DNA from: Gnetum montanum | Taxonomy: Eukaryota; Plantae; Gnetophyta | Assembly (NCBI GenBank): GCA_015680685.1 | Contig: MNCI01000651.1 | Span: forward strand, 310,001 to 374,000 | Reading direction: 5' to 3' | Length of the DNA stretch: 64,000 nucleotides | In this document: piece after piece, positions 1-64,000 of the stretch | Layout: each line of letters begins with the position of its first letter | Position numbering within the stretch: position 1 is the stretch's first letter | Notes under the pieces: model-generated | The model's database searches: none | Told to the model about the DNA's origin: nothing | Seen by the model: only the letters and a program-made list of their open reading frames with translations | Made by a program: the position numbers and the translations under genes

Positions 1-944
1 CATTCTTGGGCAGTAGGAAAACCAATGAATTGAGTTGATTGTGGATGATAATGGTTTAATTGTGGCATTGTTTGTGGAAAAGCAGGTTGTTGGGCTAACA
101 TTTGTTATGGTGGGATGGTATTCGAGACTGAGACTACCGATGGGACCCATTGCCCAGCCACATGTTGTGAGGCAACACCTTAAACATGTTGGGTAGGAGT
201 AATCAATGGTGCCCTATGAATTTGCATCTGGGGTATGTAATGGATGGATGTGGAAGCTGGTATGACTGATGGTATTCCAATTACTTGAGGTTGGAGGATT
301 GACCCTGCGTTGGTTTGGGGGAGTTGTTGGGACTGCACTAGTGGAGGAATGATGGAAGTGCATGCATCAAAGTGAATGTTATTGAGCACGAAGAAGATAG
401 GGATGGAATGGGGAACAGGTGCTTGAATGTTTGTGAATGAAGAAGGAAACATAGTTTCTTCTAGGAAAGGATGGGATAATAGGTTTGTGTGGGCATGGGG
501 GCTAACAGTATGGTATGATTCTCCATGTTCAGATTGGGCTGCAAAGTCATCTTCTTCATCTTGAGGCTCTATGGGAGGTAGTTGTAAGGCTTGAATTTTA
601 GCCATAAGAAGTTGGGATATGAGTTTATGATGGTTTTCAGATAGTGGGATTATGTCAAAGGATGAAGGGATAAACTCACATCCTCCTTTATGTATGAATT
701 CATATTCTCACTTAGCTTCCCTCTCTATACGATCAATGGGTAGGTTGGCTTGGATCTTGACACAGATAAAATTATATTGTTCGGGTGTAAGAGTTGCGTG
801 AATAGGGCCTTTGCCTTGTAGCCTGAGGGATTGGCGTGTAGGGCCTTGAGGATTTATGTGTTTAGTAACGGTTATGAATTTTGTAGCAGTCACAAGGTTT
901 GAAGCAATTGGTAGTGTTACTGGGTTGACTTGGGAAAATTCCAT
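1..944 (-). pseudogene. gag: N-terminal Pro/Gln-rich extension of Gag of element A
   Basis: ORFs 708..1214 and 180..605 are in the same frame, separated by one TGA (likely CGA>TGA). EAK*EYEFIHKGGCEFIPSSFDIIPL aligns with E (EAKQEYELIHHNGEEYIPSPYDKIPL) and B (EAKMKFELIHWNVKEY). Confidence 0.75.
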
Positions 945-1109
945 GATAAATGTGAATGGACTGGGATAGACGAATGGAGTTGGATCGCAAGTAGTTGTAG
1001 CATGGGGTGACACAAGCTCAGTGTGATCAATAGGGATGAGGAGACTCAAATGAGCAAGGTGGATGAGTTTTGACAGGTAGTGAGGTTTTAACCAATAACA
1101 AGAAAGTGG

Positions 1110-1126
1110 CCCTCCTTCTAGCGCCA
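1110..1126 (-). promoter_or_regulatory. Primer binding site (tRNA-Asn) of element A
   Basis: Minus strand TGGCGCTAGAAGGAGGG is complementary to the plant tRNA-Asn 3' end (CCCUCCUUCUAGCGCCA), 5 nt from the LTR end. Confidence 0.88.
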
Positions 1127-1131
1127 AAAAC

Positions 1132-2906
1132 TGTACTGACCTAAATTGTCGGTGTGAGGCTGGAATGGAAATAGACATCGAAAGATTGTTGGGCAGCAAT
1201 AGCTGACCCTGCATTCGCTTGAGGGCAAGCTAGAAAATGGAATGAAGGTAGAGTGCCTTGGATGGTTTGCACACAAATCAACCAAGGACTTCCCCAAGCG
1301 TAAGCTACGGCTAGCGCTGGGGTTATCGTGAACGATGTAAACAGGATGTAAATGGAATGTAAACAGTGACACAAAAATGTCAACAGAATGTACTAAATTA
1401 TAAATACAACACAAACTGAGCTATATTGTAAACAAAGCATAAACCGAAGTAAATAATGTAAATAGGAGGCAATGACCTTTATTGTATTGTTTAATAAAAA
1501 TGTATGCACCGGTCGAAGTGTAGCTGCACGTGTGGATGGCAGGTCAAGCACTAAGCTCTGGGATGATGTCTGAAGTGATGATGCGATAATGTGATGTGAT
1601 GAACATGAGAAATGCTTGGATGCCAACAGTCAGATGTGCCGAGCGCCCAAGGATTGCCAGTTCTATAATTTCTTAGAATTGCCAATGTCTCTAATTTTTG
1701 CCTCCCGATTTATGTGAATTGATAGGGTATTTATAGGGTTGGGCCAGGCTCTGGCACAAAATTCTAGAATGGAATCAATGGCAGAGAGATGAGAGGAAAT
1801 TGGATCTAGCAACATGTATCCAATGGACAGTTGTGCTTGGGTTGGATGTGTGCTGGCGAGAGTTGGATGTGTGTCGGATAGTTGTGCACAAGTTGGATGT
1901 GTGTCGGCAAGCTACATTCTTGACCAGGTACATCGCTTTTTATAATTTATGGGTTATTCAAGCGCATGAAAGTACATTTAATTTAAACATGATGGCCTAA
2001 CGTGCCCACACATGTCGATTTACAATGAAATGTATAACAAGAGAAATTTGACCGCTGTTTGCGTGAAACTTCTTTGTTCCTGAGTCTTTCTAAAATTTTC
2101 TGGAATGTTCTAAAAGTTGCTGATGCTGATAATTATTTGCCATTTTCTGAAATATTTCTAAAATTTTTTGGAAGTTGATGAATAATGTTCACGTGATGAA
2201 TAGTATTTTACGTAGTGAATAGTGTTCACGCAATGAATAATGTTTACGCATCCTTACCCTCTGTAGCATAAGAAAATGTAGCTACAGCGTAATCAACTGA
2301 AAACACCTCTTTTAAGGCCCAAATTTTGATTTTCCAGAAGTTGCTGATGTTGAGGATCTTCTGCCATTTTCTAAAACTTTTCTGGAATTTTCTGAAACTT
2401 CGATGAATAGTATTCACACAGTGAATAGTGTTTTACGCAGTGAATAGTATTCATGTAGTGAATAGTGTTTTACGCTGATGAATAGTGATTACGCATCCTT
2501 ACACTCTGCAGCGTAAGAAAATGTAGCCGTAGTGTAATCAACCGAAAACACTTCATTTAAGGCCCGAATTTTGATTTTCTGAAGGCTGGGAACCACTGGG
2601 GATCTTGGTGAAGGTCATGGGGGGTCCTTGTGCTTGATTTTGGCCTATTTTGACTCAGTTTCGGGGGCCCAAAACATTCATGACACTAATCCTTACGCTA
2701 TGCAGTGTAAACACAACACGAGCACATTGTACTTAGCTAAAATTGCACTTTTTGACCTTAAAATGCATGATTCTTGATACCGAGACTTGCCGTCATGATT
2801 TGTGGACATCAAGGGGACCTTGCTTGCTCCATGGTGGGCTGCTTGAAGCCATTTTAGAGGCTCTGAAGTTGTTTGGAAGTGTTGCCAAAATTTTTGTGGT
2901 GTTTCA
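1132..2906 (-). repeat. 5' LTR of element A (~1.78 kb)
   Basis: Plus strand starts tgtactgac right after the PBS and ends gtggtgtttca. Confidence 0.85.
2114..2584. repeat. Two ~225-245 bp tandem units in LTR A, each with a ~19-20 bp minisatellite (tgaatagtgttcacgcag-like)
   Basis: agttgctgatg...aaggccc.aattttgattttc occurs twice, with repeated tgaatagt units inside. Confidence 0.9.
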
Positions 2907-4926
2907 GTAAATGTTTGGCTTTACATGCATAGACCTTGCTTACTTAGTTAACCACAAGGTGTCAATCACCTTTGATCATTAAGCATCTAATTCCTAAGTC
3001 ACAAGCTCCCATCATCCCTCTGATCAAACCCTCATACTTCACTATGTTATTTATGCATGGAAATGTAAGACAATAGGTGAAGGGTTGGATTTCACTAGAT
3101 GGAAATCTTATGATGGCAATGACATTGATCCCATGGGTAATTAAACTTTCATCAATGTGCATGACTACCTCATAACCCTTGGTCACTTGCCTAATGGTGT
3201 TAATGTGCTCATCAGGGAACTTAGGATCTATGGTTGCTCAATCATTAATATGTAATAACATGAGTTGTATGGCTATAGCTTGGCCTTTTTTTGAGGATTG
3301 AGAGATGCAATAAAGGTCAAACTCTATGGTTATGGCTTTTAATTGGGCTATGTGGCTACTTTTGTAGATGCTAATCCATATGGCTCTAAGCATGTTATCT
3401 TTGCAAATGATGTTGGCTTGGCTTCTTAAGAGGTAATGTCTCCACCTCTTCAATGAGAAGACTAGTGCTAGACAATACTTCACTTCTATGTATTGGGTCT
3501 CATGAGTAACTAATGCATGGCTAAGGTAGCGTATAGGTATCTCTACTTCATCCTCATGTTTTTGATAGAGTAGAGATGCAACAGATGTATTAGAGATAGT
3601 AAGGTAGATGTAAAATGATTTACCCTCTTGTAGAGGATAGACTATTTGTAGTTGTACCAACTCTTGCTTAATATTTTCAAAGGTCTCTTGGCATTGAGGC
3701 ATTCACACATAGGAAACCCCTTTCTTAAGCAAGTGTTCCATCAACTATAACTTATCCATAAGCCTAGCAATAAATCTACAAATAAACTATAATCTACCTT
3801 GTAATCCCCAAAGCCTCTTAAGGTTGGTAGGGGTTTCTAATTTGGATATGGCCTTAACTTTATCAAGATTTACAAGTATCCCTACTTTAGATACTACAAA
3901 GCTAAGAATCTTACCAATCCTGATACCAAAAATGCATTTCTTAGGATTGAGCCTAAGCTCATACTTGATGAGCTATTTAAGCATAATATCTAGGTCATTA
4001 GCATGATCATTGGTCATTTTGGACTTAACAACTATATCATCCACATAATTGTTGAGCAAACCTAGCATGTAATTACTAAATATATAGGTCATGGCCCATT
4101 GATAAGTTTCTTTTGCATTCTTAAGGCCAAAGGGCATCGTAGTATGGAAAAAGATACCCCAAGGGGTCTTGAAGATATAGCTAAGTTGGTGCTTTGGGTT
4201 GATCCTAATCTGGTTGTATCCCTAGAATCCATCCATAGAGGACAATAAGGCATGCTTGGTTGTAGAATAAGTTGATCAATATTAGGCAAAGGGAAGTCAT
4301 CCTTGATAATCAATTTATTTAGATGTTAGAAATCCATGCAAATATGGATACCACTATTTTGGATATTCATTCTACGTAGTCAACAACCCTAACGAAACCA
4401 TATTGGTAGAGCTTTGAGATCTCATCATGAACTACCAAGACCAATTTAGGTTGAATTTTATACACTTTTTGCTTAACTACCCTAATGATAGGTTCTAGTA
4501 TGATGTTGTGTTAGACTAAACATGGGTCTATACTTGGCATATCTTCATATGACTAGGCAAAGGTCTTAATATTGCCTTGTAGGACCTTGGTGATGTCTTG
4601 AGATTTTTGAGTTTCCAGTGAGAAACTTAGTTTAAGGGTTTGTTCCTTACCACTATGTGTTATGATAGGAACCTCAACTAGAAAGCCTTCATTTATGTTG
4701 CTCACCTCTAAGACAAGGGTTTTGACTAGGTATTCAAGCATTCTAAAGGTTTCTCTATCAAGGCTACGTGGTCAATCATATTCTTAAGCTAAAGATCTAG
4801 GAAATCAAGGTTAATATACTATTCTACATTGTTGTGAAGTCCACATATGCTCAAAGGTAAATTGATTTGCATCTAGGTACTCATACTTTAGTCCTACATG
4901 TCAACCACAAGCATATTAAGTGTCAC
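2907..4926 (-). pseudogene. pol: Degenerate pol: reverse transcriptase, RNase H and additional archaeal-type RNase H (Tat lineage)
   Basis: RT motifs: FA(W)SYEDMPSIDP, KDDFPLPNIDQL, MPFGLKNA, YVDDIVVKS, LNPKKCIFG. RH: PIRYLSHAL...YCLALVFSLKRWRHYLL. aRH: FPCINNIVKYEGLIRG...LGIRCLMIKGD. Many stops and frameshifts. Confidence 0.93.
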
Positions 4927-5269
4927 CTAAGTAAAGATGAACAAATAATGGTAAAATTCTCTAAAATTATTTAGATAAATGCTATTATAATTCAAGAAAT
5001 CTCATTAAGGTTATTGTTTATGCATAAATTTTGGATACATCAACACTCAAAAAAACTCATTTAGGAAGACTATTACCTAGAGTGCCTCTCATATGGGTAT
5101 GAAAACCTAGGAATATTCTCAACTAGAAAGGGTAATGTAGCATTCCAAAAGGTAAATCAAATTGGAAAATTGGAAAAATTTAACTTAAATAACTATCTTA
5201 AATTTTAAGGCTTGATGAGAAAATAGTAAAATAACTAGTAAATGTAAATTTTAAAATTCTCCCTAGTCT

Positions 5270-6035
5270 CCTATTACTACTGCTCACTACTACTACCTGC
5301 TACTTACTCTCATTCAAAATGAGAGTGACTCCTCTTCTTCAAACCCTCACCACATGGGGAAGAGAGGAAGGCAACACAAAGAGAGGAAGAGAGATGTTCT
5401 ATCTCTGATCGCTACTATTTCTTGCTACTATCACTCATCAAAGCTTCTCTTCATTGATCACTATCACTGCTACCACTACTTCTGCTGTTGTCACTACTAC
5501 CACTACTTCTGCTATTGTCACTACTACCACTACTGCCACTATTGCCACTACTTCCAACTATTATTATTTCCAGCATTTTTTGGCTCATGCTACCCACTAG
5601 TTGCTGGCTACTAGCTCACACCACCCACCATTGCCGCTATGCATGTCTTCATTCGCATTGCATGCCACCTACCACTTACTGACATTGCTTGCTACCTCTT
5701 GCCATTACACTTGTGCATTACTATTCATTACTATCTCATGTCAATATTTTCCATTGCCATTCATCACCATTGTTCATGCTACATGCCATCACTATTCATG
5801 CTCATTGGCATCCATTGTTGCTCACCACTCACAAGTGCTACCGCCATTGATGCCACCTACATCTACTGACATTGGAAGAGAGGGAGGCCTAGAGATCCTC
5901 TTTTTGCATTCTGTTGTCGTTGATCCTTTTATGAAAGCTCCCATTCGATGTCCTTAGTTGTCCATATTTGCCACTACCATGTCACCACTACCCTATGTTG
6001 CCACTACCTCATGTCTACCACTACCCCACATGTAG
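5270..6035. repeat. Low-complexity decayed trinucleotide-like (CAC/TAC/TGC) region inside the LTR; second copy at ~11340-12040
   Basis: Runs of cactactac/ccactgcc; these generate the spurious His/Cys/Tyr- and Leu/Pro-rich ORFs. Confidence 0.75.
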
Positions 6036-6054
6036 ACCTATTTTTATTTTTTTT

Positions 6055-6885
6055 TGAGTAGTCAATGTCACATTGCTACAACATGGGGCTAGTGTTATTA
6101 GGTAGAAATTGATTGGTATGTAGCCAAAGTAGTAATAAAAAGGAGGACAAAAAAATGGACAACATGATCATAATCATGGGCATCTAATTATGCCTTCCCA
6201 TGGGCTCTTTTAGAAATGGATACAGATGCAGAACCACCCACATGGCAAGGAAAACCTTGTCAAATAGAAGATCCCATGACTGGTAATTGTTATTTATAGC
6301 ATCAGAAATTCCTACAACTAGAGCCATCAAATTTATTATCACCAATGTTGTTAGAAAAATTAGTAGAGTAATCCACTTAAATAAATACAACTTTGCAAAT
6401 TCATCTTCATTGTCTACTGTAGGTTTGGCTATAATTATGAAATTGGTATCCACTATGCCTAAAACTTTCAACAAATCCTACACCACTATGAATAAGTGAG
6501 CTAAGACTCTAACAATGACCTAGAACTATTCATTCCTCTAGAATTTCAACATGGAAACCTTGCTCTAGTGCAACTTTATAATGGAAGTTGAGATGATTGC
6601 GAGAAACATGCATAGAAACTAGATGTTAGCAATTCCTATCAATGTGGGTGTTATGAATTTTCCAATGAGTAGGATCACAACCAGGTGTATGCAATAGGCT
6701 AGCAGAGGAATGGAGATAAAAGGCTAGATTGCTATGTTTATGTATGCCATGCATTGCAGGAGTTTAAGTTTGGAGAGGTTATTATTTTTGGTGTTTGTGC
6801 TAGATCCTAATACCTAGGAATACCATAGTGGGTAATGGTAGCTGATGAAGATCTCTATGGAGCCCAAAGCCCTGTGAAGGACTAT
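6055..6885 (-). pseudogene. CesA: Captured cellulose synthase (CesA) C-terminal fragment, copy 1 (QxxRW region to C-terminus)
   Basis: Translation VLHRALGSIEIF..PLWY..KLKLLQCMAYIN..PFISIPLLAYC..GKFITPTL..RNE*F*VI..LLKVLGIVDTNF..LYLFKWIT..SDAINNNYQSWDLLFDKVF..LHLYPFLK..QCDIDY. 831 nt, one frame, with in-frame stops. Confidence 0.95.
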
Positions 6886-8075
6886 TGAAAAGCCTTTTAT
6901 TGTATTCTTAGGTTGAATTTTATTCCCTCACTAAGCCTCACCTTTCAAACATTTCTTCAATTTCTACATGTTGAACATATTTGAAGTTGGAATAAGACCC
7001 CATCTACTATGTAACCAATCTTAATTTATGTTACTTTTATATTTTAATGAAAGCTTAAAGAAATAATAAAATATGAAAAAAAAACTTTGACTAATTAAAT
7101 TTAATGTTTGCTAGCAAGGAATTTTTCTACTTCTCCCTACTCAATTTAGGATATCAAACAACTGAAATTACAGAGAATTTCATGCAAGACTATATTGATG
7201 GATGACAATAATTTAAAGGTTGCATGATACCTCTCATTGAAAGCATGCCTATTCAAATCATGAAATTGTACCCTAGTGATTAGACTAATAAGTTATGGCC
7301 CTGTGCTTAGCATGGGTGATGTTGGCATCAACACTTAGCTCCCAAACATTAAATTNGCTTATCTTAGATCATAGCTAGCCACAAATTTCAAATTTTTTCT
7401 TAGGACTCTTTTTTATTTTGAATTTTGGAAAAATAGGTTTAAAAGGGAAATGGAGGGTAGGGTGAGGATTATTATTAGACCCCATCATACTCAAGAACTT
7501 ATTATACTATCAATGAAAATGATCCTCATTCTTTTTCTTTTGTCTCTCTTTTTTTTTTCTTTTTGAGGAAAATTTGCTTATGGTGTACTTCATTCTTAAG
7601 GCAGGAATTCCAACATGAGTCTAGCTAGTTAGCTTCACTACCAAAGAACATGATCCTTTTGGAAATTTTCCCATAATATAGTTCAGCCCTCCTATATGTG
7701 CCTTTAATTACAATCTAGATGACATCATAGTAGGTATTCTGGGTGGCTAAGGGTTCTTAAGTAGAGATGAACACACTTCACCCTATTGCTCACAAGATAG
7801 CCATGGATCATCACACTTGAAGGCTAGGGCTTATGAGATGAATCCCAAGCATTATGTCTAAAAGGGGAATCTAAAGTGGTGTCCTTTTGAGCTAATAAAT
7901 CAAGAACATAATTTTCTTCTCTAAGAATATGTTCAATGGATATGTCATCAAAATCTAGCCCACCTTCTAATGTTTTAATGGTTAGGATCTCAATTATATC
8001 TTTTTCCTCCACTGATGGTGGTAGATCATCCAAAAGGAATTTTTTTTCATCATGTTTATGATAAGACAATATATC

Positions 8076-10221
8076 TTAATATATTTCTTTACATTTACTA
8101 GAAGCAAAAGTATTTACTTTTGAAAATTCATTCTCATTGTCATTTATAACATGTTTTCCAAGCCCAACTTCAATAACTCCAATATAAAGATTAGTATTTT
8201 GATCTTCCAAAGATTGATTTTGTTGATCAAAATTTGTTACCACTTGTTTATAGAAAGGATTTCTTGGTATGACCATATATTTAGATTTTTCTTTAATAGG
8301 AATTAATAATTCTAAGAAATATAACCTAAGGAAGCCTCCAAACTTGGCTCCAAAAGTCCTAAATAAGAGCACACCTATAGTGGGTGACATATCAACTACT
8401 AAAATATCTATATAGCATGTAAAAGTAGGGTATTATTTAGGTAATAATTTTACTTCCTTTAATGAACCTACCATAGGTACATTAGATCCATCAGGTTGTA
8501 TCACACTTCTTACTTGTGGTAGCATCCATGCTCCTGATGTTTTACATACCTCAAGTGGCATGACACTAATAGTTGTGAAACAATCCATCAAAAAATTGTG
8601 AACATTCTAGACCAAAGTTTTCATGAAAGGAGGTTAATCTTTCTTTTTTGACATGGAACTGTTTTTGTTTTGTATTGATAATGCATTAGGACTTTTTGCA
8701 AAATGAACTTGCCTTTTGGTTGTTGGAGATTTTTCTTTATTAGTTTCATATGTATGAACTATCTTTTGAATCACATCTTTCATTTGATTAAAATGTAGAA
8801 GATCATACATTGAAATTTTGGCTTTAACTATTTTCAAATCCTCAACTAGATCATAAGTCTTATTTTCATCTTTGGCTTTTTGTTGAGCTGGAGGTCTCCT
8901 AACTATAGAAGGGGTGTTTGCTTTGGATGGTCTGGTTTGATTATTTGTGTTATTTTAACTAGGAGCTCTTCTATTTGGAGGAGTATATTATTTCTAATTT
9001 ATTGTTGTGTGGTGTTCATAATGTCAGTAAGCTTATGGTAGCAAGTGTTATGTGGGTTGGGATCACTTACCATAACTTGTTCCAATGAGGAAACTTCTTC
9101 ATTTTTGTTTCATGAGGTATGTTCAAGACCATATTTAGGGTTTTCTCATTTTGTTACCCTTGGGCATTGTCACCATATAATACTAAAAATTTAGAACAAG
9201 TTTTTTCAAAATGTTTCCTAGTGTTACGAAGAAGACAATAATCATCATTAGTTAATGTGCTCAATTTTTTGGATTGTATAGGAATGTTATTGTTATTTTG
9301 CTTCAATTCAACTACTTCATTGGAAATCTTTTGAAGTGAAGTTAATATTTGTGTCATTTGGTTTTTTTTTTTGACAAGTGGATGCATTAGGATTAGATAT
9401 TCCATTTGGATTTATGATGGATTGGATAAAGGCTTTGGATTGATTGTCACTTAAACTAGTATTTGGTGGTAAAAATGAAGAGGACATGAGGCCTTGAAAA
9501 TAGTTGTTTGTAGATTGAGCCATTTGAAGGGGAGTGGGAGTTTGGAATAAAGTATTATTCATTGAAAAAACTTGTTGTGGTAAAGGGGTAAACTACATAG
9601 GATTTCTAACATTCATCATCAATAATTGAGTTTGAATGCTATTCATCAAGGTAATTTATTCCAACTTAATAACTCCAGCCATTACTTCTTGTATTTCCAT
9701 TATGTTGGGATCAAAGTTAATGGCATAGGGAAAGAATGGGTCAATGATAGAGAGGTAAATATTGAGGATACCATCAGGTTGCAAATGCATTTCATTTAGT
9801 ACATAAGCAAGTTGATGAAGGAATCTTAAGTTGTAATCACAGACATTTTTCCTAGTGTTTTTATTAGGGTTTTAAAATTGCTTGATGCTAAGGAAAGGCT
9901 AGTAAACTTATTGAATTAAAGTAGGAACTTATTTTTAAACTCTTTCCATCAGTTGATAGAGGCATTATGGAGCATAAAAAACCATTGGATGGCTTTGCTC
10001 CTGAAAGTTGTCACAAATACCCTACATGCTATATCATTTTGGACAATGTTATGGATGCCTAATAAGCTTTCAAAACATTATATATGTTGGCAGGCATCAC
10101 TAGCAAGGGTTGTGGGATCCAAGAATAAATTTATGTTTTGAAGTGATTTTTGAATATTGTGATAGTTGGTGAAGTTAAAAAGGTTGCTCACCAAGGGGGT
10201 TAGGGGTTGATTAGTTTCCAT
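8076..10221 (-). pseudogene. gag: Degenerate gag + aspartic protease of the CesA-carrying element
   Basis: Retrotrans_gag-like DIACRVFVTTFRSKAIQWF..ASIN*WKEF. Cys/His knuckle remnant at ~9190-9240. Retropepsin-like LMDCFTTISVMPLEVCK...ILVVDMSPTIGVLL. Confidence 0.8.
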
Positions 10222-11062
10222 CCTAGTTTGGGTTATTTTAGGGATAGAACTTGGAAATCATGAAGCTCATTCTTTTCTTAAAGTGAAATGACAAGTAGGG
10301 GCAAGAGTAGAAGCTATTTGTTGAGATTTATTATAGGACTATTCACTCATAAAATAAAAAATAATAGGAAATGTAAAATGTTAATAAACTATAAAATTAA
10401 AGAAAACAGAAAAATATTTAAATATTATTACTTTTTTAAAAAAAAATACTAAAATTGCTATATATAAACCTTGAAAGAAAAACAAAAAATGAAAAAGTTT
10501 TAGAAAAGTAAATTTAAAATTGGATAACATAATTAATGAAAATCACTTTACCAAAGTTAGAACTAAGGTAAGGACAACCAAAATTAGAACTAGGAAAAGA
10601 AGGTTTAGGATTCTGGAAATAAAACAAAAATAGAGCAATAAAACTAAAAATAGATTATCATTAACTAGAACTAATATTAGAGAAAGGCTAATAAAGGTTT
10701 GAGTAACTAAAACTAGAAAATAAAAGTTTTTAAGAACCAAAAAATAGAAATTTTTAAGTAGCAGAAACTAAATTTTAGAAATAGTAACTGGAAAATAAAT
10801 GACTATCATCAAGATAGGAAACAAAAATGGATAATAAAGGTTTAAGGTAACTAAAAAAAACTAAATAGGAAATTAAAAGTTCAAAATAACTAAAATAGAA
10901 AAAAAAATATTTATAAATGTTAAAGTAGATGGCCATAAACAGAAACTAAAAATAGATAATTAAGAATGGAAAAATGAAATTTTCAAAAAATGGAACCACA
11001 AACCTTTTAGAAATAGAAAAAGCTAATATTTCATAAAATGAAAAACAAAGGATAAAAAATAG

Positions 11063-11079
11063 CCCTCCTTCTAGTGCCA
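11063..11079 (-). promoter_or_regulatory. PBS (tRNA-Asn, one transition)
   Basis: TGGCACTAGAAGGAGGG on the minus strand, next to the LTR. Confidence 0.88.
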
Positions 11080-11085
11080 AAAAGG

Positions 11086-13343
11086 TGTTGATGTATACAT
11101 TTTGGACACATAGTTACCTAAAAAACTCATTTAGGGAGACTATTACCTAGGGTGCCTCCCGTATGGGTATGGAAACCTAAGAATAGTCTCAACTAGAAAG
11201 GGCAATGTAGCATTCCAAAAGGTAAATTGAACTCAAAATTGGAAAAATTTAAATCAAATAAGTATCTTAAATTTTAAGCTTGACAAAAAAAGTAGTAAAA
11301 TAACTATTAAATGTAACTATTAAAATTCTCCCAAGTCTCTTACTACCATCATTCACTATTGCTACTTGATGCCTACTCTCATTCAAAATGAGAGTGACTC
11401 CTGTTCTTCAAACCCTTAGGTCATGGGAAAGAGAGGAAGATAATGAATGGAGAGGGAGAGAGATGTGTTATCTCTTATGTCTTCTACTGCCTACCACTGC
11501 CACTTGCCAAAACCACTCTGCACTAATCACTACTACTATTGTCATTACTGCTGCTGCTGTCACTATTTCTACTACTGCCACTATTGCCATTGCTTCTAGT
11601 TGTTATCACTATCACCATTCATTGGCTCATGCTACCTATTGGCTTTTGACCATTTTCTCGTGTCACCCACCACCATTTTTGCATGCATCTTTGTTAGCAT
11701 TTCACATCACCTACCACTTGTCGACACTACCTACTACCTGTTGGTGTTGCACTCACTTATCGTCATTCATTGCTATCATGTGCTCTCATTTACTATAGGT
11801 GTCGATGGTTGCCATTTATGTTGTGTACCACTACTATTCATACTTGTTGGCACCTCCTATCACTCACCACTCATAGATGCTACCACCATCAATTTTGCCT
11901 GTAGCTATTGACACTAAAAAAGAGGGAGGACTGAAGATCCCCTTTCTACATTTTGCTACTGCCAATCATTTTATAGTAACTCCTAGCTAATGTTCTTAGT
12001 TACCCACATCTACCACCACCACATTTCCACTACCCCATGTGTAGTCCTATTTTTATTTTATTTTTCAGTAGTTTATGTTACACTGCTATAGAATGGGACT
12101 AACGTTCTTAGGAAGGAAGGGATCGATACATAGCCAGAGCAATGAAAAAAGGGAGGCCAGAAAAATGGATCACATGAACACAATTGTGGCATCTGATTAT
12201 GTATTCACATGAGCCCTTTTAGGAATGGATACAGATGCAAAACCACCTACATAGTAAAGAAAACCTTGCTAAACAATAAACCCCATGACTAGTAATTGTT
12301 ATTTGTAGTAGTAGAAATGCCTACAATGAGAGCCACTAGATTTATTATCATCAGTGTCTTCAACAGAATCACCGAAGTAGTCCACTTGAACAAATACAAC
12401 TTTACAAATTCATCTTCATCATCTACTGTAGGTTTGGCTATAACCATGAAATTGGTATCCACTATGCCTAAAACTTTTAGTAGGCCTTGTACCATTGTGA
12501 ATAAGTGAGATGAGACTTTGGTGATGACCTAGAATTGCTTATTCCTCCAGAATTCTAACATGGAAACCCTACTCCAGTGTAGCTTTAGAATGGATGTTGA
12601 GATGATTGTGAAAAACATGCATAGAAACTAGATATTGGTGATTCCTATCAATCTAGATGTTATGAATTTGTTGGTGAGTAGGCACATGGATAGGAGTGTG
12701 TAGTAGGCCAACAAAGGAATGGAGGTAAAAGGATAGACTACTGTGCTTATGTATGCCATGTGTTGCAGGAGTTTTAGTTTGGAGCAGTTGTTGTTTTCAA
12801 TGTTTGTGTTGGATCCTAGTCCCTAGGAATACCATAGTGAGAAATGATGGCTTATGAAGATCCCAATGGATCCCAAAGCCCAACGAAGAACTATTGAAGA
12901 TTCTTTCATTATATTCTCCAATTGAATTTTATTCCTTCATTGATCCTCATCTTTCAAACATTTTTTTAATGTCTACATGTTTAACATATTTGAAGTTGGA
13001 ATAGGATTCCCTATGCTATGTAACCAATCTTACTTTATATTACTTTTCTATTTTACTAGAAGCTCAAAGAAACAAAAAAATTAAAACAAAACTTGTTTGG
13101 CTAATTGAAGTTAATGTTTGCTAGCAAGAAATTATTCTACTTATCCCTACTCAATTTAGGATATCAAACAAATTAAATTATGGAGAATTTCATGAAAAGA
13201 TTTGTTGATTAATGATAATAATTTAAAGGTTGCATGATACCTTTTATTGAAAGAACCCCTATTCAAATCATCAAACCATACCCTAGTGCTTATACCAATA
13301 AGTCATAGCCTTGTGTCTAGCATGGGCAATGTTGGCATCAATA
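11086..13343 (-). repeat. 5' LTR of the CesA-carrying element
   Basis: Adjacent to the PBS; starts tgttgatg on the plus strand; direct repeat of 5015-7333. Confidence 0.93.
12065..12894 (-). pseudogene. CesA: Captured CesA C-terminal fragment, copy 2
   Basis: VLRWALGSIGIF...VQGLLKVLGIVDTNFMVIAK..LYLFKWTT..NNNY..LHLYPFLKGL..QCNINY*; retains the terminal TGA. Confidence 0.95.
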
Positions 13344-16300
13344 GTTATATATAGAGTTAAAAAAAGTAAACAGATTATAATAAGGGCTAAATAAAGGTCA
13401 AAAAAGGTCAAACAAAGGAAAGTATAAGACTACAAATGGTCAACATTGATCATATTTTTGCTAGTTTAAGACCTTAGTAGGACATAATACTAGTTTAAGG
13501 CCATAACAAGCCATAATGCTAGTTTAAGGTCATAGTGGGCCATGGTTACACAGTGTCAAACAGTGATTAGGGAAGGTCAAACTCCACCATCCAACACCAA
13601 TCAAAGACTTAATAAAGGTAAATAAGGCTATATTAAGGTAAAAAAAGGAAAATATAAATCTCTGTACTGGTCATAAGAAGGTCAACAAGGTTGACAATGT
13701 AACACAAGGCCAAAATCAAGTCAAAACATCATGAAATAAGGATAAATCAAGATAAATAGATTACATATGATGAAATTTGACTAATATAGATAAAAAATGA
13801 TCAACTTTTTCCAGTTTTAGGCCTTAGCAAGCCATGGTTTAAGGTTAGAAGGGTCATGGGTGAGTTTGGTCATCAATTAGTGCTATTTTTGGGCTATTTA
13901 AACTTAAAAATCAAACGTTTTGAGGCGTCCACATTGGGTTCCCCTATTTCCATACTATCCAACATGAAAGAAGTGATCCCTAGTATGAAAACAAATGATA
14001 GTATGTTTTGGGACATCCAAAGGTCCTAAATTGATGTTTTGGGGGCTTCTCAAGGCAACGTAGGGCTAGATCCATCAAAATTAGGCACTCTAAAGGCTGA
14101 TAAAGGCCAAAATATAGGTTCTAGAGCTTAATCTCCTTACTTCCACATTGAAAAGCATGGAAGGAAGGGAGCACAATGTACAAAACTAAGATCCAAGTAT
14201 AATCAAGGTCAAATAATGTTAAACTAGCATCAAGAACCCATATCTGGGAGTTGTACATTCCCTAGCCTCATTTTGAGGCCATTTGAGTCAACTTCTAGTT
14301 CTAGGATAAGTTGAAATTACTTTTCCACCTTCTTAAATGATGCATTTAGCATCCCTAACATGGAAGAATTAGAGGAAACTTGTTCCAAGCTTTTGGAATG
14401 GTTTGGGAGCACATTGACCAAGTTTTTAGACCCCTAGGTTTACATATCATGATTTCCAAAGTTTCTAGCTAATTTTGGTAACATTTGGAGGTCAATTAAG
14501 GGCATCTAAGGTTTTACACCCATATTTTAACACTAGGGGAGTTTCTCTAGCATGGAAGATTATGGAAAATGAGTTTTGAATGCCAAAATGAAGTCAAACA
14601 AGCATAATCTCAAGGCTATGAGATCCTAGGCTTCTTTGCCATAGATTTTTTATCTCCGAGAGTGTCAACACCTGTCACCAAATGTATAAAAGTAGCTTTT
14701 CCACCTTATTTTCATGTTGTCCAACATGGAAGGGACCTTCTCTAGTATGGATGAAATAAGAATCCTAGATCTAGACCATCTTGCAACATAATCAACTACG
14801 CATGTTAGCTCCTAGAGTTGTCAGGGTTAAGGGCTAAGGTCTTAGGTCAAACTTTGGTAGTTTTAGGTATTCCTAAGTGGTGTTTTTGCTTTTCCCCCTT
14901 TTTGATTCTAAGGTCAGAGTGTACAATGTGGATCTAATTGGTGACATCAAGGGGCATATATTTTTGGCCATTGGAGGTTAATTCTGCAAGATTTATGGGC
15001 TCTGGAAGATGCAAACATGGTCTTATGGTACATGAAAAGTTGTAGGGTATGTTCTTGAGGTGTCTAAGAGTTATTTTTGAATCCCCAAAAAGTTCCTCTT
15101 ACTTCCACATTGGCTAGCATGAAATATTTTGCTCCCAAGATGGAAGAACTAAGGAACCCTACTTTTTGCTATTTTTGTCACTTCTAGCCATGCATGTGGG
15201 TCTTCAAGATTACTAGTGTCAATCATTGATACCTAGGGTTAAAATGTGGGTATTTAAATCATTGTTAAATGGTTTTTAATGTTCTTATTTTTCTTCCATG
15301 CTAGGATTCTTATTTTCATCATGGAAGATTAAGGGAGCTAGCGTTTGGCTATCTATGATCAATTTTGGAGAGTTTGTAAGTTCTGTTATGTATAAATAGT
15401 GTCCCCCCCACCCAACAAGATTTCTAAGGTATCTAAAGGTCATCTTCATGTACCCCAAAGGTTTCCCATTTCTTTCATGCTAGAAAACATGGAATAGCTA
15501 ACTCCTAGCATGGAAGAGCTAAAGAACTATGCCTTTTTCTAGTTTTTATTAGTTTTGGATATGCATGTGTGTCCATAGGGTTGTTGGTGTTGATTGTCAA
15601 TGCCTAGGGTTAATATCTACAAATTTTGAGGGTTGTAAGAGTGTTTTTTGGCTTCCCCCACTCCATCAATTCTAGGTTTTAGATTATCACTATGGATAGG
15701 ATCCTCCTCATTGTGAAGAATCTAAGGGAGGCAAGTTTGGATAATATTAGTTACCTTTTGGAAGTCCAGTGGCCTTTCAAAAGAGTTGATTTTCTTCTAG
15801 AAGTTAGTTTTCATGGAAACTTCAATAGTTTTGGATTCCACCATTTCATCCACATTGGGACTAGGATGCTTAGTGTGAATGAGGTCCTCCATAGTGCTAA
15901 AGAATTGTAGGTGATTGGATTTTATTAAATTTTAACATTTTGGTGACTTCTAGAGAGGATGTTAAGGTTCCAGTGTAGGTACAAGGAAATTTGATGTTGT
16001 TTTCATGTATCTAGGACCCCACTAATCTTCCTAGCTACATCCACATTGTTTACATGTTGGGAACATGGAAGAGGTCTTCCCTAGTGTGGATGATCCAAGA
16101 ATGTCAGATCTAGGTTAGTTTGATAGCCAATCAACAATGCATATCAACCTCTAGGATTGTTGATGTTGATGGTTGATACTTGATGTCAAGATTCACCAAT
16201 TTAAAGGCTTCTAGGTGCCTCATGTAATCATTTCCCTTTCTTCTATTCTTGGAATGTTGGCCTTTGTATGGATGAGAGGAGGATCGTATTTTTATGCTAT

Positions 16301-17459
16301 GCTTTACTACTTTTGAGACATTCAAAATCTCTAGTGGGTTCTAATAGGGTCTAGGGATCACCAAAGTAGGTTATTTGGCTGTTTTAGGTCATAACATAGG
16401 TTTTCTTACATATCCCCTAGGTTTCCACATTAGTTCCACATTAGCCAATGTAGATAGAGGGTTTTCCATCACAGAATATGCTATGGATGAAAAATCAACT
16501 TGTTTAATGATCAAACTACACTATTGGATGTTGTGAGAGAGTACTAGGCTTTGAAAAATGGCTACTAGGTGTTTGATTAAGGTAATTTTTGGCATTCCAC
16601 CATCCATCCATGCTGAGGCTAGGATGATCAATGTGGATGAGACCTCTTCCAACATGGAACCACCAAATCCCAAGGTTTTGAGTACATGCAACTAGATTTG
16701 GTGAGGTTTCAGGGTTGCTGGGGGTGATTAGAGGGGTTCTATGTTATGTAGGCCTACTTTGGGGGTCAAACCTAGGCTAGATTCATGTTGGGAGGTAAGA
16801 ATGAGTGTCACTTTCCTTTTTTCATGTTGGGTAATTTTTTCCTAGAATTAAAACCCAAGATGTCCAATTTTGTTAGTTTCTAACCCCATTTCAGAGCCCG
16901 AGATTAAAAAAGGTAGGTTATAACTACTAAAAATGTTAATAAAATAATGTTTTAATGGTTCTAGGAGGTGGGAGGCATGTATCCATGCTAGGAATGGCAT
17001 CCCTAGTAGGGATGCATGGGAGTTAAGGTCAAAATATTTTTCTAGATATCCAAAGGGGTTAAGAACCAATGTTGATGTAGTTTCAATGTTAAAAGTGAAG
17101 TTGTATGTTGGGGTTCACTAGCCAAAATTTAAATTTTTGAAAAGTAAGGTTATTTCCAATTAATCCCAATGTTGAAAATAATTTTCCACCATTACACTTA
17201 AGTTCACTTGGAGTTATGATGAATTGAATTGGAAATTGGGGTTGAGAGATGGACATTTAGGTTTAATTTGAGTTTTTATTGTCAAATTGTAAACGTTTCA
17301 ATAAAAATATTCATTCCTATCAAATGGTGCATTTGTAGAGATCTCAAGTAGAGAATTTTGTAGCCAACATAACCCATCCTTAGTTTGGATGCATTAGATC
17401 TTCCCTACAACTAGCATTGAACCTCTATCCTACCCAAATTTTAGAATTTTCCAATGTTG

Positions 17460-20400
17460 GTGCAACTATGGTGTCCAAGCAGCATGGAGGAAAGAAAAAA
17501 AATCCATGAATTCAGAAGGTAGGACAGAATGCAAGAAACCAATTATGACTCTCTATATCTATCTCCATCAAGTATTCATTTGTGGCTACCCCAAGGTAGA
17601 CAATTCTAACTATTCTTCCTTCAGTTTCTAGTCATTTTTTCATACTTTTCTTGCCCTGTGTATGGTGATTTTCTTTAGAATGAAATTTCAATGAAATATT
17701 ACATCATGTATTTGCTAGTTATATGTAGATATAGGATTTTTTTCATTGGTTTGATCTTGGGTAGATTTGGTTTTTAAATACTAGGCTTGCTATTTTCATG
17801 TTTTTTTTTTCTAAAATTTGGGGATAGTGCCATTTTTCTTAGATCCTGGCTTTAATGTTTGTGAAATTTTAATTTTAAAAAAATGCTACCCCATTATTTT
17901 GGTGTGGTTTTAAATGCGTATTTGGTTTTTTGGCTATTATGGCTACCTTGCATGGCTATGTTAAGTTAGGCTTTATGAAATTTGAGCTTTTTTTGGTGAC
18001 TTTTGTATGAAAAAAGCAAGCAATGTTGTGTATTTTTTACTAAGAAAATGACTATAATACATTTAGAATTTGATGTTATGGATTTGTAGCTCTATGTTTA
18101 AACTTTTCAATTGCTATGGTTCCATTCAATCTTGGTTTAAAACAATGAACTTGTGGCTATTGGTAAGGTTGTGTGGTTAGGTTTTTGTGCCATTTTTTAG
18201 AATTTCATGTAAATTCAAAATTTTTTTCTAAGTAAAAGGCAGTGGATTTGGCTATTTTTTAGTTGTGGTTAGGTGCTTCATGATTTCAGCTTTCCAATAG
18301 AGGTATAATCACTTCTTTTATATTTGAAACAANNNNNNNNNNNNNNNNNNNNNNNNNNNNNNNNNNNNNNNNNNNNNNNNNNNNNNNNNNNNNNNNNNNN
18401 NNNNNNNNAAGGTAGGATAATTTTTAATAAATTTTTTATCTAGGCTATGTTAATAAGGCTAAATATTGGTTGTAGCACTTTATCCCTTAGGAGATTGATA
18501 TAGTTGACATGCTTAGAGGTCTCTATTGTCAACTTACATATCCATGGGTATGTCCTAAAATGTTTGTAACACTCTAAATCTAGTTTTGAAGGTTATAAGA
18601 AATTTTTACTATTTTTGGTAATCTTCATGCTATTGCCTATTTTTTGGACTCTGAATTTGGTTATGTCAATTTGATGTGCTATCTAGGCTATAATGTTTTG
18701 GCTATGATGTATAAGGCTACGAAAGGTTGTAATAATATTGTCATGAACTTATTAGGAAAACTTGAATAAACATCTTAGAGCTTTTTACAAGGGCTAATTT
18801 CACCCTTGACTAGGATGTTTTTTGAAAACTTGTTAAGAAATTTTGATCGATCATAATAATAATTTTATTTTCTTATTTTTTTATTTTTATTTTTTGCTTT
18901 TACATGCAAGATCTTCTTGAAGTCCATACTCATCATTGTTGAGTTGCTAGGAATTTTATGCTACATTAGCCAGACTAAGGCCAATTCCCCCTTAGCTAAC
19001 ATGACCTTAGACAAGGTCTCACTATGGTTTCGGCTAGGGCAAAGGGACTTCCTTTCCTAGATCTTTTAAAATTTAGTATGATGCTCTAGTCACACTTGTT
19101 TGTGGATGTGGCCAAGGTTGTTGTGGAGACACTAATGTATTTTGGGATCCAGTTTGATCACTAGGTTCATCACTAATGATCTACTGCCTAAGACAATAAG
19201 GAAACTAGCAAACATGATTAGTCCATGCTACCTTACAAAGATCTAGACTATGCGAGAGTATAGGTAGTATAATGCTAATAATACTTTGATGATGGGACAC
19301 AGAGTCCACACATTGTTTTAGAACTTTCCTAGCACCATGTGTCATCTATAGTGATAAGCATGGTTGTTATAGTGTTTTTACATTTTTTTCACTTTATTGG
19401 CTAAACTACCTTTTCTAACTTCATCAGTTTTGTGAATTTATTGTAGGTACAAGGTTAAAAATAAAATCTTGATAACTAACAATAAAACCTTGGTGGTTGC
19501 TCAAGCCTCATAAGATGAATTCACCAAGGATTCCCAAATTATAACTATTGTGTATGAACAATTAACAGGGAACTTTGATGAATACACTAAGAGATTGACC
19601 CTATATATAAGAAGTGTGTGGACAACAAGATGATACACAATTGGTGGATGGGCTCCAAGAGCATCTTGGATTAGATCGTTATAGCTCAAACCTTTGCTTA
19701 AACAACACTGAAGAAGAAGAAGAAAGGTAAACATAAGGGATATAAATTCTAATGTTTTATGGTCATTAAATTTTTAAGAGTTCTATCATTTTAAGTAGTT
19801 ATTAAACATGCCTATGATAATGCCAAACATTTGGTTGTTACCTTGTAGAACCTTCCACCTCTACCAATGTTACTTGATTAGTTTTAGGATGTCATGATGA
19901 TACCTTTACCCTAAAGTTTGGTGAGGTGATACCAACACAGGAGTGGCTTAAGGGACATGCACCTAGATACATTCAAGAAAAAATCAAGCATGTGGGTTTT
20001 CTTGATCTCTTCATGGTACCTATCCCTTCCATCCTTGATGTAGATGTTTTGCATGTCATCAACTCCTTTAATAAAGAGACCAATCATTTCAGCACCACTA
20101 TTTTAGGTGTACCAATTATCATAGCCGTTGATGAGGACACCTTTTACAAATTATTTCATGTTTCTGCTAATGGGGGAAAGGTTACCATCAAAATAGTGAA
20201 GGAAGTAAGCCATTTTAAGGACGTTTTGGAGTGGCTTGATGTTGGCATTGACCACTCTAGGATTTTCATGGATAGCTTCATGAACCTTAAGGCAAAGACA
20301 TCATATCCTTTGTTTAGGTCACATGTGTTTCGCAAACTATTGTTGTAGAAGAAGGTAATTGACATCATGTAGGGGTGGAACTTTAAGAGGGTCTTGATGG

Positions 20401-22620
20401 ATGACATCAAATTCAACTAGACACTTGCTTTGGTTGTTGGGCTCTATGATGATATTCTTAAACTTCACAATGACACATCCATGATAATCCAAATGCATTT
20501 TTCATTCTTTTTGGATTATCTAATGAGGTTCATGGAGTTCTTGGTGGTGTGAAGGAATGGACGATGGGTTACCCAAGACCCAAAACAACTTTCTAGGCCT
20601 TGGATAAAGCACATTTATCCATCCATGTAGGCCCAAAACTTACCAAATGAGATGGATGATTTATTGTCTATTACCACTAAGGATCTTGATTTTAGGTGAT
20701 GAAAATACCCTAAAAACATGAATAAGGAGCCTCTCATGATTCTAGTGAGTGTTCTAGAGGCCAAATAGCAACATAGAAAAGCCAAAGGAGTAGCCAGGGC
20801 TAAGCTTAATAGGCCCATAGAGGAAGCACCGCTAGTGTCAAAGAAATCCACCTAAAAGAAGCATAAGTTTAAGGTTAGGAAATCACATCAGGTAGTCACA
20901 AATATTCTTTATAGATGTTTTGGTCATTCTATGTTTTAAGATTTTATGGCTACATTATGGTTTCATGTGCTAATCCATTTTCTATATGTTATGGTTGTAG
21001 ACAAGCATTAGGACATGGTAGCCCAAGTTGTCATGGAGGAGGAAGCATAGAGACATGTAGCTACTAGAGTAGAGGAGGAGTAGAGGCATGTACAAAAGAT
21101 GCTATTATAGTAGCATGAGGCTAAAGTACTAGCCAACATATATATATGTTATCTAGATGCCTTGTTCGATGAGGCAATACCAAGTATATCTTCTATCATC
21201 ATCCCAAAGGAAGAAGAGGAGGAGCTAGGTATGCACACGTCTTAATACTTCTCATTATATCTTATTGTTTTAAGTTTCATTTTTTCCCTAACCTTTAAAT
21301 TATTGTTATGGTTATAGTAGTTCCTAAGCCACCAATGTAGGCCCCTATCCCTATTGTTTTTGCAAAACCATGGGTGTAGGTCCTAGAAAAGGTGGAGTTC
21401 ATGTGTAGGATGGCCAAAGACATCATCAACTAGTTGCATCAAGTTTCACCCAAGATAGGTAAGAACTTTATTTTCTATGCTTTAGTCATTTTGATATGTC
21501 ATATGTTGTGTTTATGTTGTGGCTATCTTAGTTTGTACACTATGTTTATGATTGTATTTTACATTTATGCAATATCTTCTATGGAGTAGGGCCCTAGCCA
21601 AGACATGGAGATTGGCTCCTTACCAAAGTTTCCCTTCAATGTCTATAGTGTACCCTTGAAGTTGTATGAGACTGCTACTAATCTAGCAATGTCATGTGAA
21701 AAAACCTCATGGGATCTAGAGAGGCCCAATCAATCCCCATGGGAGCAAGTTATGGCCTTGAGAAAGAAAACTTAATGAGAGGAGAAGGTGATCAAAAATC
21801 TCTAGGACTGTAAGGCCTTTGTGAAAGTCCAAGAGACTAACTCATGGAAATTATGGAGCAAATAGATCATGTGGACCTACTACTAGCATGCCATCTAGAA
21901 TAAGATAGCACTCTCATGGGAGATGGTAGAGCAATAGATGTAGATGGACCTCATCTTCCAAAAGGTTGAGGATTGAAAAGAGCACTACACTTGGATCCAA
22001 GAGTAGGGTAGAAAAAAAAAAGGATCATAAGCAATAATATAAGGCTAATCATGAGACCTACCTAAAGTGGCTCAAAGAGAAGTTAGTTGAACAACACAAG
22101 AGAGAGCTATTCATTTATGATATCCAAGCAAAGAGTGCCTAACAACTCTTTGAGAATACTCTCATAGTGGAAAAATCCACTCCTCCTCATATTACCATTG
22201 TTGCAAGTGAGACCTTTGTGGCTACTATTACCCAGGAGCCACCTATTTGGACTATAGTAGAGAGGAGTGGCATCCTCACCAGCATTGATCTTGGGGATAT
22301 TGATTGGGCCAATATTATGAACGACTAGATCCTCCATTGTTTGAAGGATGGCCTTTCACATCTATCCCCAGAAGTCATGGAGTTAGAGTCTCCACAAGTT
22401 TGATGCATTTTATGTTTTAGTTTTATTTTATGTTATGGTTTTGTATAGGTTATATTTTTGGGTTTTTGGTTACTGATTTGCTATGTGTTATTGTATTTTA
22501 GGCATCAGGAGACATTGGTAACCCTAGCAGTAAGGGTGGGATGATCCATTACTTCCTCCTCTAGATGCCCCCTAGCATCCTTCATTTACCTCTTTCAGCT
22601 TGTTGGTTATATGTCTTTTA
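17460..22620 (+). pseudogene. Antisense multi-exon accessory gene of element B (PMD / plant-transposon-protein-like domain plus an E/K/Q-rich C-terminal part)
   Basis: GT..AG introns with T-rich acceptors: donors 17596, 19727, 20892, 21229, 21459; acceptors 19446, 19848, 21000, 21317, ~21572, 22501. Exon translations align with those of element E. The domain call is by eye only. Confidence 0.7.
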
Positions 22621-23295
22621 TTTTTATATTGATGGCTATTGTTAGCCAAGACTATGTTATTGACAACTATTATTTTTTGACAATTTTGCCACATAGTATG
22701 ACCATGGCTATGTATGTTACAAACATTTTAAATTTAAACTTTGGTTTTATTTTGGCTATATATATTGCTCTTGTGTTATAAATGTTGTAGTTTGTTATGT
22801 TAATAATTAAAGTTAAATGGGTAGTTGATGGGATTATAGGCTAAACATAAATATAATGGAAGAGATGTTTGCTAGTTTTAGTCCATGGAGGGAATAGGTT
22901 GCATTTTTTTTTGCCAATTTAAGATCATGATATGACATGTTGCATTGTGGTTACATTACTAGTTTTAGGCCATGATAAGCCATGTTGCCAATTTAAAGTC
23001 TTACCAAACTAAGGTTGAAGAAAAACTTATATTTTCAAGTAATTTTTATAGTTTTAACGTTTTTATGATTTTTTTAAAGTTTATGTCATGCTAAATAAAG
23101 AAATAAATAAGGACATAATAAATGAAAATGTAATTAAAATAAACTTATAGACTCTCTACATAAAAAGTAGAATAAAACATGGAGAAAAAGGTAATAATTG
23201 GTCAACAAAGAGAAATCTTAGGTTAAATGATCATGGTAAAAATGGTTATAAAGGTCATAAGGATGCAACATGGAAGGAGTAGAAGTGCATGTTAC

Positions 23296-26200
23296 TTGTG
23301 TAGACTTTTCTTAGTCTTTGAAAGATTAGGAAATGTATAAGTATTGTTCTACACAAGTTTGTACTCATAATTCCCTTAATTAATGATGTTGAAAGGGAGC
23401 TCATCTAATGACACATCCCATTGCCCATCATTATTATTCATGGCTTGCTCCTTTCTTTTGAGTTAATGGACTTCATGGCTAGGAGTTTCCTCCTAAATCT
23501 TCACTTTAGAACCCTACTCTATGTTCACATTGTTGATAGCCAAGGAAACCACACTATCACCATGAATGATGATTTTAACTCCCTCATAAGGGAGGTGATT
23601 CTCTTGGTGGATAGGTCAAGACACAAATTGTAATTAAGCCAACCAAGATCTTCCTAGGATAAGGTTAAACCTCGACATCTTCTCCACCAGCAAGAAATTG
23701 GTGGTTGTGGAGAATTACTCTGCTACCAAAAAGTCCAAGGAGATAGACCCCTTGATAGCAACCCTTGATCTATTGAAGGACTTAAGAGTTATAGTTGTTG
23801 TAGGTTGTATTTGCTCTATTAAGCCCAAGCATTCAATGATGGTTCATGGGATGACATTTCTTGTAGCTCCATCATCAACATTCACCTGATGCACTTTAAA
23901 CTACCCTCATCAAATGATTATAAATAGAGGAGTCCTAGTTACTTTTCCATTATGGGAATTGGCCTTGATTTTGCTATTATGAAATACTATGGGTGTTGAC
24001 TTCTCCTCCCTTGGTGGGGAAAGAACCATCACTATATGGATGGATTCCATGTTAATGAGGATGGTGTCACTAACATAGATGGAAGTCAACATTTTGACTA
24101 GCATCTCATGATGTGTAGTAGAAGTCATGACCAAGTTATATACACTTAAAGTTGTATTCTTTTGCTTGAGGGATTGTCTGACCCAATCCATCACACTAAG
24201 GAATTTTTTATTATAGGTCATGACCTTGTCACCCCATTTGTGTTTCACTTCCATCATGCATCCCAAAATGTGAATTTTGGTTTTTGGTGGTTGTTGCTAG
24301 GGATTCACATCTTTGTTTTGGCTATGGATTTTAGGGTCCTCCTGTGTCTTGTTAGTTGAAGTAGCCTAAGGAGAGGAAGTCATGGGTGTTGATGAGATGG
24401 GAGTAGGCTTTAATGGGTTCACTTGCTTCCATGACTCTCTTTGCTTATCACCCTTATTTCTAGGATTTTACTTATGCTTCTTCCTTTGCTTTGTTAACAT
24501 CTTATGGATGTTAATCATTGGTTGTGAAGAAGAGGTAGTAGCATTGGCTTACATAGGAGGTTGTTGTATGGCCATATTAGTTGGTTGGGCCATGGATAGT
24601 GAATTTGGGTTAGGTTGGGATACCCTAATGACAAAAGGATTCCTTAGAGGTACCTAGGATAGTATTCTCACAACAAAAGTAGATCTTAAGCTAGAGGAAG
24701 TTAAAGAGGCCCTTTCATCATGAGGGGTGGGGGTGGTACATGGATCATGAATAATTCCCTTGTTGATCTTTGATTGTCATCAATGTTGAATTTTAAAATA
24801 ACATAAGGGATATTATTAGCATTCAATGGGTCCTTTTACACTTTCTTTGATTGATTTTGTGATTGAACCAAGTTGGAAGCATCCAAGACTAGCTCTTCCT
24901 TATTTATCATTTTCTACAAGTCATCCTTCAATGCAAGGTAAATTTCTATGTCATGACCAAGTAGTTGGTGATAGTGGCAAAATGAATATAGTTTAAAATA
25001 CCTAGGTAGTTAAGGATAATTCTTTGTTTCTTGAGTGTAGTCCTTAGCTATTTCACATAGCCACTTGTGCTTATTTCAAGTGGCTTCAATCATCTCCTTG
25101 TATTACATGTGTCCACTCTTCAACAATTGATCTAAAAACTTGGATGGTTTTAAAGGTAAAGTAGTGTACTTGCTATGGTCCTTTCACTCAAATGTTGGCT
25201 TGGTTGTAGTCAATGTAATGTCCATAGAGATTGATGGTTAGTTATCATGGTCATTTGTGGATTCCTTGGGTGGGTTGGCCCTTGGCCCCTGTTTAGTGGT
25301 CTTATCTTCTTTGTTCATAGTTACTATAGTCATATTTTTGTGTTTATTCTTCTCCTTCTCCCTCTATGCATGTTGATTTTTTTTATGCTATGTAGGTTGG
25401 GTCATGACTAGCCTTTGCAACATCCTCTATGTTCTTGGTTTAGGAGAACACTTGGCTAAAGGATCATAAGTTAAGGTAGTAAAGTGAACTTGATAAAGTC
25501 ATTAACCACTTGCTTAAATATAACCAAAAGGTGGGCTTTGACTATGGGCTCTATTATTTTGTTTAGTAGCTCATTCAACTATTGGATGAACTTTTGTATA
25601 TGTTCTAGGAGTCTCTACTTGACCTTCATCAGTTGGTTAAGCATTCTGTTAGGCTTCAAGTTATACTTGAAGTGGTTAACATAGTAGGTTATTAAGTCCA
25701 CAAGAGATGATATGGTTCCTCTAGGTAAGGCATAGTACCAATCAAGCACTTTCCTAGTCAAGGACTAGAGAAAATCCTCATGATAGTATGAGGCCACAAC
25801 TACAATAGCAAGCACTCAAATTTGAAGATTATAAGGGAAGCATTGGGATCACCTTATCCATTATACTTGCTAAAATAGGGAATAGGAACAATAGGAGGAA
25901 GTGCAAGGGTGGGATCATAGGACTAATGGGATCATCTTGATAGAAATCCATGACCTTAACACTTTGGAAAGTAGAGGCTTTGAGTCTCTTCAACTTCTCC
26001 CTTATGTTTTGGATCATTTGGAAGGCTTGATCTAGGCATTGTGATGGGCCTATTGAATATGGGGCTTGCACATATGCTTGTAACTCCTATTATGAGGCTT
26101 GTGGCATGACTATTGGTGGCAAGATAGAAGGGAGTGGTTGTGTCATGGTCATAGTTTGTGGACCAAACAACAAAAAAGATGTTTGTGCTAGTATCTAAGG

Positions 26201-27000
26201 GAAAAATGGGATAAAGGGGATGTGTGACCCTTAAGTTGCTTAGGGTCCCATGGTGGATCCCACATGGATCATTAATGGGTTTTTGGTAGTAAAAACTACC
26301 ACTAATGGCTACATAGATTGGGGCTATATGGTAAATAGCATCAATATGTCATAAGTCATTAGTTGTAACATTGATTGAGTTTGATATGTGGCTATGACTG
26401 ATGTGGGATTAGCCCTAGTAGGCTAGGAGGAAGCAGAAGATGATGGAACCATGCCCATGGAGAAAAAAAAAGGCATTAGGAGAAGGCCTAGTGCCCTTGG
26501 GGGATGTCTATTGGAACAACCCTGCTAGAAGGTTTTTAGGATTATATTCCATCCTAAAGTCGTCCTCTTCTTCTTGTTGTTCCTCCAAGCCATCCTTTCC
26601 ATCTTCCTCCTCCATCTTAATCAATTGAGCTAGGATGCTAGCATAGATATTGTTGAGAGATATGTTTTCATACATAAAAGTAATATACTCCTTTACATTC
26701 CAATGTATGAGCTCAAACTTCATTTTGGCTTCTACTTTCAAACATGGAATCAACATGCTAGCCTACATTTTGATGCAAATGTAGTTATAACAATCTTCAT
26801 TTATGGTTTCATAGTTAGAAATTTTCCCTCAAACCTTCAAATACTACCTACATTCAATGATGGTAAGGTCTTTAATGTCATAGACCCTCATGGCTTGTTG
26901 GCTAACACCATCACTAATGAAGATGAAAGGAAACTTGGTCGATTGGGAGAAAGACATGGCTATTTTGTTGTGAATTACTTGAGGCTAGCTATAAAAGGTA
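23296..27000 (-). pseudogene. gag: Degenerate gag-protease of element B
   Basis: Gag core KYNG*GDP...KVLDWYYALPRGTISS. Knuckle CHYHQLLGHDIE at ~24950. Protease VNVDDGATRNVIP at ~23860. Confidence 0.85.
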
Positions 27001-27669
27001 AATATAGCATCAAATTTTAGCAAGTGGAATCTAAAAAGTGTCAAAATAAGTAAAAATGACTAAAACAAGGTATGTAATATAAATAGTAAGTGGTAGGTAT
27101 GGGGGTATACCCCTTTAGCAAAAATAGAAAGTTGGAAAGGTTGGCACCAAGTCTCATCCATGTTGGCCTCTTAGTTGCCTATATGTTGGGTATGGTAGGG
27201 GAAAAAGAAGGGGGTGAGATGGGGGGATCTCACACCTTTCCAATCAAATGTTGATGAGAGGGAGCAATAAGCTGAAAACCAAATTGGAAAGTTGAAATTT
27301 TCCACTAGAACCTAGTTTTGGTATGCTACCAATTTTCTCATCTTTGAAGGATGGGGCTTTAGTTGCATTCTGATAGTTTTATGGTTTCTAGAAAGGTTGT
27401 ACCACCAACATTGAAAAACTAAACAAAAATTGGTATAAAAATAAGGGGGATGATATCAAAGATGGACTTAGGCTAGAAAATACATACCAAGTCTTGTAAA
27501 AAATTAAAACACCCAAACACCTATAACTTCCATGCTAAAGTTTCTTTCACAAGGGGGAAGGGATAGCATTGATTTCCAAAATTTGTTTCTTGCAAAAATT
27601 AGGAGACACTTTAAATGGAAACATTGACAATGGGGGAGATAGATTTTTTACAAAGAGATTAGGAGGAGG

Positions 27670-27686
27670 CCCTCCTTCTAGTGCTA
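27670..27686 (-). promoter_or_regulatory. PBS (tRNA-Asn, decayed) of element B
   Basis: ccctccttctagtgcta on the plus strand. Confidence 0.85.
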
Positions 27687-27692
27687 GAAAAC

Positions 27693-29151
27693 TATTACAA
27701 TTGGAAAAATATATTTCTAGAAAATTGAGAGATCGAGCATAGTAGCCTCAACTCCAAATTTCCATGTCCTTAGGAAAATGAGATTTGAGATCCCCTGGAT
27801 GGTCTAGCAGATCACCTAGGAACTTACAAAATGCAACACTAGGGGTTCAGAAAATAAAATGGAAAAAATTGCAAATCTATAAAATTGAAAGCAAATGCAA
27901 ATCGCACAAAAAATGAAACTTAAATGCTTTATTTAAAATAATAAATAATAAGTTCTAGAAATTTATACAAGAAATTTTTATGATAAAGGAAAGGGTAGGT
28001 TCATTGGGGTAGGAGTTCAAATCTTGTTGAAGCTGATGTGATCTGCTCCATGATTTAGATGCTCAACTACTCCTAATGCTTTTGAACCTCCTCTACCACA
28101 ACTTCAAATATTCAACTTTGATCACTATTAGAGGGTGAGAAGAGTGGGAAATTTTGCTGCAAAATTTCTCCATGATGGGAGTTGGGAATCCCAAAATGTA
28201 GGGTTGAAACCAAAACTCCATAAGCGTTAGGGAGGTAACAAGGCCACATTGGTTCCATGCTAAGGGTTCCAAAACATTGTATTTTCAAAGTGTTGCAAGA
28301 GATCTTGGAGGCCAAAATTACTATGTGCTCAAAAATGCCAAAGTATGGAACTTGAAAAGGGTGTTGGAGCTTTGATTTTATAGGTTTTCGACCATGCTTT
28401 TTGCTACAAATGGGTTGATAGATTGGTTGAAAACTGCTACAAATTTCTACCTAGTATAAGTGAGATGGGTGCCAATATTTTTGGGGTTGGCATATATAGT
28501 AGGTGCTAAACTTCGATGGCCATTCTATTTAGTATAAATAGTAACAAGGGCACATCTTCTACTTTGGAGATAGATCTTTAACAATGAGCCTTCTACCATT
28601 CTTGTTGAAGTAGTTGGTCAACCTTGAACTCATTAGAATGTAAAAAATCTTACTCATGTTGCTTCCATGCTATGGGTATGTAGTTTCCATTATGGCGGTG
28701 GACCCTCCATGCTGGGGAGAAAGTTCCATGCTCAGGGGGAAAGGTTTCCATGTTTTGCATGTAGTCTCCATGTTTAGGATGAATTTTCTATGTTGAGGGT
28801 GAAATCCCCATCCCTCCACACTAGAGGTAGGTGAGATTTAACATCTACAAGTTTTTCTAGTGTAGAAAAGTGTATACCCCCCATAAAAACTATAAAATTG
28901 TCATTTTTAGCAACCCAAAAGGCATTTTTGATCCCTAAGCCCAAATAGATACTACGTGCCTCTTTTCACTTGGGGAATAAGGCTTTGACCACTTATGAGG
29001 TATTTTCTAGTTCCAAATGTGTGAAATATGTTAAATTGCCTCTAATGGATTACAATCTTCATATTTACAATGAAGTTTTACCTCGGCTTCCATGGGGTGA
29101 AGTCTACATGTTGAAAATTGGTTATAACATGTAAATTTTCATGGTGTTTCA
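27693..29151 (-). repeat. 5' LTR of element B (~1.46 kb)
   Basis: Starts TGAAACACCATGAAAA on the minus strand; reverse-complement homolog of 31063-32531. Confidence 0.87.
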
Positions 29152-29944
29152 ATATATTCCTCATTACTACAATCAAATACTTGATAAAGTGGGTTAAGGA
29201 TATTTCCCTAAGGAATACTCTATCCAAACAAGTCTATAAACTTATCCTAGATAACACTGTAGCCCATTTATGCTTATCCATGACCATAGTTACAAACAAT
29301 GAACCATAATTTAATAGCCAAGAAAAAATTATTTCTATAATGACCTAGGCATTAAGCATTCTTTCTCCTCACCTTATTAGCCTCAAGCCAATGGACACGT
29401 TGAAGTAAGCAACAAGGGCATCATCAACTTGCTCAAGAAAATGCTCAATAATAGCAAGCCTAAATGGCATGAGCAACTTGTCCATGCACTTTGGGCCTAT
29501 TTTACAACTTAAAATATGGCAACTAATGTAACAACTTATATATTTGTTTATGATTCTAAAGCTATTTTATCTCTTGAATTTCATGTACTATCACTTCAGG
29601 TGACACAAACTCACTCCATCAATAATGAACAAAGCAAGGAGTTGCAAATTACAGACCTAGACTTGGTGGAGGAGCAACATATGCAAGTGCTTACATAGGT
29701 TGAGCACTATCAAGAGAGGTAGAAATGGAAATACCACCATAACTTGACCAACTGTAAGATCAAGGAGGGTGACATGGTCCTCAAAGCCATATGTTAGCAT
29801 GTGGATAAACTCTTAGCCAACTAGAAAAGGCCCTTCCTTGTCACTAGATATTATTGTAATGGAGCATTTAGGATAGCTAACATGGATGGGAATGATTTGA
29901 ATAGTTTGGTTAATCTTTTTTATCTAAATTCATATTACATGTAG
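29152..29944 (+). pseudogene. int: Integrase core and C-terminus of element C
   Basis: IKYLIKWVK..TIVTNNEP, PQANGHVEVSNKGIINLLKKML, WHEQLVHALWAY, GDMVLK, KGPFLV; stop at 29942-29944. Confidence 0.9.
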
Positions 29945-29974
29945 TTAATGATCATCAACAATCAAACCTACTTT

Positions 29975-30130
29975 ACCATAGCCTACCAAGGCCTTAAATC
30001 AGTAACATGTTCTACTAAGGTCTTAAATAAGTACCATAGTCTGCTATGACCTTAAATAAGTACCATAGTCTACCAAGGCCTAAAATTGGTGCAATGGCTG
30101 ACCATGGCATTAAACTGGCAACATTGGTAA
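29975..30130 (+). repeat. ~29-bp tandem repeat (ccatagtctaccaaggccttaaataagta-like), about 5 units
   Basis: Visible periodicity; related copies at 13460-13545, 22870-23010, 39395-39495 and 63960-64000. Confidence 0.8.
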
Positions 30131-31062
30131 CCCAGGTAGCTTGGTTTTATCATTTCATATGACCTGTATGCATTGTCATATTATAACATGTCTTATTTTC
30201 TTGGTTTTCTTATCCTCTTGGAGTTGTATTTGTAGGATGAAGCTTAGGACCATCGCAAGGATGCAACTTATTATAGTAGCAAGTCACTACGTGACCTTAA
30301 TTTGCATGGTTTAGTGAGTTTGTTCTACTATTTTAAGGGTGGTTTTACCATTTCCCTCCATCTAGCACCACTCCTTAAATCCAACCCCATAACCTTATCA
30401 TGACCTTCCATACCTTGGGAAGTAATGTTGACCTATGTTCATCACTCATGCACTATAGCCATATGATATATCTACCTAGTGCTCTATCTTCAAGTCCACT
30501 TGAATGTAACATAGCTCACTTAGTGGGAAATCATTATGCCCATCAAACATAACACATCTCATTCTATGGGATAACCACCAAGTCCATTGAGTGTAACACA
30601 ACTCACTCAATAGGAAAACCATGTCAAACTGGCCCTAGCAATTAGACCAAATGAAGGCTTCATCCCACATAAGAAAACAAAAGAGGGAAAGAAAATTTCT
30701 AAGAAGATAAATGTACAATTAAGCCTCAAATCCCAATGACCAAAGAAATCTTGGAGCAAAGTGATTGGATCCTCATATGCATTTGTCAAGTGACCAACAC
30801 TTCAAAACATGTTAGTTTCATGCTATAGCCATGAATGTCAACAATGGAATGCATTGTTAACCTTTATAACCATCTTCCTAATGACCATTACCATGATATC
30901 ATTATAGCCTTCTCCCATTATTACAAGCACTCTTTGGCATGGTTTGACATAATTGGATCAAGCACAAAGAATAAGCATTGATGGTGGACCTGTTATGATA
31001 TTTTTTATTCTTTGTTGATGCCTCTCAAGTCAATCCTCTAGATAACACCAAATAAGGACCAT

Positions 31063-32531
31063 TGAAACACCATGAAAACTTGCATTTTTAACTGATTTTT
31101 ATCATGTAGCCTTCACCACATGAAACCCAAGGTAAAATGTCATTGTAAATGTGAAGATTATAACCCATAAGACTCAATTTCACATATTTCATACTTTTGG
31201 GGCTAAACCTGCCTCATAATTCATCAAACCTTCATTTCCCAAATGAAAATAGTCACCTAGTATCTATATTTGAAGTTTGGAAAGATAAAAATACCTTTTG
31301 AGATGCCAAAAGTGGTAATTTGATGGGTTTTATGGGGAGTATACACTTTTTAACATTGGAAACAACTGTAGGGGATAGATCTCATCTACCCCAAAAGTGA
31401 AGGGATGGGAGCTTCCCCTTCAGCATGGAAACATCAACCACTCTAGCATGGAGGCTACATGCATAGCATGGAAACCTTTGCCCCTCAGCATGGAAGTTTC
31501 CCCCTAGCATGAAGGCTCCACCTAAAATGTAGAAACTGCATGCCCCTAGCATGGAAGCAACATGAGCAACATTTCTACACTTTGTTGACTTCAAGGTTGA
31601 CCAACCACTTCAATAAGGATGGTAGAAGACTTAGAATGGAAAATCTGCCTCCATTATAGAAGGTGTCCCCCCAGTACTATTTATAATAAATGAAATGGCC
31701 ATGGTAATTTAGCACTTACTATATATATTAACCCTCCAAATTTGGTTACCAATCTCACCTATATGAGGTAGAAATTTCCAGCAATTTACAATCAATCTAT
31801 CAGCCAATTTGTAGCAAAAAATTATCCAAACCTATACAACCAAAACCACAACACCATTTCAAGGTTCCACTTTGGCATTTTCAAGCATATAGCACTTTTA
31901 AGCTCCAAGAGCTATTGCAACACATGTAAAACACAGCTTCTTGGAGCCTCCTAGCAATGAACCCTTGCAACCCTATTACCTTCTTTGCTACCCCTTGAGA
32001 CTTGTGGGATTTTTGTTTTAACACTACATTTGTTAGATTTCCAACCCCTAGTGTGTAGCATTTTTATAGTTGAATCCCTTACTCTTCTAATCCCAAGTAG
32101 TGACCAAAGTTGTAGATTTGTATTTTGTAGAAGGGAAGGTTCAAAAGCATCAAGAGTTGCTTACCACTTGGATCATGGAGTAGATCACATTAGCTTCAAT
32201 AGTGCCTAAACTCCTACCATAGTGAACCCCTCTTTGCTCTCTCATAGGCATTTATTGTATGAATTTTTGGAACTCATTCTTTATTATTTTTAATAAATTT
32301 TTAAAGTTTCATTTTGTCTATAATCTAAATTTTCTTTGTGTTTTTCATTTTTGTAATTTTTCCATTTTATTTTCTCGACCCCCTACTTTGGATGTTGTAA
32401 GTCCCTAGGTGATCTACTAGATAATCTAGGGTATTTAGAATTCCATTTTTTAAGGGCCCTCAAGATTCGAGGTTAAGGCTTATGCACTAGACCTTTTGAT
32501 TTTCCAGTGATCAATTTATTTAGTTTCAACA
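31063..32531 (+). repeat. 3' LTR of element C
   Basis: tgaaacacc...ttcaaca; homologous to LTR B; D's integrase resumes immediately after. Confidence 0.85.
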
Positions 32532-33059
32532 ACCATCATAAAATTGCTCAAGAAGATGCTATATAATAATTAATGCAAGTGGCATGAACAACTTATCAAT
32601 GAGCTTTTGGCCTACTGAACCACATTCCAAATTGTAATCGGTGTAACCTCATATAGCTTAGTTTATGGTCTTGAAGCTATTATACCTCTTGAACTATAGA
32701 TGCCATTGTTCCAAGTAGCCTTATCAAACTTCATTAATGATGAACATAATAAAGAGCTACGCACCATGGATCTAGACTTAGTGGAAGAGAAACAAGTGTG
32801 AACACTTGCTCATGTTGAGTGGTACTAGGAGAGGCAAAAATGGAAACATTATCATGACCTAGAAAAATACAAGATCAAGGAAGGAGACCTAGTCCTCAAA
32901 CCTATCCTTGAGCATGTAGAAAAATTCTCAACCAACTGGGAAAGTCCTTTCTTGGCTATTAAGGCCTACGACAATGGAACCTTAAAGATAGTAGAAATGG
33001 ATGGGAATGAGCTATCCAAGTTAGTTAATCATTCCTTCCTAAATACTTACTACATGTAG
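32532..33059 (+). pseudogene. int: Integrase C-terminal half of element D (interrupted by C)
   Basis: TIIKLLKKML..WHEQL..SLVYGLEAIIPLEL..KEGDLVLK..NWESPFL; paralog of the C integrase. Confidence 0.9.
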
Positions 33060-34573
33060 CCTACAAGAACCAATAGCTCACACCAATGACATTTTCAACC
33101 AATTACAAGTAAGCTTGCATGACCTCTTTTTGTACAACAAATGAACTATGAAACTTTATAACATGAGTGACCTATGGTAGCCTAGTTTGCTAATTATTTT
33201 ATATGATCTTATGCATTATATTATAAAAACATAAAATGTTTGTCTAATTTTCTTATTATCTTGGAGTTGTGCTTGTAGGAAGAAGCCTAGAGTCATCACG
33301 AAGGTCAAACTCATTGTGGTAAGCAAGTCATCATGTGACCTCAATGTGCAAGATTCAATGAGTTTGTTCTACTATTCCAAGAGTTTTTTTAAGCCCAACT
33401 ACATAGCCTAATTATAACCTTTCTCACCCTTAAGTGGTAATGATGATTAATTTCTAACACTCATGCATTATGGTCATATGACATCCCTTCATCATGCTTC
33501 ACCATCAAGTTCATTGAATGTAACACATGTCATTCAATAAGAAAACTAAATCAAAACTAGCCTTAGCAAAGAAACTCAATGAAGGTTTCACCCCACAAAA
33601 AAATGGAGAAGAAAATTTCCAAGAAGCTAAATGGCCAATGAAGACCAAAAGGAAAATCAAGGGCTTCAAACATGCAAAGGAAGGAGCCTGATGGTCGAAG
33701 AAACCTTGGAGTGAGATGTTTGTTTATGAAACACATTGCCTAGTAACCAACACTTCAAAACATGAATTCAAAATACCTATTGATGGATCAACATTTCATT
33801 GTGATATTGTAGCCATAATGTAAACATTTGAAACTTATTGTTAACCTTCATTACCATTTCATTGTAGTCAAATACTACTTGTATTATTTGTTATCTTATC
33901 ATAACATTATCCCACAACCATAGGCACTCTTTAGCATCTTTCAGCACTACTAAATCAATCATGGAAGAAGGACATTGGTAATGAATTTATAGTGGTGTTT
34001 TTTATTCTTTGTCAATGCTTCTCAAGTCAATCCTCAAGACACCAACAACAAGGGGCCAACAAAACACCACCAAGAAAATGCATGTTGTAATCTTTTTGGC
34101 ATTGTAACTTTCACCCCATGAAACCTAAGTTTAGAATTTCATTCTAAAATTTGAATATTATGATCCAAAAGATGCAATTTCACATGTATCACCTTTTGGT
34201 GCTAAAAAATTCCTCGAGATTTGACATAGACTCAAGCCCCACATGATAAAAGTCATATTATGTNNNNNNNNNNNNNNNNNNNNNNNNNNNNNNNNNNNNN
34301 NNNNNNNNNNNNNNNNNNNNNNNNNNNNNNTCAAAAATTCCTTTTGGACTACCAAAATTGACATTTTGATGGGTTTTGTATGGGGTATAACCTTTGCTAC
34401 ACTAGACTTACCTATGCTTAGTGTTGGGGGTTTAACTCCTAAAGCCTGAACATGGCTCCTACAGCCTCAGTGTCATTCATGTAACCCCAATGTTGTACTT
34501 GAACTCTAGTAACTTCAACATTGGTGCAATAACTTTAGTGTAGCTCTAGCAACTCCAACATGGATGTCATGCC
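32532..34573 (+). mobile_element. Element D: 3' part (integrase, 3' UTR, PPT, start of 3' LTR at ~34060)
   Basis: The 3' UTR is colinear with C's. PPT aacaaggggcc precedes aaaacaccac. Confidence 0.78.
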
Positions 34574-35940
34574 TAAAACACCATAAAGAAAATTCATGTT
34601 GAAAATTATAACCTTCATTTTCTAACTTGAGGTAAGATTTTATTATAAATGTAATATTTCTATTCCATGAGCTACAATCTTGCATACTTTAGCTTTTGGA
34701 GATTAAAAATACCTCAGAAGTCACTACTGCCTCACTTCCCAAGTGGAAAAAGTTATCTCTTGTCTATATTTGAACCTGGGAAGGCTAAAAATAGCTTCGG
34801 AATTATTGAATTTAGTATTTTCATGGATTTTTATAGAGGTCTGGCCTCAACTATGCTAGACCGATCTACCCCTAGCATAGATACTATTGGATTTTCATTT
34901 CCAATCAAAACCTAGTGTAGTCACCATAAAAGCCTAGTGTAGATGCACATATCTAGCATTGCAATTATTGGGATTTTCCATTTTCCATTTTTCCAACAAT
35001 GGCCAGTATAGTCACACCAAGTCTTTAATAGTTGCAACATGACTAGCATAGATATTAGGTTTACCAGTAGTTTCTAGTAGCTTTAGCGTAGTCCACCAAG
35101 GTCAACATTGGTGTAGTCACAAAAGATTTTTTACTATTTATAGTATTTGGATGAGCTTTGGTGGCTATGGTGTATTCCAACTTACTATAGATAGTCACCT
35201 ACATTGATAATTGATGACTATTATACCTAAAAATAGACATCAATTTGTCAGCAATCATGATAGTGATGTACAAAGACAAAATAAGCAATTCCATAGCCTA
35301 TAAAAACCAAATGTGAAAACCTTATTATAGTTTCACATTTTTAAAGCAATTCCATAACTTAAACGAATTTTTGTAGCCAAGAGAGCCTTTGTGATTTTAA
35401 AACACCTTTGAGAGCAAATAAGTGTCTACATTGGGCATTAGAGACTTCCAACATGATACCATTGTATCAAAGGCGGAATATTAATTCATAACCAAAGTTG
35501 CAAATTCTAGTGGAAACTAAAATGGAGTTGTTAGAAATTGGGGTTGGGATGTATTTGGATCATCAGATTTTGAGTGCAAACTGCAAGCTCCAATGAACTT
35601 TAAGCTTGTTCTAAGCAAACTTCTTGTGCACCCAACATACAAATCTGTACCTCTCGAATCCTGTACTGTATGCATTTACTATTTGAATAAAGTTATAGTT
35701 CATTTTTGTGCAAATTATGTTCAATTTTTAATTTCTATGTATGTTTTCATTTCAAATTTGCAATTTTGTTTCTTTTTCCATAGTCATTTACATTTTCATA
35801 AGTCCCTAGGTAAATGGCTAGGCCATCCAAGATGCCTTGAATCATATCTTTGGAGGTCCATAGGATTCAAGGCTAAAACTATTCTAGTGCCTAGGATATT
35901 TTGGTTTTTATTCCAACAACCAAATTTTCTAGGTCCAATA
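34574..35940 (+). repeat. 5' LTR of element E (left boundary uncertain)
   Basis: Starts taaaacacca (decayed TGAAACACCA). The 3' end resembles the B/C LTR ends (gtccctaggt..). Followed by the PBS. Confidence 0.65.
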
Positions 35941-35946
35941 GTTCTC

Positions 35947-35963
35947 TAATGCTAGAAGGAGGG
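35947..35963 (+). promoter_or_regulatory. PBS (tRNA-Asn, decayed) of element E
   Basis: taatgctagaaggaggg. Confidence 0.8.
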
Positions 35964-36379
35964 CCTCCACCCAAATTCTTAGTCAAATAACCCTTTTCCA
36001 ATCTTGTCTAAATATCAAATCCTTTACATTTTCAATTTTAAAACCTACCCAAATTCCTTCCCAAATATCCAACATAGTTATGGTAAGTGAGTTGGATTTT
36101 CATTGTATTTTGACAGTAGTTGCTAAATTCCTTGGAACTAGCATAGTTTGCCTTTAAAATCTATTTCTTCCAGAAAGATCATTTCCATTAAAAGCCTACT
36201 TCCATTTGGTAAGAAAACCTCTAGTGTAAACCTTGTTGGAAGGACAACATAGTTAGAATTATGACCTTAAACCCTATCTACTGCACCATATGCAACCATC
36301 TATTGCATAGTATTTGACAAAAATAATTTTCTACCACCTTTCCATTTATAGTTAACTATGCTTGTAGGTTATTCCATTA

Positions 36380-39124
36380 ACTGAAATTTTTTACTAAAAA
36401 TAGTAAAAAGTTCAAAACAATCTTTTTGACAATGTCATTCCACCAATCCACTATTTTACCTTTTAACTTCATCGAGACTAGATCTAGCCAACAAGCCATA
36501 AGGATGTATGACCCCAATGACCATGTCATAGTTGAGTGTAGGCAATCAATCACACTTAAGGGATGAAGCACCAAATTTTTAGTGATAAATGAATATCACT
36601 AAAACTTCATTTACATCAAAATTTAGGTTGGCATGCTAATTCCAATAATGGAAGTAGAAGCCAAACAAGAATATGAACTTATCCATCACAATGGAGAGGA
36701 ATACATACCTTCCCCATATGATAAGATACCCCTAACGAAAACCTACATTTGCATCTCAATTAATTGAGATGGATGAAGGGAAAAGGAAGGCTAGCTTGGA
36801 TGAGTAGCAAGAAGAAGAGGATGAGCTCAGGGTTGAGTCCAAACATGAAAATCTCATGGAAGGGTTGTTCCAATAATTGACCCCCAAATCCATGGTTCCT
36901 ACCTCAATCCCCTTTACCTATTCTATGGGATAGATTCCCTAGTCCTCACCTTCCCCATATCTAACTATATTTTGATCCACACCTATTATAGTAGTGCATC
37001 AAACATAATAGATGTCATAGTTAATAACCTTTCAATTTTCCATGCCTTTTCTACCCAACCATAGTCAAGGTGATCATCATCGATGGTTGTAACCACCACT
37101 AATCCCACATTCATCTAGATGGGACCTACCATGAAATCTCAAGTGACTCAAGGGTCACATATTCCATTTGTCCTCTTTATGCCCTAAATACTAGCACAAA
37201 CTTCTTTCTCATTGTTTAGCCCATCAATGACCATGATGATCCAACCTCTTCCCTTAGTGCCAAAACCTATTGTGAGGCCACAAGTCTCTTAGCTTACATC
37301 ACAACCTTTCGTGTGAACCCCATGACCCACTTGAGCATCTCAAGGCATTGATTAAGACTTCCAAATGATCTAGGACCTAATGGATGAGTTACAAAGGCTT
37401 AAGCCTTTCACATCTCAAACTATTAAAGTTATGAATTTATATTAGGATGATACCATCAATCCTACAACTAACTCTTCCTCCAAGTGTCCCCATACTATAA
37501 TTTGCCAAGTACAATGATGAAGGTGACTCGAACTCATACCTTATAATCTTCTACTTTGAGTGCCTGTTGTTACAAGCCTAGACACACAACAATAATGAGA
37601 ATATTACCTATGTAACTTATAGGAAAATCCCTTGATTTGTATCATGTCTTACCAAGAAGATCCATATCCTCTTTGGACGATCTAATTTCACAATATTTTA
37701 ATCATTTGAAATACAACTTAAAATCTAATACAATCCTTGACTAATTGATGAAGGTCAAGCAAGGACCCCTTGAGCTAGTGTAAAATTTCATCCAACGATG
37801 GAACACTTTTCTTAATAACTAAAACTCATCTTTTAATTATATTCAAGGTGGTGGTTAATGACTTTATCAAGTTGAAATTATACTATTTAGATCTACAGTT
37901 ACTTAGTCAAACATTTTTGCAAACAAAGAACATAGAGGATGGCACAAAAGCTAGTGATAACTCTACCTATGTAGCATACTAAAACGAGCATCCATGGAAG
38001 AATAAGAAGAAGGGAAGGTAAAACAATGTAGCGGTGGCCACTATGGCAAGAAAAAGTAAAATGACCAACCAAGGGCTAAGAACAAACCAACACATGGGCT
38101 CTACTAACAACAATAATCAACCCTCAACATCTATGACCTCTCCCTTAACAACTTTTTAGGCCTAATTTTCAGCAAAAAGACCTATCAAAGTGTACTAGGC
38201 TACTATTGAAAGCATCAGAACTTTTGGAGCAACTGTTAAAGAGTGGAAGGATACAATAAAAATAGATAATGGAAAAATCCCATAAGAGGCATGAGAGGCT
38301 ATGTGAGATAGCCAAAGATCCCACTCATGCAATCAATGATAATCCTCTGGTGCATAGATACTTTAAGTTTGATCTCTTCTAACATTATCATCAATTTCCA
38401 GGTCATGATACCAACCTTTTCCTTGTGCTAAAATATGACTTGTAAAAGATGAAAGATAAGGGTAAACTAGTACTTTAAGCCTCTAATCTAGTTAGGCCAC
38501 AGAACCAATTGATGCATGTTTATAAGCTCCATTAAATGCTAATAACAACCCATATACCATAATAACACTTAATGTCAACAACAATATAAATCTTGAGAGT
38601 TTTTTGTGATCCAAGTACCTCCTCACAACAAAATGAGCCCTTTAAATTTCACTAGTTCAAGGATCCCCTTTTTTGTAAGGATTCCATCACCAACATCCCC
38701 CAAAAAGCCTTTTGTTAGTAGAGTTCCCCCTACTATTACAACTGATTCCACTTGTACAACTGAACAATAATCCCCTATGGTGGCCAATGTAATAGATTCT
38801 TCTTTTCCACCAACCAATGATAACAAGAAATTCCCAACTAAACAATAGAAGAAGCTTATGCAAGCCTAAACATAAAGATAGTAAGCAAGCCAAGGCACAG
38901 AAGCCTAAACATCTCATCTATTCTCATGACCTTTATTTCCAAGGCTACTTCAACTAGTAAATCATAGGAGGATCTCAAACCCTAAGGGAAGGGAAAAGGG
39001 GTGAAGTGACAATAACCAAAACATGAAGTCTAGATTTTGGGGTGCATGGAGGAAGTTAAAAAAATTGAAACAAAAAACTATATTCATTTGCAAATCTTTC
39101 AAGGATTAGAAAGCATTTTCACAA
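36380..39124 (+). pseudogene. gag: Degenerate gag of element E; most of the protease deleted near 39060
   Basis: KYNDEGDSNSYLIIFYFECLLL..KSLDLYHVLPRRSISS and HYHQFPGHDT align with B. The alignment jumps from B ~24245 to ~23350. Confidence 0.8.
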
Positions 39125-39589
39125 GTGATGTATACCCCTATGCTCCTACCCCATGCACTTATGACCATGTAACTATATTCCCTTATAGCCTAGTAGTCCA
39201 ATTTACACTTTATTTGTATTTTTGGTTTTATTTGCCTTATATTAAATTTAGAATTTTATATAGATTAAAGTTTACTTTTTTTGAATTTTCACTTTTAAAG
39301 CATTTTATTTTCTTTTTTTCAAATATAAAAAAATGTTATAAAATTTTTAAAACTAGAAAATCCATAAAAAGTTTTATGTTTTCCTTTGCAAAACCATGGT
39401 GCTTGCCATGGCCTTAAACTAGCAAATTTTATAGTCTACCATGATCTAAACCTAGTAAATCGTATGACTTATCATGGCCTAAAACTAGCAAAAATATATA
39501 GCCTATTTACAACTTAGTTTACATCCTTATAGCCTAGCCGTTTTTATCATTTTTAGCATTCGATGATATTGTAAGATGACCAATGTAGC

Positions 39590-40391
39590 CCTATGGTCTA
39601 AGTGAATACAACTTGTTCCCACCACCACATAGGTGGATCTTTAATGACACAACTTGTTCCCAAAAGAAGTTTTTGAAGCATCTACATTCGCAAAAATATT
39701 TTGCATATGAGAGTGCACATGAAGTGGCACTCTTGTACAACTTAGGTGGGATATTAGGCATATTAGAAGGTAGTGCAGGTAATTCATCAATCTCTACAAC
39801 TTGGTTAAAATCCCATTTCATCTTAGGCACTGTAAACAACATAATACAAAAAAAAATTAGACACATAAAATTAGTTAAAAATTGAAAAAGAAAAAATAAC
39901 AAGAAACTACATAACCATAGAAACTAAGTGAAAATAAAAAACATTTAAATAACAAAGGAAAAATAAATTAGAACTCACACAAACATAATGAGCTATTTTT
40001 TGCAACTGGTTGATTATATCTTTAGCCACACCTCACATAAACTTAGTCTTATAAGGTGTATCTACTCATGCTTTCATGTGGAATGTCGAGGTGGAAGTAG
40101 AAACCTAAGGCTCTAGAGCTATAATCAGCATAATAAGCAATTACCAATGGTGACCAAGGTTAAACATAAAACAACAAAGAAAAATAAAAAATAATAATAC
40201 AACATATGAAACTAAAAGTTACAAGTACCTAAAAGATCCTCTAGTGTTATAGTAGAAGGTTCACCTAGGTGTCAATCCCTAAACAAGGCATCAAAGCTAT
40301 CCATTGAAGGATGGGATAGACTCTCATTCTCATGATGCTATAACACGTCCTCTTCTAAATACCTTCATTCTGCCTCTATTACTATTGCTAT
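39590..40391 (-). pseudogene. 3' exons of the antisense accessory gene of element E
   Basis: EIDELPALPSNMPNIPPKLYKSATSCALSYAK..WEQVVSLK aligns with B EIGSLPKFPFNVYSVPLKLYETATNLAMSCEK..WEQVMALR; the acceptor is at the equivalent position. Confidence 0.75.
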
Positions 40392-41516
40392 TGAGGATCA
40401 TAGAAGTTAGAAGGAGGGATGAAAAAGTTTCTCACATTAAAATTTTTATCTAGAAAGAGCTCAACCAATTTTAACATGATTTCCTACCTTAGGTAGTCCA
40501 TACTAGGAGGGTAGATTGCTTACATACCTCTAGACATTTTTTCTCTTAAAAGTGGCTTGAAGGGTATCACACTCTATAAAAGCTCTAAGCTCCTCTCCTA
40601 AGTGATTCAACATCATGAATCCACTTAACCCTACAAGATTCTAACAAGCTTGGATAGTGGTTTTCAAGATCCCAATACCTTTACAAGTTAAGCTTTGCTT
40701 TAGAGTGTTGTGATGCTACATCAACCCTTAATCCCATAGAATCCCAAAAATATCAAGGATGATGCCTTCTAGCAAGAATAATAGTAATCCTATAGGGTAA
40801 TAAAATAAAAATAAGAATTACATGGAAAGGATGAAACTAATTTGTTGGTCCTTGTACTTTGATATACAGCACAACTAATTACTTAAAAAAGTACAAAAGA
40901 TAGTACAATGTACTACCCAAAAATAATAGAATAATATGCACAATGATTGCTTGATGTTGACACTTGCTTGCACACAAATTTGCACATTCTCTAAGAGATT
41001 GAAGTCTTATTATATCCTTCACATTTCTAAAATCACCTCAGAATTCATGCAATAGCTATATAACAGCTAAGGGAGATGTCTTCTTCAAGATTGGGACATC
41101 TGATTAATCAGACTTGAATTCTAGATAGATGTCTCAAATCCAGGGGAGATGTCTTCTCCATCTAGTAGACGTCTACTATTCTTACAATATGCCTTCAATG
41201 CTTCTTCTATTCTTCAGTTAAGATGTCTTCTGCTTCTTGTAGACATCTTCACAACTTTTGGATTTTTCTTCCCAAGGCTTCCTTTCATTGATTTGGTTCA
41301 TCCATGATCTTGGGAACTTCTTCATTTTGCTATAGTCTTCACCTTTATCCTTGCTCACACTTTAGTTCTTGATTCTTCACTTTGACATGTATTTGTAGAT
41401 GTCATTTCTTTGGCTTTCCTTGTAGCCTCCATGTTCTTGTCCTATAAACACAATAACCACACAAACATCCTTGTTCTCCATTTCTCTTAAGGTTTTCACA
41501 TACCAAAAGGTCAAAA
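40392..41516 (-). repeat. 3' LTR of F
   Basis: tgaggatca...taccaaaaggtcaa; adjacent to the decayed PPT region. Confidence 0.87.
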
Positions 41517-44500
41517 ATATCCTTGTTTCTTATGATGTTCAAAACTTAAAAAAATGGGTTAGTATTTTACAGAAAGCACTAAGGCATATATTCTTAATTC
41601 TACTTATAACATCAATTATGTCATACCATAATACATCATAATACAATATTAACCATGTTAGATCAACCTAACTCTTTCCCTTTTTGGACATCATAAAAAA
41701 TGTATAAAGATAAAGTTGCAAACGATCATAATAAATGCATATGAACTTAAGAATGCTATAGATGTAAATATGATTGTCAAGGAAGAACAAGCAATTAAAA
41801 AGTACACATTACTAAGCATTGATAGAATAGGATTGATCAAACCAAATAAGTGCTACCCATTATCTATTTACATAAGGATGTTAGAAATAATGAGGTACAA
41901 TCCTTAGAGTTGAAATCTAGAGATGAAAATTCATCATTGAAGATCATATAGCTTGTCTTAGTGTCAAAACATCATGACCAATACTCAAGTTTTATCCAAT
42001 GTTCTCCTCCTTTTGTAATAAAACAATAAAGCATAAGGCAGGTAAAACATGAAAATTCAACTTTTAAGGCAAAGAAAGATATCTACTTATATCAAAAGAT
42101 CAATCATTTATATGATAACCACCTATATTTTTATCAAATAAACAAAAGAAAATAAATAAATATATGTATATACATCATATCTTACCAAAAGAGACCATGA
42201 ATACTTGTTTATGTTCCAACCTTTCATTGAACACTAAAATCTTCTAAGTCGCAACAATGACTTGTCCTACTTAAAATGATATATTCATATGAATAAGCTC
42301 CTTTTGGTGTATGTTTAGCTAAGGATGATGGAGTGGTATATCTTGCTACTTGAGCATCTTTTGGTGGAGGTCTCAAAAGACTCCCCCTATTCTAGTGGCC
42401 TATTAGATGATCATAAATAATTAGGTGCAAGCTCCCCCTACATATGTGTAGATCCTAATGCTACCTTTGAGTCCTTATGGATCAACTTGTTCTTTTTCAA
42501 AAAGTAATCTTCATGTTTCTTTTAACATCAAAGTCGTACCCCTGTAATGCAACATTAGGATCAAGTGTAGAGGCTAACGTCTCCTATTAAAAGTATTACA
42601 TCATAATTTCTCTTAAAATGATCTTTTTCTCATAATATTTATGAATTTTATCAAAGGTACCAATTCAGATAATTATGTATCAAAACGTTTCCAAAAGAGA
42701 TTGAACTTTGTGAGCACAAAGGCACTATCATAGGACATATAATGAAGGTTCAACAAGAAACCTTTAGCTCATGAATTTCATGAAAAAATTTTTAGTCACT
42801 TAAAACAAGTATTCTAGCTAAGAATTCAAAAGATGATTTTTCAACAAAAGTGTCAAAACAATTTGCTTAAATATTCCAAAGGAAATGATCTTTAAGACAA
42901 TGAATAGTTCATCACAAGGTTTTTAGACCAAGAAATGCATGCAAGGATTTTAAGCCTTTTAAATAGTAATATAAGAAATAAATAAATTAATTGCAAGTAC
43001 CAAACAACACAATTACATAAATCCAATTACACCATGTAAAAGAAAATACCATAATTAATTATTTCAATGAAAAAAAATCTTTTCTAGTTAGTGCTAATCT
43101 AGAGTTAGCATCCCACAAGTAAAGTAAGCACATATCAAAAATAATTTTAGACTTACAAAATTTACCAAAAAAAGAGAAAGAAACTTACCTTAACTTACTT
43201 TGCTTGCAATTGAGAGGAAGAATACTTATGAAGTTTGAGATGAGGTTCTCTATCATGAAGTACCTCCTTACCTTTCAGTTCCTTTTCATTAGATCTTTTG
43301 TACAATGACTCATGTTATTTATAAGTAAATCCTTGATCATTTATTGTATCATCCATCTCTTTGAGGAAGTTTTCAATTCTTCACTTTTTATTTTTAGCTA
43401 CTGCTATTGACAAAATATTCTTACTAGTATCTTTTTAACAAGACCAAACATCACTCATATTTTTATCATCATGAGAATTATCAAAGTTTTGTTTACTACC
43501 ATAATTTTTACAAAAAAATAAGTTATTCTTCTCATGAATGAAATTATCAATCTTGATAATGCTTGAGCTTGAGCTTGTATCCTTCTATGATACTTTCTCT
43601 ATGTTCTTTGGTTGCTTTTCAAGAGTTTCTCCTTCTTGAAAATTTCTAGAATCCTTATTTAAAGAAGTTAGTTGTTGAATCTCATCCTTTATGTCTAATA
43701 TTTCTCCTTTTAATCAATTTGAATAGCATCAAGCTTGGTATTTAAGAATTTCTTTGCCTTTCTATGTAAATAATGTAAAACAAGAATTTCTTCTCTTAGT
43801 TCACTATACCTTTCATCATTCTTACCACCTTGTTCTATAGTTTTTAGAGAATTTTTGTCTATAGGAACCATGAATATGAGAAGAGAATATTTGGTACAGG
43901 TTTCTACTTATTCTTCACTTTGATTACAATCATTCCAACTTGTATAGAATTTTGTCTTTTTCCACTCCTCATCATCTCTATCCTTTCACTACCATCTACT
44001 ATTATTAGGACATTTAGAGGCCAAATGGCCTCTTCAACCACATACCCAAAATTATATACAAGGAAAATCAAAATTATAATTGGAAAATTTTTTACTCATT
44101 TACTTACCTCTTTTTTGATTTAAGCACTTTTCCCTTTTTTCTCATGAGTCTTTGTAGCCCTCTAGAGAGAAGGAACCATCTCCTATTTGCACCTCACATC
44201 TTACTCATTAAGTTTGTTCCCCTTGGAGATAGTCTTTAAAGTGATGGGTTTTTCTTAAATAGCTCCTTTTTCTTATGGGGTTCATTTCATAAGCAATGAA
44301 AGCACTTTTAAGGTCTTCAAATTTTAGAGTTGAAAATTCTCTAATTTCTTCCATTGTCATGACCATTCTCTTAATTAATGATCAATCAAATTAGGTTCTT
44401 ATTATGACATCACTCTCTAGCTAGTTTTTGTCAATACCTCTAATGGCCACAACAAGATCATTGACTCTAGAAAAATAATCTTTTATTTTCTCTCCTTCTC

Positions 44501-45136
44501 ACATTTTTAGCTTGTCATACTTACTTTTCAAAATTAACCATTTGGGTTGTTTAACTATAAACATTTCTTCATAAGTAGCCTCTAATATTTTCCAAATTTC
44601 TTTGATCATTTTGTATCCTGCTATTCTATTAAACTCTAATTTATTCAAAGCACAATATAGAAATTTTTTTTCTTTAGAGTCAAACATGAACTAATCTTCT
44701 TCTTCACTCCATTTGTTGTGGTGCTTGATTTCTCCTATTGTTGACCTTTTGGTATGTCAAAACCTTAAGGAAAATGGAGAAAAAAGGATGTTTATGTGCT
44801 ATTGTGTTTATAGAAAAATATTATGGGCAAGGACTTCATAGAGGTTTGGAAAGAACAAAGATTATGGAAAAGGACATCATATGCAAATTAGGAGTAAGAG
44901 CAAAGGACTCAAGGGATAGAAAATTAGGAGCAAGAGCAAAGGACTCAAGGACTCACAAGCAAGGTTGACATAATCAATGATGCATGCACAAGTTCAAGAG
45001 CATGGGCAAGGAACAAATATTTCAATGTATAAATAAAACTATAAAATGGCATCTTAATGAAATAGCAAATGTCTTGGCTAAATCGATGGTATTGAAGTCT
45101 AGTACTCTTCTTCATCATCAACTTCAATAGTGAATA

Positions 45137-47280
45137 ATAGACAGAACATATTATACAAAGCCACCCATGTTTGGTGGATTTGACTTCACCTATTTGAAAG
45201 CTATGATGTAAGGATTCTTTGAATCTATGGAGTTCAAATTTTGGAAGTCCATCCTTAAAGTCTATAATCTACTTATCGATAGCTCCATTGGAACCATCAA
45301 GCCCCGTAACAAATGGATAGAAGAGGAGAAAGATAAGTTTATTTTTATTAAAAAGCAAAAAATTGTTTATATTGTGCTTTGAATAAATCTAAGTTTAATA
45401 TAGTAGTGGGATGCAAAATGGCCAAAACAATTTGCCAAATATTAGAAACTACTTATGAAGAAACCTCTATTGTCAAACAATCTAAATTGTTAGTTTCACA
45501 AAGTGAATATGATAAGCTTATAATGAAAGAAGGTGAGAAAATAAAATATTAATTATCTAGAGCAAATGATATTGTTGTAGCCATTAGAGGTACTAGTAAT
45601 GATTTTCCTATGAGCAATGTCATCATTACAATGATTAGAACACTTCAGCCAAAGTTCAAACCAAAGGTGATGGCCATGAAGAAAATCAAAGATTTTTTAA
45701 CTCTAAAATTTGAAACGTTTCAAAGTGTTCTCATTGCTTATGAAATCAACCTCATAAGTGAAGGAGCAATCTAAGAAAACCCCATTGTTCTAAATACTAT
45801 CTCAAAGAAGAAGGAGCTTAATGAGCATGATGAAAGCAGCAAAGATGAGATTGCATTTCTCGAAAGGAAGCTATAGTGATTGATAGTAACAAGAACAAGG
45901 GACTAAATCAGTAAAGATCCAATATATTTAAAGATAAAGAAAGAGGTAAAAAAATTTTAAATTCTAACATTGATTTCTCTNCTAGAGCAAATGATATTGT
46001 TGTAGCCATTAGAGGTACTAGTAATGATTTTCCTATGAGCAATGTCATCATTACAATGATTAGAACACTTCAGCCAAAGTTCAAACCAAAGGTGATGGCC
46101 ATGAAGAAAATCAAAGATTTTTTAACTCTAAAATTTGAANNNNNNNNNNNNNNNNNNNNNNNNNNNNNNNNNNNNNNNNNNNNNNNNNNNNNNNNNNNNN
46201 NNNNNNNNNNNNNNNNNNNNNNNNNNNNNNNNNNNNNNNNNNNNNNNNNNNNNNNNNNNNNNNNNNNNNNNNNNNNNNNNNNNNNNNNNNNNNNNNNNNN
46301 NNNNNNNNNNNNNNNNNNNNNNNNNNNNNNNNNNNNNNNNNNNNNNNNNNNNNNNNNNNNNNNNTAAAGAAAGAGGTAAAAAAATTTTAAATTCTAACAT
46401 TGATTTCTCTTCTATAGAATGTTGGATTTTTGGTGGAAGAGGCCATATGTCCTTTGAATGTCCTAGTAATAGTAGGGTGTAGCAAAAGGACAAATCCAAT
46501 GATGAGGAATTGAAAAAGACCAACTTCTTCACAAGTTGGAATGATGGTGGAAAAATTTAAGAGAAAGTAGATGAATCTACCAACGATTCTCAACTCATAT
46601 GCATGGCTCTAACAGAGGAAGATTCATTCCAAGCTACTAATGATCTACAAGGTAAAAATGATGAAAGGTATAGTGAATTATGTAAAGAGATTCTCATCCT
46701 TTATTACTTAATTAGAAAGGTATATGATTTTTTGAATAGAATAGTTGATGCAATTCACACTAATTAAAACAAGAAATATCAAAGATAAGAGCTAACATCC
46801 AACAACTAACCTCTTTTAACAAGGATTATAGGGATCTTCTACGAGGAGAAATAGATGAAAGTTAACCTAGGAATGAAAATGAAGAAAAAGTCTCACAAGA
46901 GGGTACAAGCTCAAGCATAAGCACAATCATGTTTGATAATGTCATTTGTAAGGGTGATAATCTATTTGTTTGCATAAATTATAGTAGAAAACAAAATCTT
47001 TATTATTCTTATGATGACCAAAATAAGATTCATGCTTGGTCTTCTCAAAAAGGTTCTAGTAGGAATATTTTTTAGGCAACAATAACTGAGGATGAAAGAA
47101 ATTGAGAATTAAAAATTTCCTCAAAGATACAAATGATTCAATAAGTGATCATGAAGAAAATCATCAATTAGAGTCATCATACAAAAGATCTAATTTAACT
47201 AAAACAAAAGGTAAGGAGGTACTTCATGATGAAGGACCTCATCTCAAACTTCATTAGTCTTCCTACTCTCATTTTAAAGC
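45137..47280 (+). pseudogene. gag: Copia gag of G
   Basis: KPPMFGGFDFTYLK.., LYCALNKSKFN..ILETTYEE, zinc knuckle CWIFGGRGHMSFECP. Confidence 0.88.
45981..46410. other. Assembly gap with a false exact duplication
   Basis: 45982-46139 is identical to 45557-45714 and 46365-46410 to 45935-45980, around N runs. Other gaps: 18333-18408, 34264-34330, 48517-48893. Confidence 0.88.
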
Positions 47281-48893
47281 AAGGTAAGTCATGGAAAGTT
47301 TCTACGACCTTGCTTGCTAAATTTTATAAATTCTAAATTCTTTTTGACATATAAGGAATGTTCTCTCTTGATCAACTCTTATAAGAGAATTTTTTGAATT
47401 ATTATTTATAGTATTCTTTATGTGCATATAAGCATGCTTTTCTAAAATTTGTGATGTGGCTTCAAAAATGAATTTATTGGGTACTTACATTGTTCAAGAT
47501 TTTAAATTGAGTTATTTGATAAAAATAATAAATCTTTTGAAGAACATTTTTTAGGGAAACTATCAGTATTGATAGGAGATTCTTGTCACCATGCTTGATT
47601 TTAACATTGGTTTGCAAGGTTGGTACTTTGATGAGAAAAGATTAAGTTGAACCGAAAAGAGCTTTAGAGTCTACACTTTTGTAGTGGAAGCCTATACCTA
47701 ATCATCAATCATCATTTAAGGAGGGACTAGTATAGAGGAGGTACTTTGATTCTTTTACCAAAAGGCACTCTAGTAGAAAAACTTCATTTCAATTCACCCT
47801 CACCGAAAATTAAGCAAAGGAGAGCTTTTTCTCTAGTGATATTTTACAATTTTTTTCAAAAAGAAGATCCTTATTGGTAAATTCTTGCAAGATATTTTGG
47901 TTATATTTACTTTAAGTACCTATCATCCTTACTACAAATATGTACTCATCTTTAAGAACCTCAAGTGCTCTCATTGGTACTTGAAATGCTATTCCCAATT
48001 TCTTTTGATAAAAGATGAAGTATATCTATATAGATATACTTTTTGTTTCTTTTTGACAAATAAATGTTTTTTTGTGGTTGATCTTGTATCCATTTATGAT
48101 GTTAGCATGTGTTTCTTTATCTAATGTTATGTTTTAACATGTTTCTACCTTCTTGTATTAAGAAATCCTACCTTGTGTTAATATGTGATGTTAGCTCCAT
48201 TAATAAGCACTTATAAGAGGATATATTTAGTATCATCAAATTTTTTAGTTTTTTGAATGTATGCACATAATTTGATTACCTTTCTAACTACATGAATATG
48301 TATGGTTGTATATTCTTATGGAAAAATCATTTTTTTAAAAGCCTTAAGTTAAAGCTTCTTATATTTTCTAATCTACATAGTTTCAATATGGAACTACTAT
48401 TTAATTGATTGCTCAAAAGGCTCTTGAAAATCCTAGACATGTTGTGCATCTTGGGATGAATAGATAATAGGGTTGTTCTTGATATAAATGATTTTACTTT
48501 ATTAGCCCTATGGAATNNNNNNNNNNNNNNNNNNNNNNNNNNNNNNNNNNNNNNNNNNNNNNNNNNNNNNNNNNNNNNNNNNNNNNNNNNNNNNNNNNNN
48601 NNNNNNNNNNNNNNNNNNNNNNNNNNNNNNNNNNNNNNNNNNNNNNNNNNNNNNNNNNNNNNNNNNNNNNNNNNNNNNNNNNNNNNNNNNNNNNNNNNNN
48701 NNNNNNNNNNNNNNNNNNNNNNNNNNNNNNNNNNNNNNNNNNNNNNNNNNNNNNNNNNNNNNNNNNNNNNNNNNNNNNNNNNNNNNNNNNNNNNNNNNNN
48801 NNNNNNNNNNNNNNNNNNNNNNNNNNNNNNNNNNNNNNNNNNNNNNNNNNNNNNNNNNNNNNNNNNNNNNNNNNNNNNNNNNNNNNNNNNNNN

Positions 48894-49658
48894 TTCATGA
48901 AGACATCTTCACAAAGACATCTTTCTAGAAAGAATGTCTAACATAGAAAGATGTCTTAACCTAGAAGAATAAGTCTCCAGTGATTATTAGATAGTCATTG
49001 CATAAATTCCAAAGGAATTTTGAAAACATATTTGCTATAAGAAGACATCATTCCATTTGAAAGTGTGCAAGAATTATGTACTATCAAGTTTCATTATCAA
49101 GAAATCATTTTAATTATCATTATCTTATTATTATTTCTCATTATGGTATCTTTTGTCAATTGTAATTGGTCAAAGATAGCTGTACCTTAGAGTACAAGGA
49201 TTAGTAAACTTAGTTGCATTCGTTCCTTGTAATTGTTGTTTTATTTTATTGGCCTATGAGATTGATGTACTTCTTGTAAGAAGGGATCTTACTTGAGCTT
49301 GTCAAGATCTTAAGGGATTGAGTGTTAGTATAGTGCCTCAACACTCCAAAGCAAAGCTGAAGTTGTGAAGGTTATGGGATCCTAAAAACCACATTCTAAT
49401 CTTGTTAGGACATTGCAAGGTTGAGTGGATTCATTGCATCAAATCACTCTGTAGTGGAGCTTACAGCTTGTACAGGGTGTGGTATCCTTCAAATCACATT
49501 TTGAGAGCAATAAAGTCTAGAGGTATGCTAGCAAACTACCCTCTAAGTGTTAACTATCCAAGTTGAGACACCATGTTAATTTTCATGTGTGCTTTGTTTC
49601 AAAAAAATTATCAGTTGGGAAATTTATTCATCTCTCCTTTTAATTTCAATGATCCTCA
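48894..49658 (+). repeat. 3' LTR of G (start hidden in gap)
   Basis: Homologous to the distal part of the F/H LTRs. Confidence 0.82.
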
Positions 49659-49881
49659 CATATTGTGATGTATACATGTGATGTTTAGCATTAAAGAATG
49701 GATTCCCAAACTTCAAAATCCATAGATTTGAAGAATCCTTGCATCCTTACTTTCGAATAGGTGAAGTCGAATCCATCTAACATTGGTGGCTTTATGTACA
49801 AGGTTCCCTCCATTTTTCACTCTTAAGGATGATGAAGAACTGATTAATAAAGCACCAAGAGTACCAAGCTCTGATGCTAGT

Positions 49882-51002
49882 TAAGGATCGTAGAACTTAG
49901 AAGGGGGGATGAGTAAGTTCCCTAAATTAAAATTTCCAAACACAAAGAACATAAGCAATTTTAACATGGTTTCCCAACTTGGGTAGTTCACACTCAGAGC
50001 ATAGATCACTTGCACATCTCTAGACTTTGTTTCTCTTAAAAGTGGTTTTAAGGATACCATACCTTGTACAAGCTCTAAGCTTTGCTCAAAAGTGATTTAA
50101 TGCCATGAATCCACTCAACCCTACAAGGTTCTAAAAAGCTTATAAATTGGTTTCTAGGATCCCACAACCTTTACAACTTGAGATCTGCTTTAGAGCATTG
50201 TGGTACTACACCAACACTCAATCCTGTAGGATTCCAACAAGCTCAAGGACGATGCCTTCTAGCAAGAAGCACATCAACCCTATAGGAAAACAAAAGAGAA
50301 ACAAGAATTACAAGAAATGAAAGCAACTAATTTTCTTGTGCTTGTATTTTGAGGTATAGAAAAACTGATCATTTACAATAGTATAAAAGATAGTACAATG
50401 AAGTACCAAAAATTAATAGAATAATATACACAATGATTTCTTGATGTTGACACTTTCTTGCAAAAAAAACTTTCACATTCACCAAGAGAATGAAGTCTTC
50501 TTATAGCCTTGATGTTTTTTAAAATCACCTGAAAATTTATGCAATGGCTAGGGAAAACATCTTGATCGAGATTGGGATGTCTCAGTGATTAGACCTAAAT
50601 TCTAGGTAGGCATATCATATCTAGGGAAGATGTCTTCTAAGACACATCCACATGTAGATGTCTTCTCCATGTAGTAGATGTATAGTATTTTTATAAGACA
50701 TCTTGTATGCTTTATTTGTTCTTTAGTCAAGATGTCTTCACAGATGTTAAACTTTGGTTCTCCAAATTTCCTTTCATTGATTTTCCTCATTCATGATGTT
50801 AGGAACTTCTCCATTTTGCTGTAGTCTTCATCTTTGTCCTTACTCTCACATTAGTTCTTGAGTGTTCACTTTGACATCTCTTTGTAGATGTCATTTCTTT
50901 GGCTTTCCTTATGGTCTTCATGTTCTTCTATAAACACAAAAATCATACAAAAATCCTCATTCTTCATTTTCCTCAAGGTTTTGACATACCAAAAGGTCAA
51001 CA
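49882..51002 (-). repeat. 5' LTR of F
   Basis: Direct repeat of 40392-41516; adjacent PBS agctctgatgcta. Confidence 0.88.
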
Positions 51003-54000
51003 ACTACTACTATGGCTACCTATCTTGTTCCCTGCATGATGGAAGAATAGCTGTAAAATTGAGAACAAATTAGCACATATTACCTAAGACAAAACCATAA
51101 ATCAACTACATTACTAAAAATCATAATTTCAAAACAAATTAAGAAAAAAAATAAAATAAATAGAATGTACCTTTAACATCATGATTTAGTTGGTTAAGCT
51201 TGATGATCAATCTCCTCTTCAAGGGCTCCTCTATGACTAACATTATCTCATTAACCAAAGGCCTCTTTAATTTTTCTCTTGCTAAATCCTTAGGTTTAGA
51301 AAGAAACTTCTTGGCACATTTTCTTGTTCAATGTAGGGTTTGCTCTAAATACTTTCACGAGATGTAGAACAATTACCATCAATTCCCTTAATCATGAGAG
51401 ACAATGATTCATCCACACCCTTTGGTGGATCCTAGGCCTATATGATCAAAATAAGATGCCTCCCCCAAGGCCTAGTGAGTTGGGATGGGTCTTGAGTCAT
51501 CCATCATCAATCATTCCTAACTATGAGGAACTTTGAAAATCTTTGTAGGTATGCTACAAAGAATGTGAAATGTACATGGCATTTTGTCATGAGATTGTTT
51601 TGTAGCTTTAGGATTTCCCCATGAAACCCAAAAACCAAATGAGCAAATTAGTTGAATTGGGTGCCCTCAATAAGAAACTTCTTCATGGTCCATAATTGTT
51701 CAACATTAACTATTTTCCCCTATGATAGCAACATAGAAAATGCATGGGTTTAAAATAATGGATACATTTCTCTGGCCTCAAGAACTTGGAACTGGCTTAG
51801 AGAGAACCACTTATCATCATGGTGAGTATTTAACCACTTCTCCGCTTCCTCTCAACAATCCACCTGCTTCCCTACTTTGGTGACAATAAGCATGCCCTCA
51901 TTAGGGATACCAAAGAGGTCATTAAAGGTGCAATCATTAACATCCAATATAATAGTCACACCATGAATATGACTGACAAACCTCTTAACTTCTTTGCTAA
52001 AGGATTTGATGATGTTGATCATCTTTGTATTGGGAATGACTAGGCTTGGGGCCATGAAGATATTAAGCAAACCTACATGAGCAATCCTTGCCTAAATAGC
52101 CTCAAATTCCTAATCAACCAACTAGTGTTGTGTAGGTTCCACATGACAACACCTAAGGATTAATGTCTTCTCAATGCATCTTGGAGTGATTATAGTAACT
52201 TCAGATGATGGCACAACTCATACAACATAATAAAAAATGGTCCATTAGTCTTGACATAGGTGCATCATGTCAAACAAAACATAACGAATATAACAAAATT
52301 TAAACAAAAACTAGTGTAGTCATTTAAACAACCAAAGCCTAAATAACCGAATGACCACATAACTAGGAAAACATTATCATGAGGATAACCAAAATAAGAA
52401 AACTAAAAATACTCACTTCACATATATGATAAAGGCATTATACAAACTCTATGAGATGGATTTGCTTTTGCATCATGAGATGGGTTTTACCACCAACTAT
52501 GTATTGTTCCATTGACGAGACACCTCTAGGAGGCCTTAGGATGATGTTTGATGTAATTATGAAATTCATCCTTAAATTGTTCCATTACCTCAAGCCTAAC
52601 TATTGGGCTTTTAGTAAATATTTCAAATGTTTTTTAGGCTAAGGGTAGAAGATTATCATCCTTGATGAATCCTTGATCATTTACCTTATACTTGTAGGTA
52701 AGTAAAATAATGAAAATTATAATAACTTAATTACATAACAAAAGAAAGATGAAAATAAATTTTTAAAAAATTATAAAAATTTCACATATCCTTCTATATG
52801 GTAGATAGTAATAGGGGGATTCTAAAATAATGTATGTATGTGATGGCCAACCATCAAGGTATTTTTGGTATTGTATTGGTTGAACTTGGGCATCTCCCAA
52901 ATTTTTCATAATTTGTGAGTGTCCACGGTGTTCATGTCAACATTGTTTTCACCCTTTGGATAGGTCTAAGGATTGTCAACTATGAACTTGATGATTATAC
53001 TAGAAGAGTGAGGCAAGATGATTTTTACAATAACAGCCGCTGTATTGGATTCTGAGTGTGACCAAATCATCACACTAAAGTGCTATAATAAGCAGACTAG
53101 GAACTCCCTTGCTCATGGCCTAATCCACAAAGATCAGTCTTTTCACTTCATGTTAGAAGGTGGATTGTTGGACCCAAACATATGAATACAACATAGGAGC
53201 CCCACTAGCTCAATCACTATTAGGACAAGCTTCAACAAGGCCCTATACCATCCAACAAGTAACCATCACAACCTTGTGTAAGCCAAAAGTAAAACTTAAT
53301 AATTCTGAAATAGCAAGAATCTCACAACTACCATGTCATCATTTCCACATAAACATAACAACAAAATTTACAATTTTCAACCTCTACGATTAAATAATAC
53401 TTCAACTAAGGAAAATAACACTTAGAGAAAAATACCATATAGAATAGTTCACACTTGAATGGAGATGACAATTTACAACCAAAAACGTGAAAGTGACAAT
53501 TTACAACCAAAAACATGAAAATGATAGTTTACAATTAAGATTTTTGTTTCCATGCTAAATTCCAAAATTATGAAAAACTAAAAACATAACGCAAGGCCAT
53601 AAGCCAAAATGTAAAAAGATTAAATAATAGCAAAACTATAGGAAATACCTATAGTAAATAACTGATAAAAAATATTAAAAATTTTAATTTAAGTCAAACC
53701 ACATCTAAACCCTCCTTAACACTTCAACCAATCCCTAGGAACATAGGATGTTGATGGAAAAAAGTTTTCAAAGTATCAACCTTGCCCATCTTCACAAGGG
53801 TAAAGCCTTAATAGCCCTAAAACCTTATTTTTCACCAATTTGCAAAGAAATTCATAAAAAAATTAATTTCTTATACAAATTTGATGATTCCATAGCACCT
53901 AGAATTGTAAAACCATAAAATACAAACCAAAAATAATAAAACATAAAAACCCCTAGCCTTTTTCACAAAAAACTACAAAAGTAACCTAACCGTAACTATC

Positions 54001-54700
54001 ATAGTCAAAACCCTATTTTGTGTGAGTTTATCGAAAAATTTTCCGAAAATTAACCATTAATCCAAATTCAATGATTTTTAAAGTTCTTATAATCCTTGAA
54101 CAATAAAATAAAAACTAAAATCCATAAAAATAAATAATTCATAACCATTTGTTATAGAAAAAATATCAGAATTACACCAAAAATAGCTAAAAATATTGAA
54201 AACCCACTTGACACTATCTCATAGAAACACCTAGAAAAAATTAACTGTAAAGTGAAATTGAGTGATTTAGAAACTAAATTAACCATAAAAAAATAGCAAA
54301 TAACCCTATAACCTAAAAATATTAAGATACCTAGCAGTTTTTAATAAACAAAATTCAAAAGTTTCATTGCCTTTTGGGTGGGAAAAAGTAGAAAACACAT
54401 AGAATTCATGGAAAATAGCATTTATACCATAACAGAGACAAAACCCAAAGCCCAAATAGCATCCAAAACATGTAAAAATAACCTATATCTATAGTGGAAT
54501 TTTCACAAAATTCCACTCCAACAAACACACAAGCCCAGATCTATGAAAACACAAAGGTTCTAGGCTACAAACAAAATAAACTCATGGAAAAATAGTTAAG
54601 GCTGTGTACCTAGGATAAGCAAAGTGGGAGTTTTCTACAATCTTCAAACATGGGCATTGGGAGAGGGCATGAGCTACTACATCCACCTCTTCCAAAATTG
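51003..54700 (-). pseudogene. 5' exons of the antisense accessory gene of element E
   Basis: HVGLLNIFMAP..INIIKSFSKEVKRFVSHIHGVTIILDVNDCTFNDLFGIPNEG aligns with B HVGFLDLFMVP..LHVINSFNKETNHFSTTILGVPIIIAVDEDTFYKLFHVSANG. The first donor is conserved (54609 vs B 17596). Confidence 0.75.
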
Positions 54701-55537
54701 GATTCTTAATAAGAGCCTTCCTTGTTGACATGATGGAAAACTAAGCAAAAATTGATGAAAATCTTTGAATGTTGGTAGGCTTGGGGGAACTACACTAGTA
54801 CTTAGTGAAGAATAACTAGGGAAATGCTAGGGCCAATGGTAATAGGTAGGGACAAAGCTTCAATCCTAGGCACAATAGCTTGGAGTGATGGAATAACAAT
54901 GATTTTGCAAGAATTGAAGCAAAGAAAACCAAGTTAAACCTAGGCATTCACCATTAAACCCTAGTTTTCATATAGCATGTTCACTTAACTCAGTGATCAA
55001 ATTGAAAAGTAAAACTATGCTACATGGATAGGAAAATAAGCCATTCAAGCTTTCCAATTCCGTATGGACCCCACTAGGCACTCAATAAGTAAACTAGGAA
55101 AATCATGACTACACAAGGATTTGAGCATTAGGAGCCTTGGAATAGATGCCAAATCCCATCCACTCCCAAAACCTAATTTATAACCCTACACCCATGCTAT
55201 AAAACATAAAGCTCAAGCTAGAAAATAAAATGTCAACATGGATATAAACTAAGTTGAGAAAAACCACAAAACTCATGACAAAATTTGTCATTCCATGTGA
55301 CTATGTTGGCCTAGAGCCTAACTATGCTAGCCCAGCATAGTCAAATGCAATATGATGTCTTTTACCAGTTCCAAGCAATTCACCTACACTATGATTTCAT
55401 TCATGAAACTCTATGATCAGAATTAGCACCTAGAACTTAACATTATTAGTCACCAAGCACCAAAATAGATCTAAATCCCAATCCAAATAGGTTCTCGGGG
55501 ATGACTACACTGGCAAGGAACATGACTATGATAACCT

Positions 55538-56645
55538 TGTTGAAATTTTGGTATGTAAAAACTTTAAGAAAAATGAAGAACATAGAATGTTGTGGAATGT
55601 GATGTTTTGTAGGGCTGAAGTAAGAAATGACATTTACAAAGAGATCTCAAAGTGGAGACTACAAGGACTTAAGGGAGCATAGACAAGTATGAAGAATACA
55701 AATGAAATGAAGATGCTCCAATTATAGAGAGGAAGTTAAATCAACAAGATGAAGGTTGAAGAACCAAAGTTTAAAAGCTAAGAAGACATCTCCTAGAAGC
55801 AGAAGATGTCTTTGCTGAAGTTGAACACATGTAGAGAATACATCTTCCAAAAACAAGAGATGTCTCCTTTCAAGATAAGGCATCTCCATAGAGATGTCTC
55901 CAAAAAGACATTCTACTATTAGAAGAGATGTCTCTTTAGAATGGAAGTCAATTTTAGAGAGATGTCCTAATCTCAAAGGAGACATCTGCACTATCCATTA
56001 GAAAACTATTGCATGAATTTTATGGTGATATTAGAAACTCCAACATAATAAGAAGACTTCATTCTCTTGGAAAATTTGCTAGCATTGAATATCAAATAGT
56101 AATCATTATGTACTATATTCTATTATACTTGTATTATAACATCATCTATTTGGATTGTTGTGAAAATATACTTTATTGACCAAGGAATTTTTAAATTGAG
56201 TTACATTATATCCTTGCAATTCTTTTTCTTTTCTTGCTACCTTGAGGTGTTGGTGTGCTTCTTGCAAGAAGGAAACTTGATCAAGCTTATTTGGATCCTA
56301 TGAGATTGAGTGTTTATACAATGTCATAACACTTCAAAGAAAAGCTTAATTTGTAAAGGTTATGGGATCCTTGAAACTATATTCTAAGTGCATTGGAACC
56401 ATGCAAGGTTGAGTGGTTTCTTACCAATGAAAAACTTTGGAGTGGAGCTTAGAGCTTGTAAAGGGTGAGGCATCCTTCAAACCACATTTTAGAAAAACAA
56501 AGTTCAAACATGTGCAAAAAATATACCCTCCAAGTGCAGACTATCCAAGTTGGGGAACCATGTCAAATTTGGGTGTGGTTTTTATGGAAATTTAATTTTT
56601 CTTTAGGGAACTTATTCATCCCCCTTTCTAAGTTCTTGATCCTCA
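55538..56645 (+). repeat. 5' LTR of H
   Basis: tgttgaaattttggtatg...gatcctca. Confidence 0.9.
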
Positions 56646-57199
56646 AGTGGTATTGGAGCCTGGTCATCTCTCATAGATAAAGCAACACAACCATAAAAGT
56701 AGCAATCTACATTATGTATAACTTGATAAGGAGAATTATATGGTTTATTAATTGATATTTTCAACTCCCATATCAAATCTGTAAAGGTAAATCCTTCAAT
56801 TATTTCTTTAAATTTAGGAATAGAAAAGACTATGACTATAGATTAATCAAACTTATGATAATCTAGATGATAATGGAAGATCAAATAATGAATTTTCTTT
56901 TGATGAAAGGCATGGTCTATTCTACCATGAAGTTATTTCTTTTCAAAGCTTATGTGTTAATATGAAAAATGTTTTATAGATTAAGGATATGAAAATTACA
57001 TCTCTTAATGATCAATTTTCTTATTTTAAGAAGTAAAAATCATATATTAAGGCTAAATTTCAAAGACTAACCAATGTGATTGAGTAGATGAGTAAGAACT
57101 CTTCAAAGAAAAAAAAAGACCAAAAGCAAAAAGATGGATGTCTAGGAGATTCTCAAGAAGAAAATCAATCTAGATTTGATAAAAAGTCAAATCCTAGAA

Positions 57200-60100
57200 T
57201 TTTAAATTGTTTCTTTTTTGGAAAATCTAATCATATTCAAGAATATTACTCTCTTAGAATGAATTAGTTCACTTGATCTTTGCAAAAGCATCCTGGTTAA
57301 GGAACTTTGTAGGTTTGGAACCAAAAAACTAAGGATGCCTAAAAAGAACTTGATGGTTCAAATAGCTCTCTTTGATGCCAAAACTAGCATGTGCTATAGT
57401 GAAAATGGATGTTTAAGGTACATGATAGGTGATAAAACCTATTTCACCCTCTTCATAGAACAAAATTATGAAATTTTTGTCACATTTGAAGATAACATGG
57501 AAGCTCAAATTATAGGCATTGGTACAATAGGAGGAAAAGATAAAGGAATACCTATTATACATTAGGTTTTCTTTGTTAAAGCCTTAAAACATAATCTTCT
57601 TAATGTTAGTCAACTTTTTTATTCAAATTTCAATGTTACTTTTTCTAAATAATCTTGTAGAATAAAAAAATTAAACACTAGAAACATTGTGATAGAAGGA
57701 ACTAGAAAGGGAAATTTTTATACCACTATTTTTGGAAATAATCCTAACCTTGAATCTAAGTGCTTAGGTAGTTGTACAAATGATACCCTCCTATGGCATA
57801 GGAAGCTAGGTCACATCAAGAAAGAAATTATTTAAACACTTGTAACAAAGGAAATGGTTCCTGGGCTACCCAAAATCAAATACTTTAATCTGAATATGTG
57901 CAAAGCATGCCAAAAAGGAAAAGAAACAAGGTTAAGATTTTGTAAGAAAAATTTTATATCTACCTCTTGTTCCTTAGATCTACTACATATGGATGTGGTT
58001 GGTCCTTCTTAAACACTTAATTTGGGAAAGAAAAGGTACTTTCTAACTATTGTTGGTGAATACTCTTGTTTTACTTGGGTTGCCTTTTTATATCACAAAG
58101 ACAAGGTATTTGATCATTTCTTAAGGATTTGCAATCTGATTCAAAATGAAAATAGCTATGGAATTTATGTTATTAGGGTTCACAATGAAGGGAAATCTAA
58201 GTTTGAGTAGTTTTATCAAATGAATGGCATACTTCATCAATTTTTTGCTATAAGAACTTAAAAAATGATTTTTTCAAAAGGAAAAACATGATTTTGAATG
58301 AAATGGAAAGGACTATATTGAATGAACGAAATCTTTCCTATCACTTTTGGGCTGAAGTAATTAACACTGCTTGTTATGTCTCCAATAAAAGTTTTGTAAG
58401 AATATTTACTTCTAAAAATCCTTATGAATTATGGACTGGTAGAAAACCTTTAGTGGGTTATTTTCATGTTTTTATTTCAAAATGTTGTATTCTTAATGAT
58501 AAAGATAATTTACTAAAATTTGATCCTAAAATCAATGAAGGTATTTTCTTAGAATATTTTCTAGTTAGTAGGGCTTATATATTTTTCAATAAAAGTACAA
58601 ATATTGTAGAAGAAATTATAAATGTTAAAGTTGATGATCATGACATTACCTCTCCACAACCTAATGATGAAGTTGTTTCTATTTAAAAACTATCCAGTTC
58701 CATTCAAGTTCAAGTTGAAAAAAAATTATAAAATACATAGTGAACATTAACAAAAGCAAGAGGATGAACTTGATGAAATTTCTCCAATTCAACCAAAAAT
58801 ACCTAGACTTAGTACAACACACTCCCTCAATGATGTCATTGGGAAAGTTCAAGATGGTGTTAGCACTAGAAGTCAAACCAAAGAAATTTATGTTTTTGCA
58901 ACCACTCTCTCTCAACTTGAACCCAAAAACTTCAAAGAAGCTAAAGGAGAAGAAGGCTGGATTTCATCTATGCAAGATGAGATAAATCATTTTACTAGGA
59001 ATAATGTATGGGAATTGATGCCTAGACTAGATCATACACCTATTATTGGAACAAAATGTGTCTTTAAAAAAAAAACTAATGAAAATGGAAATATTATAAA
59101 AAATAAAGCTAAATTAGTTGCCAAAGGATACAATCAACAGGAAGGGATTGATTTTGTTGAAACTTTTTGTTCTTGTTGCTAGACCAGAATCTATTATACT
59201 ACTTTTGACATACACTAGTATTAGAAATATTAAACTATATCAAATGCACATAAAACGTGCCTTTCTAAATGGAACCATATAAGAAGAAGTTTATGTTAAA
59301 GAAATTGAAGGTTTTATAGATCCCATCAAACCTAAAGCTTAAGAAGGCTCTATATGGTCTTAAACAAGCTCCTAGAGCTTGGTATGAAAGACTCTCTCAA
59401 CATCTCAAATTAAAGGGTTTCAAATGAGGTAAAGTTGATGCTACTTTATTTCTTAGAAGAGAAGGTAGTGATCTACTTATTGTTCAAATTTATTTTGGTA
59501 TTATTATTTTTGGTGTTACTAATGAAACTCTCTACAAGGAATTATTAAATCTTATGTAATATGAATTTGAAATGAGCATGATGGGAGAACTAAAAAATTT
59601 CTTGGATTTAAAATAAATTAATATAAAGAAGGAACCTTCATTTGTCAAACCAAATATTTCAAAGATCTTCTACTCAAATTCAACCTAGTTGTTGTGAAGA
59701 TAAAAAACACTTCTATGACTGCCAAATTTAAACTTACAAAAGATGATCAAGGAAAAGATGTTGATTAGAAGCTTTATAGAGGCAAGATAGGTAGTCTATT
59801 TTATTTATTTTCTCATAGACTTAACATAGATTTACATGTAAGAATGTGTGCTAGATATCAGGCCACTCCAAAATAATCTCATTTGAAAGAAATTAAATGA
59901 ATTTTTCATTATTTAAAAGTTGCTAATAACTAGGTTCTTTGGTATCTAAATGATTCTCCCCTTGATCTTACTAGATATTGTGATGTAGATTGGGTAGATT
60001 GGTCAAATGATCATCAAAGCACAAGTGGAAATTACTTATTTCTAGGAAGAACCCTTGTTTCTTAGACAACAAGAAAAGAAAATTCTACAATACTTTCTAT

Positions 60101-60400
60101 AGTATATGCTAAATATATCTTAGGTAGGAGTTTCTCTGCTTAACTTTTATGGATGAAATAAACACTTAAAGACCTAGGGGTCCAATCTCAATATACACCT
60201 ATCTTTTATGAAAACAATAGTATCATAAACATGATAAAAAATATGATTCAATTCATGTACCAAACACATTGAGATTCATCATTACTTTATATGAGAACAT
60301 ACTCAACAAGGGCACATAAAACTAGAGTTTATTAGAACTAAAAATCAAATAGATGATGATTAACTTCTCTATGTAACAATATGGAAATAGGATCCTATCC
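57200..60400 (+). pseudogene. pol: Degenerate Copia pol (knuckle remnant, protease, GAG-pre-integrase, integrase, RT, RNase H)
   Basis: CYSENGCLRYMIGDK, LWHRKLGHI, LLHMDVVGP, FWAEVINTACYV, MQDEINHFTRNNVWEL, KAKLVAKGYNQQEGIDF, LYGLKQAPRAWYE, YCDVDW, KHIEI. Confidence 0.95.
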
Positions 60401-60723
60401 TATCAAGAAAGTTTTCTTTCTTTTGTATTTTTATGTTTCTTTTTTTCTCTTATCATAAAAACAAAAACAAATCACAAAATAAAAAACACAATAAATCGTA
60501 TATGTATATTTTCTCTCTTGCACATGTTTAGGGGAAGTTCTTCTCCACTCCTTTTTGATGCTATCCAGAAGGGAAAAGAAATTTTATAGATTTCCACTAC
60601 TATATGTGATTGTTATGTGGATAACTAATGACATGGGTGATATTGAGAACATATAACTTCATGATTTCTAGAGACTACTAACCCATTTTCTTAAGTTTTT
60701 GACATCACCAAAAAGATGGAGAT

Positions 60724-61817
60724 TTTTAACCTTTTGGTATGTCAAAACTTTGAGAAAAATGAAGAACATAGAATTTTGTAAAATGTGATGTTTTATAGGG
60801 TTTAAGTTAGAAATGACATCCACAAAGAGATCTCAAAGTGGAGACTAAAAGGACTTAAGGAAACATGGATGAGTAAGAAAACTACAAATGAAATGAAGAT
60901 GCTTTAGTGATTTAGAGGAAGCTAAATCAATAAGAGGGAGGCTAAAGAACCAAAGTTCAAAACCTAAGAAGACATCTCCTAAAAGCAGAAGATGTCCTGG
61001 CCAAATTCAAGAACATGCAAAGATGATGTCTCCCAAAAATAGAAGACATCTCCTTTCAAGAGAAGACATCTCCATAGAGACATTCCACATTTATAAGAGA
61101 TGACTCCCTAGAATGGAAGTTAATTTCAGAGAGACATCCCAATCTTGAAGGAGACATATACACTAGTGGTTATATAGTCATTGCACAAATTCTGAGGTGA
61201 TTTTGAAAACTCTAAGGCTATAAGAATACTTCATTCTCTTGGAAAAAGTGCAAGCATTGAATATCAAATAGCAATCATTGTGTACTCTATTCTATTATAG
61301 TTGTATTATCACATTAGTTGTTTGGCTTATTGTGAAACTGTACTTCATTGATTAAGGAACTTGTAAATTCAGTTACATTTTATGCTTGTAATTCTTTTTC
61401 TTTTCTTGCTACCCTGAGGGATTGGTGTGTTGCTTGTGAGAAGGCATATTAATTGAGCTTGTCAAGATCTTATGAGATTGAGTGTTTATGCAATGTCAAA
61501 ACACTCTAAAGCAAAGCTCAAATTGTAAAGTTTATGGAATCCTTGAAATCACATTCTAAGCTTGTTAGAACCTTATGGTGTTGAGTGGTTTCATAGTGAC
61601 AAAAAACACTAGTGTGGATCTCAGAGCTTGTATAGGGTATGGTTCCCTTCAAACCATATTTCAGAGAAACAAAGTCTAGAGGTGTTCAAGAAATCTACCC
61701 TCTAAGTGGGGACTACCCAAGTTGGGAAACCACATTTAATTTCCATGTGGTTTTTATGGTGATTTAATTTTTCTTTGGAAAACTTATTCATCCATCCTTC
61801 TAAGTTCTTGATGCTCA
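60724..61817 (+). repeat. 3' LTR of H
   Basis: Direct repeat of the 5' LTR, preceded by the PPT. Confidence 0.9.
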
Positions 61818-64000
61818 AACCCAACATAGTCAAGATGGAATAAGTCTTTTCCCACTTATCAAGCTTACAATTGATACCATACACCCATGCCATGTTTCCA
61901 AAACCTCGCTAGAGCTCTTGGAAACTCCAAAAATCCATTAAATCCATCAAAAGTTGATAAAAAATTAACCAAAACCTATGACTATGATGAAGGGGGCTTG
62001 TGACTATGCTAACCAAATGTAGTCATAAGGTTTCCAAGTGGGATTGACCATAGAAAGAAAAATAAAACTTTAAAACTTCATTCAAAAACCTCCATACCTT
62101 CCTAGGACTCCTAGTGACCCTATATTATTAACAAATGAAGAAAAGAATCCATCAAAATGCATATCCCAAGAATGACTATGCTGATAATTGCATGCCTAAG
62201 CTAGGCTAGTGTAGTCATCAATAGAATCCAATGTAGTCCATATGAAAGACCTCAAAATAAGTCATTTCCAAGTTAAATCAACTTTCCCAAAATCTTAGAA
62301 CCCTGTCAAATTGGAAATCAAGGTAAAAACTCATAAATTTTCATCCCAAAACACATTTTCCAATCCCAAGGACAATAGAAATTGCATGCCTTCACTAGAC
62401 TAGTGTAGTCACTATTGGAGCCCAATGTAGTCGACATGTGAGATTCTAAAATAGTCCATAAAGAACTCAAACTAACTTTTGGAAAATTATAGAATCACAT
62501 GGACCATTAAACTCACCAGTTGTCATTCCAAAACTATCAACTATGTAGTGAATCACATGCTTATGCAAGGCTAACGTATTCATTAGTAGAGCCCTGTGTA
62601 GTCCACATGGAAAATTGAAGAATAGGCTAGAAAATACTGAAATCAACTTTTAGAAAGACCTAGAACCTTGCAAAAGCCTATTGAGATAACAAAAACCTAG
62701 GGATCAAGCCAAAACTCATTAGTTTTCATCACAAACCTCTCAACTACACTGAGGATTACATGTCTATGTTAGGCCAGTAGAGTCAAGAGGTATATGCCCC
62801 TTACAAGACATAAGAAACCACTAGAACTAATAATTTGATGCCAAAACCATAGCTAGCAATAGTAGTAATCTTGGGAGTCCATTAGCATGGTTGAATAGTC
62901 ATGGAAACTTACTTGAAATTAAAATTTTTGCATAACTACTTTGGGGAAGCTTGTAACTATGCTAGCCTAGCATAGTCTCAGTGTAGACATATTTTTTATC
63001 AAGGTTGACTCGCATCATACCACTCTAAATGACACAAAAATTGACTTGGGAAGTCCAAAACACTATTCAACTTCACCCAACTATAATTTCACTTTATTTC
63101 AATCATGGAAACATTAAACTCCACTCAACTATGCTAAAGCCATGCATGACTACATTAGCCTAGCATAGTCTAGTGGGAAATGCCATGAAAACCAATTTCA
63201 TTACCCAGTTTCAACTTTGGATTGACAAATTTAGTCCTTACAAGAGCCTACACTATTCTAAGAAGTTGGTAGAGCACTAATTCAAATTGTGGAATTCCAT
63301 GAATTTTTGTGTTCCATGTGATTACATGGGGGCCTACCTTGACTATATTGGCCTAGCATAATTAGCAATGGAAACATCATTTTTAGCTTCTAAAAGATGA
63401 AAAAAGAGTCAAAATGTGTCAATCTTCAATCCCAACCCCCTGTGCTAGCTGTATGAACCATTAGGAGTTCAAAAGTAACCATGTTAAACCTAGGAAATTG
63501 TTCATCAATGCTGACTATGCTAAGGATTATATGACTATGTTGGTCCAACATAGTTACTAGTAGAGCCCAACGTAGTCACTAGAAAAAGTGTTAGTTTTAC
63601 CTTGAAGAAACCCTAAAACAACCTCCTCATGTGCTGAGACTTCTGTATTAGCCCTATAACCTCATACCATGGCCCTCTAAGACCTAAAACTAGCAAAATC
63701 TAACTCTTTTTAACCAATATTAACTATCTTTTATCACATGTATTCCACTATGATTTATTTGATCTTGTTTCATGGTGTTTTGATCTATTTTGACCTTGTT
63801 GAACTTCACAATCCTTAGTTGACTTAATTTAGTTTCTACATAACTTTATTTTCATCATATTTTCCTTATTCTCCTTATTATGGCCTCTATTGACCTTTGT
63901 TAGCCTTTGGTTGGTGTTAGGTGATGGGGTTTGACCATTCTTAACCATCATTTGATACCATGTATCTATGGTCTACCAAGGTCTTAAACAGATAACATGG

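Follow-up and report, generated by a model that had tools for sequence, protein, structure and literature searches.

A CesA fragment of apparently spliced origin within both LTRs of an ancient, non-autonomous retrotransposon of Gnetum montanum

How did a piece of cellulose synthase (CesA) come to lie twice, in the same orientation, within a single repeat-bounded unit of the Gnetum montanum genome? The unit was located at positions 5015-13343 of the window, i.e., the whole stretch of 64,000 nucleotides that was analyzed. With a probability of roughly 0.8, it represents an ancient non-autonomous LTR element on the minus strand, nested in a Ty3/gypsy element, with a spliced two-exon CesA passenger in each LTR. 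As such, it cleanly illustrates an already known process, the capture of gene fragments by retrotransposons, and not a new kind of element.

The unit displayed the anatomy of a minus-strand LTR retrotransposon of 8,329 bp, with the following features:

5010-5014, unstranded: left copy of the target-site duplication, GTTAT, read directly and the same as 13344-13348.
5015-7333, minus strand: 3' LTR, 2,319 bp, aligned end to end with 11086-13343 (the element's sense being the minus strand).
5464-5556, unstranded: 27-nt tandem repeat of 3.4 copies (TRF), in the low-complexity part of the LTR that is C-rich on the plus strand, roughly 5260-6040.
7334-7343, minus strand: polypurine-tract-like run GGGAGCTAAG (sense strand) adjoining the 3' LTR, with 8 purines out of 10, short, interrupted and weak alone.
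7334-11085, minus strand: AT-rich internal region, 3,752 bp, with no gag, RT or integrase recognisable by Pfam.
7827-8987, minus strand: decayed sense-strand reading frame, with 4 stops over 300 codons and a weak RVT_3 (RNase H-like) match at its end.
11063-11079, minus strand: primer binding site, complementary at 16 of 17 bases to the tRNA-Asn(GTT) 3' end plus CCA, 6 nt past the 5' LTR.
11086-13343, minus strand: 5' LTR, 2,258 bp, aligned with 5015-7333.
13344-13348, unstranded: right copy of the target-site duplication, GTTAT, read directly.

The LTRs started with TGTTGATG (today TGTTTATG in the 5015-7333 copy) and finished with CATCAACA (today CATCAATA in the 11086-13343 copy); in sense orientation, the 3' LTR showed TGTTGATG at its start and CATAAACA at its present end. 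The inverted ends and perfect target-site duplication described in the first-pass annotation were both recovered, as TG..CA ends that include an inverted terminus of 8 bp (TGTTGATG...CATCAACA) and as GTTAT on both sides (5/5). The duplication was within the size of 4-6 bp given in the definition of LTR retrotransposons, and its chance at fixed boundaries, computed from the base composition of this AT-rich DNA, was about 0.0015. The same annotation implied near-identical LTRs, whereas the pair was old and diverged, with 77-80% identity (about 80% in BLAST blocks and 76.8% in global alignment, K2P 0.29) and CesA copies bearing 10 and 8 premature stops. Divergence between the LTRs was highest in the segment holding the 27-nt tandem repeat (K2P 0.46), a site at which the 11086-13343 copy had 27 nt fewer.

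The primer binding site claimed earlier was likewise found, reading from 11079 to 11063, with 0 chance matches to its pattern in 100 shuffles, and the motif belonged to tRNA-Asn in 15 of 15 fetched loci (ARAGORN). Two further tRNA-Asn sites, with the same T-rich spacer of 5-6 nt, occurred in the window. A literature search for the primer-binding-site string returned no matching paper. Primer binding sites for tRNA-Asn are found in 12% of elements in Athila and in 15% of those in TatII (Neumann et al. 2019), and their use here is compatible with the Tat/Athila (OTA) clade of Ty3/gypsy but not diagnostic of it; the interior contained no RT or INT usable for phylogenetic placement in this clade.

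As the first-pass annotation had it, the element was non-autonomous: a Pfam scan of every open piece within 7334-11085 gave no match at threshold to gag, protease, RT, RNase H or integrase, and the element is defective. The reading frame at 7827-8987 was significantly stop-poor (4 stops against a null minimum of 7 and mean of 12 in 300 shuffles), and the RVT_3 match at 7827-8075 (E 0.14) was under the Pfam threshold. Gag (zinc-knuckle-like), protease and aRH motifs picked out by eye in the interior were dropped for want of Pfam support. No similarity was detected between the interior and the remainder of the window (tblastx, blastn), and an Rfam search of 4500-14000 yielded no RNA family. The whole unit was nested in the internal region of another, older Ty3/gypsy element, identified by its replication domains:

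3241-4221, minus strand: reverse transcriptase and RNase H domains of that Ty3/gypsy element (Pfam RVT_1, E 6.6e-07, 3976-4221; RT_RNaseH_2, E 1.5e-18, 3241-3702).

Each LTR harbored one copy of the CesA sequence, in the element's sense orientation and about 450 nt from the LTR 5' end:

6039-6054, minus strand: A-rich tract of 16 nt, immediately 3' of the CesA stop position, occurring in both LTRs.
6055-6882, minus strand: CesA fragment of the 3' LTR, from the V of VLRW to the former stop (now TCA), in one frame with 10 TAG stops.
12065-12891, minus strand: CesA fragment of the 5' LTR, interrupted by 8 premature stops and, near 12187, by one frameshift; its TGA at 12065-12067 is the original stop.

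Both copies, of about 828 bp each and extending from VLRW to the stop as had been noticed earlier, were matched by tblastn to residues 791-1050 of P0006 (Citrus CesA4, 1,051 aa), over 6882 to 6061 in the 3' LTR (E 1.6e-66) and over 12891 to 12071, with a frameshift at 12187, in the 5' LTR (E 5e-74). Reading frames were read through with X at breaks. Coverage was restricted to residues 791-1051, from the V of QVLRW, without the zinc-finger N-terminus, the full set of catalytic motifs (D, DxD, TED and QxxRW) or a complete open frame, and the homology is that of the C-terminal membrane region, i.e., of a fragment and not of a gene. No CesA homology was obtained upstream of VLRW by relaxed tblastn or by frameshift-tolerant alignment against shuffles. 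A TED motif and FKGSAPINLS matches seen there by eye scored no better than shuffles and were rejected.

A 96-aa open piece (6184-6474) matched solved CesA structures (E 4e-31) and CslF6 at just 1e-09, while solved CesA structures of different classes scored alike (100-110 bits). The homolog search, run with the Citrus CesA4 C-terminus, gave angiosperm CesA4-type proteins only, and the protein identity of the piece was about 52-56% to CesA4 proteins, CesA4-type full-length sequences being the sole class compared. The secondary-wall class named in the first-pass annotation is a tentative assignment. For the A-rich tract following the stop position, three origins are conceivable: a site of template switching, the beginning of the 3'UTR, or what is left of a poly(A) tail. 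Judged from the LTR sequence itself, no recognisable 3'UTR lay between the stop and the tract.

Intron positions within the homologous region were derived from CesA/Csl proteins of angiosperms rather than from the donor gene itself. The one at P0006 residue 858/859 was inferred from about nine independent proteins of different plants: in five ORF-called fragments, the CesA homology set in at exactly this point, preceded by unrelated residues of which the last was Q (an acceptor CAG read in frame), and four mis-annotated proteins fused distant exons at the same residue. Both LTR copies ran uninterrupted across this position. Another intron, at residue 790/791, was seen via P0002 and P0160 and coincided with the exact start of the LTR CesA piece. 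The piece corresponded to the last two coding exons with the intron absent, and its first base was that of the penultimate exon. As the two exons are joined without an intron and the piece begins at an exon start, it evidently derives, as judged from sequence, from spliced RNA. The maize bk-5 paper did not give a CesA exon map.

Being sense-oriented and present in both LTRs, the CesA piece lay in the LTR template and was copied by reverse transcription to both LTRs. The earlier statement that the fragment was part of the LTR at transposition is consequently upheld, both LTRs belonging to a structurally supported LTR retrotransposon. Its position in the LTR was probably within U3. The CesA segment had diverged between the LTRs like the other LTR segments (K2P 0.27 vs 0.17-0.46). 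Much of the damage was common to the two copies: four stops occurred at the same codon as the same TAG, and among 57 columns invariant in 123 CesA/Csl proteins, six identical derived residues were found in both, including a two-nucleotide Gly-to-Ile change. Derived states were associated between copies (Fisher p 0.006), and transversions at conserved columns amounted to 11 shared vs 7 and 5 private. The four TAG stops and the radical substitutions at invariant CesA positions, shared by both copies, make it probable that decay of the piece, as non-coding sequence, had begun before this insertion. The joint decay hints at, without proving, an earlier history in the LTR lineage; today the piece is a dead passenger without coding capacity.

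The shared stops were mostly of the C-to-T type, which can arise independently at methylated sites, and LTR-LTR gene conversion could also produce shared changes. At columns conserved to 95%, some of the changes common to both copies may reflect true differences of the donor lineage. A blastn search of the LTRs against the remainder of the window revealed neither a further copy nor a solo LTR, nor any relative free of CesA.

Four other accounts of the duplicated CesA sequence were weighed against this one. The alternative that the first-pass annotation had set against its own reading, a segmental (tandem) duplication of a 2.3-kb block with a CesA pseudogene in which the target-site duplication, primer binding site and termini were coincidental, is scarcely credible. 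Repeats just 77-80% identical and an interior without recognisable retrotransposon genes would suit it, but it is strongly disfavoured by four independent features placed exactly at the repeat edges (the TG..CA ends with the inverted 8-mer, the 5/5 duplication at about 0.0015, the 16/17 primer binding site with 0 expected, and the purine tract, itself weak), and the unit interrupts another retrotransposon. The TG..CA ends and 5-bp duplication, together with the tRNA-Asn primer binding site and, more weakly, the purine tract at the inner repeat edges, thus support an LTR retrotransposon and not a segmental duplication. Capture from genomic DNA, in which the donor CesA would lack the 858/859 intron and the piece would be one long exon at its end, is very improbable. 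The intron positions were indeed inferred from other plants and not from the donor gene, but the 858/859 boundary recurred in many independent proteins of various plants, and the piece starts at a second inferred exon boundary, where the preceding triplet is ATA in both copies; in the absence of an AG acceptor there, the piece carries no remnant of an intron.

The two remaining accounts concern when and how the spliced piece entered the LTR. By the mechanics of retroviral replication, one round of reverse transcription places a U3 insert in both LTRs, which would be sufficient had CesA joined the cDNA in the same round of replication from which this insertion arose, making it founder and sole carrier, with no family of CesA-bearing LTRs. 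The lack of a further copy within the window agrees with such a one-off capture, which is nevertheless unlikely: a fresh mRNA-derived piece should be intact, while both copies carry the four TAG stops, the Gly-to-Ile change and further radical substitutions at invariant CesA positions. The possibility of parallel deamination or of LTR-LTR conversion takes some force, though not all, from this argument of shared decay. Rather less plausible still is an origin at the DNA level, in which a LINE-made, 5'-truncated processed CesA pseudogene entered a progenitor LTR and was later doubled by retrotransposition. The piece is intronless and directly followed by the 16-nt A-rich tract in both copies, which speaks for this account, but the tract abuts the stop codon without a recognisable 3'UTR, and a 5' end at an exon start has a chance of about 3% under random truncation (estimated from about 13 junctions, +/-3 nt, and a 3.2-kb mRNA). 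In addition, short direct repeats beside the piece were not noticed by reading.

For the preferred reading, a spliced CesA passenger held in the LTRs of an old element, capture may have occurred when reverse transcriptase switched templates to a CesA transcript packaged alongside; alternatively, the RNA that was copied may have been a chimera of element and CesA joined by splicing. The latter would account for the exon boundary at the start of the piece. Once acquired, the piece would have resided in the U3 of an LTR lineage, decaying as non-coding sequence prior to the integration of this copy. This boundary suggests a role for splicing, and not just for random template switching, in shaping what gets captured. 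A wider and tentative proposal, possible but on the doubtful side, is that the genome holds an LTR lineage whose U3 repeatedly acquires spliced host mRNA segments, with entry junctions produced by the splicing of element-host chimeric transcripts, and that 5015-13343 is a complete exemplar with target-site duplication and primer binding site. If so, passengers in U3 would pass through complete rounds of retrotransposition and last over long periods.

Gene fragments in LTR retrotransposons have been surveyed in several plants. The available parts of these sources report 425 intact maize elements with gene fragments, arising from at least 189 captures (PMC2774510), gene-fragment capture by LTR retrotransposons in rice and sorghum (PMC3726574), and about 400,000 captured fragments per genome in gymnosperm giga-genomes (PMC13477047). 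As far as those parts go, the captures resemble the present one in being non-functional old host exon fragments inside LTR retrotransposons, duplicated by the retrotransposition machinery. They are counted per element there, and within-LTR captures are not singled out, whereas the fragment described here occupies both LTRs as a spliced two-exon unit starting at an exon boundary. The earlier remark that host-gene capture is usually internal was fair, but there is ample documentation that LTR elements capture genes. Bs1 of maize is reportedly a low-copy non-autonomous LTR retrotransposon with spliced host gene fragments, which are said to lie in its internal region within an expressed chimeric ORF. 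Both elements are non-autonomous carriers of spliced host fragments, internal and expressed in Bs1 but within the LTR and dead in 5015-13343.

Foreign sequence within LTRs has been described for chimeric LTRs formed by abnormal template switching, in a BARE-1 subgroup with Wis-2 in its LTR, leading to the BARE-2 promoter class, and in long Veju TRIMs (PMC13317346). There too, foreign sequence enters the LTR during reverse transcription and is then inherited by both LTRs, but the foreign part is another retrotransposon or of unknown source, and not spliced host mRNA as here. In metazoans, LTR-mediated retroposition copies host mRNAs through template switching by the reverse transcriptase of LTR retrotransposons, which yields intronless copies in LTR-element sequence (Tan et al. 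2016, PMC5131818). In general outline, the likeness to the present case is the intronless host mRNA copy embedded in LTR-element sequence, and the difference is the metazoan host.

An LTR-borne passenger is doubled at each insertion and would persist as solo LTRs, and should hence scatter exons more efficiently than an internal passenger. Epigenetic conflict from captured fragments has been described in maize (bioRxiv 10.1101/777037) and gymnosperms (PMC13477047). Such conflict would concern young copies only, and the 5015-13343 copy is now too diverged; given its protein identity of about 52-56% to the compared CesA4 proteins, it would be a poor present-day siRNA source. In annotation, LTR-borne CesA pieces can be mistaken for CesA genes or gene fragments, and protein collections contain many truncated or mis-joined CesA models.

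Two direct repeats, 5015-7333 and 11086-13343, were delimited by repeat finding and BLAST and aligned end to end (76.8% identity, K2P 0.29, 393 transitions to 130 transversions in a global alignment). On the plus strand the repeats start with TGTTGATG (present-day form at 5015-7333, TGTTTATG) and end with CATCAACA (present-day form at 11086-13343, CATCAATA), displaying the TG..CA pattern with an 8-bp inverted terminus. The bases directly outside both ends were identical:

5010-5014 and 13344-13348: flanking pentamer GTTAT

From base composition, the chance of this match at fixed boundaries was estimated at about 0.0015. Repeat edges, termini and flanks showed the element coordinates of the first-pass annotation, 5015-13343, to be exact. 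Segmental duplication as the source of the repeats cannot explain four independent landmarks falling exactly at the repeat edges. The LTR segment holding a 27-nt tandem repeat (3.4 units, 5464-5556, in a C-rich low-complexity part) was the most diverged of the LTR (K2P 0.46), and 27 nt were missing at the matching place of 11086-13343.

Inside the 11086 edge, the minus strand reads from the LTR end through CCTTTT into TGGCACTAGAAGGAGGG. A search pattern combining bases of the window itself with the universal T-loop matched 32 metagenome loci, used solely for tRNA identification, and at each of the 15 loci examined ARAGORN called a tRNA-Asn(GTT) gene whose end coincided exactly with the match. 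Against the complement of the tRNA-Asn(GTT) 3' end with its CCA, the window's 17-mer was identical at 16 of 17 bases and differed by one G-to-A change at a CpG. This motif occurred four times in the window, always on the minus strand, with no chance match in 100 shuffles of the window, and at three of the four sites an LTR end was likewise followed by a T-rich spacer of 5-6 nt and then by the primer binding site. The further matches were:

1110-1126, minus strand: 0 mismatches, LTR end and 5-6 nt T-rich spacer
27670-27686, minus strand: 2 mismatches, LTR end and 5-6 nt T-rich spacer
30354-30370, minus strand: 2 mismatches

Several minus-strand LTR elements of the window seem to use tRNA-Asn. 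The primer binding site layout puts the sense strand of the element on the minus strand, with 11086-13343 as the 5' LTR and 5015-7333 as the 3' LTR; a purine-rich run adjoining the 3' LTR (GGGAGCTAAG) is weak evidence by itself. No gag, protease, RT or integrase had Pfam support in the interior (7334-11085). One sense-strand frame held 4 stops in 300 codons (shuffle minimum 7, mean 12) and ended in a match to the RNase H-like RVT_3 at E 0.14 only. The element is therefore non-autonomous and decayed. Primer binding sites for tRNA-Asn are found in 12% of Athila and 15% of TatII elements (Neumann et al. 2019); the site is compatible with both and does not place the element.

Residues 791-1050 of the full-length Citrus CesA4 protein P0006 (1,051 aa, used for residue numbering) aligned by tblastn at two places:

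6882 to 6061, minus strand: CesA match in the 3' LTR, E 1.6e-66
12891 to 12071, minus strand: CesA match in the 5' LTR, E 5e-74, one frameshift at 12187

Both the CesA piece and, by its primer binding site, the element lie on the minus strand, in agreement with the sense orientation first proposed. Termini, GTTAT flanks, primer binding site and the lack of Pfam genes likewise bore out the initial description of a CesA fragment in both LTRs of a non-autonomous LTR element. The longest open stretch (6184-6474, minus strand) matched solved CesA structures at E 4e-31, against only 1e-09 for CslF6. Homology began at the V of the VLRW motif; over the 450 nt upstream, relaxed tblastn and frameshift-tolerant protein-DNA alignment did no better than on shuffled DNA, and CesA residues picked out there by eye were rejected on the same scores. 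The original TGA stop was kept in the 5' LTR copy (12065-12067) and is now TCA in the 3' LTR copy, a 16-nt A-rich tract directly following the stop position in both. With 10 premature stops in the 5015-7333 copy and 8 in the 11086-13343 copy, the piece is dead. Sixteen of these 18 stops were TAG and transitions outnumbered transversions 3:1 between the LTRs, as deamination of methylated cytosines would produce (CAG to TAG, TGG to TAG). The copies were 52-56% identical to full-length proteins, in a comparison set of CesA4-type only. Past the PLWY motif, at the place of a short GYGG loop in the compared proteins, both copies hold an insertion of about 12 codons that keeps the frame (~6780-6816 and ~12789-12825, minus strand); this may represent a loop specific to the donor or a change that arose early in the LTR lineage.

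The exon map was drawn from imperfect plant CesA/Csl proteins of a representative search, not from the donor gene. In five ORF-called fragments (P0005, P0008, P0016, P0018, P0028), homology started at residue 859, and the unrelated residues before it ended in Q, as an in-frame CAG acceptor would leave them, which indicates a phase-0 intron at P0006 858/859; four mis-joined gene models (P0004, P0009, P0021, P0023) had distant exons spliced onto residue 859. A second phase-0 intron, between Q790 and V791, is indicated by P0002, which jumps from ...RLHQ directly to the last exon, and by P0160, where an upstream false acceptor puts the VLRW exon out of frame. Both LTR copies crossed 858/859 in one frame with no break, so the intron there had been removed, and the start of the piece coincided to the base with that of the penultimate exon. 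On this map, the piece equals the two final coding exons as joined in a spliced transcript. The preceding triplet was ATA in both copies, neither a Q codon nor an AG acceptor. By our own estimate, only about 3% of breakpoints placed at random would lie 3 nt or less from an exon junction, which points to splicing as the maker of the entry junction; for example, a chimeric element-CesA transcript could have been spliced and later copied by reverse transcriptase. Exon skips, frame errors or tandem fusions affected the public models P0002 (Vicia faba), P0159 (Tetracentron) and P0160 (Macleaya), as well as P0004, P0009, P0021 and P0023, showing how easily CesA C-terminal exons are mis-annotated.

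During LTR replication, U3 is copied from the RNA 3' end into both LTRs. The CesA piece, at about 20-55% of LTR length, likely lies in U3. Its divergence between LTRs (K2P 0.27) was within the range of other LTR segments (0.17-0.46), which fits presence in both LTRs from integration on. Four stops occupied the same codons, as the same TAG, in both copies, most stops being of the C-to-T type that recurs at methylated sites. Of the derived residues at 57 alignment columns that do not vary among 123 CesA/Csl proteins, six were identical in both copies, among them a stop in place of the tryptophan of the QFWVIGG motif and a switch from glycine to isoleucine needing two base changes; derived states of the two copies were associated (Fisher p 0.006). 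At columns at least 95% conserved, the copies shared 11 transversions and had 7 and 5 of their own. LTR-LTR gene conversion could imitate such shared ancestry, and some shared changes may be true features of the donor lineage. Decay of the piece before insertion is nevertheless the reading we hold probable, at roughly two chances in three, since a piece newly copied from a working mRNA should have been intact when the LTRs were made. If so, the CesA-bearing LTR or its source would be much older than this copy, which favors a mobile family without demonstrating it. From an LTR-LTR K of about 0.29, the insertion would be roughly 11 million years old at an assumed 1.3e-8 substitutions/site/year, or roughly 66 million at 2.2e-9, a value in frequent use for conifers.

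Many accounts document how LTR retrotransposons capture gene fragments, and the element is a clean, complete example. Published work describes 425 capturing elements that go back to at least 189 captures in maize (PMC2774510), capture in rice and sorghum (PMC3726574), about 400,000 fragments captured in each gymnosperm genome (PMC13477047) and LTR-mediated retroposition of host mRNA in animals (PMC5131818); abnormal template switching put foreign sequence into the LTRs of BARE-2 and Veju (PMC13317346). Notable in this element are a two-exon spliced piece that starts at an exon boundary, its place inside the LTR and its signs of pre-insertion decay.

The element interrupts a further Ty3/gypsy element that runs on the same strand and holds two Pfam domains:

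3976-4221, minus strand: RVT_1
3241-3702, minus strand: RT_RNaseH_2

Directly after this RNase H domain, an open stretch of 91 aa (2965-3237, minus strand) had no Pfam match at E 0.01; its INNIVKYEGL resembles TNNxAEYEAL by eye, making it a candidate archaeal-type second RNase H, which would render the interrupted element Tat-type (RT-RH-aRH order). LTRs and interior of the CesA-bearing element showed no similarity elsewhere in the window. Other long repeat pairs, 74-80% identical, were:

55546-56646 and 60732-61818: repeat pair
40386-41514 and 49875-51000: repeat pair
27768-29153 and 32455-31061: inverted pair

These are probably LTRs of further old elements, and the window is a nest of decayed retrotransposons.

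Follow-up and report, generated by a model that had tools for sequence, protein, structure and literature searches.

The 64-kb window analysed here contains two decayed copies of an antisense gene that we consider very probably real, spliced and under selection. The copies, in elements B (17468-22405, plus strand) and E (54731-39590, minus strand), share seven exons and six predicted introns on the strand opposite to gag, and both are dead. On balance, the whole is best explained by a conserved, intron-containing antisense gene of a Tat-type Ty3/gypsy family, most likely lying between gag-protease and RT and predicted to encode a probably non-catalytic phosphatase-domain module of the nucleus. 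An antisense gene with introns inside an LTR retrotransposon had been proposed by a sequence-only reading of this DNA, and the exons shared by the two copies bear this out. The features are collected in Table 1.

Table 1. Features of the window, with positions counted from its first letter.
Feature	Position	Strand	Remarks
RT, RNase H, additional RNase H	2857-4926	-	same strand as B gag; no protease in front
Younger nested LTR element	5015-13343		perfect 5-bp target duplication; interrupts B just before RT
Region X, promoter side (upstream) of antisense gene	13349-17400		far end shared with E (63558-63989, 67%)
B exon 1	17468-17595	+	ATG at 17468; 42 codons, 2 stops; donor GT aligned in B and E
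B exon 2	18910-19353	+	putative FCP1/SCP (NIF, HAD-IIID-like) domain; middle part frame-shifted; homologous to E exon 2
B exon 3	19447-19726	+	one frameshift near 19592
B exon 4	19849-20901	+	conserved domain of about 280 aa, then basic K/R-rich stretch
B exon 5	21001-21228	+	acidic
B exon 6	21321-21458	+	3' end is donor side of contig joint
Intron 6	21459-21572	+	removed exactly in relative's contig
B exon 7 to likely stop	21573-22405	+	frameshift in A run near 22013
3'-end read pile-up of relatives; approximate antisense mRNA end	22616-22770	+	reads, gene strand
Short-repeat zone after protease ORF	22860-23060	-	homologous to and co-oriented with 13459-13543 and 29974-30086
gag-protease of B	23295-27100	-	conservation with E stops at donor-like AA/GT (23295)
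Primer binding site, decayed	27670-27686	-	same motif after LTRs of elements A and E
5' LTR of B (starts TG)	27697-29151	-	75% identical to LTR 31063-32531 over 1475 aligned bases
Copy D, 3' half, same family	29153-32531	+	integrase core (rve_3 E 0.079, weak), 1.1 kb spacer without gene, 3' LTR
Copy F	32532-34061	+	integrase C-terminus, 1.0 kb spacer without gene, before LTR preceding E
LTR, primer binding site, gag of E	34062-39125	+	protease region deleted; ends at same donor-like AA/GT (39125)
E 3' part of exon 5, exon 6, truncated exon 7	39590-40385	-	beyond nested element splitting exon 5
E exons 1 to 5' part of 5	51004-54731	-	exon 2 is 53242-52790, with Pfam NIF match

Exons, splicing and selection

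The introns of B were placed at 17596-18909, 19354-19446, 19727-19848, 20902-21000, 21229-21320 and 21459-21572. At least five GT-AG introns had been claimed before; six could be placed, but only two of the six retain an intact GT..AG in B (8/12 dinucleotides canonical), compared with four of the six in E (9/12), and at 11 of the 12 splice positions one copy or both have the canonical dinucleotide. The donor of intron 2 is AT in both copies, and this donor and that of B intron 4 were set by alignment and phase, without an intact GT. Four donors (introns 1, 3, 5 and 6) and one acceptor (intron 5) are canonical in both copies at homologous positions, in agreement with the earlier claim of at least two coinciding sites. 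Taken alone, at about 57% DNA identity between B and E, such shared sites would be weak evidence for splicing. Stronger evidence than the count of sites is provided by the matching intron phases (2, 2, 1, -, 1, 1, with intron 4 unresolved in E), by the T content, which was 0.40-0.63 in all 12 introns vs 0.23-0.32 in the 13 exon pieces with printed values, and by a junction derived from reads. The acceptor motif TGTTATGGTTRTAG, described as recurring, was indeed found at 20987-21000 and 21304-21317, but it recurs at these two sites only (0.15 occurrences expected; two seen in 1/100 shuffles).

The read-derived junction lies in a contig of a relative, in which 21457 is joined to 21576 (118 skipped, with 4 letters in between; the shorter side is 87 and the depth 17.1). 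This joint corresponds exactly to intron 6, the sole intron shown in this way, in a run whose RNA status was guessed. The match of a second contig begins at 21576, where four oligo-dT reads likewise start to fit. With 82-85% identity to B, the contig pieces are far closer to it than E is, and they are therefore taken to come from B's subfamily. In the raw reads of six runs no joint was listed within the gene, and reads also cover the introns and both strands of the gene body. At 22628 the first mate was on the minus strand, meaning RNA on the gene strand, for 40 of 42 reads in run X1 and 39 of 40 in X2, and in run X3 the bin depth was 8.62 vs 0.03, with the strand rule fixed by a poly-A loose end elsewhere. 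On the spliced antisense transcripts that the sequence-only reading had called for, the data thus offer a relative's contig lacking intron 6, in a run presumed to be RNA, and 3'-end reads opposite to gag. tRNA and Rfam searches gave no match.

The stop of the ORF is most likely at 22405 rather than 22620, because the contig piece of the relative is unbroken over 22285-22442. Of the extent first proposed (17460-22620), the start is close to that of the gene at 17468, while the end is not retained. A seventh coding intron at 22401-22502 was rejected, as the contig piece runs unbroken there. In B the gene is interrupted by 45 stops over about 1,025 codons, and it has at least four frameshifts.

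The exon 4 ORFs of B (19839-20690) and E (52229-51378) give a gap-free alignment, with 36% identity over 284 aa and 205 bits, vs 79, 71, 56, 40 and 39 bits for the other frame pairs, and BLASTP gave an E of 6e-61. In eight exon-by-exon comparisons, no shuffle out of 500 reached the observed score in seven; the similarity of exon 1 is weak (5/500). Exon 2 scored 204 vs 27.6 in shuffles, and the frame-shifted middle of B matches E (0/500 shuffles). The three aligned motif blocks noticed earlier could be located in exons 3, 4 and 7. Identity between B and E by codon position was 0.55/0.67/0.45 (503 codons), and dN/dS was 0.34 (bootstrap 0.22-0.47), compared with 0.52-1.14 in controls (24 frame tests on four non-coding pairs), which upholds the claim of a protein kept by selection. 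This ratio is to be read with dS near saturation and with one reverse-strand frame of exon 4 yielding a similar dN/dS to the coding frame. The dN of the gene (0.54) is above that of gag and integrase (0.28-0.38). CG/CHG decay is alike in RT, gene and gag, and older than the nested elements.

The element and the place of the gene

The primer binding site of B is presumably of tRNA-Asn type, and its gag and protease are presumptive, named from position and characteristic motifs; Pfam gave no match on this gag-protease region. The region at 27700-29150, tried as integrase, was rejected, being the LTR. In the RT region Pfam returned RVT_1 (E 2e-13), RT_RNaseH_2 (E 6e-17) and RVT_3 (E 0.0025, under the curated cut-off), and PF13456 was present in five of eight long homologues. 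LTR homologues, primer binding site, gag and RT-RH, together with an integrase that in copies D and F is followed at once by spacer and LTR, point to a Ty3/gypsy family, an assignment pooled over copies in which both LTRs never occur in one copy and gag is named by position. The additional RNase H (aRH; RVT_3) after RT_RNaseH indicates the Tat group, and its place right after RNase H, with protease fused to gag (protease by characteristic motifs only), corresponds to the Ogre/Retand type. TatII (aRH before RT) and TatIII (aRH after integrase) were rejected, since the aRH lies directly after RNase H.

With the nested element (perfect target duplication) set aside, RT-RH-aRH comes next after region X, in which neither an LTR remnant nor a second gene copy was found. 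Homology between B and E extends to about 230 bases before the RT frame, and the adjacency to RT is seen in B only, as E runs off the window. We also looked at the integrase-LTR spacer, the site of the 3'R-type antisense extra ORF of Tat elements. The spacers of D (1118 bases) and F (1002 bases) showed no gene remnant (two of 14 tests slightly exceeded 40 shuffles), and this type was rejected. It is therefore quite likely that the gene sits in a spacer of about 10 kb between gag-protease and RT-RH-aRH, and not after pol.

This gene-holding spacer probably corresponds to an Ogre-like sense intron, which would be spliced out for pol and kept in the genomic RNA. A donor-like site conserved between B and E, T-rich flanks and an acceptor-like site before RT, near 4927, were observed; between this donor and acceptor there was no joining read and almost no coverage, and the phases have no obvious match. 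The layout also suggests that the introns of the antisense gene would not be lost in retrotransposition, since the RNA to be packaged comes from the other strand.

Domains of the antisense protein

There is little doubt, from sequence comparison, that exon 2 encodes a domain derived from an FCP1/SCP/UBLCP1-type HAD phosphatase. E exon 2 matched Pfam NIF with E 3.5e-7 (30.5 bits vs a cut-off of 21.8; residues 31-106), while B exon 2 alone gave no Pfam match. The structure 3shq of UBLCP1 was matched with E 0.0064, and the match to UBLCP1/FCP1-SCP covers the middle and end of the domain. A profile of both copies found nothing in PDB, and none of 116 pattern matches to exon 2 in metagenome contigs was real. 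An orthologue of UBLCP1 itself was rejected, as TIGR02245 (HAD-IIID) matched E exon 2 with E 7.6e-6 and 25.6 bits, far under its cut-off of 192, and only about 40 aa precede the domain, where a ubiquitin-like domain would be required. Neither this N-terminal domain nor the protease-RT position of the gene had appeared in the sequence-only reading.

The domain is likely to be catalytically dead. FCP1-SCP/NIF phosphatases have a catalytic DxDx(T/V) motif (PMC7281111, PMC11951701), and none was found in exons 1-2 of either copy, the one D-x-N string of E being mid-domain. HMMER aligned the Asp-Asp of UBLCP1 to Gly-His, and B and E have Glu and Gly-His in common at the catalytic positions, the first motif being placed by eye and recall, without a tool alignment. 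These substitutions are common to both copies, and their codons do not reflect simple C-to-T decay. The lack of DxDx(T/V) and the replacement of Asp-Asp in both copies therefore argue against catalysis.

A PMD (PF10536) or plant-transposon-protein (PF20167) core had been proposed for the protein and was not recovered. Exon 4 of B and E gave no Pfam match to these two families or to DUF1985 at E up to 10, and the TRP28 profile did not match either, both with a sensitivity limited by the decayed queries. A word search with exon 4 returned no real match among 342 candidates near its length and 4550 longer ones, none of 470 metagenome contig candidates was real, PDB gave none, and HMMER found no true match over 1.84 billion representatives. 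Its sole HMMER match, a bacterial WD40-repeat protein, was rejected because the score was a sum of repeats. Elsewhere in the profile searches, matches to WH_PARP12 (E 0.011) and in NCBIfam (E 0.16) were dismissed as weak. The predicted folds were unusable (pLDDT 33.6 for the exon 4 domain and 42.7). The coiled-coil-like tail also proposed did not hold in a crude heptad test of four segments, in which 77-285 of 300 shuffles scored no lower.

Alternatives, proposed role and known counterparts

Another reading takes B and E as non-autonomous elements of LTR, gag-protease and antisense gene, with the RT at 4926-2857 from an unrelated truncated element and the gene at its customary site ahead of a 3' LTR that has been lost. 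We consider it fairly unlikely. It is favoured by RT contiguity in one copy only, by the lack of a sense splice joint, and by a repeat zone like the post-integrase one after the protease ORF, as the pol-3' LTR regions of Retand begin with such a zone (PMC11963269). However, no LTR remnant was found between gene and RT, where the score was 143; unrelated controls scored 109-130 and true LTRs 1532 and 358. In addition, the RT frame is not preceded by a protease of its own, B/E homology reaches almost to this frame, and integrase is present in the same-LTR copies D and F. It is very unlikely that a host or DNA-transposon gene was captured with its introns as a passenger, with transcripts coming from a domesticated or host copy. 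TE gene capture is very common in gymnosperms (PMC13477047), the gene has a higher dN than gag and integrase, and the spliced contig could derive from elsewhere in the genome, but the low dN/dS at near-saturated dS, the same site in both elements and the assignment of the contig pieces to B's subfamily all speak against a passenger.

That intact copies encoded an active atypical phosphatase, the missing aspartates being an alignment error or a peculiarity of B and E, is unlikely. In its favour, the position of the first motif comes from inspection by eye, B and E are both much decayed, and an active captured host enzyme is described in another Tat-type lineage (PMC9289625, PMC12786077). Against this, the replacement of Asp-Asp is HMMER's own alignment, Glu and Gly-His are common to copies at 57% DNA identity, and DxDx(T/V) is absent from exons 1-2 of both. 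It is possible, if doubtful, that the exon 4 domain is a very divergent PMD/DUF1985 type, in which case a phosphatase domain would have been added to an antisense protein of the Tat PMD type; this concerns family membership and is compatible with the explanation we prefer. The spacing of the exon 4 motifs looks PMD-like to us by eye, which we count in its favour. TatIII and Ogre typically have antisense PMD ORFs (PMC4408406; PMC6317226, with 431 Ogre 3'R hits), and PMD-phosphatase fusions arose twice in host genes (PMC7156037), whereas the Pfam families concerned, the HMMER search and the predicted fold gave no support.

Under the preferred explanation, the gene, with its own promoter in region X as the layout suggests, would encode an accessory protein of about 1,030 aa in which a captured FCP1/SCP-type domain serves as a non-catalytic binding module in the nucleus. 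Speculatively, the dead domain could bind a phosphorylated host partner, such as the RNA polymerase II tail or a chromatin or RNA-processing factor, while the exon 4 domain could tether it to element DNA or RNA, and such an adaptor could aid transcription of the element of about 22 kb or its resistance to silencing. We offer a nuclear pro-element adaptor as a tentative role; a possible action on chromatin or silencing had also been inferred earlier from the letters alone. A host enzyme may have been converted by the element into a binding module, possibly to the benefit of the element's own expression. A more specific version is rather doubtful, in which a seven-exon gene in a 10 kb sense intron combines a dead CTD-phosphatase with a PMD/VANC-like DNA-binding domain, as a phospho-RNA polymerase II reader or a host-phosphatase decoy sustaining its own transcription. 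If true, this reader or decoy would be the transposon's independent counterpart of the host PMD-phosphatase module.

That Tat elements carry antisense extra ORFs is already well known. Ogre resembles the family here in its protease on gag, its RT-RH-aRH order, its protease-RT gap, which is an intron in pea and Medicago Ogre, and the antisense extra ORFs of its clade; however, its gap averages 274 bp without a gene, instead of about 10 kb with one, and its extra ORFs lie 5' of gag or 3' of pol and are mostly PMD (PMC6317226, PMC4408406). Its primer binding site is of tRNA-Arg type (PMC9289625), unlike the one presumed above. The ORFs of Retand, Grande and RIRE2 are likewise antisense, conserved, with their own promoter and beside tandem repeats, and nuclear in Grande, but they are described as lying between pol and the 3' LTR with TRP28 domains, and have no phosphatase domain (PMC11963269, PMC7264820). 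A text search of PMC11963269 on Retand gave no 'intron', whereas six introns are predicted here. The antisense PMD ORF of gymnosperm TatIII is also an extra gene of a Tat element, possibly in the same kind of host, but with the aRH after integrase, the ORF at the 3' end and a PMD, which was not detected here (PMC4408406). An orchid Ty3/gypsy lineage, also Tat-type, has a captured host AlkB/2-ODD demethylase domain fixed in an extra ORF, although that enzyme is active and gag-pol is a single ORF (PMC9289625). The UBLCP1/FCP1-SCP (NIF, PF03031) HAD phosphatases are alike in sequence over the middle and end of the domain; here, in contrast, the catalytic motif is absent, Asp-Asp is replaced, and the domain is element-encoded and fused to unknown domains. 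MAIN/MAIL1-PP7L and MAIL3 are a functional analogy, with transposon-related and phosphatase domains in silencing control, but these are host genes with a PPP-family phosphatase and a true PMD-C (PMC7156037; bioRxiv 2024.09.27.615353).

A literature search found no report of a phosphatase-type cargo or a protease-RT position for an antisense gene. Most of the antisense extra genes in plant LTR elements lack a recognisable domain, with a CDD match for only 21.4% in PMC6317226. A phosphatase-derived domain offers a concrete test of their function by activity, phosphopeptide binding and partners. With a gene-bearing gap of 10 kb, annotation would also wrongly break such elements into separate fragments and take their exons for genes of host phosphatases.

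Conservation, introns and transcripts of the antisense gene

The sequence-only reading had proposed a conserved multi-exon gene on the strand opposite to gag, and this was borne out, as a single seven-exon model fits both retrotransposon copies, B and E, and 7 of 8 exon-by-exon comparisons scored above all 500 shuffles, with exon 1 being marginal (5/500). Colinearity of the two copies, B (+) and E (-), starts at B 17834 / E 54549 and extends to B 27946 / E 35674; within this stretch a nested element interrupts E. Exon 4 is 36% identical over 284 gapless amino acids (205 bits, compared with at most 79 for other frames). The suggested maintenance of the protein by selection was also upheld: dN/dS was 0.34 (bootstrap 0.22-0.47) over 503 stop-free codons, in blocks picked from tblastx and alignment matches, a choice that biases it towards conserved parts, with post-insertion decay acting in the opposite way. 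Identity by codon position was 0.55, 0.67 and 0.45 in these codons, and 24 frame tests on four non-coding homologous pairs, serving as controls, yielded dN/dS of 0.52-1.14. In exon 4, a similar dN/dS was obtained for one reverse frame, but this frame had more stops and the wrong codon-position pattern. The roughly 1,025 codons of the gene in copy B include 45 stops, and the frame is shifted at least four times, so that this copy is dead.

All 12 predicted introns, six in each copy, are T-rich on the gene strand (T 0.40-0.63 compared with 0.23-0.32 in exons). Phases match between the copies for five introns (1, 2, 3, 5 and 6). The GT-AG boundaries claimed for them hold in part, as 11/12 dinucleotides are canonical in at least one copy, but they have decayed, with 8/12 canonical in B and 9/12 in E. 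The intron 2 donor (19354 in B, 52789 in E) is AT in both copies at a phase-compatible place, which reflects either parallel decay or a non-canonical intron.

Eight sequencing runs with the same species label were aligned to the window at 80% likeness, and because nearly all aligned reads were less than 90% alike, they derive from other copies. In run X7, presumably RNA, a 1390-base contig (depth 17.1) skips from 21457 to 21576, with four letters inserted at the joint, and so lacks exactly the 114-base intron 6; its second joint spans intron 5, the inner letters not being given. A separate contig (depth 2.9) joins 21226 to 22616 and is perhaps an isoform without exons 6-7, and the fit starts at 21576 in one further contig and four oligo-dT reads. 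Reads also accumulate at 22616-22742, where the strand bias (40/42 and 39/40 at 22628) indicates RNA on the gene strand, and three of them terminate in an A run. The intron 6 joint and the gene-strand 3' pile-up support spliced antisense transcripts in relatives. Against this, the raw reads of six runs gave no listed joint inside the gene, gene reads were of low depth, some lay within introns, and both strands were present in the gene body.

Encoded protein and proposed mechanism

Whole frames had no match in Pfam. When exons were searched separately, one of 10 pieces matched, namely exon 2 of E, with NIF (PF03031, E 3.5e-7, above cut-off). This exon also matches TIGR02245 HAD-IIID (E 7.6e-6) and the UBLCP1 structure 3shq (E 0.0064); as the three are one family, they are not independent proof. 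Exon 2 of B is a clear homologue with its middle part in another frame, which may be why it was missed by Pfam. According to the available text of PMC7281111 and PMC11951701, FCP/SCP enzymes depend on the first Asp of DxDx(T/V). The motif is absent from both copies, which carry Glu in a hydrophobic run at the first-motif position (assigned by eye) and Gly-His aligned to the Asp-Asp of UBLCP1. These catalytic-site substitutions are common to B and E and do not represent C-to-T decay, therefore they are older than the B/E split.

The PMD/plant-transposon-protein-like core previously suggested was not recovered, exon 4 having no match in Pfam, PDB or protein collections and an unusable predicted fold; its motif spacing may be PMD-like. 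The coiled-coil-like tail tested negative. Exon 4 ends in a K/R-rich stretch, a possible nuclear signal judging from its sequence.

Most likely, the antisense gene would be transcribed from region X, on its promoter side, against the element, and then spliced. The product would most likely be a nuclear accessory protein, the dead phosphatase domain of which binds a phosphoprotein. We propose that reverse transcription of the opposite strand alone lets the introns persist. The gain for the element could, at a guess, lie in sustained transcription, in the handling of a long genomic RNA that retains its intron, or in resisting silencing. Region X contains degenerate repeats with CATGGAA-like motifs, present in the LTR too, and these are possible promoter repeats.

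Position within the element and known systems

The family most likely has the order LTR, gag-protease, a spacer of ~10.0 kb that contains the antisense gene, RT-RH-aRH-integrase and LTR, about 22 kb. The protease-RT position of the gene is suggested by an RT frame in B with no protease ahead, by the gene-free integrase-LTR gaps (1118 and 1002 bases) of copies D and F, which are 3' halves with LTRs homologous to that of B, and by B/E homology persisting to ~230 bases before RT, where E exits the window.

Features of the element copies and their surroundings
Feature	Position	Strand	Remarks
Antisense gene, B	17468-22405	+	
Antisense gene, E	54731-39590	-	
LTR, B	29151-27697	-	then PBS
gag-protease, B	ends 23295	-	presumed from position and motifs; no Pfam match for either
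Region X, B	17400-13349	-	order after gag-protease: short-repeat zone, antisense gene, region X, second repeat zone, nested element
Region X repeats, B	14700-16217		170-270 bases
Region X repeats, E	61978-62785		~195 bases
Nested LTR element	5015-13343		perfect 5-bp target duplication; LTRs 75% identical; directly before RT
RT, RH, aRH	4926-2857	-	Pfam E 2e-13, 6e-17, 0.0025
aRH	2857-3180	-	immediately follows RH
Element A	1-2850	-	younger; interrupts B pol after aRH
Loss in E	B 23345-24243 vs E 39060-39074		about 900 bases including protease
Loss in E	39507-39590		about 1.1 kb: most of exon 7 and gene 3' end
Related LTR pairs nested in E	40386-51003; 55537-61818		

Behind the protease ORF, B/E conservation ends at a common AA|GT with T-rich DNA next, and a pyrimidine-rich AG lies upstream of RT; these would be marks of a sense intron between protease and RT. 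No sense junction was present in the reads, coverage there being near zero. The gene cassette is flanked by co-oriented repeat zones, which are also found behind integrase, and we speculate that the cassette may therefore have moved by recombination from the usual post-integrase place to the protease-RT gap.

Among eight long RT homologues, with identities of 22-50%, all six that have names are plant polyproteins, and an aRH-type Pfam domain is present in five of the eight. In the available text of PMC6317226, aRH directly behind RH is described solely for angiosperm Ogre and Retand, so a gymnosperm or fern host would extend its range beyond angiosperms.

Tat elements commonly carry antisense extra ORFs (reviewed in PMC7264820), which encode TRP28 in Retand (PMC11963269) and PMD in TatIII and Ogre (PMC4408406), as far as the accessible parts of these sources go. 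The Ogre protease-RT intron averages 274 bp in the portion of PMC6317226 consulted, whereas the spacer here is far longer and contains a gene. No phosphatase is among the entries of the domain table of that paper or mentioned in the available text of a 121-angiosperm screen (PMC9289625). Arabidopsis Copia elements differ in that their multi-exon antisense transcripts are reported, in the accessible text, as non-coding (bioRxiv 2024.04.02.587720). In the literature covered, mostly non-subscription papers, we found no LTR element with a NIF domain and no report of a spliced antisense gene lying between protease and RT; the extra-ORF survey (2011), Grande gene23 and fungal brtn work may describe introns. 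Related work, seen in part, includes PMC13477047, PMC8365987, PMC7156037, PMC12786077 and bioRxiv 2024.09.27.615353. We consider the antisense gene a real feature, the evidence being two dead copies, a single junction and a single adjacency. The principle is already known, the cargo and introns are new, and the position between protease and RT is probably new.

Neighbouring and nested elements

The DNA is AT-rich and plant-like, with methylated contexts strongly decayed (CG observed/expected 0.08, CAG and CTG 0.25 at 13400-40400), and contains old, nested LTR elements with LTR pairs 75-79% identical. These traits point to a large genome, as in gymnosperms or ferns. At 29153-36000 the family is nested in itself: the 5' LTR of B adjoins the integrase of D and the 3' LTR of D adjoins that of F; apparently, the family inserted twice into its own integrase gene. 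Behind the F LTR come the PBS and gag that belong to E, in a tandem with one common LTR. Despite its ~900-base loss, E retains a short block ahead of the donor-like site.

Element A has an LTR with 18-19 bp repeats and a CG observed/expected of 0.65; its PBS is intact and of the B/E type, and its gag start is related to those of B and E. Of the LTR pairs nested in E, the first encloses inverted duplications (42040-45264 vs 45287-49839) and assembly gaps, and the second has ORFs at 58207-59182 for a Copia-like integrase and RT. Relatives of the nested element before RT are well expressed, with most reads of the data set containing X7 falling here; loose ends with poly-A lie near 10446, and LTR-junction reads occur too.
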